From contig NC_091991.1 in the NCBI RefSeq assembly GCF_044704955.1, positions 5,146,001 through 5,210,000 of the forward strand: a DNA stretch of 64,000 bases. The letters are read 5' to 3'. This DNA is from Pristiophorus japonicus. Its lineage: Eukaryota. Made by a program: the position numbers and the translations under genes. Shown one piece after another: positions 1-64,000 of this stretch; position 1 is the stretch's first letter; each line of letters opens with the position of its first letter. The notes beneath the pieces were generated by a model that was not told the origin of the DNA, did no database searches, and saw nothing but the letters and a program-made list of their open reading frames with translations.

Positions 1-11713: not shown

Positions 11714-12429
11714 CTGAAATGAAGAAAATATTGCTGAAATACGTGCACGAGAGAGACACTGCCACAGGAGTACAAATCGGCAACCCCTTCACCACCTTAA
11801 AAAAAATCCCTCCACCACCGGCCCACTCCCCTCCATCACCGGCGCACCGTGGCTGCAATGTGTACTATCCACAGGATGCACTGCAGCAACTCGCCAAGGC
11901 TTCTGAACCCGTGATCTCTACCACCTAGAAGGACAAGGGCAGCGGGTGCATGGGAGCAACATCCAAGTTTCCTTCCAAGTCACACACCATCCCGACTTGG
12001 ACATGAATCGGCCGTTCCTTCATCGTCGCGGAGTCAAAATCCTGGAACTCCCTTCCCAACAGCACTGTGGGAGCACCTTCACCACACGGACTGCAGCGGT
12101 TCAAGAAGGCGGCTCACCACCACCTTCTCAAGGGGCAATTAGGGATGGGCAATAAATGCCGGCCTTGCCAGCTACGCTCGCAAATTGATTTAAAAAATAT
12201 ATAAATGCCCCATAAGTCACAAGTGACAATTAATGGTCCTTTGTGCCTCGATACACCAAAATCTTTTTCACACATTGGCAGCCAGCCCTTTAAAGCTGGT
12301 AAGCTGCAAAAAGAATTTATGTGCGTGTTCAAGCCCATTTATTTGACAGCTTAGATCTCAGAGGAGCAATGTCTAAGAAGGGTCTCAATACCTCCCTATA
12401 TTTTGACTACTCTACATAATCACTAACTT

Positions 12430-13200
12430 TATTCGTAGGAAGAACGCGGAGAGGCAATATAAACTAAAGGGTACAATCCTAAAGGGGATGCATGAACAGA
12501 AAGAACTGGGGGTATACAAGATGTGCACAAATCATTGAAGGTGGCAGGGCAGGTTGATAAAACGGTTAAAAAAGCATATGGGATCCTGGGCTTTATAAAT
12601 AGAGTCATAGAGTACAAAAGCATGGAAATGATGATGAACCTGTATAAAACATTGGTTTGGCCTCAACTGGAGTATTGTGTCCAATTCTGGGCATCGCACT
12701 TTAGGAAGGATGTGAAGGCCTTAGAGAGGGTGCAGAAAAGATTTACAAGAACGTTTCCAGATATGAGGGACTTCAGTTACATGGAGAGACAGGAGAAGTT
12801 TAGAGCAGAGAAAGTTGAGGGGAGATTTGATTGAGGGGTCTGGACAGGATACATATAGAGAGAAACTGTTCCCATTGGCAGAAGTTGTCAAGAACCAGAG
12901 GACATAGATTTAAGGTGATTGGCAAAAGAACCAAAGGTGACATGAGAAAATACTTTTTTTTAAAAACACAGCGAGTGGTTAGGATCTGGAATGCGCTGCC
13001 TGAGAGGGTGGTGGAGGCAGACTCAATCGTGGCTTTCAAAAATGAATTGGATAAGGACTGGAAGGAAAAAAAAAAATGCAGGGCTATGGGGAAAGGGCAG
13101 GGGAGTGGGACTGGCTGAAGTGCTCTTGCAGAGAGCCGGCACGGGCTTGACGGGCTGAATGGCCTCCTTCTGTGCTGTAACCATTCTATGATTCTATTCT
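12430..13200 (+). mobile_element. CR1 LINE 3' fragment
   Basis: ORFs 12523..12834 and 12831..13118 (PQLEYCVQFW, TRGHRFKV). Confidence 0.85.
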
Positions 13201-14006
13201 CTGAGATATGTTAGCCACACTTTAATCGTGCCTCAAGAGCTATCCTTAAAGCTACTGGCTCCAGTGACGGCACTGGCCCCACTCCTGCCCATCCCATCTG
13301 TCCCTCTCCCAGTCACTGCTTCTGAATGGCATCTCTGACCTGCTCCCCTCCTGTGAGCGTGTGTCACGTCCTTGGCTAGCACTTGTGGCCTCCCTGGGCC
13401 CTTGCTTCAGAGTGTGCCCAGCCTCACACCCGAGCATCTGCTGATTCCCACCCCTACCCCTCCTCCCCAAAACCCCATTTCCCCACCCCAGCAGTAAATC
13501 CCGTGCCCCCCCCACCCCAACACCCCAACACTCCAACACACCAGCTCCAGTGCGGCTAGATCCCCAAGTGTCCCCACACTCCAGACCCTACGACGGTATT
13601 CCCTTACTCTCTTCCCAATGCTCCCATTCCCCAGACTCGAGTGCTGCATTTGTAGCTCCCAACCTCAAAAACCCCTGGTCACCAGCTCCCTTCCCACCAC
13701 AGTGCTACCAGAACCTCGCACCTCATTGTGTGTTTCCGTAGTCCACATCATAGCGCCTCCACCCCAAACAACTATTTGCACAGCCCAATTCCAACATCAC
13801 AAAAAAGAGCTGCAATATGCCATTCTCTCGCCTGGCCTGATCCTTATTCCTTTCAGTAAGCTCTGCATCTCTGACACACACACACACACCTTTTCAGTGC
13901 AAGAACGTGTGTGACAGCCATATAGAAGAGAGGAGAAAAAAGGGAACAGAAGCTGGAGAGCGAGAGCGAGAGACAGTGAGAATGTTTAATATAAATTAAA
14001 ATAAAA

Positions 14007-14230
14007 TTAGCTGCTTGGGCCCTAAGCTCTGGAATTCCCTCCCTAAACCTCTCCGCCTCTCTTTCCTCCTTAAAATCTACCTCTTTGACCAAGCTTTTGG
14101 TAATGTGCCGTAATTTCTTCTTATATGGCTCGGTGTCAAATTTATCTGTTTTGTCTTATAACACTACTGTGAAGTGCCTAGGGACTTTTTACTACATTAA
14201 AGGCGCTATATAAATTAAAGTTGTTGTTGA
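14007..14230 (+). mobile_element. L2-type LINE 3' end (related copies at ~17540-17740 and ~22960-23420)
   Basis: CTCTGGAATTCCCTCCCTAAACCTCTCCGCC...AAAGGCGCTATATAAA tail shared with the DeuSINE 3' end. Confidence 0.7.
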
Positions 14231-14344
14231 TGTTGAAAAAATGAATGGAAGAAATATTCTGAGTGCCAAAGGATATGATGAATCTCAGAAATAACTGAGG
14301 AATTGCAGTCTCAAAAGCCTGGGTGAGCTCACTGACAGCGAGCA

Positions 14345-15062
14345 ATGGTCTGTAACTGGGCAGATAATGCTGCTTTTCTGGGCCGGGCCACCGCATACTA
14401 CTCCCGCGAATGGCCCCAGCCTGCTGATGGTCTTGCAGGCCGGGAGCGTGCCAATTGCTGCGTGCTAGGACATGGCTCACCCAAGGCCATCAGCAGGCCG
14501 GGGCCATTAGTGGGAGCAACATGCTGTGGTATACCACTGCAGGGAGCAGCGCGTGCTACTGCAGGAGAGCATCAGCTGCGAGGAGGACGACTGGATTTGA
14601 CGATGCCCAAATCCAGGTCAGTGATTGCAGTGCGGGCAGGTACAGCAGGAATGGAGAGGTTGGGGCGAAGGAGCAGCAAGAGTTTGTAGAGGGAAGTGAT
14701 TGGGGCCCAGGAGAGGCGAGGGTTCGGGTCCCAGAAGAGGCGAGGGCCCAGGGGCAGCACGGGCCCAGCCCACACTGCGATATGTGCGCGCACGAGGTCC
14801 GTGCAGCAGAGCTGGTCTCTAGTCGTCTTGGTTAATCCTTGCCACTGGACCAAGACCTAGCTCTGTCGAGCCCGTGTGGTGGCTGGTGTGCAACGGCCAC
14901 CACACCTTAAAAAAATCCACGCACAGGCATCTTCCACCCTTCAACATGTAGTTCGGGACCTGGAATATTAGGTCCTTTATTGAAACACCTGTGAACTCAT
15001 CCCTTTTCGGCGTGGAAGCAAGTCATCCTCGTTTCGAGGGACTGCCTATGATGATGATGATA
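14345..15062 (+). mobile_element. Non-coding retroposon carrying the RTE 3' tail
   Basis: Ends GGAAGCAAGTCATCCTCGTTTCGAGGGACTGCCTATGATGATGATG, nearly the same as the RTE tails at ~34340, ~52150 and ~57445. The body is not RTE ORF sequence. 5' boundary approximate. Confidence 0.55.
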
Positions 15063-15269
15063 AATGCTGCTTTTCTGTACACACCACGACACCACTTCCT
15101 GTCAACTGGTTAGAGCAAGACCGCTTGAAGTCACGATGGTGGAGGAAAGCCACAATGTGACAGTTTTACCATCGCACCCAAGGCAAGCGAAGATGAGAAG
15201 CCCTGTACGGGAAAACTAGGTTAAAAATGTAATCACATTAATAAATTAACTTCGATGGTCGATACTTAC

Positions 15270-15316
15270 TCATCAGGACGAGGACCATAAGCAACGCTGG
15301 AACATATCCTCCAACC
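15270..15316 (-). CDS. CAPS2: Calcyphosine-2, coding exon 2 (GWRICSSVAYGPRPD)
   Basis: aaacag acceptor and gtaagt donor; 47 nt, phase 0/2, which exactly bridges the neighbouring exons. Confidence 0.8.
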
Positions 15317-15589
15317 CTGTTTACAGAAGGAGGTTTATAAAACCAATTATTACTCAATGACAGTGACCAAAATGCTATTATCAGTCAGCACAATGAACCT
15401 ATAGCGAAGCGTATGAAGTGGTAAGAGGCAAATTAAACCAGTAACAAGCAAAATAAACCAACAACACGTGTGATAAATTAGCAGTGAGATTCATGAGCTA
15501 ACAGTGAGTGTAATAACCAAGCAGATAAACTGAGCTAACTTAATTAGTTAGTAGTGACTATAATGTACCAGCAGTGGGAACAATAAAAG

Positions 15590-16537
15590 AAATGACTTGC
15601 ATTTATATAGCGTCTTTCACAACCATCGGACATCTCAAAGCGCTTTACAGCCAATGGAGTACTTTTGGAGTGTAGTCACTGTTGTGATGTGGGAAATGTG
15701 GCAGCCAATTTGCGCACAGCAAGCTCCCACAAACAGCAATGTGATAATCTGATTGTTGATTGAGAGAGAACTCCCTTGCTCTTCTGCAAAATAGTGCCAT
15801 GGGATCTTTTACGTCCACCTGAGAGAGCAGGTTTTAACATTGCATCCAAAAGACAGCACCTACGACAGTGCAGCGCTCCCTCAGCACTGCACTGGAGTGT
15901 CAATCTAGAATTTTGTGCTCCAGTCCCTGGAGTGGAACTTGCACCCACAACCTTCTAACTCAGGCGCGAAGGTGCCATCACTGAACCACAGGCTTACACA
16001 CATTTTAGCCTTAATTCTATGCTTTTGTAATCTATGGCACCATTAATAAAACCTAGGATCAAAGATTTTTTTTTTTGAATAGCTTTATCAACCTTTCAAA
16101 GATTTGTGTATCTCACCTCAACACACACTGTTCATCAACTCCTTTTAACGTTATATCATTTGGTGTCTATGTCCTCTCCTTACTCATCCTTCCAAAATAT
16201 ATCATCCCACATTTCACAAGACATTAAACCGAGGCCCCGTCTACTCTCTCAGGTGGATGTAAAAGATCCCACGGCACTATTTCGAAGAGCAGGGGAGTTA
16301 TCCCCGGTGTCCTGGCCAATATTTATCCCTCAAATCAACATAACAAAAAACAGATTTTCAGGTCATTATCACATTGCTGTGTGTGGGAGCTTGCTTGTGC
16401 GCAAATTGGCTGCCCCGTTTCCTGCATTACAACAGTGACTACACTCCAAAAGTACTTCATTGTCTGTAAAGCGCTTTGAGATGTCTGGTGGTTGTGAAAG
16501 GCACTATATAAATGCAAGTCTTTCTTTCTTTCTTTCC
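15590..16537. mobile_element. Two DeuSINE copies (15590-15995 minus; ~16215-16537 plus, 5'-truncated)
   Basis: Same central domain and tail as 10635-11087. Confidence 0.75.
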
Positions 16538-16539
16538 TA

Positions 16540-17448
16540 CCTAAGGTGTGATGCCCAGAACTGAACATAGTACTCCAGGTGTGGTCTAATTAGAGCTTTG
16601 TATAGCTGCAGCATAACTTCTACACCCTTTGTATTCTAGTCCTCCAGATATAAAGGCCAGCATTAGATTAGCCTTTTTGATCATTTTTTGTACCTGTCCA
16701 TACATTTTAAAGATCCAAGTACCTGGACTTCCAACTCTCTTTAATTAAATAAATCTGGATTAAAAAGCTAGTATCGGTAATGGTGACATGACAACAGATT
16801 GTGGTAAAACCCCATCTAGCTCACTAATGTCCTTTAGGGAAGGAAAGCCGGTCTGGCCTGTACGTGACTCCAGATCCACAGCAATGTGGTGACTCTCACA
16901 TGGCCTCTGAAGTGGCCTCAAGCCACTCAGTCATACCAAACCGCTACAAAAAAGCAGCTGTTGAAGAAGGCAGCTCACAACCACCTTCTTGAGGGCAATT
17001 AGGGATGGGCCTTTGTTGCACAATCATTAATGTGGCCACACAGAACATTCAGAGCAGTGTGCCAGTGGGCGATTGCCAGCTTTGGTTCTCTTCACTTACA
17101 GACTTGGTGCTTTGTGTGTTTTTGTTGCTATCTTATTTCCTTGTGCTGCTATTTGTGCCGTGTGTTGGCCCCGTTGTGTTTGTGTAGCAGCAAGAGAATG
17201 TGCAGCAAGAAATGTGAGAGAGCGAGAGCAGCTGAAAGGATGGTGATTGATGAAGGGCAGTGTGAGTGTGTGGAGCTGTGGCGGCAGCAAAAGCCTACTG
17301 CACCTGGTATTCCCAGGCAGTCTCCCATCCAAGTACTAACCAGGCCTGACTCTGCTTAGCTTCCGAGATCAGACGAGATCGGGCGCTTTCAGACTAGTAT
17401 GGCCGTAGGCATTTGCTGTTCAACTTTCTCTTTCCTTAAAGGCACACA
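16540..17448. repeat. Paralogous segment of 1264-1313 plus 3267-4402 (CR1 fragment, SINE fragment, 5S spacer, 5S gene)
   Basis: Same order and junctions of fragments. Spacer GTGTGCCAGTGGG...GAGCTGTGGCGGC is almost identical; lacks the CR1 and MITE insertions of the left copy. Confidence 0.92.
17291..17410 (-). rRNA. 5S rRNA gene, copy 2 (120 nt), inside the CAPS2 intron between coding exons 1 and 2
   Basis: Same as copy 1 except canonical GGGAATACCAGGTG. T4 terminator at 17289-17292; same upstream TTTAA element. Confidence 0.95.
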
Positions 17449-17859
17449 TTCTCGTTGCTCAATCATTAACCTATATATAATTCATACATTTTGGTTGAAG
17501 GATAAATGTTGGTATGAATCCCTGATTTCCTTCACTCCATCATTGGTGGCTGTGCCTTCAGCGGCCCAGGCCCTTAACATTGCAATTCTCTCTGCCTCTC
17601 ACTCCTCCTTTGACTCTACTTAAAACCTATCTCTTTGACTCACTTTATGTGGCTCGGTGTCAAACTTTGTCTGATAAACTTCTGTGAAGCGCCTTGGGAC
17701 ATTTGACCACGTTAAATGCACTATATAAATTCAAGTTCTTGTTGTTTCCCTCTCTGCCAATGCTGTCTGGCCTGCTGAGGGTATTCCAGCATTTTCTGTT
17801 TTTTAAAAAAATGAAACCTTCACTAACAGACTTTTGAAAGTGGGGCAAGAGACGGGGGA

Positions 17860-18834
17860 GGGGCAAAATTGCCCCCTGACAAAGTAGACGCACCTACCAT
17901 TTGTGAAGATTTTTTTTGGGGAGGGGGCGGAGAGTAGAACGATATTCAGGACTTGGAAAAAAAATGTAATCTGTGGGCGGTGATCGGGTCGGAAGTGTGT
18001 GTGTGGAGCAGTTCGGATGTCCCTTGGGAGTCATTAGCACCACACTGGTGATGTGACAATGTACCCTCTCCTTCAGTTATAGCGGAGGGCTGCTGCGAAC
18101 TCTGCAGCCACTTTAGTGGCGCCCGCTGGGCCACCAGGGTCTTGGTCAGGCCAGTTGCCCAGTACCCAAGAGGGCATTGCCGGGCTAACTGTTGGCGGCC
18201 CGGCCGAACCCATGGACGCCATTGTCGGACGACAGTTAAAATAAAATGGCGTCTGCGGCAGTGCGCCCTCCTCTTAAAGGGCAGACGCACAGCCCAGACA
18301 CAAGCTGTCGGCGGTGTCATGTATTCAACCAGCATTGTAACCCGTGTATAATCTGACCTAAGTTGTACACCGTGAGAACAATGACCACAAGGTGGTGAAC
18401 TTGTGGGAGACACTCCTAACCTGGACCTTCAGAGATAAGAGGGGAAGCTCCACCCACTTCCATCACTTGAGTGCTAAGGAATAAAGGACAGGTCACAGAC
18501 TGACCTTCTCTCAAGCATGGGCCTCGTGTGCATTTATACTGTACAGTAAGGACGTATCAGGCGGCACTGACAGGCGTCGCTGGTACTCCCGCGGCACAAT
18601 TTCCCGCGTGGGGGCAGAAAGGGTATAGTCGCCGCTCAGAAAGGGTTCAGCACGCGCCCAACAGGGTGGCAACACGGGCAGTGCGGAAACCCGTTTCCAC
18701 CACTTCTGATCTGGGGGGACAATTTAGGAACGGAAGGCCCATCCGTCTGCTCCCAGTCGGTGAGCCCTATCCGCTCCATTGCCGCCTCTTAAGAGACGAT
18801 AATGGGCATTAATGAGGGCGGCAATTTTGGCCCC
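17860..18834. mobile_element. Non-autonomous TIR DNA transposon (possibly PIF/Harbinger-type) containing a solo LTR
   Basis: Termini GGGGCAAAATTGCC ... GGCAATTTTGGCCCC; GC-rich non-coding interior. Confidence 0.6.
18315..18559 (+). mobile_element. Solo LTR, 245 bp
   Basis: TG...CA termini, perfect 5-bp TSD GGCGG (18310-18314 and 18560-18564), internal AATAAA at ~18480. Confidence 0.85.
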
Positions 18835-18965
18835 ACAGTCTTTGGGCTGCTACCTGTGAATACAGAGCGGTTTTATTTTGGGGTGGGGAGGACCAGCAGC
18901 TTAAGCTGGCCAGAAGCAGCAGACCACACCTCCCCCACATGCAAACATCTGCAGGTGCAGCTTAC

Positions 18966-19034
18966 CTGTGCAGGTCTCTGCCTGGCTGAATTCCTCTGGG
19001 CTTGTGTGCCGATGCCTTTAACTTCCAGGTCCAT
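18966..19034 (-). CDS. CAPS2: Calcyphosine-2, first coding exon (MDLEVKGIGTQAQRNSARQRPAQ); exon starts at 19042
   Basis: ttgcag acceptor at 19043-19044, ATG at 19034, CAG|gtaag donor. MDLEVKG matches the recalled human CAPS2 N-terminus, and CAPS2 neighbours the GLIPR1 cluster in human. Confidence 0.9.
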
Positions 19035-19239
19035 TTAAAATGCTGCAACAACAACAACACTGAAGTTAACAGGAATCTTTTGTTGTTGAAGTCTAAACTG
19101 TGCATCGGAAAGCGACGAGGGCCGCACTGTGAGGTGGGCGAGCGGTGCTGTATATATTATATATATGTGCAGGTGATGCTGTATATGTTATATATATTAT
19201 ACACACACACACACACACCTGGAGCAGTTACCTGTGAGC

Positions 19240-22050
19240 CCACCTGGCCCCGGCCTCACCTGTTCCCCCCCCGGCCCACAGCCTCACCTATTCCCCAGAC
19301 ACCCGGCCTCCCCCCCGGCCCACAGCCTCACCTGTTCCCCTGACCCCCAGCCTCACCTGTTCCCTCCCCTCTTCCCCCCCCCCCCCCGCCCACAGCCTCA
19401 CCTGTTCCCCCGACCCCCGGCCCACAGCCTCACCTGTTCCCCTCCCCCCCCCCGGCCCACAGCCTCACCTGACCTCCCCCCCGGCCTCACCTGTTCCCCT
19501 CCCCCCTTGCCCACAGCCTCACCTGTTCCCCTCCCCCCTTGCCCACAGCCTCACCTGTTCCCCTCCCCCCCGGCCCACAGCCTCACCTGTTCCCCTCCCC
19601 CCTTGCCCACAGCCTCACCTGTTCCCCTCCCCCCCGGCCCACAGCCTCACCTGTTCCCCTCCCCCCCGGCCCACAGCCTCACCTGTTCCCCTCCCCCCCC
19701 CGGCCCACAGCCTCACCCTGTTCCCCTCCCCCCTTGCCCACAGCCTCACCTGTTCCCCTCCCCCCTTGCCCACAGCCTCACCTGTTCCCCTCCCCCCCGG
19801 CCCACAGCCTCACCTGTTCCCCTCCCCCCCGGCCCACAGCCTCACCTGTTCCCCTCCCCCCCGGCCCACAGCCTCACCTGTTCCCCTCCCCCCCGGCCCA
19901 CAGCCTCACCTGTTCCCCTCCCCAACCTCCCGGCCCACAGCCTCACCTGTTCCCCTCCCCCCTTGCCCGCAGCCTCACCTGTTCCCCTCCCCCCCGGCCC
20001 ACAGCCTCACCTGTTCCCCTCCCCCCCGGCCCACAGCCTCACCTGTTCCCCTCCCCCCCGGCCCACAGCCTCACCTGTTCCCCTCCCCAACCCCCCGGCC
20101 CACAGCCTCACCTGTTCCCCTCCCCAACCCCCCGGCCCACGGCCTCACCTGTTCCCCTCCCCCCCGGCCCACAGCCTCACCTGTTCCCCTCCCCCCTTGC
20201 CCACAGCCTCACCTGTTCCCCTCCCCCCTTGCCCACAGCCTCACCTGTTCCCCTCCCCCCCGGCCCACAGCCTCACCTGTTCCCCTCCCCCCCGGTCCAC
20301 AGCCTCACCTGTTCCCCTCCCCCCCGGCCCACAGCCTCACCTGTTCCCCTCCCCCCCCGGCCCACAGCCTCACCTGTTCCCCTCCCCAACCCCCCGGCCC
20401 ACAGCCTCACCTGTTCCCCTCCCCAACCCCCTGGCCCACAGCCTCACCTGTTCCCCTCCCCCCCGGCCCACAGCCTCACCTGTTCCCCTCCCCCCTTGCC
20501 CACAGCCTCACCTGTTCCCCTCCCCCCCCGGCCCACAGCCTCACCTGTTCCCCTCCCCAACCCCCCGGCCCACAGCCTCACCTGTTCCCCTCCCCAACCC
20601 CCCGGCCCACGGCCTCACCTGTTCCCCTCCCCCCCGGCCCACAGCCTCACCTGTTCCCCTCCCCCCTTGCCCACAGCCTCACCTGTTCCCCTCCCCCCTT
20701 GCCCACAGCCTCACCTGTTCCCCTCCCCCCCGGCCCACAGCCTCACCTGTTCCCCTCCCCCCCGGTCCACAGCCTCACCTGTTCCCCTCCCCCCCGGCCC
20801 ACAGCCTCACCTGTTCCCCTCCCCCCCCGGCCCACAGCCTCACCTGTTCCCCTCCCCAACCCCCCGGCCCACAGCCTCACCTGTTCCCCTCCCCAACCCC
20901 CTGGCCCACAGCCTCACCTGTTCCCCTCCCCCCCGGCCCACAGCCTCACCTGTTCCCCTCCCCCCTTGCCCACAGCCTCACCTGTTCCCCTCCCCCCCCG
21001 GCCCACAGCCTCACCTGTTCCCCTCCCCCCCCCGGCCCACAGCCTCACCTGTTCCCCTCCCCCCCCCGGCCCACAGCCTCACCTGTTCCCCTCCCCCCCG
21101 GCCCACAGCCTCACCTGTTCCCCTCCCCCCCTGCCCACAGCCTCACCTGTTCCCCTCCCCCCTTGCCCACAGCCTCACCTGTTCCCCTCCCCCCCGGCCC
21201 ACAGCCTCACCTGTTCCCCTCCCCCCTTGCCCACAGCCTCACCTGTTCCCCTCCCCCCCCGGCCCACAGCCTCACCTGTTCCCCTCCCCCCCCCGGCCCA
21301 CAGCCTCACCTGTTCCCCTCCCCCCCGGCCCACAGCCTCACCTGTTCCCCTCCCCCCCTGCCCACAGCCTCACCTGTTCCCCTCCCCCCCGGCCCACAGC
21401 CTCACCTGTTTCCCCCCCGGCCCACAGCCTCACCTGTTCCCCTCCCCCCCCCGGCCCACAGCCTCACCTGTTCCCCTCCCCCCCCCGGCCCACAGCCTCA
21501 CCTGTTCCCCTCCCCCCTTGCCCACAGCCTCACCTGTTCCCCTCCCCCCCGGCCCACAGCCTCACCTGTTCCCCTCCCCCCTTGCCCACAGCCTCACCTG
21601 TTCCCCTCCCCCCCGGCCCACAGCCTCACCTGTTCCCCTCCCCCCTTGCCCACAGCCTCACCTGTTCCCCTCCCCCCCTGCCCACAGCCTCACCTGTTCC
21701 CCTCCCCCCCGGCCCACAGCCTCACCTGTTCCCCCCCGGCCCACAGCCTCACCTGTTCCCCTCCCCCCCCCGGCCCACAGCCTCACCTGTTCCCCTCCCC
21801 CCCCCGGCCCACAGCCTCACCTGTTCCCCTCCCCCCCTGCCCACAGCCTCACCTGTTCCCCTCCCCCCCGGCCCACAGCCTCACCTGTTCCCCTCCCCCC
21901 CCCCGGCCCACAGCCTCACCTGTTCCCCTCCCCCCCCCCGGCCCACAGCCTCACCTGTTCCCCTCCCCCCCCCCCCCGGCCCACAGCCTCACCTGTTCCC
22001 CTCCCCCCCGGCCCACAGCCTCACCTGTTCCCCTCCCCAACCCCCCGGCC
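19240..22050. repeat. ~30-bp minisatellite, roughly 90 units, filling CAPS2 intron 1
   Basis: Unit GGCCCACAGCCTCACCTGTTCCCCTCCCCCCC with variable C-run and TTG/CAAC variants. Confidence 0.97.
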
Positions 22051-22054
22051 TTAC

Positions 22055-22098
22055 CTGTCCGCCTCTTCCCTCGGCCGCCCCCGCGTCAATCACCGCGC
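22055..22098 (-). other. CAPS2: Probable non-coding first exon of CAPS2 (5' end undefined)
   Basis: GGACAG|GTAAGG donor in a CpG-rich unique patch next to an X-box; the downstream ATG exon has its own acceptor. Confidence 0.6.
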
Positions 22099-22112
22099 GT
22101 TGTCATGGCGAC
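22099..22112. promoter_or_regulatory. RFX X-box (ciliary gene promoter motif)
   Basis: GTTGTCATGGCGAC fits the palindromic X-box GTTGCCATGGCAAC. An NRF1-like CATGCGCAC lies at ~22131. Confidence 0.75.
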
Positions 22113-22314
22113 CGCCAGCGTCTCAGCGCCCATGCGCACCGTGCGGCTGGGAGCAATGGTATCCCCCCCTCCCTGCTGCAGCCTCTCATGCACTGGCAGC
22201 ATCCTCATTGAAACCTGCTGCACCCTCTCTTAACAGGATATTCTACTTGCAACCTTATAATAGAATTAATTCCAATCTGTGTGGCTTGTAATGCAGGGCC
22301 AGCCAGGTCCCACA

Positions 22315-22381
22315 ACTCTTTTTGGGGAGTACAAATAAACATTAGGTCAAGTGACCCCCGATCTGGGGGACACTCCAGACA
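22315..22381 (-). mobile_element. 67-bp extreme 3' tail of a Tx1-like LINE
   Basis: 14-bp TSD AGCCAGGTCCCACA (22301-22314 and 22382-22395). The insert is the reverse complement of the 40754-40817 tail, with several substitutions. Confidence 0.8.
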
Positions 22382-23959
22382 AGCCAGGTCCCACACACAG
22401 CAAGAATTGTGATCATCTGTTTCTGTGATATTAATTGAGGGAGAACTCCCCTGCTTAGTGTCGTTTTAGAACGAAAGACTTGCATTTATATAGCACCGTT
22501 CACAATCACAGCAATGAAATACTTTTTGAAGTGTAGTCACTGTTGTAATGTAGGAAACGCGGCAGCCAAGCACATAAGAACATAAGGCCCCTCGAGCCTG
22601 CTCCACCATTTAATACGATCATGGCTGATCCGATCATGGACTCGGGTCCACTTCCCTGCCCACTCCCCATAACCCCTTAATCCCTTATCAGTTAAGAAAC
22701 TGACTATCTCTGTCTTAAATGTTTTCAATATCCCAGCTTCCACAGCTCTCTGGGGCAGCGAAAAGGGAATAGAATAATATGCTGAAAGGCTCAGATGAGG
22801 CGGATGCAATGGGAGGAGACTCGTGCAGAGTATAAGCATTAGTTGTGCCGAATGGTCTGTTTCTGTGCTATATATTCTATCATTGTATAAAAGATGAGAA
22901 ATAAGAAGACTCGCATCCTTCATAAATATGAGCACATCCAAAACTCTGCATGTCCATAATCCTAACTCGCACCAAGTCCAGTTCATCCAACACCCCTATA
23001 CTCACTGACCTACTTTGGCTCCTGGTCTGACAAACACCTCATTTAAAAAACTCTCATCCTTTGTCTTCAAATCCATCCATAGCCTCAGCATTTCCTATCT
23101 CTGTAACCTTCTCCAGCCCTCCGAGATCTCTGCTCTCCATAATTCTGGCCTCTTGTCCATCCCTGATTTTCATCGCTCCACCATTTTCAGCCGTGCCTTC
23201 AGCTGTCAAGGCGCTGAGCACTGGAGTTCCCTTCCTAAACCTCGCCGGCTCTCTCTCCTCCTTTAAGATGCTCCTTAAAACCTATCTCTTTGACCAGGCC
23301 TTTGGTCATCTGTTCTAAAATCTCATGTTGCTCGGTGTCAAATTTTGTTTGATAATCGCCCCTGTGAAGTGCCTTGGAATGTTTTACTATGTTAAAGGCG
23401 CTATATAAATGCAAGTTGTTCTTGACCTAGGATGTGGAAAGAATGGTGCGAGAAATTTGCTGGGGAAAGGGGAGATTATCCACTTTGGCATTCCTGACAA
23501 TAGACAGGGGGCACATACAGGGCAATTGCCCACTCCCACTCTGTTAGTTTCTATTAACAATTTTTTGACTTATTTCCAGTTCTGATGAAAGATCCATATT
23601 GAAACTATTAACTTGGAACATAAGAATTAGGAGCCGGAGTAGGCCATACGGCCATTAAAATCTAACTCTGCATGCATATATATATTCCCATGTTTAAATT
23701 TATAATGGCAACTGCCTATGTGTCAGCCAGTTGCTCAGTAAGTAGCACCCCCGCCTCTGAGCCAAAGGGTTGTGAGTACACATTCCACTCCAGAGACTTG
23801 AGCACAATAAGCTAGGTTCATACTCCCAGACATCCCAAAGTACTTTATAGCCATTGAAGTACTTTTGAAGTGTAGACACTGTTATAATGTGGGAAATGCA
23901 GCAGCCATTTTGCACACAGCAAGCTCCCACAAACAGCAATGTGATAGTGAGCAGATAAT

Positions 23960-24405
23960 GTCAGCTGTGGCTCAGTGCGTAGCACACTCGCCTCTGAGTC
24001 AGAAGGTTACGGTTTCATGTCCCACTCCAGGGACTTGAGCACATAAATCTACGTTGACAATCCAGTGGAGTGTTGAGGGAGGGCTGCACTATCAGAGGTG
24101 CCGTCTTTCAGATGAGACGTTAAACCGAGGCCCTGTTGCTCCCTCGTAAAAGATCCCAAGGCACTATTTCAAAGAAGAGCAGAGTTATCCCTGGTGTCCT
24201 GGCCAATATCTATCCCTCAATCAACATAACAAAAAGATTATCTAGTTATTATCACATTGCTGTTTGTGGGAGCTTGCTGTGCGCAAATTGGCTGCCGTGT
24301 TTCTTACAACAGTGACTACACTTCAAAAGTACTTCATTGGCTGTAAAGCGCTTTGAAATGTCCGATGGTCATGAAAGGTGCTATATAAATGCAAGTCTTT
24401 CTTTC
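23960..24405 (+). mobile_element. Full-length DeuSINE (SacSINE1-like) nested in a minus-strand copy
   Basis: tRNA head, central domain and tail as above. Minus-strand SINE pieces lie at 23830-23960 and 24408-24575. Confidence 0.8.
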
Positions 24406-24631
24406 TAGATGTTGATTGAGGGGTAAATATTGGCCTCAGGACATTGGAGAGAACTCTCCTGCTCTTCTTCGAAATAGTGCCATAGGATCTTTTACATCTG
24501 CCTGAGAGAGCAGACGGGGCCTCGGTTTAAAGTCGCATCCAAAACTACAGCGCTCCCTCAGCACCGCACTGGAGTTATTGCCTAATCAGGATACCAGCTG
24601 ATGTTATCCTTTCTCCACACATGGTTCCAAA

Positions 24632-24892
24632 CCTGTCTCTCTTCCGCACCTACATCTGGGCCAGGGTGTCCTTGGAGATGGAGCACGCGGTGTCCACCGG
24701 TACGCTCGCGGCCTTCCGCGAGAGGTGGGCGCCGGAGGGACTGGAGGGCATCGTCACCCCCGGCAACCAAATTTTAATTTGATTTTATGTTTTAAAGTTT
24801 AATTTGTTTTAAATGCCGGTGTTTTTAGTGTCCCCCTCCCCTTTTATAGGGGGCACTTGTAAATTATATGATTTTAATGCCCCCAAAAAAAT
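24632..24892 (+). mobile_element. 5'-truncated Tx1-like LINE
   Basis: 14-bp TSD CACATGGTTCCAAA (24618-24631 and 24893-24906); homologous to ~40452-40690. Confidence 0.85.
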
Positions 24893-27202
24893 CACATGGT
24901 TCCAAATGCTGTTTGAACATTTTCAGCTGACAACTTTTTTTTCAGTGAAATTTCTGAAATAGGAGCTTAAATATTTTTTTTCCCCCAAAAAGAACATTTC
25001 ACAATAACATGATTACATTTATCCATTGAATTGTTGTTTTTTTTAATGTTTTTACTAAATTTTTTGCTTGAAGGCCTCAGCCTCTCCCAAAAGCCTGGGC
25101 GTGGATTTGACATTTTTGCTGTGAGATGCATTTGGATTGTGCAATCTCAGGCTGTGCAGTGTGCCTGTTAGGATATATCTGTACTGTTCAGTCAGTCGCA
25201 CTGATATTTTTGTTTAGCTTGGAGCAGTTTCTGGTCAGGTGTTTTTCCAAAATGATTTGAAAAAAAGCTAGAAGGCAAATATCAGAAGGTTTAATTATCC
25301 AGGTATCATGTTATATTGTGTGTTTTCTTAAGCGCATGTGTTAAAAAAAAGTGTACTGATTGCACACCTGTTTCAACTTTTGCGTTCGATGAACTTCAGA
25401 AAGCAGATTAAACCAAGTGACTTTCCTCGTGCAGATGTTCAATTTTAAAAAAAGGTTGAATTTTGAAGCTGTGTCTTGTTTAGTTAAAAAAGATACATGC
25501 TCTAATTGCTTATTCAGACAGAAATTCTAATTGTAAATATTTATGAGACAGAGTGTCATTCCTCATTCTAATTTGATTTATTTTTCAAAATAAAGCTGAA
25601 TTTTGAACGCAAACCAAACCTCAGAGGGAAACAGATAGGGAGGGAGGGTAGGAGGGAAACTCGTTAAGACAACCTCTCACCAACTGGCCTTCTGGGAAAC
25701 AAGTCGGAGCATGGTAAGTGGATGGCGGGGCGGGGAGGGGTTCATCATCATAGGCGGTCCCTCGTATCCATGGAGGGTTAGGGGCAAGGTGAGGTTACAG
25801 GGGTCAATTGGGTAGTTCAAAGGGGAAATGGTTTTGGTCATGATGGCAGTGAAAAGAAAGCAGGGTATTGGGAAGATGAAGGGGTAGGGGTAGGGGTTTG
25901 GATGGGAGTGAGAGGGTGGAGGGAAGCATGCGTGATGGGGAAGGAACCCATTGAGGGCCACATTTTCCATGTAGCTCCTTTCCACCCACTATCTACCATT
26001 TAAAAGGAAAGAAGAGGAACAGAAATAGACAGAAGAGGGCAGAGATAGAGGCGAAAATAGTTAGGGAGAAAGGAGAAGAAGAAAAACTTGCATTTATATA
26101 GTGCCTTTCACGACCACCAGACGTCTCGAGGCGCTTTATAGCCAATGAAGTACTTTTTGGAGTGTAGTCTCTGTTGTAATGTGGAAAACGAAAGGGAAAG
26201 AAGCAGATATTTGGGGAGCGGGCAGGGAAGTGGACCCGAGTCCATGATCGGATCAACCTTGATCGTATTAAATGGCGGAGCAGGCTCGAGGGACCGTATG
26301 GCCTACTCCTGCTCCTTATTTCTTAAGTTCTTATATTTCTAAGAATAGTTTTACTTGCATTGATTGTTAATGTTGTCTGGAGGTGTAAAGATTGGGACCT
26401 AGGGTTGGGAATCCAGGGGGAATATGGGCTGGATTCCAGGAGATAGTGAGGTCAGGGCTGTGGCTGGCAGGCGGTCAGATTGGGGCTGTGTCCAGGAGGC
26501 TGTAAGATCACTACTGAAATAAAAACATTTTGGAGTTTGTGCGTGTTACACTTTTCCTTCAGGCGACTATTAATTTCAAAAAATACAAGATTAAAATGTT
26601 ATGTCCTTAAATACTTGAATAATTAATTCACCAAACATTCCTCGCTGAAAAAACACAACTAATATCTCTGGGTTGTGAATCCTGCATTTGATAAATGGGG
26701 AAATCACACACAGACGTCGTAATTAAACAGATTTTCAATTTACTAACAATAACTTAGATGGACCAGAAAGGGAGTCAAGGGTTATGGGGAGCGGGCGGGA
26801 AGTGGAGTTGAGGCCAAGATCAGATCAGCCATGATCTTATTGAATGGCGGAGCAGACGCGAGGGGCTCTATGGCCATCTCCTGCTCCTATTTCTTATGTT
26901 CTTATGTACAAGCCCCAAATTATGCAATGCTACATATTCTCTTCAGAGAGATTTTAATATCAAAAAAAAAATCAAGATCATTATCACTACCATAGAATAA
27001 GTAAATATTGATGTTAATTGACACAAATTTGTATGGTACTTCTATGCTTTTGTACGTTTTACTAAAACAATTAAAATTCTGTACTACTGTGTTTTAAGTA
27101 GTAATACATCAATCACATGCAACAGATTGATATTTCTGCACAAACCACACAAGAATCAGCAAAATAGATTGACAAGATGACTGTACAGGGAGCTTCAGCA
27201 AT

Positions 27203-27495
27203 TCATTTCCCAAACTCATGCATTTTGTTGCGTCTTCTCAGCTCCATGGGTCCATGGGTTTCTGACAAATCTCCAAAGGCTTCATAATCCCCCTCGCTGT
27301 CCTCTGTGGAGATGCTGTACACAGACTCGGTCTCATCAAAAAATAATGTCGCAAACGGTTTACCAGTTATCGGATCAATATCCTCTAACGAATCTTCCTC
27401 ACTATCCGCAAAGATCCGATCTTCAGTCAGTTGTGTCTTTATCTCAATGTCCTGGACAAATTCTTCGAGATTCTCAGAGACAGGAACCAGTTCTT
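27203..27495 (-). CDS. RIC3/CCDC107-family protein, exon 6 (acidic tail ending MELRRRNKMHEFGK*)
   Basis: Pyrimidine-rich ctccag acceptor, phase 1, open frame to TGA at 27203-27205. The C-terminal LR[RK]R motif is typical of RIC3 and CCDC107. Confidence 0.88.
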
Positions 27496-27546
27496 CTGGA
27501 GTGGGGAGAAAAGGTTTAAATCACAATTCTAAACAGAAACTTTATA

Positions 27547-27878
27547 CAGGCAACTCCTGAATATCCGCACGCAGATGCAACGGGAAACGGCATTTAAAAT
27601 TCCGTCTGTCTCTCGCGGCCGCCGCTGACGTCGGAGTCCTTTCGGCCTGGGAAGGCAGCGCGCTTCGGAACCCCGGAGCTAGACAACCTCCTCCTCGAGA
27701 CCAACTGCATGCATGCTGGTAATGTCCATACGTAACTGCCTTGTTACTGTTTGTAGCTGATTGCACAGTATTTATTCATTGAAGTTTTAACTTTATAATG
27801 TCAACTCGCTCTAACGGAGAAATTGTTTACCCGGCATAGCCCAATCCCCAAGGGACCCGGATAATCGAGAGTTGCCTG
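27547..27878. mobile_element. Tc1/mariner (Tigger-like) MITE, 332 bp
   Basis: TA on both sides; TIRs CAGGCAACTCCTGAATATCCG and (reverse complement) CAGGCAACTCTCGATTATCCG. Confidence 0.85.
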
Positions 27879-28282
27879 TATTTTTAATTATATAAGACTA
27901 TATTTCACTGGTATGAAAGTACCACAGATTCATAAGATAAATCTGAAGTTTTTTATTAATATTCTTCCTAAATTTCTCCATTAATTCCTCAAGTAACCAT
28001 CTCTTTAAAAAAGGATATTTTAAGCTTTTTCATACAATAGGATCATTTAAAAATATCAGATTACCATTATGTTCTGGGAACAATAATAACTTGTATTTAT
28101 ATAGCGCCTTTAATGTAGTAAAACGTCCCAAGGTGCTTCACAGGAGCGATCAGACAAAATTTGGCACCGAGCATTCAAAATGGAGATCCTCCACAAGTAC
28201 AACTAAGATAGTGATGTACATCAATTTATCTTAATTGTTTTAAAACCTCAACACTTTATTGCATATACACCAATCATTTTAC

Positions 28283-28380
28283 CATCAAAATTCGGTTCCT
28301 GCCTCTCTTTCATCAGCTGCCTTATTTGCTGAAGCTGTGTCATAATTTCATTCTTCTGCTCAGAAGCGACGGCATCAACA
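28283..28380 (-). CDS. RIC3/CCDC107-family protein, exon 5 (CVDAVASEQKNEIMTQLQQIRQLMKERQEPNFD)
   Basis: gacag acceptor and gtaaaa donor; 98 nt, phase 2/1; coiled-coil pattern. Confidence 0.88.
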
Positions 28381-28554
28381 CTGTCGTGGATGTAAATCAA
28401 TAAGTAAGACTGAGCTGCTAAAGTTAAACAGGGTTAAAGGCATTAAATGGCACAGCAGTTCATCAATATACATAGGAAACGCGGTTGGGTCTTGCAAACT
28501 AAGCATCATATTGCATAATTTACAACTAATTGTGTAACCACTACACTGTTGTAC

Positions 28555-29010
28555 AGTTTTTCCCCAGACTGATTCCTGGGATGGGGGGATTGTCCTATGA
28601 GGAGAGTTTGAACAGACTGGGCCTATATTCACTAGAGTTTAGAAGAATGAGAGGTGATCTCATTGAAACATATAAAATTCTTATAGGGCTCGACAGGGTA
28701 GATGCAGGGAGGATGTTTCCCCTGGCTGGAGAGTCCAGAACCAGAGGTCATAGTCTCAGGATAAAGGGGTCGGCCATTTAGGACTGAGATGAGGAGAAAC
28801 TTCTTCTCTAAAAGGGTGGTGAATCTCTGGAATTCTCTTCCCCAGAGGGCTGTGGAGGCTCAGTCGTTGGATATATTCAAGACAGAGATAGATAGATTTT
28901 TGAATATTAAGGGAATCAAGGGATATGGGGATCGGGCGGGAAAGTGGAGTTGAGGTCGAAGATCAGCCGTGATCTTACTGAATGGCGGAGCAGGCTCGAG
29001 GGGCTGAATT
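28555..29010 (+). mobile_element. CR1 3' fragment
   Basis: ORF 28530..28781 carries LGLYSLEFRRMRGDLIETYKIL. Confidence 0.85.
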
Positions 29011-29699
29011 ATTGTAATCATAAGAGCTGCTAGGAATTTAAAAAAATATATTTATTCGTGGGATATGGGCGTCGCTGGCAAGACTAGCATTTATTGCCCA
29101 TCCCTCAAGGGGCACTACTTCAAGTATTTCATTCTTTTAAAAAAAGATCAAAACAGTTGGACCCTTGGTTGGCATAAGTCAATACTTCACGGTGAACAAG
29201 TTCCACTCCTGACAGCAACATATTTTTGTTTCCAATGCTTTTTCTTTTGTTTAAACAAAGTTCCGTAACTGTGTTATATATTGTGAATGTAAACCCTGCA
29301 ATTTAACATGTTTTAGCAAAAGTTAATCATAAAAAAGAAACATTCATAGACAACTCCTGAAAAACTTAGTGCGAGATAAGAACATCAAGTAATCGTGGGT
29401 AATTCAAAGATCAATTTAGGGGAGAGCTGCTTGCCACAATACTGCTGTGTTGGGATCTCAACTAAAGACATCAAAACTCTACCTCAACTGAGCTTAGCCC
29501 TGGATGGAGAGGGGAGGCTTTGTTACTTTGGCCAAGCCAATTTTTGATAACTAGCAGGTCAACTGTGAAATTTCACTCTCGACATTCCTTTCCTTCCTCT
29601 CTCAATGGACGTGGAGCAACTGTGAAAGAGAGTCCCAGTCTTTAGTAACTTTACCCAACTTAGTTCCACAAGAGACCCCAGTGTGCTGCCACTCACCCC

Positions 29700-29955
29700 C
29701 ACCCATCCAACTCTTGTGCTTCTCTCCACACCTTCTCCAAAACTTGTGTCTCTCTCCCCCTGCTCATCCCAACTCTTGTATCCCTCACCCCTGCTCATCT
29801 CAACTCGTGTCTTTCTCCCCCCGCTTATCCCAACTCGCGTCTCTCTCGCCCTGCTCATCCCAATTCGTGTCTCTCTCGCCCTGCTCATCCCAACTCTTGT
29901 GTCCCTCTCTCCTCCCTGCACATCTCAACTCTTGTGTCTCTCTCCCCTTGCTCGG
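29700..29955. repeat. ~30-bp pyrimidine-rich minisatellite, about 8 units
   Basis: CTGCTCATCCCAACTCTTGTGTCTCTCTCCC-like unit repeated. Confidence 0.8.
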
Positions 29956-30637
29956 GTGCCGATGAGTAGACCGTTGAAGAGGCAGGACATATTGCAGAGA
30001 TGGAACTAGGCAGTCTTGGCGATTGACTGCTAATGGAATTTGTAGCTCAGCTTAGGGACAAACAGCACGCTAAGTTTACGCATTGTCAAGTGCAGCCTGA
30101 ACACGCAACCAGGAAGGAGGGGTGGAATCAGGGCCTGGAATGTGGAGGTTATGGTGAGAACCAAACCAGATAGTTTTGGTCTAGCCAAAGTTTAATTGGT
30201 GCAAAGTTCTAGCTCATCAACAATTTGACATTAGCATGGCAATGATCAAAGTCAAGGGTGATGGCAGAGAGCTTGGTGTCATTGTCTATGTATAGAAGCT
30301 GACTCCGTGCTCATGGATGATGTCTTCAGCAGGCAGTGTGTACAAGACGAAAGGGAAAGGAGCCAAGGATTGAACCTTGGGATACACTGGAGGTGGACAC
30401 AAGGGGAGGGCACTGCAGGAGGTCAGGAAGGTAGGAATGGAAACTGAGAGGGAACCTTGAAAGCAGATGCCAAGGAGCTGAATCACAGAGGAGAAACAAT
30501 GGAGGATAGAAGTCACCGAGAGGTCGAGGTGCGATAATGCGCTGGTTAGAAAATGAGGAAGTTCAACAAAATCAAACCAATATTTAGGGTGAGAAACAGA
30601 ACAAAAAATCCTCAGCGGAACAGCAACGATCACTTAC

Positions 30638-30728
30638 CAGTTGGTGAGAGGATCCAACTCTTTTACTAATGAGTCCAGCATTCTCTCCGTCTGTGCCAAA
30701 CGCATCTCCAGTTCAGAAAGCTGATTTT
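30638..30728 (-). CDS. RIC3/CCDC107-family protein, exon 4 (ENQLSELEMRLAQTERMLDSLVKELDPLTN)
   Basis: tactag acceptor and gtaagt donor; 91 nt, phase 1/2. Aligns by eye with recalled human CCDC107 EQQLAQLTQQLAQTEQHLNNLMAQLDPL. Confidence 0.9.
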
Positions 30729-31548
30729 CTAGTACAAAAGTTTCTTAAGTTACTAAAAAATTAACTAGAGCTGCTTGCAGTCCAAGTATTATTATGCAGT
30801 GGTCACCCTTAACTCAGCTGGTGGCACTCTCGCCATTTGAATCAGGTCATGGGTTCAAGCCCCATTCCAGAGACTTGAGTGCATAATCTAGGCTGACACT
30901 TCAGTGCAGTTCCTGTACTGAGAGATTTCCATTCCCCCTCCCAAAAAACCTTCTTTAAATTCATTCCCGGGATGTGGACGTCACTGGCAAGGCCGGCATT
31001 TATTGCCCATCTCTAGTTTACCTCGAGAAGGTGGTGGTGAGCCGCCTTCTTGAACCGCTGCAGTCTGTGTGGTGAAGGTGCTCCCACAGTGCCGTTAGGA
31101 AGGGAGTTCCAGGATTGTGACCCAGCCACGACGGAGGGACGGTCGACATATTTCCAAATCGGGACTGTGTGTGACTGGGAGGGGAACGTGGGAGGTGATG
31201 CCGCTCTCATGCACCTGCTGCCCTTATCAGGTACAACCTTTCTAGATTCTGCCCAATAGTTAACGTATGGCATGCCTCTTCTGGTGCAGACTGGTTAATA
31301 AATAATAAATAATTACTCACAATTAAGATGAGCGATGCAGAATCCAAGCAGTTTAGCTAATCAACATCACACATGCAGGGGAGGAAAGAACATGCCCACC
31401 AACACAGACAGCTGAGTAACTTGGGTCACCGGTACTGAGTAACACAGATTTCAGTCAAATCAAAGCTGTGCACCAAACTGCGCCAGATTTCACTGCAAAA
31501 ATGTGGCAAATAATAATTACCTGCGCGATTAGCTTAAAAAGTGTATAC

Positions 31549-31621
31549 CTGTATTTTTCCTCTTATTGTCAACCTCCTTATTTTTCTCATTGCTTAATTT
31601 TTCATTTTCATTGAATTTTGT
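31549..31621 (-). CDS. RIC3/CCDC107-family protein, exon 3 (TKFNENEKLSNEKNKEVDNKRKNT)
   Basis: ttttcag acceptor and gtatac donor; 73 nt, phase 0/1. Confidence 0.85.
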
Positions 31622-32395
31622 CTGAAAAGGCAGACAAGATATTTCAAACAATGATAGGAATTACAGTTAGCACGATAAAACCCTTACAAAAACTGCAAGC
31701 TATTTTTCCTGCAATTACTATTTACATGTCACTGGCTCAGTGGGCAGCACGCTCGCCTCCGAGTCAGACGGTTGTGGGTTCAAGTCCCACTCCAGAGACT
31801 TGAGCACAAAATTCCAGGCCGACACCGCAGGGTAGTACTGATGGAGTGCTGCACTGACGGAGATGCTGAATTTCAGATGAGATGCTAAAACCGAGGCCTC
31901 GTCTGCTCTCTCAAGACGGACGTAAAAGATCCCATGGCACTATTTCGAAGAAGAGCAGGGGAGTTATCCCTGATAATATTTGTCCAACAATCAACATCAC
32001 AAAGAAACAGATTATCCTGGTCATTATCACATTACAACAGTGATTACACTTCAAAAAGTACTTCATTGGCTGTAACCTGCTTTGGGATGTCCTGAGGTCA
32101 TGAAAGACGCGATATAAATGCAAATGCAAATTTTATAAAATCCTTACAGAAACTGCAAGCTATTTTTCTTCCTTTAGGACGGCTAGATCGTTGATTTTTA
32201 GCAGTAAATTCTAGACTGGATCCTCTGTAAAATGGAAACAGGCTGCCCAGGATCAGAGCACATATTCTTGGCATCGCTTTTTCAGATGAGACTTTAAAGT
32301 AAGACTCGTTCAGGTGGACGTTAAAGCTCCCATGGCGCCACTTGAAGACGAGCAGGGGAGCAGTTAGCGCTCAATTAAGACCACCAAAACAGATC

Positions 32396-33099
32396 GGGCC
32401 TAAAATTGCGGTCAGAGGCTTCCTTCGTACAAACGCCCCCGACCCGAACAAAATCTACGAATCTATACCTGTTGGTCCCGGAGAAACGCAGGATCCCGGT
32501 CGGAGGCCTAGATTCGCTGCGCACCACAGGGGGCCTGTCTTTGAGGTACGTACGTCCAAGCTGGAGTCACGTGAGCCTGGACAACCAATCACATTGATGA
32601 TAATGGGAAGTCCGTTTGTGCAAGTTCCCATTGCTATCAATGAGAAAACCCCTTAAAGCACTCAAACACAACATAATAAATAAGTAAAACACCTCGCATA
32701 TTTAAAATTAATTGCAATTAAAGTTAATTAAATGTTTAAAAAAAAATTGGAAGGAATTTTTTTAAATATGTTTTAAAACGGTTTAAAATAAACTTACCTT
32801 AATGGACAGGGTTTTTAAACATAAAAATGTGTTTTTAAATTTAATTTTCATATGTTTTAAAACTCTTACACTGGTAAAAGTAAGCTATGTGCCTGCTTTC
32901 ACCAGGCGTAAGAGTTTGAAGCACAATTTCACCCACGCAGATGTACTTCTCCCGGGGATGCGTTTGTTGTGACAAGACAAATCTAGACAGATCGGAAAAG
33001 CCGGTTTTCAGCGCATGCGCATCGCGCCCAGAAAACCCGCTTTTGCGTGGCCTCTGTGAGCACTCCGTACCGACCTGGTGAGGACGGAATTTTAGCCCC
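32396..33099. mobile_element. Non-autonomous TIR DNA transposon inserted into a DeuSINE
   Basis: Termini GGGCCTAAAATTGCGGTC and GACGGAATTTTAGCCCC, similar to those of 17860-18834. SINE sequence is present on both sides. Confidence 0.65.
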
Positions 33100-33551
33100 G
33101 TTAATTGATCATTTATCTCACTGCTGTCTGTGGGACCTTGCTGTGCACAATTTGGCATCGTTGCTTGCTTACAAACGTCTACACTTCAAAAAGTAATTCA
33201 CTGGCTGTAGGGCACTTTGGAAAGTTCCGTGGATGTGAAAGGTACTATATAAATGCAGGTTCCTTCCTTATTTTGGTGCTGTGGCTTACCCTACTTAAAT
33301 AAAGTTACGTTCCACGTCCAGCACTGGGGATAAAACAGGCAATCCGATGGGGGTAATGCTGCCAGGAAAACTTGCTGCTTCAAAGGATTTTGGCTTTTGA
33401 AATTATTCTGTGGGATAAGAGGTACAAATGCTGAACGTGATTTCTTTCTACACTATTTCAGCAGAGGCTTTAACCTATTATGGGACAATGCCTCCAATTA
33501 AATAAAGGGCAGAGGAATCTCAGATGGAGACATTAAGCCTTTTTGCTTGCT

Positions 33552-33875
33552 GGGGTAATGTAGTGGTTACGTTACAGGATTAGTCATCATCCGAGGCCTG
33601 GACTAATAATCCAGAGAGCATGAGTTCAAATCCCACTATGTCAGTTTGAGAATTTGAATTCAGTTCTTTAAAAAAAAAAAATCTGGAAATAAAAAGCTGG
33701 TATCAGTAAAAGTGAAGCTGTCAGATTGTCGTAAAACCCAACTGGTTCACTAATGTCCCTCGGGGAAGGAATCCTGCCATCCTTACCCAGTCTGGCCTAT
33801 ATGTGACTCCAGTCCCACACCAACATGGATGAGTAACTGCCCTCTGAAAGTGGCCTAGCAAGCCCCTCAGTTGAA
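33552..33875 (+). mobile_element. Second tRNA-derived SINE family (fragments also at ~3425-3625 and ~16745-16935)
   Basis: B-box GAGTTCAAATCCC; body CTGGTTCACTAATGTCC...GGAAGGAA...GTGACTCCAG. Confidence 0.65.
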
Positions 33876-35432
33876 TCAATCCACTACAACAAAGTGTCCC
33901 ACCACCGTTTGCTCAGGGCAGGATCGTTCCAAGACTGAGATCGTTAAGATTTTTTGTTCGGTAAGGGTATCGAGGGAGCAAAGGCAGGGAGATGGAGTTG
34001 AGGTGCAGATCAGCCATGATGGTGGAGCAGGCAAGAGGGGCTGAATGGCCTGCTCCTGCTCCAAACCAAGGATGGTGAATAAATGTGACGACCACGTCCT
34101 GACAGTGAATTAAATAAAATGTACAAGATGTTGCAGCAGAGTCCTGAGCAAGTGGCATTTGATTGTAGCTTGGAATGTGATGTAGTGCAGCGGATGGGAG
34201 ACAGGATCGCTAGTTGGCACACCACAATGCTCTTAGAGAATCTCTTCTGTACCATCTCCATGACCTACACATCCTTACTAAAGTAGGGTGCCCAACAGAC
34301 ATAGTATTCTAATTGTAACCTAACTAATGATTGTCATCATCATCATAGGCAGTCCCTCGGAATCGAGGAAGACTTGCTTCCACTCTTAAAGCGAGTCCTT
34401 AGGTGGCTGAACAGTCCAATACGAGAACCACAGTCCCTGTCACAGGTGGGGCAGATAGTCGTTGAGGGAAGGGGTGGGTGGGACTGGTTTGCCGCACGCT
34501 CCTTCCGCTGCCTGCGCTTGGTTTCTGCATGCTCTCGGCGATGAGATTGAATCTACAAGTTTGGCATTACCACTTTGCTTTTGTACTCTATGCCTCTTAA
34601 TATAAAGCCTAGGATTCCACATGCTTTAATCAACCTATCTTCCTACTCTTAATGATTTGTGTATCTGAACAACAACTTGTATTTATATAGCACCTTTAAT
34701 GTAGTAAAACATCCCAAGGCGCTTCACAGGAGAGTTATAAAACAAAATGTTATATGTAGCCACTGTTGTACTGTCGGAATATATTGAGATCAATGATTTT
34801 AACATTGTCCCCATCACTATTTACATTCTTCCAGTCCAAACCACATCCAACAGCCGATGTTCCCGCTAAGCTGCGTGCTCGGCCGTGTGGTCATTGTAAG
34901 ATCCCACGCAGGCCGCTCACCAGCTCGTCCATTGTAAATACCGCGCAGAACTTTAAAGGGACTGTGCAGAGCAAAGCACAACGTACAGGGAACATTGGCA
35001 ATATCCGCTAGCCTCTGGTTAGCCAAATTTCCATCCATTCTGCCACATATTGTACATTATACATTTAGTTGTGAAATTGTAAATACTACACAGGTATTGA
35101 CAAATAACAAATATGTTTTGTTACACTGGAAAAGAACTATCACAGACAAAAAACCCCAAAAACTTCTATACACATGGATCATGGACCAACACAGTACAAA
35201 GAGCGAGTCCCTTCCAGTTTTATTTGCATTATTGTCACCTTGCCCGGTGAGAAAACATTAGAAAATCAGGAAATGTAAACACTTTGACAATTCAGTGGCA
35301 ACGGTGAGCAGCATTTACAAGCATTCTTCGTTACAGTATTATGTTACTAACAGATACCCACAAAATATTTGCGGTCAAATTAGTATCTTTATTGCAACAG
35401 TACTTGTTTAGATATCATTCTTTTCGTCTATA

Positions 35433-36059
35433 GAATCAATAATGATGTCCTCCCTCCCTCCTCCTCCTTCGCTCCCTCTCCCCCTCCCATCCACTCACTC
35501 TCTCCCTCCCTCTGTCCTTCTCTCTCCCTCCCTCTGTCCATCTCTCTCCCTCCCTCTGTCCATCTCTCTCCCTCCCTCTGTCCATCTCTCTCCCTCCCTC
35601 TGTCCATCTCTCTCCCTCCCTCTGTCCATCTCTCTCCCTCCCCCTCCCACCCACCCTCTCCCTCCATCCATCTCTCTCCCTCCATCCCACCCACCCATTC
35701 GCTCCCTCCCTCCATCCGTCTCTCTCCCTCCCCCTCCCACTCTCTTCCTCCGTCCGTCTCTCTCCCTCCCACCCACTCTCTCCCTCCCCCTCCCACCCAC
35801 CCTCTCTCCCCGTCCCACTCACTCACTCTCTTCCTCCCTCCCTCCCCCTTCCACTCTCTTCTTCCTTCTCTCTCACCCACCACTCCCGCCACGTGCTCCT
35901 CTCGGCTCCGCAGCAATGCCCGGGGAGGATCCAACCCCCCCTGCCTGCACCCACTAGGTGGGAGAGGGAGGGAGAGAGATGGAGGGAGGGGGAGAGGGAG
36001 AGAAGGAGGGGGGGGGGAAAGTGAGAGAGAGGAGGGAGGGAGGACATCATTATTGATTC
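35433..36059. repeat. Low-complexity CT/GA tract bounded by a perfect 31-bp inverted repeat
   Basis: GAATCAATAATGATGTCCTCCCTCCCTCCTC (35433-35463) and its exact reverse complement at 36029-36059. Confidence 0.85.
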
Positions 36060-36315
36060 GCATCCACTGCCACCTCCTCATTGGAGCAGACTCAGCGCCA
36101 CTAAAACTTTTAAAATTCGCGCCATCACTCCCTGCCCTGATTGGTTGCGGGGCTGGGCAGGCCCTGATCACCCATTGGTCAGTGCAACTGTCCCTCAGTC
36201 CGGACCACGTGCTCCCGCAACGCCTCCCCCCCCCCCCGCCCCCCCGCCTCAGGACAGACAAAAACTGACCTTTATTATTATAGATTTATAAAGTGCACTA
36301 CAGTGATGGGCTTAC

Positions 36316-36524
36316 CTGCACGAGTTTGTAAACTGCATATACACCTATGCCGATCGCATAAAGTGGCATTAATTGGAAAGCAAATCCTTTGGTTCTGCTC
36401 TGGGCCTTCTCACTGTTCATATCTTTTTGATTTACACTTCTCATCTGCTGCATCCTGAGATTAGGTGCTCCTTTGGGACCATCTGATTGAGAGTGTGTGT
36501 TTAATGGCTGCCCTCTTCCAGGAC
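36316..36524 (-). CDS. RIC3/CCDC107-family protein, exon 2 (includes TM segment GFAFQLMPLYAIGIGVYAVYKLVQ)
   Basis: ttacag acceptor and gtaagc donor; 209 nt, phase 1/0. The TM resembles recalled RIC3 GLMGQIIPIYGFGIFLYILYILFK. Confidence 0.92.
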
Positions 36525-36994
36525 CTGTAATACGAATCAAATGAAGAGATTCCAAACAAAAATAGCCATTCAACATGACATGACATTCCATATATCCGGT
36601 AATACCATGCACTGAAAGAGTCAACTGCGGCCATACAAAATGCAATATATAAAAGCACATAAATATAAAAAGGTAGACAGAATTTCAGCCACTGTTAAAA
36701 TGACTGTGCATCAAAAGTAAGAAGAAACTACAGAAGCTGAGGCTCTTTTCTTTAGACCAAAGAAGTTTGAGATCTGATAGAGGTGTTATAGATTATGAGA
36801 GGTTTTGATCGAGTAAATCAGGAAAAGAACTATTCCCACTGGCCAGTGAGTTGGTAACTAGAGGGCGTAAATTTACGATCGTTGCTAAATGAAAAAGGGA
36901 GAGGTTGGGAACATTATTTAGCTTTTTAAACACAGAGGCTGTCAGCAATGTTCCTTTTAAGCTGCGCGACCGAGCAGCACTCTGAAGGTCCTGG

Positions 36995-37805
36995 GCAGCC
37001 GTTGAACTCCAAATCATCATCGACATCTTCACCGAGGCGTACGAAAGCACGGGCCTTACACTAAACATCCGTAAGACAAAGGTCCTCTACCCACCTGACC
37101 TCGCCACACAGCACTGCCCCCCAGTCATCAAGATCCACGGCGCAGCCCTGGACAACGTGGACCACTTTCCATACCTCGGGAGCCTATTATCAGCGAGGGC
37201 AGATATCGACGACGAGGTTCAACACTGCCTCCAGCTGCCTGAGGAAAAGAGTGTTCGAAGACCAGGCCCTCAAATCTGCCACCTAGCTCATGGTCTACAA
37301 GGCTGTAGTGATACCCGCCCTCCTGTATGGCTCAGAGACATGGACTATATACAGTAGACACCTCACATCGCTGGAGAAATACCACCAACGATGTCCCCGC
37401 AAGATCCTGCAAATCCACTGGGAGGACGGACGCACCAATGTCAGTGTCCTCATTCAGGCCCAACATCCCCAGCATCGAAGCACTGACTACACTCGACCAG
37501 CTCCGTTGGGCAGGCCACAGTGTTCGCATGCCCAACACGAGACTCCTAAAGCAAGCGCTCTACTCGGAACTCCTACATGGCAAGCGAGCCCCAGATGGGC
37601 AGAGGAAACATTTTAAAGACACCCTCAAAGCCTCGCTGATAAAATGCAACATCCCCACCGACACCTGGGAGTCCCTGGCCAAAGACTGCCCTAAGTGGAG
37701 GAAGAGCATCCGGGAGGGTGCTGAGCACCTCGAGTCTCGTTACCGAGAGCATGCAGAAATCAAGCGCAGGCAGAAGGAGGAGCATGCGGCAAACCAGTCC
37801 CACCC
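36995..37805 (+). mobile_element. RTE-clade LINE 3' part
   Basis: DHFPYLGSLLS, VYKAVVIPALLYGSETW, LRWAGH and KDTLKASL motifs. Confidence 0.88.
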
Positions 37806-38227
37806 ACTAGTGTGGGAAATGCGGCAACCAATTTGAGCACAGCAAGCTTCCACAATCAGCAATGTGACAATGACCAGAAAATCTCTTTTGCTTTGTTGAT
37901 TGAGGGATAAATATTGGCCAGGACACCGGGGATAACTCTCTTGCCTCTTTTTCGAAATAGTGCCATGTGGTCTTTTCCGTCCACCAGAGATCAGACGTCT
38001 AATATTAATGTTTAACGTCTCATCCAAAAGACAGCACCCGCAACAGTGCAGCACTCCCTCAGCACTGCACTGGAGTGTTAACATAGATTTTTGTGCTCAA
38101 GTTCTTGGAGTGGGGCTTGAACACACAACCTTCTGACTCAGAGGCGAGTGTGCTGCCCCTGAGCCCGGCCTAGCTCCAAGCCAGAGACTCTTGTCCCAAA
38201 TCCTGGGGAGGGTGTCATTTGCATGGT

Positions 38228-39382
38228 CATAGAAACATAGAAAATAGGTGCAGGAGTAGGCCATTCCGCCCTTCAAGCCTGCACCACCATTCAATAAGGT
38301 CATGGCTGATCATTCCCTCAGTATCCCTTTCCTGCTTTCTCTCCATACCTCTTGATCCCCTTTGCCATAAGGACTATTTCTAACTCCCTCTTGAATATAT
38401 CCAATGAACTGGCATCAACAACTCTCTGCGGCAGGGAATTCCACAGGTTAACAACTCTGAGTGAAGAAGTTTTTCCTCATCTCAGTCCTAAATGGCCTAC
38501 CCCTTATCCTTAGACTGTGTCCCCTGGTTCTGGACTTCCCCAACATCAGGAACATTCTACCTGCATCTAACCTGTCCCGTCCCGTCAGAATCTTATATGT
38601 TTCTATGAGATCCCCTCATATCCTTCTAAACTCCAGTGCATAAAGGCCCAGTTGATCCAGTCTCTCCTCATATATCAGTCCGACCATCCCTGGAATCAGT
38701 CTGGTGAACCTTCGCTGCACTAACTCAATAGCAAGAACGTCCTTCCTCAGATTAGGAGACCAAAACTGAACACAATATTCCAGGTGAGGCCTCACCAAGG
38801 CCCTGTACAACTGCAGTAAGACCTCCCTGCTCCTGTACTCAAAGCTCCCCTAGCTATGAAGGCCAACATGCCATTTGCCTTCTTCACCGCCTGCTATACC
38901 TGTATACCAACTTTCAATGACTGATGTACCATGACACTCAGGTCTCGTTGCACCTTCCCTTTTCCTAATCTGCCGCCATTCAGATAATATTCTGTCTTTG
39001 CGTTTTTGCCCCCAAAGTGGATAACCTCACATTTATCCACATTATACTGCATCTGCCATGCATTTGCCCACTCACCTAACCTGTCCAAGTCACCCTGCAG
39101 CCTCATAGCATCCCCCTCACAGCTCACACCGCCACCCAGTTTAGTGTCATCTGCAAACTTGGAGATATTACACTCAATTCCGTCATCCATTGATGTATAT
39201 TTTAAATAGTGGGGGTCCCAGCACTGAGCCCTGCGGCACTCCACTAGTCACTGCCTGCCATTCTGAAAAGGACCCATTTATCCCGACTCTCTGCTTCCTG
39301 TCTGCCAACCAGTTCCCTATCCACGTCAGTATATTACCCCCAATACCATGTGCTTTGATTTTGCACACCAGTCTCTTGTGTG
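38228..39382 (-). mobile_element. CR1 LINE 3' part
   Basis: ORFs 38616..38810, 38894..39244 and 39183..39368 ([19 protein letters not shown]); TTCTATG tail. Confidence 0.9.
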
Positions 39383-39775
39383 GTCAGAGCGGATACATCA
39401 CACCTTCAAAGATACATCAGTGGTACCCCTCTGGGATCCATTAATTTCCTGTTGCAAGGGCTTGGTGCCTTCATAGGATTTATGCCAGGTCTCAGCTGAC
39501 ATGAGTTCCAGTGTAGCCTACAAAGGGCAAAAATGGAATCCAGGAACTCCTCCAGACGCGCATCCTTCACGTAAGGGGATAGGCGAATGGAAGATCTGCC
39601 CACGGCCACCTCTTTCTGAATTTAAAGGGCCAGTCTAAACAGGGTAGAAAACTGATGGAACCCAAATTCCTGGACACCCCGAGGCGGCCCTGTCCAAACC
39701 CAGGAATCTGGGCTTGTGATTCTAAATCTAATCAAACTACATTAGTACCTAACTCGCAAAAGTCATCAATATCTC

Positions 39776-41059
39776 TGTAATCAATGCCCCTGTGACTATG
39801 CTCACAGGTTTGTAGAGCTGTTGATCCGAACTGATCCCCATCCGGACGGAATTCCTCATCGGCGCCAAACCCCGGAACCTCCCTCGGGAGCCGGCGCCTC
39901 ACAACTTGAGCCGCCTCGGGGAAATCCCCTCCGTGCCTTTCAGTTTTGCGCAGAGGAGTTTCCTGTACGGGCTGCTCCTGCACATTCTCAACCTTGCCAT
40001 CCTCGTCTGCCGTCCGGACACGCCATGGCGTACCATCTTGCCGTCCGGAGGAGGCGGGGATCCCCGATAGAGCGCACTCTACGCGGGAGTCCTCCCACTA
40101 TTTATTGGGTCTTGGCCTGGAGGGTGGTGCATGGAGCAGTCCCGTGCAACAAATGTTTAAGCCGGTTCAAGGGTTCCCAGGCCGTCTGCAATTTCTGCGG
40201 TCTGGAGGAGTCCGTGTTCCATGTTTTTATTGAATGCACGAGGTTGCAGCCCCTGTTCAACTATGTAAAGGGGCTGCTCCTGAAATTTTGGCTGCACTTC
40301 AGTCCCAAACTCCTGATCTTTGGGCACCCTGTGCGGAGGGGAGCGGGTAGGTCCGAAGGCCTCCTTGTAGGACTGCTCCTGGGCACGGCCAAGGGGGCCA
40401 TCAGCCGGTCCAGGCAGCGGGCGGTCGAGGGGGTCATTCAGCCCGACTGCCTGCCTCTCTTCCGGCCCACATCCGGGCCAGGGTGTCCTTAGAGATGGAG
40501 CACGCGGTGTCCACCGGTACGCTCGCGGCCTTCCGCGAGAGGTGGGCGTCGGAGGGACTGGAGTGCAACCAAATTTTAATTTGATTTTATGTTTTAAAGT
40601 TTAATTTGTTTTAATTGCCGGTTTTAGTGTCCCCCTCCCCTTTTATAGGGGGCACTTGTAAAAGAATTTATGATTTTAATGCCCCCAATTTTTTTTTTTA
40701 AAAACACAAAAAACCCCCCCAAAAAAACAACAAAAAAAAGGGCAGTTGAAAAGTGTCTGGAGTGTCCCCCAGATTGGGGAGCACTTGAACTAATGTTATT
40801 TTGTGTCTCCAAAAGAGTTGTAGAGCTGTTGAGTTGGAAGTGGTTTAGCCAGTCATGTGATGTTCACAAGACTCAATAAAACCCCAGCCAGTTTGGGGTT
40901 TTGGGGATCCACGATGGGGCAGGTGGTTGTGAACCCTGGTGGATGAACTGGTAATGTGTTGTGTGATTGTTAAACCTTTGCTAATAAACCAACTAGTTCT
41001 TAATAGAAATGTGTTGCTAGGAGTTCTCAAGCAAAGAACCATGAAGCAAATACATTACA
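39776..41059 (+). mobile_element. Probable solo LTR split by the Tx1-like insertion
   Basis: Termini TGTAAT...ATTACA with internal AATAAA; about 280 bp once the insertion is removed. TSD is imperfect. Confidence 0.55.
39825..40817 (+). mobile_element. L1/Tx1-clade LINE 3' part (zf-RVT region)
   Basis: ORF 39821..40492 carries WRVVHGAVPCN...CNFCGLEESVFHVFIEC. 15-bp TSD TTGTAGAGCTGTTGA at 39810-39824 and 40818-40832. Confidence 0.88.
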
Positions 41060-41879
41060 ATCCACAATTGCAACTTACAATGATGTGTGATGGTAAATGT
41101 TGTGGGAATATGTTTTTAAAAATCGCATCAGGAATTAAGCCTACAATTTTCTTGGCAAATTTATTTGAATTAACTTTTCACTCACCAAGCACAGGTACTT
41201 GAACTTTAGCCAGAAGAAATGAAGCCTAAAAAAAGGAATAAAATGCACCTTTGGTATAGAAAAGGAGCTGGTCAGTGCAGCAAGGACAAGCCAATAACAG
41301 GCTACTACAAAAAGCAGGTGTAGCAAGAAAGCAGAGAAAGCAACTACATTGGATCTGCACTTGTTATCTCAGTGAAGCTACCTGTAAACTAGTGAATTGC
41401 CGTTTTTCACCACTGCAGCAGGAGACTAGTCACCACTGGTTAGTTACCAGGAAACCTACATACATCATGTTTAGTCTCTTAGCTCAGGGGAGCAATGATG
41501 CAGGCTGTACCTCAGAGAAAATATCACTTACTATTGCATTATTAATGCATTAGGCCGTTAGAACATAAACACCTAATCTGTCTGCCTTGGCGCAGTGGTA
41601 GCTCTCTCATCCAAGTCGAAAGGTTGTGGGTTCAAGTCCCACTCCAGAGACTTGAGCACACAATCGCGAGTGACACTCCAGTGCAGTGCTGAGGGAGTGC
41701 TGCACTGTTTGAGGAGCCGTCTGTCAGGTGAGACGTTAAACCGAGGCCCCGTCTGCTTCCTCAGGTGGACATAAAAGATCCCATGGCACTATTTCAAAGA
41801 GGAGCGGGGAGTTATATCATCTCCTTACCCTGGCCTTACAGCTGGTCAGTCCGTACACCCCACCTGATCCTGGTCGCCC

Positions 41880-42789
41880 ACACCCACGCAGTCAGTGCCC
41901 GTACATCCCCGCTCTAGGCCTGTAGCCCTTGGTCAGTGCCGGTACACCCCCGGGGTCAGTGCCCGTACACCCCCAGTCAGTGTCTGTAGCCCCCCCGGTC
42001 AGTGTCTGTAGCCCCCGGTCAGTGCCCGTACATCCCCGGGGTCAATGCCCGTACATCCCCCGGTCAGTGCCCGTACACCCCCCCGGTCAGTGCCCGTACA
42101 CACCCGGGGTCAGTGCCCGTACACACCCGGGGTCAGTGCCCGTACACCCCCCCGGTCAGTGCCCGTACACACCTGGGGTCAGTGGCCGTACACCCCCCGG
42201 TCAGTGCCCGTACACACCTGGGGTCAGTGGCCGTACCCCCGGACAGTCTCTGTAGCCCCCCGGTCAGTGCCCGTACACACCCGGGGTCAGTGCCCGTACA
42301 CCCCCCCGGTTAGTGCCCGTACACCCCCCGGTCAGTGCCCGTACCCCCTCCGGGGTCAGTGGCCGTACCCCCGGACAGTCTCTGTAGCCCCCCGGTCAGT
42401 GGCTGTACCCCCGGACATTGGCCGTACCCCCGGGGTCAGTGGCTGTACCCCCGGACATTGGCCGTAACCCCGGGGTCAGTGGCCGTACCCCCGGACATTG
42501 GCCGTAACCCCGGGGTCAGTGGCCGTACCCCCGGACATTGGCCGTAACCCCGGGGTCAGTGGCCGTACCCCCGGACAGTGTCTGTAGCCCCCCGGTCAGT
42601 GGCTGTACCCCCGGACATTGGCCGTACCCCCCGGTCAGTGGCTGTACCCCCGGACATTGGCCGTAACCCCGGGGTCAGTGGCCGTACCCCCGGACAGTGT
42701 CTGTAGCCCCCCAGTCAGTGGCCGTACCCCCGGGGTCAGTGGCCGTACCCTCGGACAGTGTCTGTAGCCCCCCCGGTCAGTGGCCGTAC
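41880..42789. repeat. ~20-bp minisatellite starting at the first base of intron 1 of the RIC3/CCDC107-like gene
   Basis: Units GGTCAGTGGCCGTACCCCC, GGTCAGTGCCCGTACACCCC, GGACATTGGCCGTAACCCC and GGACAGTGTCTGTAGCCCC. Confidence 0.95.
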
Positions 42790-42925
42790 CTGAGGGCCGA
42801 TGATGACCCGCTGCCGGCGCCGCGACCTGCTTCCCTCCGCCCGGCCCCAGTAACATCCGCGGAATCACCACAAACACACAAATAAACAGGCCCAGGGCCA
42901 GCGCCGTCTGCTGAGCCATCGCCAT
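42790..42925 (-). CDS. RIC3/CCDC107-family protein, exon 1 (MAMAQQTALALGLFICVFVVIPRMLLG...HHRPS)
   Basis: Strong Kozak GCCATGG, hydrophobic signal/anchor like the RIC3 N-terminus, TCAG|gtacgg donor; 136 nt, phase 1. The six exons total 900 nt (299 aa plus stop). Confidence 0.9.
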
Positions 42926-42939
42926 GGCAGCGGTAGGCC

Positions 42940-43375
42940 CGGCCCCGCCCCGCCCGGAGTCCAGGCTCCGCCCATAGACCAGGCCCCGCCCACAGCCCCG
43001 GAGCCCAGGCTCCGCCCATAGTCCAGGCCCCGCCCACAGCCCCGGAGCCCAGGCTCCGCCCATAGTCCAGGCCCCGCCCACAGCCCCGGAGCCCAGGCTC
43101 CGCCCATAGTCCAGGCCCCGCCCACAGCCCCGGAGCCCAGGCTCCGCCCATAGTCCAGGCCCCGCCCACAGCCCCGGAGTCCAGGCCCCGCCCACAGCCC
43201 CGGAGCCCGGAGTCCAGGCCCCGCCCACAGCCCCGGAGCCCAGGCTCCGCCCATAGCCCCGGCCCCGCCCACAGCCCCGGAGCCCAGGCCCCGCCCACAG
43301 CCCCGGAGCCCAGGCTCCGCCCACAGCCCCGGCCCCGCCCACAGCCCCGGAGTCCGGGCCCCGCCCACCGCCCGG
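42940..43375 (-). promoter_or_regulatory. Promoter-proximal tandem array (44-bp unit) of GC boxes
   Basis: Unit GGAGCCCAGGCTCCGCCCATAGTCCAGGCCCCGCCCACAGCCCC; about 20 GGGCGG (Sp/KLF) motifs directly upstream of the ATG. Confidence 0.75.
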
Positions 43376-43741
43376 GCCACAATGAGCGGAGCACAGAGAT
43401 GTCTCTCACTGTGGGGCTGTGGGAGGTTACAGAGACAGGGAGAGGTGAAGCTATGGAGGGATTTGGAAAACAAGGATGAGAATTTTAAAATGAAGGTGTT
43501 GCCGAACCAAGAGCCAATGTATGTCAGCGATTTGACATGCAAAATTCTAAAAATCATAAACAACTTGAATGTATTCTCAATATTGCCATGTGATGCAAAT
43601 CTGTATTATGAATTACATCTGCCTCACCTCTATATTTATCTCCAAAATGTTGTCGATAAATTGGATTGCCCTTGAGATAGAGGCCAATAAACATAAATGC
43701 ATGAACCAAGATGGGAAATGCAGAATACACAAACTGAATGT

Positions 43742-46700
43742 GTAGAAACATAGAAACATAGAAAATAGGTGCAGGAGTAGGCCATTCGGCCCTTCTAGCC
43801 TGCACCGCCATTCAATGAGTTCATAGAAACATAGAAAATAGGTGCAGGAGTAGGCCATTCGGCCCTTCTAGCCTGCACCGCCATTCAATGAGTTCATGGC
43901 TGAACATTCAACTTCAGTACCCCATTCCTGCTTTCTCGCCATACCCCTTGATCCCCCTAGCAGTAAGGACCTCATCTAACTCCTTTTTGAATATATTTAG
44001 TGAATTGGCCTCAACAACTTTCTGTGGTAGAGAATTCCACAGGTTCACCACTCTCTGGGTGAAGAAGTTCCTCCGCATCTCGGTCCTAAATGGCTTACCC
44101 CTTATCCTTAGACTGTGACCCCTGGTTCTGGACTTCCCCAACATTGGGAACATTCTTCCTGCATCTAACCTGTCTAACCCCGTCAGAATTTTATATGTTT
44201 CTATGAGGTCCCCTCTCATTCTTCTGAACTCCAGTGAATACAAGCCCAGTTGATCCAGTCTTTCTTGATAGGTCAGTCCCGCCATCCCGGGAATCAGTCT
44301 GGTGAACCTTCGCTGCACTCCCTCAATAGCAAGAATGTCCTTCCTCAGGTTAGGAGACCAAAACTGTACACAATACTCCAGGTGTGGCCTCACCAATGCC
44401 CTGTACAACTGTAGCAACACCTCCCTGCCCCTGTACTCAAATCCCCTTGCTATGAAGGCCAACATGCCATTTGCTTTCTTAACCGCCTGCTGCACCTGCA
44501 TGCCAACCTTCAATGACTGATGTACCATGACACCCAGGTCTCTTTGCACCTCCCCTTTTCCTAATCTGTCACCATTCAGATAATAGTCTGTCTCTCTGTT
44601 TTTACCACCAAAGTGGATAACCTCACATTTATCCACATTATACTTCATCTGCCATGCATTTGCCCACTCACCTAACCTATCCAAGTCGCTCTGCAGCCTC
44701 ACAGCATCCTCCTCGCAGCTCACACTGCCACCCAACTTAGTGTCATCCGCAAATTTGGAGATACTACATTTAATCCCCTCATCTAAATCATTAATGTACA
44801 GTGTAAACAGCTGGGGCCCCAGCACAGAACCTTGCGGTACCCCACTAGTCACTGCCTGCCATTCTGAAAAGTAGCCATTTACTCCTACTCTTTGCTTCCT
44901 GTCTGACAACCAGTTCTCAATCCATGTCAGTACACTACCCCCAATCCCATGTGCTCTAACTTTGCACATCAATCTCTTGTGTGGGACCTTGTCGAACGCC
45001 TTCTGAAAGTCCAAATATACCACATCAACTGGTTCTCCCTTATCCACTCTACTGGAAACATCCTCAAAAAATTCCAGAAGATTTGTCAAGCATGATTTCC
45101 CTTTCACAAATCCATGCTGACTTGGACCTATCATGTCACCTCTTTCCAAATGCACTGCTATGACATCCTTAATAATTGATTCCATCATTTTACCCACTAC
45201 CGATGTCAGGCTGACCGGTCTATAATTCCCTGTTTTCTCTCTCCCTCCTTTTTTAAAAAGTGGGGTTACATTGGCTACCCTCCACTCCATAGGAACTGAT
45301 CCAGAGTCAATGGAATGTTGGAAAATGACTGTCAACGCATCCACTATTTCCAAGGCCACCTCCTTAAGTACTCTGGGATGCAGTCCATCAGGCCCTGGGG
45401 ATTTATCGGCCTTCAATCCCATCAATTTCCCCAACACAATTTCCCGGCTAATAAGGATTTCCCTCAGTTCCTCCTCCTTACTAGACCCCCCGACCCCTTT
45501 TATAACCGGAAGGTTGTTCGTGTCCTCCTTCGTGAATACCGAACCAAAGTACTTGTTCAATTGGTCCGCCATTTCTTTGTTCCCCGTTATGACTTCCCCT
45601 GATTCTGACTGCAGGGGACCTACGTTTGTCTTTACTAACCTTTTTCTCTTTACATATCTATAGAAACTTTTGCAATCCGTCTTAATGTTCCCTGCAAGCT
45701 TCTTCTCATACTCCATTTTCCCTGCCCTAATCAAACCCTTTGTCCTCCTCTGCTGAGTTCTAAATTTCTCCCAGTCCCCAGGTTCGCTGCTATTTCTGGC
45801 CAATTTGTATGCCACTTCCTTGGCTTTAATACTATCCCTGATTTCCCTTGATAGCCACGGTTGAGCCACCTTCCCTTTTTTATTTCTATGCCAGACAGGA
45901 ATGTACAATTGTTGTAGTTCATCCATGCGGTCTCTAAATGTCTGCCATTGCCCATCCACAGTCAACCCCTTAAGTATCATTCGCCAATCCATCTCAGCCA
46001 ATTCACGCCTCATACCTTCAAAGTTAGCCTTCTTTAAGTTCTGGACCATGGTCTCTGAATTAACTGTTTCATTCTCCATCCTAATGCAGAATTCCACCAT
46101 ATTATGGTCACTCTTCCCCAAGGGGCCTCGCACAACGAGATTGCTAATTAATCCTTTCTCATTACATAACACCCAGTCTAAGATGGCCTCCCCCCTAGTT
46201 GGTTCCTCGACATATTGGTCTAAAAAACCATCCCTTAGGCACTCCAGAAAATCCTCCTCCACCGTATTGCTTCCAGTTTGGTTAGCCCAATCTATGTGCA
46301 TATTAAAGTCACCCATTATAACTGCTGCACCTTTATTGCACGCACCCCTAATTTCCTGTTTGATGCCCTCCCCAACATCACTACTACTGTTTGGAGGTCT
46401 GTACACAACTCCCACTAACGTTTTTTGCCCTTTGGTGTTCTGCAGCTCTACCCATATAGATTCCACATCATCCAAGCTAATGTCCTTCCTAACTATTGCC
46501 TTAATCTCCTCCTTAACCAGCAATGCTACCCCACCTCCTTTTCCTTTTATTCTATCCTTCCTGAATGTTGAATACCCCTGGATGTTGAGTTCCCAGCCCT
46601 GCTCATCCTGGAGCCACGTCTCCGTAATCCCAATCACATCATATTTGTTAACATCTATTTGCACAGTTAATTCATCCACCTTATTGCGGATACTCCTTGC

Positions 46701-47306
46701 ATTAAGACACAAAGCCTTTAGGCTTGTTTTTTTAACAACCTCACATTTATCCACATTATACTTCATCTGCCATGCATTTGCCCACTCACCTAACCTATCC
46801 AAGTCACTCTGCAGCCTCATAGCATCCTCCTCGCAGCTCACACTGTCACCCAACTTAGTGTCATCCACAAATTTGGAGATACTACATTTAATCCCCTCGT
46901 CTAAATCATTAATGTACAGTGTAAACAGCTGGGGCCCCAGCACAGAACCTTGCGGTACCCCACTAGTCACTGCCTGCCATTCTGAAAAGTCCCCATTTAC
47001 TCCTATTCTTTGCTTCCTGTCTGACAACCAGTTCTCAGATAGCCACGGTTGAGCCACTTTCCCTTTTTTGTTTTTACACCAGACAGGAATGTACAATTGT
47101 TGTAGTTCATCCATGCGGTCTCTAAATGTCTGCCATTGCCCATCCACAGTCAACCCCTTCAGTATCATTCGCCAATCTATCCTAGCCAATTCACGCCTCA
47201 TACCTTCAAAGTTACCCTTCTTTAAGTTCTGGACCATGGTCTCTGAATTAACTGTTTCATTCTCCATCCTAATGCAGAATTCCACCATATTATGGTCACT
47301 CTTCCC
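43742..47306 (-). mobile_element. Young CR1 LINE with intact endonuclease + RT frame, chimeric 5' end and duplicated 3' tail
   Basis: ORF 43914..47288 (1124 aa) carries [49 protein letters not shown] and FADD with no stops. The tail unit is repeated at 43742-43822 and 43823-43897. Confidence 0.95.
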
Positions 47307-48079
47307 ATTGAAGTGTTTAAAAGTAACTAAAATGCACCATTTTCAATGCAAAAATGCAGAATTTTCCAGGCTCCGCTAAAATGTAGCACAAGTTGATGCA
47401 CACATTGTTGGACATATTTGGAAGGAGCATCCATATTTCAAAATGTAATTTCTGGGTTATGACTAAGGGTCATGACCTGAAACGTTAACCCTGTTTCTCT
47501 CTCCACAGATGCTGCCTGACCTGCTGAGTATTTCCAGCATTTTCTGTTTTTATTTCAGATTTCCAGCATCCGCAGTATTTTGCTTGTGTGAACTAGATGG
47601 GCTTTGGTCTCTTTCCCAAAGAGAACAGATGAGATAACGTTTTGGACGTGGCTCTTTCGTCAAAACTGTTTTCACACATGGGTAATTGTTTTCCAGCAGG
47701 TTTCTTCTCGATCTGTGAGCTTTTTGCTGAAGCTGTTTTTCCAACTTTTGCTAGCTTTCCAGTTTGGCAGATATATATATATATATATATTTTTTAGGGT
47801 TAGGGTTATAACCAGTGGGAGTATTCCCCAGCTTGGCACCTCCAGCTCATTTGGAGTGAGTGAAGGTGCTTTAGCACAGGTAGTCCTATAAACATCTAGA
47901 TATTGGTTCTTGGTTGTACGCACAGTGGAAGATTAAGCAATTATTAACACCAGTTACCTGTTTTTTTTTCATCTGAAAATTAGAAGGAAGTGCCCCGCCA
48001 GCATTTCATTTTGTACGTGGCTATCTTGCAATTAGTTTTCGCAACTGAACCTGCACCATATTTGGGCGTGAAATCGGTA

Positions 48080-48104
48080 ACTTCCTGTTTGAAAGTGCGG
48101 AAGT
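48080..48104 (+). promoter_or_regulatory. Paired ETS-type motifs just upstream of the GLIPR1-like ATG
   Basis: ACTTCCTG at 48080 and GCGGAAGT at 48097. Confidence 0.5.
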
Positions 48105-48117
48105 TTAACTTCTGAAC

Positions 48118-48303
48118 ATGGGTGTCCGAATGGGGAGACGGCTGTGCGCCAGTGTTTCACTTAACGTGTGTTTTTATTTGGCTATTTTTGGTGTCGAGGC
48201 AGCAATTGACATTGATAATAAAGATTTTATCAAGGAATGCATCCAGCGCCACAATTTCTATCGTTCGCAAGTCAATCCTCCCGCCAGCAACATGCTGTAT
48301 ATG
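48118..48303 (+). CDS. GLIPR1: GLIPR1-like CAP/SCP-domain protein, coding exon 1
   Basis: Signal-like segment followed by DIDNKDFIKECIQRHNFYRSQVNPPASNMLYM, then gtatgg; 186 nt, phase 0. Confidence 0.9.
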
Positions 48304-48708
48304 GTATGGAGAAATCGCCCGGTTATTCTTCAATTGTTTTTGCAACGCTATGACTTTTTCCACAGCAGTTGAAATGATTGCTAAGTACAGAGACAGAGTA
48401 GAGGCGTGGTTTTTTTTTTAGTGAATGAAGTCTTTTCTCGTTTTGCTGTGCGGTGGAGTATAATTGTAATGCGTTAGCAGAGTAATTTTGTTGTTCGGTT
48501 GGCATCACATGCGCGTCATTTACCTTCACTCTCTGTGTAAGATTCAACGCCGCAGGCTGGGTGTTCCGCTCATTGACTATTAATCCGATTTACACCAGGG
48601 TAATAGTGCTCCCGGATCGGAATCTTGTAATTTTTAACTTTATAGTTCCTGTAAATTTTGTGGCTATTCTTATATAAATGCAAAGCCTTTTCCCCCATCT
48701 ACAAGGCA

Positions 48709-51700
48709 CATCGAAACATAGAAAATAGGTGCAGGAGTAGGCCATTCGGCCCTTCGAGCCTGCACCACCATTCAATATGATCATGGCTGATCATTCACCT
48801 CAGTACCCCTTTCCTGCTTTCTCTATATACCCCTTGATCCCTTTAGTGGCAAGGGCCACATCTAACTCCCTTTTGAGTATATCTAACGAACTGGCCTCAA
48901 CAACTCTCTGCGGTAGAGAATTCCACAGGTTCACAATTCTCTGAGTGAAGAAGTTTCTCCTCATCTCGATCCTAAATGGCTTACCCCTTATCCTTAGTCT
49001 GTGACCCCGGTTCTGGACTTCCCCAACATCAAGAACATTCTTCCTGCATCTAACCTGTACAATCCTGTCAGAATTTTATATGTTTCCATGAGATCCACTC
49101 TCATTCGATTAAATTCCAGTGAATATAGAAACATTAGAAAAAAGGTGCAGGAGTAGGCCATTCGGCCCTTCGAGCCTGCACGACCATTCAATAAGATCAT
49201 GGCTGATCATTCTCTCAGTACCCCTTTCCTGCTTTCTCTCCATACCCCTTGATCCCTTTAGCCGTAAGGGCCATATCAAACTCCCTCTTGAATATATCCA
49301 ATATAAGCCTAGTCGATCCAGTCTTTCTTCATATGTCAGTCCTGCCATCCTGGGAATCAGTCTGGTGAACCTTCGCTGCACTCCCTCAATAGCAAGAATG
49401 TCCTTCCTCAGATTAGGAGACCAAAACTGCACACAATACTCAAGGTGTGGTCTCACCAAGGCCCTGTACAACTGTAGTAAGACCTCCCTGCTCCTATACT
49501 CAAATCCTCTCGCTATGAACGCCAGCATGCCATTTGCCTTCTTCACCGCCTGCTGTACCTGCATTGCTAAGTACAGAGACAGAGTAGAGGCGTGGTTTTT
49601 ATTAGTGAATGAAGTCTTTTCTCATTTTGCTGTGCGGTGGAGTATAATTGTAATGCGTTAGCAGAGTAATTTTGTTGTTCGGTATTGGCGCAACAGAACG
49701 ATTTCACATGGCCGTCATTTACCTTCACTCTCTGTGTAAGATTCAACGCCGCAGGCTGGGTGTTCCGCTCATTGACTATTAATCCGATTTACACCAGGGT
49801 AATAGTGCTCCCGGATCAGAATCTTCAATGACTGATGTACCATGACACCGAGGTCTCATTGCATCTCCCCTTTTGCTAATCTGTCACCATTCAGATAATC
49901 TGCCTTCCTGTTTTTGCCACCAAAGTGGATAACTTCACACTTATCCACATTATACTGCATCTGCAATTGCATTTGCCCACTCACCTAACCTGTCCAAGTC
50001 ACCCTGCAGCCTCCTAGCATTCTCCTCGCAGCTCGCACTGACACCCAGCTTAGTGTCATCTGCAAACTTGGAGATATTACATTCAATTCCTTCGTCTAAA
50101 TCATAATGTATAAGGTAAATAGCTGGGATCCCAGCACTGAACCCTGCGACACCCCACCAGTCACTGCCTGTCATTCTGAAAAGGACCCGTTTATTCCCAC
50201 TCTTTGCTTCCTGTCTACCAACCAGTTCTCTATCCACGTCAATACATTACCCCCAATACCATGTGCCTTAATTTTGCACACTAATCTCTTGTGTGGGACC
50301 TTGTCAAAAGCCTTTTGAAACTCCAAATACATCACATCCATTGGTTCTCCCTTATCCACTCTACTAGTTACATCCTCAAAAAACTCTAGAAGATTTGTCG
50401 AGCATGATTTCCCTTTCATAAATCCATGCTGATTTGGACCGATACTGTCACTGCTTTCCAAATGCGCTGCTATTACATCTTTAATATTTGATTCCAGCAT
50501 TTTCCGATGTCAGGCTAACCGGTCTATAATTCCCTGTTTTGTCTCTCCCTCCTTTTTTAAAAAGTGGGGTTACATTAGCTACCCTCCAATCCATAGGAAC
50601 TGAACCAGAGTCCATGGAATGTTGGAAAATGACCACCAATGCATCTACTATTTCTAGGGCCACTTCCTTAAGTACTCTGGGATGCAGACTATCAGGCCCT
50701 GGGGATTTATCGGCCTTCAGTCCCTTCAATTTCTCTAACACCATTTCCTGACTAATAAGGATTTCCCTCAGTTCCCCCTTCTCGCTAGACTCTCGGTCCC
50801 CTAGTATTTTTGGGAGGTTATTCGTGTCTTCCTTAGTGAAGACAGAACCAAATTATTTGTTCAATTGGTCTGCCATTTCCTTGTTCCCCATTATGTATTT
50901 ACCTGAATCCGACTGCAAGGGACCTACGTTTGTCTTTACTAATCTTTTTCTCTTCACATATTTCTAGAAGCTTTTGCAGCCAGTTTTTATGTTCCCTGCA
51001 AGCTTACTCTCGTACTCTATTTTCCCTCTCCCAATTAAACCCTTAGTCCTTCTCTGTTGAATTCTAAATTTCTCCCAGTCCTCAGGTTTGCTGCTTTTTC
51101 TGGCCAATTTCCTTGGATTTAACACTTTCCCTAATATGCCTCTTCCTTGGATTTAACACTTTCTCTAATTTCCCTTATTAACCACGGTTGAGCCACCTTC
51201 CCTTTTTTATTCTTTACGCCACACAGGGATGTACAATTGTTGTAGTTCGTCCATGTGATATTTAAATGTCTGCCATTGCCTATCCACCGTCAACCCTTTT
51301 AAGTATCATTCTCCAGTCTATCCTAGCCAATTCACGTTTCATACCGTCGAAGTTTCCTTTCTAAGTTCAGGACTCTTGTCTCTGAATTAACTGTGTCACT
51401 CTCTATCTTAATGAAGAATTCTACCATATTATGGCCACTCTTTCCCAAGCACGACCAGATTGCTAATTAATCCTCTCTTGTTAAACAATACCCAGTCTAG
51501 GATGGCCAGCTCTCTAGTTGGTTCTTCAACCTATTTGTCTAGAAAACCATCCCTTATACACTCCAGGAAATCCTCCTCCACAGAATTGCTTCCAGTTTGG
51601 TTAGTCCAATCAATATGCAAATTAAAGTCACCCATGATAACTGCTGTACCCTTATTGCACGCGTCCCTAATTTTCTGTTTGATGTCATCCCCAACCCCTC

Positions 51701-51960
51701 TACTGCTGTTTGGTGGTCTGTACACAACTCCCACTAACGTTTTTTGCCCTTTGGTATTTCACAGCTCTACCTATATAGATTCCACATCATCCATGCTAAT
51801 GTCCTTCCTTACTATTGCGTTAATCTCCTCTTTAACCAGTCACGCTACTCCACCTCCTTTTCCTTCCTGTGTGTCCTTCCTGAATATTGAATACCCCTGG
51901 GTGTTGAGTTCCCATCCTTGGTTACTTTGGAGCCGTGTCTCCATAATCCCAATTACATCA
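48709..51960 (-). mobile_element. Decayed near-full ORF2 CR1, interrupted by a CR1 tail (~49128-49300) and a copied host segment (49564-49824)
   Basis: Collinear ORF fragments 49109..49564, 49950..50237, 50171..50500, 50481..50744 and 51531..51734. Confidence 0.9.
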
Positions 51961-52144
51961 TTGCGCAGATAAGCTGTTATTGGATGTCAGTAACAAGTCA
52001 GGAGTGTGATGGAGTATTCTCCACTTGCCTGGATGAGTGCAGCTCCAACAACACTCGAGAAGCTTGACACCATCCAGGACAAAGCAGCCTGCTTGATTTG
52101 ACACCCCATCCACCACCTTCAACATTCACTCCCTCCACCACCAC

Positions 52145-52562
52145 CATCATAGGCAGTCCCTCGGAAATGAAGAAGACTTGCTTCCACGCAAAAAATGAGT
52201 TTTTAGGTGGCTGTTTCTCTTATTGGACTGTTCACAGTCCCTGTCACAGGTGGGACAGACAGTCGTTGAGGGAAAGGGTATGAGGGACTGGTTTGCCGCA
52301 CGCTCTTTCCGCTGCCTGCGCTTGATTTCTGCATGCTCTCGGCGATGAGACTTGAGGTGCTCCACGCCCTCCCGGATGCACTTCCTCCACTTCGGGCGGT
52401 CTTTGGCCAGGGATTCCCAGATGTCGGTGGGGACGTTGCACTTTATCAGGGAGGCTTTGAGGGTGTCCTTGAAACATTTCCTCTGCCCACCTTTGGTTCG
52501 TTTGCCGTGAAGGAGTTCCGAGTAGAGTGCTTGCTTTGGGAGTCTCGTATCAGGCATGCGAA
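52145..52562 (-). mobile_element. RTE LINE 3' end
   Basis: ORF 52147..52557 begins MPDTRLPKQALYSELLHGKR; RTE tail present. Confidence 0.85.
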
Positions 52563-52574
52563 AAATGCTCCCAG

Positions 52575-55500
52575 GAGCATGGCAGCGAGGAAGATTGAGA
52601 ATAGGGTAAAAACCAACTGCAAAAGTTTCTACAAGTACGTAAAAAGAAAAATATTAGTGAAGACAAATGTAGGTCCTTCACAGACAGAAACGGGAGAATT
52701 TGTAATGGGGAACAAGGAAATGGCAGAACAATTAAATAAATACTTCGGTTCTGTCTTCACGGAAGAGGACACAAATAACGTCCAAGAAATGCAAAGGAAC
52801 CAAGGGTCTAGTGAGCAAGAAGAATTAAAAGAAATGATTATTAGTAAGAAAATATTGCTGGGGAAACTATTGGGACTGAAGGCAGATAAATCCCCCAGGG
52901 CCTGATGATCTGCATCCCAGAGTACTAAAAGAGGTAGCCACGGAAATAGTAAATGCATTGGTTGTCATCTTCCAAAATTCTATAGATTATGGAACAGTTC
53001 CTGCAGATTGGAGGGTGGCAAATGTAACCCCACTATTTTAAAAAAGGAGGCAGAGAGAAAACGGGGAACTACAGACCGGTTAGCCTGACACCAGTAGTAG
53101 GGTAAATGCTGGAGTCTATTATAAAGGATGTGATAATGGCACACTTGGATAATATCAATGGGATTTAACAAAGTCAACATGGATTTATGAAAGGAAAATC
53201 ATGTTTGACAAACCTGCTGGAGTTTTTTGAGAATGCAATTGATAGAATAGATAAGGGAGAACCAGTGGATGTAGTGTATTTGGATTTTTAGAGGCCTTTG
53301 ATAAAGTCCCACATAAGAGGTTAGTGTGCAAAATTAAAGCACATAGGATTGGGGGTAATGTATTGGCATGAATTGAAAATTGGTAAACTGACAGGAAACC
53401 GAGAGTAGGAATAAATGGGTCTTTTTCGGGGTGACAATCAGTGCTTGGGCCCCAGCTATTCACAATATATATAAATGATTTGCATGAGGAAACCAAATGT
53501 AATATTTCCAAGTTTGCAGACAACACAAAATTAGGTGGGGCTGTGAGGAGGATGCTAAGATGCTGCAAGGCAATTTAGAAAGGTTGAGTGTGTAAGGGGA
53601 GCTTGGGGTGTGGGTTCGAATCCACACACCCCTGAGGTTCTGTACGTGCGATTTATGAGGATGGGTGAGTAACGAGGTACCAGACATAGTGGGTAAGAGT
53701 GCAAAATGGCCAATGTTGTTTATTTAGAATAGTAAACACAAAGATAGAGGGCATAGGAAGAGGTCGTAAATAGCAGTAATGGCACAATCTCACTCAACAA
53801 CACAAAAATCTCGCAACAGGGAAGGGGAAGGGGAAGGTAAGAGGTTGAAACATTCCACCCACACACAACCCCACCTCCCACTTCCACCCTTCTTACCAAT
53901 TCCTATCCTAAATTGAGTCTGTGAGGGGGTTTGGGGTATACTCTCAATCCTATCAGCTCCGGGGTTCTGGGGGCACTTATTTCAGCTCGGGGTCCCTCTG
54001 GGGTGGGTTTTACGTTATTGGTCGGTTCGGTTTTCCTCCTCGCTGTTGCGTCGGTTTCTTCTATTTGCCTCTCGGTTGGCTCCGAAGCAAAAAGCTGCTG
54101 GAGTTAAGCGCACCTTCCCCATAGCGAGGGCCCTGTGAAAAGCTGAGTCAACTCCCCTTTAACTCAACTCAACCACAACGAAAACTGACTCCCACCTTCT
54201 TAACTCAACTCTACAACTCAATGCAAAAGCTGACTCCAACCTCTGTGTGTTTTTGCAGCCTTTTCTTATAGTCCGTTCATCTTCGTGCCAAAACTGCATG
54301 CCATTCTCTTGGGTCTTCCTTGAATTAAAAAAAGGTGTGAATAGCAGTTCGATGTGTATCGATCTGTCTGGAATGGGAGATTAGCCACACCTCCTGAATC
54401 ATGTCGCTCGCGGATGGGGTGAATGAAGATGATTGTTCATTATCTCGACAGAGGTGCCACTCTGTCTGGGCTGGCCAAAATGATTGCCTTTGTTTAATTA
54501 TTCAAACTGATACCCATTGTGTTATCCTGTGTATTACTGGGGAGATTGTGCCTGGACATGTTGCCTCTTCTGTGAGGGTTTTACACGAAAAGCTGGAGAA
54601 ATGTCCTTTTAAAATATAAAGTTGCCCTGTATCCATTTTCCTGGAAGAACCGAATGTACACTCTTTCCCCCCCCCCCCCCCTTCTTTACGGTAGCTGGCC
54701 CATCCCCCGTCCAGTTCCGTGCCCCTGCAACACTGTCTGTTACTGTACAGGGTGGCCAGAGTCCCATTATCCTCCGCGGTTTACAGGCTGTTGGCTGCAG
54801 TTGGTCATTTTAAACATGGCATCATCCCATTCTCCCTGCCACATGTCTCCGTGGTTGGTTTTGCAAAACCTTACAAGTGAGTGGGCAAATACATGGCAGA
54901 TGCCGTATAACGTGGATAAATGTGAAGTTATCCACTTTGGTTGGAAAAACATAAGGTCAAAGTATTATTTAAATGGTAATGGCTTGGGAAGTGTCGATGT
55001 ACAGAGGGACCTTGTACACCAGTCATTGAAAGCAAACATGCCGGTGCAGCAAGCAGTTAGGGGCAAATGGTATGTTGGCCTTCATTGCAAGAGGATTTGT
55101 ATACAGGAGCAAGGATGTCTTACTACAGTTATACAGGGCCTTGGTGAGACCGCACCTGGAGTATTGTGTGCAGTTTTGGTCTCCTTACCTAAAAGGATAT
55201 ACTTGCCATAGAGGAGTGCAGCGAAGGTTCACCAGATTCCTGGGATGGCAGGACTGTCGAATGAGAAGAGATTGGGTCGACTAGGCCTGTATTCACTAGA
55301 GTTTAGAAGAATGAGAGGGGATCTCATTGAAACGTATAAAATTCTGACTGGGTAAGACAGACTGGATGCGGGGAGCATGTTTTCACCTGGCTGGGAAGTC
55401 TAGAACAAGGGGTCACAGTCTCAGGATACGGGATAGGGAAATTTAGGACTGAGATGAGAGACATTTTTTTACTCGGAGGGTGGTGAACCTCTACCACAGA

Positions 55501-55688
55501 AGGCTGTGGAGGCCAAGTCACTGAATATATTTAAGAGGGAGATATAGATTTCTAGAAACAAAAGACATCAAGGGGTATGTGGAAAAAGTGGGAATATGGT
55601 GTTGAGATAAAGGATCAGCCATGATCATATTGAATGATGGTGTAGACTCGAAGGACCGAATGGCCTACTACTGCTCCTATTTTCTATG
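52575..55688 (+). mobile_element. Decayed CR1 split by a long solo LTR
   Basis: CR1 ORF2 fragments lie on both sides; AGGTTGAGTG|AGTGGGCAAAT rejoins across the insertion. Confidence 0.85.
53591..54875 (-). mobile_element. 1285-bp solo LTR (ERV- or Gypsy-type)
   Basis: Inverted termini TGTAAGG...CCTTACA and 4-bp TSD AGTG (53587-53590 and 54876-54879). Minus-strand TATAAGAAAA at 54261-54270 and AATAAA at 53719-53724. Confidence 0.8.
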
Positions 55689-56712
55689 TTGGGGCGATGA
55701 CACAGCCCTGTTTGACCCTGGTCTGGACGTGGATTGGGTCTGTAATGGATCCGTTGGTAAGGATCATGGCCTGCATGTCGTCGTGGAGCAGGCGGAGGAT
55801 GGTGACGAACTTTTGGGGGCATCCGAAACGGAGGAGGACGCTCCATAGACCCTCGCGGTTGACAGTGTCAAATGCTTTTGTAAGATTGAAGAAGGCCGTG
55901 TATAAGGGCTGGTGCTGCTCCCTGCATTTTTCCTGCAGTTGTTGTGCTGCAAAGATCATGTCCGTTGTGCCCCGTAGGGGACGAAATCCGCACTGTGACT
56001 CTGGGAGGAACTCCTCTGCCACAGGGAGAAGATGGTTGAGGAGGACTCTAGCGATTCCTCTGTAGTTGCCACGGTTGGACTTGTCCCCTTTTTTAAAGAT
56101 GGTCACGATCACTGCATCTGTGAGATCTGCCAGCATGCTCTCCTCCCTGGATGAGAGAGATGAGGTCATGTATTCACGCCAACAGTGCCTCTCCGCCATA
56201 CTTCAGTGCCTCAGCAGGGATTCCATCCGCTCCCGTAGCCTTGTTGTTCTTGAGCTGTCTTATGGCTTTTTCTACCTTGTGCAGTGGTAGGGTTTTACTG
56301 AGGTGGTGGCGGGTCGCATGCTGCGGGATGGAGTCGAGAACGCTTGCGTCAAAGGCAGAGGCAAAGGATTGAGGAGATTGAAGTGCTCCGAATGCCTCGG
56401 TGTCTTTGATGAGTGTTTCCCTGTTCTTGGCCAGCAGTGGGGTGGGGCCTTGTGTGTTTGGACAGTAGGTGGCCTTGACTGCGATGAAGAATCCTCGTAC
56501 ATCATGGCTGTCGGCCAGCTGCTGTATCTCCTGTGCTTTTTCCATCCACCACCTGTGCATTCGATCCCGGGTTTTTGTTAGACGTCAGCCTTAAGCCGTC
56601 TACAATGCTGCCTTGCTGCTCCAGAGTTGGGTTGTTGTTTAAGGCTCAGAAATGCCCAGCTCTTGCGATCTAGTAGCTCTTGGATCTCCTGGTCATTCTC
56701 ATCAAACCAGTC
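55688..56712 (-). mobile_element. RTE LINE internal RT fragment
   Basis: KATGADGIPAE, LPESQCGFR, FNLTKAFDTVNREGLW and VKQGCVIAPT motifs. Confidence 0.88.
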
Positions 56713-57439
56713 TGCCTCCACAAGGACTGTGCTGTGGTCACTGCTACCAATACTGTCATGGACAGATGCATCTGTAACAGGTAGGTTGGTGAAGACGAGG
56801 TCAAATAGGTTTTTCCCTCGTGTTGGTGTTCTCACCACCTGCTGCAGGCCCAGTCTGGCCGCTATGTCCTTTCGGGGCTCGGTCAATCGTGATGCTAATG
56901 AGCCACACATGGTGATGGACATTGAAGTATGTCACCCAGAGTACATTCTGTGCTCTTACTACCCTCGGTGCTTCTTCCAAGAGATGTTCAACATGGAGGA
57001 ATACTGATTTGTTAGCTGAGGGAGGCGGTAGCAGAAGGTTTCTTTGCCCATGTTTGACCTGAAGCCATGAGACTTCATGGGATTTCCAATGCATTCTGCA
57101 CGAAGAAATGCATGCTGACACCACCCAACAGCCTGGCTCTAATTTTGAGTTATGCCCCTTGTTCTGGACTCTCCCACCAGAGGAAATAGTTTCTCTCTAT
57201 CTACCCTATCAAATCCTTTTATCATCTTAAACACCTCAATTAGATCACCTTTTAATCTTGTATTTAAAATTCATGTTTAAATGCATTTTAACAATTTCAC
57301 TGACTTGACAAAAACTCATAGTAATTGTAAATCTGATGTAACTAAATAAAACAATAGAGTGTATCAACTGAGTTGCTCTGTGTTTATCTGCACCAATTTG
57401 CTCAGTCATTTGAGACTTCCATTATTCATCCTCCTTAAA

Positions 57440-60400
57440 TATCATCATCATAGGCAGCCCCTCGGAATCGTAGAAGACTTGCTTCCACTCTAAAAATCAG
57501 TCCTTGGGTGGCTGAACAGTCCAATACGAGAACCACAGACCGTCTCAGGTGGGACAGATTGTCTTTTGAGGGAAAGGGTGGGTGGGATTGGTTTGCCACA
57601 CGCTCTTTCCGCTGCCTGCACTTGGTTTCTGCGTGCTCTCGGTGACGAGACTCGAGGTGCTCAGTGCCCTCACGGATGTACTTCCTCCACTTGGGGCGGT
57701 CTTTGGCCAGGGACTCCCAGGTGTCAGTGGGAATGTTGCACTTTATCAGGGAGGGTTTGAGGGTGTCCTTGTAATGTTTCCTCTGCCCACCTGTTCTATA
57801 TGTGGACTTGTATTTACTCTGTACAGCCACCAGAGGGCTCATCCGCTGGAGTCCCAAGGGATCCCATAATCCCTTGGGAGCACAGGTATTTAAGGAGGCT
57901 TCACAGGAGAGGCACTCTGGAGACCTGCAATAAAAGACTACGGTCACACTTTACTTTGAGCTCAGTGTTCAGTCTGACTCTTTCTCCATACACAACAACT
58001 GGCGACGAGATAAAGATAGCGAACCCAAAATGCAGAGAATAGTGGGCATCCTGGAAAAATTTTCTGAGGGAGATGATTGGGAAATATTTGTGGAGTGACT
58101 CGACCAATACTTTGTGGCCAATGAGTTAGCTGGGGAAGAGAGCGCTGCCAAACGAAGGGCGACTCTCCTCATCGTCTGTGGGGCATCAACGTATGGCCTC
58201 ATGAAGAATCTGCTCACTCCAGCGAAACCCAAGGAGGAATTGTACGATAATTTGTGCACACTGGTCCGAGAGCATTTGAACCCAAAGGAAAGCGTTCTGA
58301 TGGCGAGGTACTGGTTCTACACCTACAAAAGGTCTGAAGGCCAGGAAGTGGCGAGTTATGTCGTCGAGCTAAGATGCCTTGCAGAACATTGCAAATTTGA
58401 AGGACATTTTGAGCACATGCTCAGAGACTTTTTCGTACTTGGCATTGGCCATGAAATCATACTTCGCAAACTTTTGATTGTAGAGACCTCAACCTTGAGT
58501 AAGGCCATAGCGATAGTCCAGGCATTCATTGCCACCAGTGACAATATGAAGCAAATCTCTCAGCACACAAGTGCTGCTGCAAGTACTGTGAACAAAGTGA
58601 TGTTGTTTTCGAATTGTTACGTACCTGCAGTTGCACATCCGCAGATGACTGAGTCCACCATGAAGGGTGATGAATGCAAGGCCATTAACACCTTATTGGC
58701 GCTGCGGTCATCGTTTCCATTCATGCCGATTCAAAGAGTACGTTTGCAAGGGCGGTGGAACAATGGGAGAACTCCGAGTGTGCAGGCGAGCTGCTAAACC
58801 TGCAAACCACAATATTGCAGAGGAGGACAGATCCACGGAGGATCACGACGAACCTGAGCCTTAGATAGAGGAGGCAGAGGTACATGGGGAGCACACATTC
58901 ACCACGAACTGTCCCCTGATAATGCTGAATGTTGAACTAAATGGACTCCCGGTGTCAATGGAGCTGGGCGCGAGCCAGTCCATCATGGGCAAAAAGATTT
59001 TCGAAAGGTTGTGGTGCAACTAGGCCTCAAGGCCAGTCTTAACTCCAGTTCGCGCAAAACTAAGAACTTACACAAAAGAACTGGTTCCTGTAATCGGCAG
59101 TGCAACCGTAAAGGTCTCCTACGATGGACTGGTGCACAAGCTACCACTCTGGGTGGTACCGGGTGATGGTCCCATGCTGCTCAGCAGGAGCTGGCTGGGA
59201 AAGATACGTTGGAACTGGGACGACATCCGAGCGCTATCGCCCCCTGACGACACTTTGTGTGCCCAGGTCTTAAACAAATTTCCTTCGCTTTTCGAGCCAG
59301 GCATTGGGAAATCCCAAGGAGCAAAAGTGCAGATTCACCTAATTCCAGGGGGGCGATCCATCCATCACAAGGCGAGAGCAGTACCGTACATGATGAGAGA
59401 AAGGGTAGAGATTGAGCTAGACTGGCTGCAAAGAGAGGGCATAATTTCACCGATCGAGTTCAGCGAGTGGGCCAGTCCTATTGTCCCAGTCCTCAGGGGA
59501 GATGGCACCATCAGAATCTGTGCTGATTACAAAGTAACTATCAATCGTTTCTCCTTGCAGGACCAATACCCACTACCAAAGGCCGACGACCTCTTTGCAT
59601 CGCTGGCGGGAGGAAAGACGTTCACGAAGCTGGATCTGACTTCAGCCTACATGACGCGGGAACTGGAGGAATCATCAAAGACTCTCACCTGCATCAACAC
59701 GCCCAAGTGCCTTTTTATTTATAACAGATGCCCGCTTGGAATCCGATCAGCGGCGGCGATATTCTAGAGAAACATGGAAAGTATACTGAAGTCGGTCCCG
59801 CACACCATGGTCTTTCATCTTGGTCACAGTTCGGAACACAGTCGAGCACCTGCAGAACCTGGAGGAGGTTCTTAGTCGACTCAACCGCTTGGGGCTCAAG
59901 TAAAAACACTCAAAGTGCATTTTCCTGGCGCCTGAAGTGGAGTTCTTGGGAAGGAGGATTGCGGCGGACGGCATCAGAACCACCAACACGCAGACGGAGG
60001 CAATCGAGAACGCACCGAGGCCACAGAACATGACGGAACTGCGGTCGTTCCTGGGACTCATAAACTACTTTGGTAACTTCTTACCGGGTCTCAGCACACT
60101 GCTAGGACCACCAGATGTCTTATTACAAAAAGGGGGCGAATGGATTTGGGACAAAAGCCAAGAAAATGCCTTAATAAAAGCGAGAAAATTGTTATGCTCA
60201 AACAAATTGCTTGTGTTGTATGATCCATGTAAGCGTTTGGTACTAGCACGTGATGCGTTGTTATATGGTGTCGGGTGTGTATTGCAACAAGCTAATGATT
60301 TCAGGAAACTGCAACCGATTGCTTATGGATCCAGGAGTCTGTCTAAGGCTGAAAGAGCCCACAGCATAATTGAAAAAGAAGCGTTAGCGTATGTCTATGG

Positions 60401-63078
60401 AGTAAAGAAAATGCATCAGTACCTGTTTGGGCTAAAATTCGAATTGGAAACTGACCATAAGCCACTTATATCCCTGTTTTCCGAGAGTAAAGGGATAAAT
60501 ACCAACGCATCGGCCCGCAATCAGAGATGGGCACTCACGTTGTCCGCATACAATTACGCCATCCGCCACAGGCCAGGCACAGAAAACTGCGCCGATGCTC
60601 TCAGTAGGCTGCCATTGCCCATCACGGGAGTGGAAATGGCGCAGCCCGCAGATCTAGCCATGGTTATGGAAACATTTGAGCATGAGCAATCACCTGTTCC
60701 TGCCCGGCAGATCAAAACCTGGACAAGCCAGGACCCCTTATTATCTCTCGTCAAAAGCTGTGTGCTTCACGGCTTCAAAAGCTGGTCCAGTGTCCAGTGG
60801 AAATGCAGGAAGGGATAAAGCGGTTCCAGTGGCGTAAAGATAAAATGTCTATACAGGCAGACTGCCTTCAGTGGGGCAATTGAGAGTGGTCCCCAAGAAG
60901 GGCAGAAATACCTTCATCAATGACCTCCACAGTACCCACCCAGGTATCGTAATGATGAAAGCGATAACCAGATCCCACGTGTGATGGCTTGGTATCGATG
61001 CGGACTTAAGAGTCCTGCATTCACAGATGCAATACATGCTCGCAGTTAAGAAATGTACCCAGGGAGGCGCCGCTAAGTTTATGGTCTTGGCCCTCCAAAC
61101 CTTGGTCTAGGGTACACGTCGAGTATGCAGGCCCGTTCTTGAGTAAAATGTTCCTCGTGGTTGTAGACGCGTACTCCAAGTGGATTGAATGTGAGATAGT
61201 GTCGGCTAGCACGTCCGCTGCCACTGCTGAAAGCCTGCGGGCCATGTTTGCCACACACGGCTTACCCGATTTCCTGGTGAGCCACAATGGGCCATGTTTT
61301 ACTAGTGCTGAGTTCAAAGAATTCATGACCTGTAACGGGATCAAACATGTCACATCTGCCCCGTTTGAACCAGTGTCCAATGGTCAGGCAGAGAGAGCAG
61401 TGCAAGCCATCAAGCAAGGTTTGTAGAGGGTAACTGAAGGCCTATCCCAAGTCCTGCTTAGCTACCGCACGAGACCCCACTCTCACTGGGATCCCACCTG
61501 CTGAACTGCTCATGAAAAGAGCACTTAAGACAAGGTTCTCATTAGTTCACCCTGATTTACATGAACAGGTAGAGAGCAGGTGGCTTCAACAAAGTGCATA
61601 CCGTGATAGCGCAAATGTGTCACGTGAGATTGAAATCGTTGATCCTGGTTTTGTATTACATTATGGACAAGGTCCCAAGTGGCTTCCCGGCACTGCCGTG
61701 GCTCAAGAGGCGAGCAGGGTGTTTCGGGTCAAACTTTCAAATGGACTCATTCACTGGAAACACTTGGACCAAATCAAACACAGATTCATGGACTATCCTG
61801 AGCAACCCACCTTGGACCCTACCTTTTATGATCCCCCAACATATACACCAGTGGCAACCGGCACCACGGTTGACCATGAAGCAGAACCCATCATCCACAT
61901 CAGCCCTGCAGGGCCCAACACACCAGGCAGCCCAGCGAGGGCCCAACAAATGATTCAACAACACCAGCTTTCACACCGAGACGATCAACCAGGGCAAGAA
62001 GGGCCCCAGATCGACTCACATTGTAAATAGTTACACTACTGACTTTGGAAGGGGGGGGGGAAGTGTTATATATGTGGACTTGGACTTGTATTTATTCTGT
62101 ACAGCCACCAAAGGGCTCATCCCCTGTAGTCCCAAGGGATCTCATAATCCCTTGGGAGCATAGGTATTTAAGGAGGCTTCACAGGTTGGAGAGGCATTCT
62201 GGATACCTGCAATAAAAGACTACGGTCATACTTTACTTTGAGCTCACAGTGTTCAGTCTGACTCTTTCTCCATACACCACCTTTGGCTCGTTTGCCGTGA
62301 AGGAGTTCCAAGTAGAGCACTTGCTTTGGGAGTCTCGTGTCTGGCATGCGAACAATGTGGCCTGCCCAGCGGAGCTGATCTAAGTGTGGTCAGTGCTTCG
62401 ATGCTGGGGATGTTGGCCTGATCGAGGACGCTAACATTGGTGCGTCTGTCCTCCCAGGGGATTTGCGGGATCTTGCGGAGATATCATTGGTGGTATTTCT
62501 CCAACAACTTGAGGTGTCTCTACTGTACATGGTCCATGTCGCTGAGCCATACAGGAGTGCGGGTATTACTACAGCCCTATAGACCATGAGCTTGGTAGCA
62601 GATTGGAGGGCCTAGTCTTCAAACACTCTTTTCCTCAGGCGGCCGAAGGCTGCACTGGAGGCGGTGTTGAATCTCGACATCAATGTCTGCTCATGGTAAG
62701 AGGCTCCCGAGATATGGGAAATGGCCAGGGCTGTGCCGTGGATCTTGATGACTGGGGGGCAGTGCTGTGCGGCGGGGACAGGCTGGTGGAGGACCCTTGT
62801 CTTACAGATATTTAGTGTAAGGCCCATGCTTTCGTATGCCTCAGTAAATACTTGACTATGACTTGGAATTCAGCCTCTGTGTGCGCAGGCGCAGATGTCG
62901 TCTGCGTACCGTAGGTCGACGACAGGGCTTGGGATGGTCTTGGACCTGGCCTGGAGACGACGAAAGTTGAACAGGTTCCCACTGGTTCTGTAGTTTAGTT
63001 CCACTCCAGCGGGGAGTTTGTTGAGTGTGAGGTGGAGCATGCCAGCGAGGAAGACTGAGAAGAGGGTTGGGGCGATAA
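57440..63078 (-). mobile_element. RTE LINE 3' part (57440-57791 and 62282-63078) interrupted by a Gypsy element
   Basis: CTCTGCCCACC|TTTGGCTCGTTTGCC rejoins across the Gypsy; (GAT)n tail at ~57441-57450. Confidence 0.88.
57792..62277 (+). mobile_element. Full-length decayed Ty3/Gypsy LTR retrotransposon
   Basis: LTRs at 57792-57997 and 62064-62277; PBS TGGCGACGAG (tRNA-Ser-like) at 58000; polypurine tract ~62047-62063; TSD CACC. Gag, protease, RT (WASPIVPV, QYPLP), RNase H (ETDHKPL) and integrase (VVDAYSKW, SNGQAER) occur in Gypsy order with stops and frameshifts. Confidence 0.95.
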
Positions 63079-63264
63079 TAGGAGTGATGAAACTCTGCGC
63101 ACTTAAATCATTTACATTGTTAATTTAAATGTTAATATTATCGAAATCAATGTAATGGGAGAACAGGAGCAACTTTGAACAAATACCAATAAAGTGCTTG
63201 TACAGTTTTTGAAATCTGGGCCACATTTCGCTAATGTAAGTGATGGTTTTCTTTTTAATTCTAG

Positions 63265-63510
63265 TCCTGGGATCGGATTCTTGCTAAAGCAGCCCTGGAA
63301 TGGAGCAAGAACTGTGTTTTCAAACACAATACCGACCTGAAAGTGCACGGAAAACTTCATCCAGTATTCACCTCTGTTGGAGAAAACATCTATGTCACAT
63401 CTGGTTCCACTTTAAATGTCAGTCGTGCAATAACAAACTGGTATAACGAAGTTATTCACTATGATTATGCTTCACAAAGGTGCACAAAAGTATGTGGACA
63501 TTACACCCAG
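63265..63510 (+). CDS. GLIPR1: GLIPR1-like CAP/SCP-domain protein, coding exon 2
   Basis: ttctag acceptor and gtaatc donor; 246 nt, phase 0/0. Reads SWDRILAKAALEWSKNCVFKHN...LHPVFTSVGENIY...WYNEV..YDY...CTKVCGHYTQ (CAP signature). Confidence 0.93.
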
Positions 63511-64000
63511 GTAATCTATTTGTACAAATAATTTAATTGATCAAAATAACAGCATTATCCTACAACTGTTTGCAGTTTCTTAGCAATAAATAATTTAGCC
63601 ATATGACCTGCAGTTCTTTCAAAATTCAGTTGCATAAACCATGTATAAGCTGTATGCCAATGGTGCCTCCAACACCATTCACTGAAGTGTTAGTTGCGCA
63701 GACTGCTTTTCCCTCCACTAGTGAAGAAATGGTGATTGGAGTTGCTGACATTTCTACTTTTGTTTGGTCTGACCAAAGGAGAGATACCAAATGTTGGGAG
63801 GAATTAGGCACAAGGTTGAATATAGACAGTAGAAAATTTAGCAACTTTTGTATTCAGTGTAAAAAGTCTGTTTTTGAAATAGCTGCTTTTGTAATTAACA
63901 AAGCAATCTATCCTCTTTCTTCGCACTCTCCTTTACAGTTCTGCATCCCCAGAAATGAACGTAATGTGTTTTCCAGCTAAATTATAAGTCGCAAGAACAT

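What the first reader, a model, noticed from the sequence alone, without database searches (positions are those of the whole stretch)
19240..22060. CAPS2 intron 1 is a ~90-fold tandem array of consensus 5' splice sites in G-quadruplex context
Seen: on the transcribed strand each unit reads GGGGGGAGGGGAACAG|GTGAGGCTGTGGGCC, a strong CAG|GTGAG donor. The array begins immediately after the probable real donor GGACAG|GTAAGGCC, which it resembles, and the unit has no ATG. Inference: the minisatellite arose by amplifying the exon 1/intron 1 junction. Because exon 1 appears non-coding, alternative donor use would create a ladder of G-rich 5' UTR lengths; the array could also be a U1 snRNP loading platform whose copy number tunes expression.
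Basis: partly seen in the sequence, partly recalled or inferred. Interest (0 to 1): 0.75.

Follow-up and report, generated by a model that had tools for sequence, protein, structure and literature searches.

The report
Splice-donor minisatellite in shark CAPS2 intron
A 32-base repeat carries a splice-donor signal about 85 times directly behind the likely first exon of a shark calcyphosin-2 gene; it is likely a by-product of repeat instability in which the cell would still mostly use the first signal, a layout already known from several human and lancelet genes.

Summary
The array is real. On the minus strand, 85 tandem units (modal 32 nt) run from 22054 to 19259, giving 86 donor-like sites, not ~90: one CAG|GTAAGG, 83 CAG|GTGAGG and two variants, with no ATG. 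The gene is calcyphosin-2. A stop codon sits in frame just before its ATG, so the upstream exon is non-coding. That exon is inferred, not seen.

This is the known junction-spanning minisatellite layout (human F7, 6-16, CBS, LMNB2, PDGF; amphioxus 'mirages'), where only the first one to three donors are used. Earlier scan notes report the same kind in other shark and chimaera genes (unchecked).

A 470-nt internal duplication shows recent turnover. The neighbouring CCDC107 gene also has an array starting at intron +1, but it repeats mostly weak donors, which points to a mutational origin. I found no sign of selection on the donors (low power).

No RNA evidence was obtained, so donor use is untested. 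The donors are near-consensus and carry no reading-frame penalty, so some leak to donors 2-3 is plausible. New member of a known kind; interest 0.27.

The parts
22099..22112 (.). X-box-like (RFX) palindrome, likely promoter/TSS marker
   Evidence: Matches a recalled X-box consensus on both strands. The window-wide count of 5 is not above chance (15 of 100 shuffles), so support is positional only.
22055..22200 (-). Putative non-coding exon 1 of CAPS2 (5' edge unknown)
   Evidence: 17 CpG in 22001-22200 against 0-3 per 100 nt further upstream; upstream ATGs all stop before the donor. Inferred; not seen in RNA.
22049..22057 (-). First (probable authentic) donor CAG|GTAAGG, +1 at 22054
   Evidence: 8 of 9 consensus positions
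19243..22054 (-). Minisatellite of 85 units (modal 32 nt), each junction between units forming a donor-like site; G-rich on the non-template strand; no ATG
20053..21028 (-). Exact internal duplication inside the array (506 nt identical at offset 470; 14 units)
   Evidence: a run of 14 identical units against a shuffle mean of 3.8 and maximum of 7 in 1000
19213..19490 (-). Degenerate intron-proximal edge of the array, with short units and three further CAG|GT sites
19043..19075 (-). Intron 1 branch-point-like motif, (GTT)n tract and AG acceptor
   Evidence: 65% pyrimidine upstream against a mean of 13% for array units
18966..19042 (-). CAPS2 exon 2 with start ATG at 19034, preceded by an in-frame TAA
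   Evidence: Translation equals the N-terminus of P0001
15270..15316 (-). CAPS2 coding exon
   Evidence: Translation matches P0001
11668..11713 (-). CAPS2 coding exon
   Evidence: Translation matches P0001
10259..10384 (-). CAPS2 coding exon used for gene identification
   Evidence: 100% identity to P0001 over 42 aa
41891..42789 (-). Internal control: CCDC107 intron-1 minisatellite starting at intron position +1 and repeating mostly weak donors

Best explanation
This is a 32-base G-rich minisatellite of 85 units lying directly behind the likely first, non-coding exon of shark CAPS2; it likely grew by slippage and unequal exchange from a seed of about 4-6 exon bases plus about 25 intron bases, and the first donor (22054) is likely the one mostly used, leaving the other 85 as largely silent pseudo-donors that are spliced out. 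Shown: the array's anatomy, the gene identity, that CAPS2 coding starts in exon 2, and recent internal duplication. Inferred: (1) exon 1 lies at about 22055-22200; (2) the G-rich start of the first intron, predicted to fold into G-quadruplexes, seeded the instability; (3) the first donor wins because it is transcribed first, is at least as strong (A at +3), and has few G-runs on its exon side while every array donor has many; (4) copy number varies between individuals with little effect on the mRNA.
For: Layout: same as human F7 IVS7 (4 exon + 33 intron bases; only the first donor used, and the next one taken over when it is mutated), LMNB2 and PDGF (first only), 6-16 and CBS (first plus two) (PMC1557585). 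Amphioxus mirages do not disturb splicing and have diverged edge units (PMC3087553), as the edges do here. Turnover: 506-nt exact duplication. Internal control: the CCDC107 intron-1 array also starts at +1 (P0035 places the exon end there). Of its 66 GT sites the commonest repeated forms match only 4-5 of 9 consensus positions, and 6 (including the real donor) reach 7-8, so junction-anchored arrays arise here without good donors. Selection: 0 of 4 core substitution events fall in the 9 donor columns of 21 scored, p about 0.11 (events counted by eye). G-runs: 2 GGG in the 60 nt upstream of the first donor against 5-8 for the 6 other sites sampled. [quoted passage not shown]
Against: No RNA evidence for this locus; exon 1 and donor use are untested. 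The array donors are much stronger than F7's and differ only at +6 from CAG/gtgagt, which took about 70-90% of splicing from F7's weaker first site. With two strong sites, use of the intron-proximal one rises beyond about 30 nt of separation and is about 100% at >=45 nt (PMC3413131 passages); spacing in the core here is mostly 30-38 nt. A non-coding exon has no reading-frame penalty for leak. The conservation test has low power, and its trend (no substitution in donor columns) leans the other way. The CCDC107 control is a single case. Roles of G-runs as exonic silencers and of the cap in favouring the first donor are recalled, not tested.
Confidence: 0.64

Rival explanations
1. Leaky short ladder: the array arose neutrally, but donors 2-3 (22024, 21992) are used appreciably, as in 6-16 and CBS, adding 30-62 nt of G4-prone sequence to the 5' UTR and likely lowering translation of those isoforms.
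For: 6-16 and CBS use two extra donors. Near-consensus pseudo-sites compete in F7. No frame constraint here. The predicted fold of four modal units is -105.3 kcal/mol with G4 allowed against -33.8 without.
Against: The first donor has A at +3 and less upstream G-run. F7, LMNB2 and PDGF use the first only. Earlier scan notes on other shark and chimaera genes report first-donor use (unchecked).
Confidence: 0.2
2. The true first exon or start site lies elsewhere (further upstream, or at the array's downstream edge using a site such as 19231), so the array is merely intronic or promoter-side.
For: Exon 1 is inferred only. The X-box count is not above chance. Ray models with an N-terminal extension (6 of 34 CAPS2 proteins) do not resemble any frame of the 22055-22235 region.
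Against: A CpG peak, an X-box-like palindrome and a strong donor coincide within 60 nt; X-boxes cluster within 500 bp of start sites (PMC5838959 passages). Exon 2 holds only 8 nt before the ATG and has a proper acceptor, so an upstream exon is needed.
Confidence: 0.07
3. Selected regulatory device: the array is kept as a U1-loading platform (or a DNA-level platform: each unit also holds CAGGTG and GGGGAGGGG motifs) whose copy number tunes CAPS2 transcription.
For: Two alternative strong donors can each bind U1 in complex E. No substitution in donor columns in the 77 core units.
Against: The conservation excess is not significant (p about 0.11). The neighbour gene has a comparable array with weak donors. 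Surplus U1 is purged at complex A. No conservation or expression data.
Confidence: 0.05
4. Proximity rule dominates: a far-downstream donor is used and mRNAs carry a kilobase-scale G-rich 5' UTR.
For: Intron-proximal preference among strong sites.
Against: Such a leader (up to about 2.9 kb, about 60 predicted G4s) would likely block scanning. No such outcome is reported for the five human arrays.
Confidence: 0.04

Closest known systems
Human F7 IVS7 37-bp VNTR (Borensztajn et al. 2006, PMC1557585; read: abstract, introduction and results passages, results section 9 and Discussion in full)
   Same: First monomer spans the exon/intron junction with about 4 exon bases; the donor is repeated in every unit downstream of the real one.
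   Different: 85 extra donors against 4-8; near-consensus donors against a moderate one (CV 74); the first donor differs from the copies at +3; it follows a likely non-coding first exon, so leak would change only the 5' UTR; units are G4-prone; donor use not measured here.
Human 6-16 (IFI6), CBS intron 13, LMNB2 and PDGF intron 4 minisatellites (seen only as summarised in PMC1557585's introduction and reference list; the 6-16 paper is not held)
   Same: Arrays of 10-25 repeated donors at an exon/intron border.
   Different: 6-16 and CBS use two extra donors, LMNB2 and PDGF none; the CAPS2 array has more copies.
Amphioxus 'mirage' minisatellites (Adh3, globins; PMC3087553, passages read)
   Same: Tandem duplication of an exon/intron boundary, homogenised core, diverged edges.
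   Different: Their length polymorphism and normal splicing were shown; here neither could be tested.
G-rich intron 1 elements (GrIn1; Eddy and Maizels 2008, PMC2275096, abstract and section list read)
   Same: G4 potential on the non-template strand at the start of a first intron.
   Different: Those are short elements conserved to frogs; this is a 2.8-kb tandem expansion of unknown conservation.

Membership tests
Junction-spanning donor minisatellite (F7/6-16/CBS type; amphioxus mirage) | Head-to-tail minisatellite starting at the junction | tested here: met
   85 units from 22054
Junction-spanning donor minisatellite (F7/6-16/CBS type; amphioxus mirage) | Donor sequence repeated in each unit | tested here: met
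   83 CAG|GTGAGG plus 2 variants against the first CAG|GTAAGG; one difference at +3
Junction-spanning donor minisatellite (F7/6-16/CBS type; amphioxus mirage) | The first site is an authentic exon/intron boundary | tested here: inconclusive
   CpG peak, X-box-like motif and need for an upstream exon support it; no transcript seen
Junction-spanning donor minisatellite (F7/6-16/CBS type; amphioxus mirage) | Only the first (or first 2-3) donors are used | not testable with these tools
   No RNA holder listed; no reads laid on the locus
Junction-spanning donor minisatellite (F7/6-16/CBS type; amphioxus mirage) | Copy-number polymorphism | not testable with these tools
   One haplotype only; the exact 470-nt duplication implies recent turnover
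Junction-spanning donor minisatellite (F7/6-16/CBS type; amphioxus mirage) | Homogenised core with diverged edge units | tested here: met
   Unit 0 and units 78-85 diverge; the core is near-invariant
GrIn1 first-intron G4 element | G4 potential on the non-template strand at the 5' end of intron 1 | tested here: met
   59 of 85 units carry the canonical motif; G4Hunter 1.79 (prediction only)
GrIn1 first-intron G4 element | Conservation across vertebrates | not testable with these tools
   No orthologous DNA obtained
Intron-generating AG|GT tandem duplication (Rogers-type model, as described in PMC3087553) | Unit can serve as acceptor as well as donor (polypyrimidine tract before AG) | tested here: not met
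   Longest pyrimidine run 3 nt; mean 13% pyrimidine upstream against 65% at the true acceptor

The most novel reading that the evidence does not exclude
Because these donors are near-consensus and sit behind a non-coding first exon, the array escapes the first-donor rule and works as a translational dial: each step down the array adds about one RNA G-quadruplex to the CAPS2 5' UTR, and repeat number or variant pattern shifts the isoform mix. More widely, cartilaginous-fish genomes may systematically grow such arrays at first donors (two neighbouring genes in this one window do).
Probability: 0.1. Interest if true: 0.65.

Novelty: new member of a known kind. Interest (0 to 1): 0.27.

Why it matters
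If ordinary, it is another large example showing that the spliceosome tolerates dozens of decoy donors. It has some value as a test substrate: near-consensus donors about 32 nt apart, with no reading-frame constraint, put the 'first-come scanning' model (F7) against the 'intron-proximal' rule at close to the spacing where the two diverge. If the ladder were real, it would be a repeat that tunes translation by adding G-quadruplexes to a 5' UTR through donor choice.

Tried and rejected
Whole genome: none is held, so no genome-wide count of junction-anchored arrays was possible.

Sequencing runs: 13 listed, all with a small share of words (0.05-0.07); no RNA holder listed. This says nothing about expression. 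No reads were laid on the locus, so donor use and exon 1 remain open.

Rfam over 18500-23000: 0 matches.

Units as acceptors or recursive sites: rejected, no pyrimidine tract.

Coding role: rejected. The minus strand has 26-31 stops per frame and no ATG; two plus-strand frames are open for 938 codons but contain no Met, as expected of a C-rich repeat.

Large exon-side duplication: not significant (21 of 300 shuffles). Selection on donor columns: not significant.

Assembly artefact: unlikely, given ordered variant units and diverged edges. G-run lengths, the single extra-G unit and the exact 470-nt duplication cannot be checked without reads.

MaxEntScan was not available; consensus-match counts were used instead.

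Literature searches listed no paper on this locus or on such arrays in sharks; the library is partial. PMC10078293 passages were read and were not informative. The 6-16 paper is not held. No supplements were read.

Full report
OBSERVATION. On the minus strand the site CAG|GTAAGG (+1 at 22054) is followed without a gap by 85 tandem units. The unit junctions give 85 more donor-like sites down to 19259: 83 CAG|GTGAGG, one TAG|GTGAGG and one with an extra G. Three degenerate CAG|GT sites follow at 19243, 19231 and 19218. TRF reports period 32, 80.1 copies and 92% matches for the core. The count is therefore 86 rather than ~90. There is no ATG in the array. 84 of the window's 93 MAGGTRAG matches (recalled consensus) lie here, against a chance mean of 10.7; that excess follows trivially from tandem repetition. 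G-quadruplex context is predicted only: 59 of 85 units hold the canonical motif, mean G4Hunter is 1.79, and four modal units fold at -105.3 kcal/mol with G4 allowed against -33.8 without.

GENE. Exon 10259-10384 is 100% identical to a protein named calcyphosin-2 X2 of Pristiophorus japonicus (10 hits among 17 candidates, all named calcyphosin-2). Exons 18966-19042, 15270-15316 and 11668-11713 give its N-terminus. Exon 2 has 8 nt before ATG 19034, ending in an in-frame TAA, so no upstream exon can extend the protein. Of 34 shark and ray CAPS2 proteins fetched, 20 start at the same Met, 6 ray models are extended and 8 start elsewhere.

EXON 1 IS INFERRED. 22001-22200 holds 17 CpG against 0-3 per 100 nt upstream. 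An X-box-like palindrome sits at 22099-22112 (recalled consensus; the window-wide count is not above chance, 15 of 100 shuffles). X-boxes cluster within 500 bp of start sites (PMC5838959, passages). All five ATGs in 22055-22300 stop before the donor, so donor choice would change only the 5' UTR.

ORIGIN. The real junction and the unit agree at 11 of 14 positions from -6 to +8. The first unit's short form recurs at the far end (units 78 and 85), and its TT-containing G tract recurs in the 37-nt variants. Exon-side likeness further upstream is not significant (21 of 300 shuffles), so the seed held about 4-6 exon bases, as in F7 (4 bases). An exact 506-nt duplication at offset 470 (14 units; shuffle maximum 7 in 1000) shows recent turnover. 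The units cannot be acceptors: the longest pyrimidine run is 3 nt.

INTERNAL CONTROL. The next gene, CCDC107 (P0035, 100%), has an intron-1 minisatellite (41891-42789) that also begins at intron position +1, and a GC-box-like array just upstream. Of the 66 GT sites in that array the commonest repeated forms match only 4-5 of 9 consensus positions, and 6 (including the real donor) reach 7-8. Junction-anchored arrays thus arise in this region without good donors, which favours mutation over selection; it is one case. In the CAPS2 core (77 units), 0 of 4 substitution events counted by eye fall in the 9 donor columns of 21 scored (p about 0.11). This is no evidence of selection, with low power and a trend that leans slightly towards it.

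MECHANISM. Most likely the G-rich start of intron 1 expanded by slippage and unequal exchange, and the first donor is used. G4 potential at first-intron starts is common (PMC2275096 abstract), and G4 minisatellites are unstable (PMC3486850 abstract). In F7 only the most upstream donor is used, and the next takes over when it is mutated; LMNB2 and PDGF behave alike, while 6-16 and CBS use two extra sites (PMC1557585). Amphioxus mirages do not disturb splicing (PMC3087553 passages). Here the first donor also has A at +3, and 2 GGG upstream against 5-8 for the six other sites sampled. That upstream G-runs silence and that the cap favours the first donor is recalled, not tested.

EVIDENCE AGAINST. 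In F7, CAG/gtgagt pseudo-sites took about 70-90% of splicing from a weaker first site, and the units here differ from that only at +6. With two strong sites, intron-proximal use rises beyond about 30 nt and reaches about 100% at >=45 nt (PMC3413131 passages); core spacing here is mostly 30-38 nt. There is no frame penalty for leak. I therefore give 0.64 to first-donor dominance, 0.2 to a short leaky ladder, 0.07 to another first exon, 0.05 to a selected platform and 0.04 to far-downstream use.

LIMITS. Donor use, exon 1 and polymorphism are all untested.

COMPARISON AND VERDICT. It works like, and by the features I could test belongs to, the junction-spanning donor minisatellites. I found the F7 precedent by my own search before seeing that earlier scan notes reached the same reading for shark GIPC1 and EMILIN1 and chimaera MRPS18C and DCTN1 (unchecked AI notes, not independent support). 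One such note gave the 'mirage' lead, which I checked in print. Searches listed no paper on this locus. What sets it apart is high copy number, strong donors, a non-coding first exon and G4-prone units, which make it a good test substrate but not a new kind of system. New member of a known kind; interest 0.27.

Noticed in passing
window 41891-42789 (-): CCDC107 intron 1 also opens with a ~20-23-nt minisatellite starting exactly at intron position +1 and repeating the intron half of the donor; two neighbouring genes thus both have junction-anchored first-intron arrays.
   Followed up: partly
window 42937-43378: Tandem array of GC-box-like units (periods 18/26/44) immediately upstream of the CCDC107 start codon, in its likely promoter.
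   Followed up: no
window 27206-42925 and 10259-22200 (-): CCDC107 (RIC3-family domain PF15361) lies directly upstream of CAPS2 on the same strand; from recall, these genes are on different chromosomes in human.
   Followed up: no
window 15167-15202 (-): A short open stretch with AG and GT borders just downstream of the 15270-15316 exon looks exon-like but is absent from both sawshark protein models.
   Followed up: no
window 19240-22054 (+): Two plus-strand frames are stop-free for 938 codons across the array but contain no Met; likely a side effect of the C-rich unit.
   Followed up: yes
window 43749-43897, 29741-29953, 35449-35874, 7590-7904: Other tandem repeats: an exact 73-nt duplication at the edge of an interspersed repeat, a 30-nt pyrimidine-rich array, and purine/pyrimidine low-complexity arrays; the region is rich in such repeats.
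   Followed up: no
proteins P0007, P0026, P0027, P0031, P0029, P0034: Ray CAPS2 models carry 10- or 18-residue N-terminal extensions; the shared last five residues suggest a slightly longer exon 2 and an upstream exon in rays.
   Followed up: partly

Follow-up and report, generated by a model that had tools for sequence, protein, structure and literature searches.

A sawshark gene of the RIC3 family beside a GLIPR1-like gene is probably orthologous, one-to-one, to mammalian CCDC107

Introduction

RIC-3 is an endoplasmic reticulum (ER) chaperone that serves alpha7 nicotinic and 5-HT3 receptors. In the relevant reports, its second transmembrane segment (TM2) is described as required, and also sufficient, for its action, and the protein as functional across species despite low sequence identity (PMC3549563), and the minimal unit acting on alpha7 is given as a transmembrane segment plus the coiled coil (PMC9318448). 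For mouse Ccdc107, one report gives Sit1, Rmrp, E130 and Car9 as neighbours, expression in fibroblasts, and a knock-down without effect on viability (PMC3198473). In the literature searched, CCDC107 appeared in gene-list and neighbour contexts only, with nothing on the evolution or function of the family, a single paper among some 8.4 million mentioned it together with RIC3, and the teleost name ch73-278m9.1 had 0 occurrences in the literature listed. The human gene lies at 9p13.

Here we describe a gene in a 64-kb stretch of the Pristiophorus japonicus genome (the window). The initial annotation, made from the sequence alone, had placed an intact gene of the RIC3/CCDC107 type between CAPS2 and GLIPR1, and had proposed that it was either a third paralog lost in mammals or CCDC107 at its ancestral position.

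Results

Gene model and transcript contigs

The coding sequence occupies six exons on the minus strand, whose 900 nt specify 299 amino acids and a stop codon with 0 internal stops, and all five introns are of the GT-AG type. Exon 1 (42925-42790, phase 1) carries the start codon, a first hydrophobic segment (signal or signal-anchor) and a Gly/Pro-rich linker; alone it gave a weak match to Pfam RIC3 (E=0.31), and its residues 9-46 were 100% identical to the database protein P0001. Exon 2 (36524-36316, phase 0) continues the linker and adds a short helix and the second hydrophobic segment with a PxYxxG motif (TM at 36375). This exon alone scored 52 bits on Pfam RIC3 (E=1e-13) and retrieved 8 shark homologs in the database search. 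A charged linker is encoded by exon 3 (31621-31549, phase 1), followed by the first coiled-coil segment in exon 4 (30728-30638, phase 2; coiled coil at 30699), which bears the LAQTE...LDPL signature common with mammalian CCDC107, matched Pfam RIC3 at E=2e-4, and had both of its joints present in contigs. The second coiled-coil segment, a helix in the AlphaFold2 model, lies in exon 5 (28380-28283, phase 1). The coding part of exon 6 (27495-27203) specifies an acidic, likely disordered tail, the LRRR motif (27241) and the stop. Splicing into this exon can use an acceptor at 27495 or another at 27492, 3 nt away, and the latter yields a 298-residue protein identical to P0001, filed in UniRef as 'CCDC107, Pristiophorus japonicus'.

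Of the five introns, the compared stretch covered the three nearest the 3' end (27495/28283, 28380/30638 and 30728/31549), and these were joined in public contigs of three of four runs (X12-X14), which belong to one study and whose kind is not on record. None of the runs listed as carrying the sequence was recorded as RNA. The fourth run (X11), from another organism, contained the 30728/31549 joint, so that the joint between exons 3 and 4 was present in all four. Transcript contigs extended past the stop codon to at least 26883. The sawshark gene is real and spliced, with three introns supported by contigs, and chance assembly of exons was rejected. The six phase-compatible exons and 299-residue product of the initial annotation were thus borne out by translation, by the contig joints, and by the identity of the 298-residue form with P0001.

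Membership in the RIC3 family

The whole protein matched Pfam RIC3 (PF15361) with 111.1 bits against a cut-off of 28.9, over residues 15-162 and 144 of the 146 profile positions. Hydropathy and AlphaFold2 modelling agreed on the architecture of the family, with two N-terminal hydrophobic segments, a coiled coil and a disordered acidic tail. Hydropathy peaked at residues ~8-26 and ~92-115, and aspartate and glutamate made up 29% of the last 100 residues. Every feature listed in the initial annotation, from the N-terminal hydrophobic segment to LRRR, was located. The AlphaFold2 model contained helices at 2-25 and 91-196, mostly as one long helix with no global fold (pTM 0.24), and pLDDT was under 50 in tail residues 233-288. 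A sequence search of the PDB returned three coiled-coil-type matches only (E 0.12-0.15). Leads from the ESM Atlas were a CCDC107 cluster (0.91, possibly the protein's own), RIC-3 (0.84) and FAM209 (0.76).

The gene is already catalogued, since RefSeq and UniRef call it CCDC107 in the sawshark and in many non-mammals. Among 50 matches in a homolog search, 26 were named CCDC107 and 2 were named RIC-3. Those two names, together with the Pfam score of 111 bits, would suit a shark ortholog of RIC3 itself. In a tree of 53 rows and 275 columns, however, the CCDC107 proteins of mammals, sauropsids, amphibians, fishes and sharks formed one clade (support 95/97) as against the RIC3 and cyclostome rows, and an approximately unbiased (AU) test rejected the placement of sharks with RIC3 (p=1.8e-6). 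Over the rows compared, the shark protein was 19-25% identical to RIC3 and 37-47% to bony-vertebrate CCDC107, and lungfish and bichir each have both a RIC3 and a CCDC107 of shark type. We therefore rejected RIC3 orthology, which we regard as vanishingly improbable. Mammalian CCDC107 could not be moved to RIC3 either (AU, p=1e-5). The split between CCDC107 and RIC3 recurred in a free tree without nematodes, and support for the CCDC107 clade fell to 69/51 when nematodes were included and only conserved columns were used. Row P0063, whose coiled-coil exon is mis-modelled, was left out of later trees and of the identity and motif comparisons, and nematode rows were left out of later AU tests and of the 138-column identity comparison. 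The labels 'hagfish' (P0134) and 'NEM' (P0128, P0158, P0172 and P0186) are guesses from sequence.

The initial annotation had also described a RIC3-like transmembrane segment joined to a CCDC107-like coiled coil. A mosaic of the two genes was rejected. Among tree rows the motif was present in 17/17 non-mammalian CCDC107, 8/8 RIC3, 3/3 cyclostome and 3/3 nematode-type proteins, and in 0/7 mammalian ones; in wider lists it was found in 48 of 50 shark-type matches as against none of 120 mammalian matches (the best 120 of 227). Of the coiled-coil signature, LAQTE and LDPL occurred in 116/120 and 118/120 mammalian matches, respectively (again the best 120 of 227), and an LDPL-type motif in 49/50 shark-type matches, with none in the 8 RIC3 rows. 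Over the coiled coil of exon 4, mammals were 55.6% identical to non-mammals and 24.4% to RIC3. The RIC3-like segment is not a mosaic feature but the ancestral motif of the family, which non-mammals retain and which has eroded in mammals.

Position of mammalian CCDC107

Non-mammalian CCDC107 proteins scored 104-139 bits on Pfam RIC3, whereas the three mammalian ones tested fell under the cut-off (human 26.5 bits, platypus 17.4 bits, opossum no match), and the shark and human proteins were only 22.7% identical over conserved columns. Both observations lend some weight to the third paralog, by which the sawshark gene would descend from its own duplication in the vertebrate RIC3 family and have disappeared from mammals, and mammalian CCDC107 would stem from another old duplication whose product other lineages lost. 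AU tests were partly lenient toward it: the unconstrained third-paralog tree gave p=0.196 and p=0.152, and its pairwise comparison with the amniote tree gave p=0.12 (LG) and 0.057 (JTT). In a five-tree test, on the other hand, the species-tree version with a paralog older than sharks was rejected under three models (p=0.027, 0.029 and 0.034), while three versions of orthology were kept (p=0.07-0.23).

In the trees, mammalian CCDC107 nested inside the group formed by the non-mammalian proteins. Free trees placed it beside coelacanth and not with sauropsids, on a long stem branch (1.07-1.37) of odd composition; under a mixture model, holding mammals with sauropsids improved on the lnL of the free search by 2.07. 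Identity followed the species tree, which speaks against the third paralog. Over 138 columns, mammals shared 34.4% identity with sauropsids as against 26.6% with sharks, a difference of 8.1 points (95% interval 3.5-12.8), whereas RIC3 leaned the opposite way (-3.7). By this measure the mammalian protein is nearer to the bird and turtle gene than to the shark gene, and platypus CCDC107 was visibly intermediate.

Distribution among vertebrates

Orthologs of the sawshark gene were found in sharks, rays, a chimaera, bony fishes, amphibians, turtles and birds. Mammals were 0 of the 48 matches with known organism in a shark-type search (50 matches), whereas in a mammal-type search all 118 with an organism were mammals, among the best 120 of 227 matches. 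Proteins of the mammalian and non-mammalian types thus have a complementary distribution among the matches listed. When 141 new representatives were classified, the mammal profile gave the highest score, and a positive one, for 9; five of these carry names and are mammals, and the other four look eutherian. Neither among these 141 nor among the matches listed was a mammal-type CCDC107 seen in a non-mammal, although a second non-mammalian CCDC107 could lie beyond the best 120 of 227 and the best 150 of 198 matches. Among the group matches listed, none bore the name of a lizard, snake or crocodilian, although some fragments without a name may come from these animals. Metagenome scans for DNA of relatives confirmed 0/387 and 0/65 pattern matches.

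The third paralog requires independent losses of the 'true' CCDC107 in sharks, ray-finned fishes, lungfish, amphibians and sauropsids, in addition to one loss in mammals, and the absence of mammal-type proteins from non-mammals among the matches listed does not favour it. With AU values spanning 0.03 to 0.20, mammals nested within the group, and a complementary distribution, we consider that proposal of the initial annotation unlikely. One-to-one orthology, with mammals at their species-tree place, is favoured by the mixture-model, five-tree and identity comparisons, while the paralog tree survived the unconstrained and pairwise AU tests. Orthology was the outcome that the annotation had set against its own proposal, and it largely prevailed, for a gene that databases already name CCDC107.

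Genomic neighbourhood

A GLIPR1-like gene lies head-to-head with CCDC107 in the window. Its likely first exon (48118..48303, plus strand) is an open reading frame with an ATG and a GT donor; it had no Pfam match and contains what we take to be an HNxxR motif of the CAP type. A CAP-domain exon follows at 63265..63513 (plus strand), with a Pfam CAP score of 20.5 bits (E=9e-4), just below the cut-off of 21.1, and it is 43.5% identical (E=4e-15) to the CAP region of P0061, a frog model named GLIPR1. On the other side, a candidate first coding exon of CAPS2 (18966..19034, minus strand; ATG, GTAAG donor) gave no Pfam match, and a candidate internal exon of 46 nt (11668..11713, minus strand) is open and bounded by AG and GTAAG. 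Both presumably resemble the CAPS2 N-terminus. Of the location first proposed, the GLIPR1 side is backed by similarity, and CAPS2 is a candidate for the other side.

Beyond the shark, evidence on synteny consists of one fused frog model and record sizes. In the Pelodytes model P0061, a CCDC107-type protein is fused with a CAP domain similar to that of the GLIPR1-like exon of the window, which implies a same-strand order of the two genes as against the head-to-head order in the shark. CCDC107 of quail, guineafowl, ptarmigan and hummingbird lies on records of 176-197 Mb, which we take to be the size of bird chromosome 1 and not of Z. An Rfam search of the 64-kb window gave no match to RNase MRP RNA, and the neighbours there are the GLIPR1-like gene and candidate CAPS2 exons in place of the mammalian SIT1, RMRP, ARHGEF39 and CA9, which we read as a move in mammals; 2 of the mammalian matches (best 120 of 227) were named carbonic anhydrase 9 isoforms. 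A differing neighbourhood would also suit a third paralog. The link to GLIPR1 in the frog, set against the place of mouse Ccdc107 by Rmrp and Car9, suggests that the gene moved in early mammals. Trees, frog link and differing mouse site together support the ancestral position, the other proposal of the initial annotation.

Discussion

We conclude, with a probability of about 0.75, that the sawshark gene belongs to the CCDC107 group within the RIC3 family, that its relation to mammalian CCDC107 is likely one-to-one orthology, and that its place by GLIPR1 is likely the ancestral one. An early vertebrate duplication would have given rise to RIC3 and CCDC107, and CCDC107 would have remained beside GLIPR1 in sharks, in a frog and, probably, in birds. 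On the mammal stem it would then have moved to the SIT1-RMRP-CA9 region, retaining one intron position or more. There its sequence would have changed rapidly, and PxYxxG would have disappeared from the second membrane segment. Taken as a whole, this scenario seems to us strongly probable. In the openly available literature searched, we found no account of a move in the mammal stem or of PxYxxG being kept by non-mammals only.

By analogy with RIC-3, we predict that CCDC107 resides in the ER membrane and aids the assembly of multi-subunit membrane receptors. Its first hydrophobic segment would target it to the ER, the second would bind, within the membrane, unassembled subunits of pentameric ligand-gated channels (nicotinic or 5-HT3 type), the coiled coil on the cytosolic side would gather the bound subunits, and the acidic tail would be a dispensable disordered extension. 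We put this mechanism forward tentatively, at rather less than even chances. The same ortholog may instead have another job: having diverged from RIC3 after the duplication, it could act in the ER membrane as a general adaptor or chaperone whose clients are not Cys-loop receptors, and we rate this just short of even. TM2 and the coiled coil are conserved within the CCDC107 group (72.8% and 75.6%) yet only 26.5% and 22.2% identical to those of RIC3, and vertebrate RIC3 TM2 is itself 90.6% conserved; clients may therefore differ. The fibroblast expression of the mouse gene does not point to a neuronal role, and its reported dispensability for viability agrees with such a job. Against it, TM2 of CCDC107 is as near to the nematode-type RIC-3 rows as vertebrate RIC3 TM2 is (42.6% and 30.5% identity; BLOSUM means 2.34 and 2.39), and RIC-3 itself, in the account cited above, tolerates low identity.

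A bolder form of the RIC-3-like role is possible, though we hold it doubtful: sharks, bony fishes, amphibians, turtles and birds may have a second functional chaperone of the RIC-3 type for nicotinic or 5-HT3 receptors, its gene so far mistaken for an orphan with a coiled coil, and this activity would have been lost in mammals with the move beside RMRP and the loss of PxYxxG. If true, it would be a hidden assembly factor in receptor work on fish, chick and Xenopus oocytes, and would supply an ancestral function for human CCDC107. No functional assay of any CCDC107 on receptors was found in the literature searched. Because PxYxxG is kept only outside mammals, shark, frog or chicken CCDC107 would be better than the human protein for a chaperone assay, and a positive result would matter for nicotinic receptor expression in Xenopus oocytes and for studies in zebrafish and chick. 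As a gene, with protein, name and Pfam family already catalogued, it offers a modest evolutionary and functional lead and not a new kind of system.

Comparison with known systems

A second cyclostome gene of the RIC3 family (Lampetra P0127 type) has CCDC107-like LAETE and LEPL motifs together with a RIC3-like TM2, and groups on the RIC3 side (97/89 and 97/96). In one lamprey model this gene is fused to INSC. RIC3 itself has the same succession of a hydrophobic segment, a Gly/Pro linker, a PxYxxG transmembrane segment, a coiled coil and an acidic disordered tail; CCDC107 differs in forming a separate clade with the low core identity given above, in its shorter tail, and in that its chaperone role is only predicted. 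Mammalian CCDC107 has in common with the sawshark protein the LAQTE...LDPL signature, two hydrophobic segments and an LRRR-like end (7/7 rows), and two mammalian fragments end at the phase-2 position of the shark exon 4 donor, which suggests a common intron. It differs in its neighbours, its shorter luminal linker, the loss of PxYxxG, its long stem branch, and, in the three proteins tested, a Pfam RIC3 score at or below the cut-off. CCDC107 of other non-mammalian jawed vertebrates (si:ch73-278m9.1 in teleosts) is the same gene as that of the sawshark: it has the same intron positions, seen in read-through fragments, and differs only in that the linker and the acidic tail have diverged between lineages.

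A six-exon CCDC107 gene of the RIC3 family

The gene between candidate CAPS2 exons and a GLIPR1-like gene occupies positions 27203..42925 on the minus strand. Five exons (42925-42790, 36524-36316, 31621-31549, 30728-30638 and 28380-28283) precede a sixth coding exon that ends in the stop (27495-27203), and all five introns are GT-AG, with phases 1, 0, 1, 2 and 1, giving a product of 299 aa plus stop. Over the stretch compared, which covered introns 3 to 5, contigs of three of four runs, all from one study, joined these introns exactly, and those of the fourth run joined intron 3. Exon 6 has tandem acceptors three bases apart (27492/27495), yielding 298- or 299-aa forms; the contigs show the 27495 joint, and the 298-aa form from 27492 is identical to the database protein P0001, listed in UniRef as 'coiled-coil domain-containing protein 107 isoform X2, Pristiophorus japonicus'. 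Among the 120 mammal CCDC107 matches listed, 27 carry a comparable one-residue variant after the TM. Pfam RIC3 was matched by three separate exons in the correct order, and P0001 scored 111 bits, where the cut-off is 28.9. The initial annotation was therefore right that an intact RIC3/CCDC107-family gene lies here, and databases (RefSeq, UniRef, Pfam) already list it under this name and in this family. In the openly accessible article text covered, we found no literature on CCDC107 family evolution, a mammalian move or receptor chaperoning.

Minisatellites flank exon 1: a 20-23-bp array begins at its donor (41891-42789), and a 44-bp GC-rich array lies directly upstream of the start codon (42937-43378). 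Another, with 80 copies of a 32-bp unit, lies within 19414-22038.

On the plus strand, a GLIPR1-like gene has a CAP-domain exon at about 63265-63513 (Pfam CAP E=9e-4, slightly below cut-off) and a likely first exon, without a Pfam match, at 48118-48303, which places its start head-to-head with that of CCDC107, 5.2 kb away. Between the two starts, a 1142-aa open frame (43914-47342, minus strand) presumably belongs to a CR1-type LINE, having endonuclease and reverse-transcriptase motifs. The first GLIPR1-like intron holds frameshifted retrotransposon remains (about 58100-62030, plus strand), which we take to be a Gypsy-like LTR element with gag, protease, RT and integrase-like pieces. Beyond the 3' end of CCDC107, two small candidate exons on the minus strand (19034-18966 and 11713-11668) resemble the start of CAPS2, a putative identity that none of the tools run confirmed. 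Two full-length 5S rRNA copies (4247-4365 and 17292-17410, minus strand; 102 and 104 bits) lie within introns of the CAPS2-like gene or past them, each in a similar flanking segment present twice (about 3270-4400 and 16590-17450); they may be scattered 5S units or belong to a mobile element that carries 5S. Human is not known to have such a gene between CAPS2 and GLIPR1, as the initial annotation stated; this agrees with the sheep order KCNC2, CAPS2, GLIPR1L1, KRR1 (PMC12334768) and with a human list near KCNC2 of CAPS2, GLIPR1 genes and KRR1, lacking CCDC107 (PMC5022012), in the parts of these sources consulted, neither list claiming completeness.

The shark gene is probably orthologous to mammalian CCDC107

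A full-length search returned 50 proteins from sharks, rays, chimaera, sturgeons, paddlefish, teleosts (including si:ch73-278m9.1), caecilians, turtles and one bird. CCDC107 was the name of 26 and RIC-3 of two; the organism was known for 48, and no mammal was among them. A profile search gave 198 representatives, the best 150 of which were looked at. Name look-ups added CCDC107 in bichir, lungfish, coelacanth, newt, frogs and galliform birds, separate RIC3 proteins in lungfish, bichir, frog, snake, teleosts and birds, mammalian CCDC107 in platypus, marsupials and placentals, and two genes in lamprey. The mammalian CCDC107 profile gave 227 matches. An organism was given for 118 of the 120 listed, in each case a mammal. 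The two types are thus distributed complementarily among the matches listed.

Mammalian CCDC107 joined the shark protein and its relatives outside mammals in a single clade of a 53-row tree (95/97); mammals sat within the bony vertebrates, and the RIC3 and cyclostome rows fell outside the clade. When the analysis was restricted to 38 rows and core columns, the nematode root lay in an unresolved fork and support for the clade was 69/51. Without the nematode rows, forced grouping with RIC3 was rejected for sharks (p=1.8e-6) and for mammalian CCDC107 (p=1e-5). On the same rows, constraining mammals with sauropsids cost 0.85 lnL, and a non-mammalian clade excluding mammals cost 9.7 lnL (p=0.15). 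A mixture model preferred the mammal-sauropsid tree to the free search by 2.07 lnL and scored the exclusive non-mammalian clade 4.6 lnL worse (p=0.196).

The initial annotation had offered either a third paralog lost in mammals or the ancestral CCDC107 position. When the species tree was imposed and five trees were compared, all three models used rejected a paralog older than sharks (p=0.027-0.034); set alone against the amniote tree, this reading gave p=0.12 and 0.057. Two features count against orthology: mammals have a long stem branch of odd composition, and trees searched freely set them beside coelacanth. Over 138 columns, identity to mammal CCDC107 fell from sauropsids (34.4%) through amphibians (32.6%) and ray-fins (29.2%) to sharks (26.6%), a gradient that RIC3 lacks (difference of differences 11.9 points, 95% interval 4.7-19.4); this model-free result agrees with the phylogenetic tests, and platypus CCDC107 appears intermediate by eye. 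The protein stands apart from RIC3, and we favour its orthology to mammalian CCDC107 over a third paralog, with a probability of about 0.8 from these sequence comparisons.

Genomic position and a probable move in mammals

The Pelodytes ibericus model P0061, named GLIPR1, is CCDC107 fused to a CAP domain with a 43.5% match to the CAP exon of the window. It is likely a chimeric model, an annotation error that is useful as synteny evidence, since it places CCDC107 and GLIPR1 side by side in a frog too; the fusion implies same-strand order, not the head-to-head arrangement of the shark. Bird CCDC107 copies lie on records of 176-197 Mb, a size that points to chromosome 1, which carries the human 12q21 block, rather than to Z, which carries 9p13. 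In the part of the source consulted, mouse Ccdc107 neighbours Sit1, Rmrp, E130 and Car9 (PMC3198473). Two of the 120 mammal CCDC107 matches listed, P0251 (sea lion) and P0273 (sea otter), bear the name 'carbonic anhydrase 9 isoform', likely an annotation merge of neighbours. Rfam found no RNase MRP RNA in the 64-kb window.

Two mammal-type fragments end where non-mammal exon-4 read-throughs end. These protein fragments, as distinct from genomic DNA, suggest that both types may share a phase-2 intron, which in turn suggests that CCDC107 moved as DNA and not as a retrocopy.

The vertebrate genome duplications produced 11p15, home of RIC3, and 12q21 as sister blocks, which would explain the origin of the RIC3-CCDC107 pair. 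The Lampetra fluviatilis model P0198 fuses an Insc_C domain (300 bits) to a RIC3-family protein with CCDC107-like coil motifs and a RIC3-like TM, so this second lamprey gene adjoins INSC. Human INSC lies at 11p15, and the fusion fits the duplication origin.

A conserved transmembrane motif and a predicted function

The PxYxxG motif of TM2, the second hydrophobic segment, was present in all non-mammalian CCDC107 (17/17), RIC3 (8/8), cyclostome (3/3) and nematode-type (3/3) rows, the last two labels partly guessed from sequence, and in none of seven mammal rows; in the wider match lists it occurred in 48 of 50 non-mammal proteins versus 0 of 120 mammal proteins listed. Given the spread of the motif across the family, the RIC3-like TM and CCDC107-like coil noted initially mark no hybrid but the ancestral state of CCDC107.

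We propose shark CCDC107 as a predicted ER assembly helper, in which TM2 would bind client subunits and the coiled coil (exons 4-5) would gather them. RIC-3 is reported to bind the 5-HT3A intracellular domain (PMC12934730). Cys-loop receptors, the clients suggested initially, are possible for CCDC107 at somewhat below even odds, and other membrane proteins come close to an even chance. More tentatively, judging from sequence, non-mammals may have a second working RIC-3-type chaperone whose function mammals lost.

RIC-3, an ER protein of disputed topology, combines two hydrophobic segments with a coiled coil and a disordered tail (PMC10933150), a layout that shark CCDC107 shares by sequence and AlphaFold2. 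The TM2 of non-mammalian CCDC107 resembles the nematode-type rows as closely as the TM2 of vertebrate RIC3 does, but is only 26.5% identical to the latter.

Follow-up and report, generated by a model that had tools for sequence, protein, structure and literature searches.

A minisatellite built on the intronic half of the first splice donor opens intron 1 of a CCDC107/RIC-3 gene in Pristiophorus japonicus

The window analysed, a 64,000-nt stretch of the Pristiophorus japonicus genome, holds two minus-strand genes, a CCDC107/RIC3-like gene and CAPS2. A profile search matched exon 2 of the CCDC107/RIC-3 gene to the Pfam family RIC3 (E 5e-13), and this exon is 100% identical to a P. japonicus protein named in UniRef as CCDC107 (isoform X2) or RIC-3 (isoform X1). 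When exon 1 and exon 2 were translated together, the N-terminus of the P. japonicus CCDC107 / RIC-3 entries P0001 and P0009 was obtained. Six CCDC107 coding exons were placed in the window by tblastn, and the neighbouring downstream gene matches P. japonicus calcyphosin-2. Exon 1 has its ATG at 42925 and its 3′ end at 42790, where the minus strand reads CAG/GTACGG (the slash marks the exon-intron boundary). The features discussed below are listed in Table 1.

Table 1. Coordinates of the CCDC107/RIC-3 and CAPS2 features in the window
Feature	Position	Strand	Description
CAPS2 first-intron array	19239..22054	-	32-bp unit holding the whole donor CAG/GTGAGG; first exon inferred from sequence
Exon 2 (RIC3 domain)	36316..36524	-	Pfam, tblastn, RNA-like contigs
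Alternative exon, 40 nt, within intron 1	41186..41225	-	polypyrimidine acceptor; donor TTG/GTGAGT; X7 junction to exon 2
SINE-like interspersed repeat	41579..41815	+	79-86% to majority of five other window copies; without recognisable 3′ part
Intron-1 minisatellite	41850..42789	-	42 units of 19-24 nt and 2 decayed units
Distal block, units 23-42	41905..42344	-	mostly 22-23 nt GGGCAC-type units, GT/AT tails
Proximal block, units 1-22	42345..42789	-	long (21-24 nt) and short (19 nt) units alternate, giving a 40-bp higher-order period
Exon 1 coding part, CCDC107/RIC-3	42790..42925	-	45 codons + 1 nt, hydrophobic N-terminal segment
GC-box minisatellite, unrelated to intron-1 array	42937..43378	-	19 GC-box-type units, 21 GGGCGG hexamers, 44-bp higher-order period

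Some further observations concern the gene and its surroundings. P0001 and P0009 are one Glu apart at the last acceptor, where the minus strand reads CAG AAG (window 27490-27520); this would fit a choice between tandem acceptors (NAGNAG), and the Heterodontus entries P0002 and P0012 show the same single-residue difference. Just upstream of the CCDC107 promoter lies an open frame of 1142 codons (43914-47342, minus strand) which starts with out-of-order duplicated pieces and which we take to be a LINE, endonuclease/reverse-transcriptase-like. Broken gag/pol-like frames at 58099-62030 (plus strand) presumably belong to an LTR retrotransposon.

Intron 1 of CCDC107 opens with an array in which its own first ~20 bases recur about 42 times in tandem. 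The first repeat base is intron position +1 (42789) and the array extends for about 940 bp, which bears out the initial annotation, where a repeat of some 900 bp had been placed at intron base 1. The unit is made up of GTACGG, which is the intronic half of the donor, followed by a CCACTGAC core and a C/G run. TRF reported the region 41891-42789 with a period of 23 and 42.7 copies, and a higher-order period of 40 bp with 20.3 copies. Cutting the array at its TAC anchor gave 44 segments, of which 42 are 19-24 nt long and two are decayed (41904 and 41856). The units are arranged head to tail and fall in the 10-60 bp class, as CpG-island minisatellites do.

The two blocks of the array differ in composition. 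GGGCAC-type units are absent from the 22 units of the proximal block and account for 12 of the 20 in the distal block; GT/AT tails are likewise found in none of the proximal and in 15 of the distal units, whereas short-type units number 10/22 proximally and 1/20 distally. The edit distance between units grows with their separation (Mantel rho 0.24, p 0.0005), and among the 31 long-type units the distance to unit 1 grows with position (rho 0.63, p 0.0002), but no trend was found when all 42 units were taken (rho 0.015, p 0.92). The sequence drift with distance described earlier is thus real, although it proceeds blockwise and not as a trend from unit 1 across all 42 units. The last array units before the SINE (41579-41815) are without an exact twin. 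Two blocks with decayed ends are what ordinary local homogenisation would leave, as in the amphioxus mirages (PMC3087553).

A second, unrelated array flanks the other side of exon 1 and stops about 12 nt upstream of the CCDC107 ATG. It is built of GGGCGG motifs, which we take to be SP1-type GC boxes; it has a strong G4 potential with 10 canonical motifs, and transcription may start inside it. The region 41801-43400 has a GC content of 0.69-0.80 and a CpG o/e of 0.61-0.66, values of a CpG island and putative promoter. The outer ends of both arrays enclose 1529 bases, and the 147 of them that are non-repeat belong to exon 1. With the GC-box array abutting the other side, the CpG island is therefore all tandem repeat except exon 1, and exon 1 is the part of the island spared by expansion. 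Since the GC-box array, which the initial annotation missed, is present, the expansion is not donor-specific but a property of the island. A 10-mer common to the promoter array and the CAPS2 unit was not significant (p 0.094). By eye, the plus strand was also seen to carry a donor-like site immediately ahead of the upstream GC-box array. According to the available text of PMC8096271, CpG islands and the 1 kb upstream of human genes are enriched in VNTRs, and the arrays at CCDC107 resemble these in being GC-rich, in having units of at least 7 bp and in lying near a putative transcription start. Unlike the human CpG-island VNTRs, two arrays here clamp one exon.

The units carry only the intronic part of the donor. 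GTACGG was found 26 times in the array; none of the 26 copies is preceded by AG or CAG, and 11 are preceded by G. In a local alignment, the last 25 exon bases matched the array no better than shuffles did (p 0.94), and among the later segments a match to the exon was seen at position -2 in 3/43 and at position -3 in 1/43. The first unit lies exactly at the exon-intron boundary, and the unit does not include exonic bases. Donors were scored as matches out of 9 to the CAG/GTAAGT form of the MAG/guragu consensus (PMC1557585). The authentic donor CAG/GTACGG has 7/9 matches, departing at +4 and +6, whereas the GTACGG copies have only 4-5/9, because the exonic CAG is absent from them. The distal part does contain three CAG/GT sites (at 42217, 42172 and 41863), and two of these, the CAG/GTGTGT sites of the distal block at 42217 and 42172, reach 7/9, equal to the real donor. 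Just behind the array, at 41828, there is a donor-like AGG/GTAAGG.

Donor-start minisatellites are already known, and the half-donor unit is a minor variation on them. The available text of PMC1557585 describes the 37-bp VNTR of F7 intron 7, together with arrays in intron 2 of the 6-16 gene, CBS intron 13, lamin B2 and PDGF intron 4, and reports that in F7 the most upstream donor of the array wins. As in this group, the CCDC107 array begins at the donor, whose bases recur along the intron. One RNA contig (X6) shows the upstream donor in use. The F7 unit, however, includes the final 4 bases of the exon, and its pseudo-donors are identical to the real donor (PMC1557585, as far as its available text goes), while the CCDC107 copies have at most the -1 G in common with it (11/26) and none follows AG. 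The copy number also differs, being 42 at CCDC107 versus 5-9 in F7 and up to ~25 in the other human cases described in that text, and the CCDC107 array differs from the F7 group in lying in a first intron and in a CpG island. The amphioxus 'mirage' minisatellites of Adh3 and of the globins BflGb6 and BflGb9 offer a second comparison. From what is accessible of PMC3087553, they too lie at an exon boundary, undergo concerted evolution inside and have diverged boundary units; their normal splicing is apparently unaffected, and a lineage-wide occurrence has been suggested. The mirages span the boundary, which the CCDC107 unit does not, and length instability has been shown for the mirages (PMC3087553, available part). 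As the boundary-spanning feature is missing, we do not file the CCDC107 array as an F7 or mirage member.

It is conceivable that the founder unit did span the exon end and that G-runs later replaced CAG, perhaps because decoy donors were selected against, so that the array would be an eroded one of the F7/mirage type. This class is well documented (PMC1557585, in its available part), the adjacent CAPS2 array belongs to the F7 class by its sequence, and the three distal CAG/GT sites could be read as remnants. However, no ACGG follows these sites, a single substitution separates them from the common CCCCGGGTGT tail, and the proximal units bear no trace of the exon end, as the alignment above indicates. 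We therefore regard an eroded array as improbable.

The array in the neighbouring gene is of a different kind. As the initial annotation held, the two units are unrelated, the longest word common to both being 7 nt. The claim that both arrays have the same architecture failed: at CAPS2 83 of the 85 GTGAGG copies are preceded by CAG, so that the whole donor is repeated, versus 0/26 copies after AG at CCDC107, where only the intronic half is repeated. The architectures therefore differ. Judged by its sequence, the CAPS2 array is of the published F7 type and the CCDC107 array appears to be a half-donor variant, which shares with it the position only. The CAPS2 donor has 8/9 consensus matches; the inferred first exon is apparently non-coding and without an upstream array, and the inferred first intron measures 3011 nt. 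The proposal that such arrays stand ahead of TE-inflated introns fails for CAPS2, where about 93% of that intron is array. At CCDC107, interspersed repeats make up 54% of the remainder of intron 1, no more than in the window as a whole at 50% (counting only repeats with a second copy inside the window). Two side observations were made at CAPS2. The end units have a shorter form than the middle units, and, because of the AG/GT inside it, every unit could act as donor and acceptor, as in the tandem-duplication model of intron gain.

The association of arrays with first donors stood up within the window, where it exceeds chance. Among the 11 donors mapped, arrays begin at 2/2 first donors versus 0/9 others (Fisher p 0.018), a post hoc comparison of small n in which the CAPS2 first exon is an inferred one. 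Under uniform placement of the seven arrays of at least 100 bp, two first-donor hits have P ~2e-4; such a test within the window does not distinguish an effect of the 'first donor' from one of the 'CpG island'. Of the other intronic arrays of at least 100 bp, four in number, two are also G-rich on the sense strand and lie 684 nt (29741-29953) and 272 nt (35449-36043) from the donor. The latter position falls in a GC-rich patch of intron 2 (35449-36260, minus strand) that contains G-runs, CCAAT-like motifs and, 272 nt after donor 2, a purine-rich repeat; the patch may represent an internal promoter or an insertion.

These counts favour a donor-focused mutational process, in which transcription-linked breaks or slippage would seed duplications at first donors, generally in cartilaginous fishes, with R-loops, G4, polymerase pausing or promoter-directed recombination as candidate causes. 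In line with the last of these, the accessible portions of PMC10369914 and PMC11161765 report raised recombination near promoter-like features where intact PRDM9 is lacking, and PMC5519329, in its available part, reports that some cartilaginous fish have a weak SSXRD domain or none. Against such a process, the promoter side has expanded too, and the CCDC107 array contains no canonical G4 motif versus 60 in CAPS2. None was found with loops up to 7 nt and six were found with loops up to 12 nt, and the G4Hunter-type mean, from our own implementation of the score, is 0.64 versus 1.79. G4 is thus weak as a driver common to both arrays, contrary to what had been suggested. The G-richness of the sense strand is present but more modest than the initial annotation implied, with G at 41%, C at 28% and a skew of 0.18, which is the same as the skew of exon 1. 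Overall, we consider a donor-focused process unlikely, though it is the strongest competitor to local expansion within the island.

At its distal end the array borders on the SINE-like repeat, whose similarity to the other copies falls from 79-86% to 45% where the decayed array end starts (41815-41890). The distal array end coincides with the break-off of this SINE, and one SINE copy matches one unit at 16/20 positions, which raised the question of whether the unit came from the missing 3′ part of the SINE and the array grew from there toward the exon. This match was not significant, the best of 10 unit types reaching p 0.11 against run-preserving shuffles, and the distal zone compared with four SINE tails behaved like shuffles (p 0.21-0.54). 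A TE derivation of the unit from the adjacent SINE family is thus not indicated (p at least 0.11), and blastn of the unit against the rest of the window gave no match. Moreover, the unit consists of a working donor's own first bases, which speaks against an origin in the SINE. We reject the SINE as the source of the unit and regard this origin as very improbable.

RNA evidence was taken from four runs compared at exon 2, with one contig per run, and such contigs drop rare forms. The X5, X6 and X7 contigs cover exon 2 exactly and then pass to exon 3; these runs therefore contain spliced RNA. X1 has a gap at exon 2, which carries no information. No RNA run was among the matches to 41840-43400, and this does not bear on expression. 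In the other direction, the X5 contig ends at the exon 2 acceptor and the X6 contig runs on from exon 2 into 42793-42822, the end of exon 1. The authentic donor is thus spliced to exon 2 in one X6 contig, and the authentic exon 1-2 junction was found in one of the three RNA-like runs. The X7 contig runs on into 41187-41216, within the 40-nt exon, the comparison covering 30 of its 80 overhanging bases. No array-internal junction was seen in X5, X6 or X7, with one contig per run and with a decay that would hide cryptic products. A premature stop is expected from 32 of the 33 donor-like sites in the array and just behind it, only that at 42687 being open through exon 2; such products would therefore probably be cleared by nonsense-mediated decay. 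Since the only RNA contig with an exon 1 junction uses the genuine site, the array is likely a harmless repeat expansion.

The 40-nt exon itself, if placed after exon 1, would shift the frame and bring in a stop codon (poison exon), and if used as first exon, would lead to loss of the N-terminal hydrophobic segment. Its peptide resembles the N-terminus of Heptranchias isoform X2 (P0003) weakly (10/14 residues, E 5.8), and the exon may be conserved between Pristiophorus and Heptranchias. Two checks for structured RNA were negative. The 331 nt spanning the donor gave a z of 0.92, with 85/100 shuffles folding as well, and the single Rfam match (E 0.094) was far below threshold.

The G-runs of the array were compared with GrIn1, which PMC2275096 defines in its available text by a minimum of four G-runs on the non-template strand within the first 100 nt of intron 1. 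At CCDC107 this stretch contains four G-runs, the GrIn1 minimum, and one C-run, and G-runs continue at 4-8 per 100 nt throughout. The likeness extends to the SP1-type GC boxes upstream, and the same text ties SP1 motifs to upstream G-richness. There, GrIn1 is given as a statistical feature of tetrapod genes, with a frequency of 48% in human, 14% in frog and <1% in zebrafish, and is not defined as a tandem repeat, whereas the G-rich start of CCDC107 is made by a minisatellite and is found in a shark. By its sequence, the CCDC107 array would accordingly be classed as a CpG-island minisatellite and, with the lowest qualifying number of G-runs, as a G-rich intron-1 element.

Such G-runs, together with U1 half-sites, might have been selected as a splicing or U1 enhancer, boosting a non-consensus donor or shielding a long intron against early polyadenylation. 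The donor departs from the consensus at two positions, seven AATAAA/ATTAAA hexamers lie deeper in intron 1, the G-run density satisfies the published definition, and G-triplets influence splicing, as stated in the accessible part of PMC2275096. On the other hand, the copies are weak U1 matches, a few G-runs would be enough, and a selected enhancer should need no 900 bp of churning units. The same source, as far as available, finds intron length uncorrelated with G-run number in human first introns, and the CAPS2 donor, with its 8/9 matches, needs no help. We rate a selected enhancer slightly lower than an eroded F7-type array.

An assembly artefact is scarcely credible. In its favour, DNA runs contain only 45-50% of the sampled words of 41840-43400 and may be the assembly's own sample. 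Against it, the window contains no N, and heterogeneous units with ordered variants are not produced by collapse or duplication errors. A search for orthologous shark DNA in metagenome contigs gave 94 pattern matches, of which none was confirmed, and a search of sequencing runs led to one organism only, with seven runs, the four that contain this DNA coming from a single sample.

With moderate confidence, we read the array as a near-neutral tandem expansion within the CpG island of a promoter, its edge probably being held at the exon by coding selection. A stretch of ~20 nt, from the donor GT to the next G-run, would have been duplicated as the founding event, and the GG that straddles the boundary between exon and intron may have provided the microhomology. 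The units would then have been multiplied and locally homogenised by slippage and by unequal exchange or conversion, while duplications entering the 136-nt coding exon would have been purged by selection. Selection on the coding exon likely sets the proximal edge of the intron-1 array and likewise the edge of the GC-box array on the other side. We infer that the gene likely tolerates the array: its copies make weak donors, in such arrays the donor furthest upstream prevails, as shown for F7, and RNA spliced at the wrong site would be degraded; the origin, the neutrality and this decay are the conditional parts of the account.

Some points weigh against near-neutral expansion within the island. 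The +1 register in both genes and the start of the unit with the donor hexamer would equally fit an origin at the donor. At CAPS2, the first exon is apparently non-coding and without an upstream array, and both the coding constraint and the two-sided pattern therefore fail there. Finally, the two internal CAG/GTGTGT sites appear as strong as the real donor by their consensus scores.

In the available literature no report was found on first-donor minisatellite enrichment in sharks or on the CCDC107 locus, most subscription papers and supplements being outside the scope of the search. Repeats are known to affect splicing and to occur at exon-intron boundaries (PMC10078293 and PMC2812944, available text, where first donors are not counted). 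As a single locus, the array matters little, being a tolerated repeat beside a working donor. The contrast with CAPS2 is more informative, since it indicates that an array exactly at a first donor is possible without a copy of the exon end and without strong G4 potential. Genome-wide enrichment tests must therefore treat half-donor and whole-donor arrays as separate classes and allow for the density of repeats in CpG islands.

Tentatively, and with more doubt than confidence, we raise the possibility that cartilaginous fishes convert promoter CpG islands into arrays clamping exon 1, with edge motifs amplified above the local minisatellite density. The edge motifs would be GC boxes upstream, and the donor or half-donor with G-runs downstream. 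If this is true, first-donor minisatellites would be a genome-wide shark trait and the footprint of promoter-directed breakage or recombination. They would also represent an independent route to G-rich first introns, a feature which PMC2275096, in its available part, dates to the fish-frog split and gives as absent in zebrafish. Such arrays may, by inference, make short-read shark assemblies miss first exons. Should the enrichment survive the controls, it would provide a sequence footprint of DNA breakage and recombination in sharks, together with many natural tests of 5′ splice-site choice.
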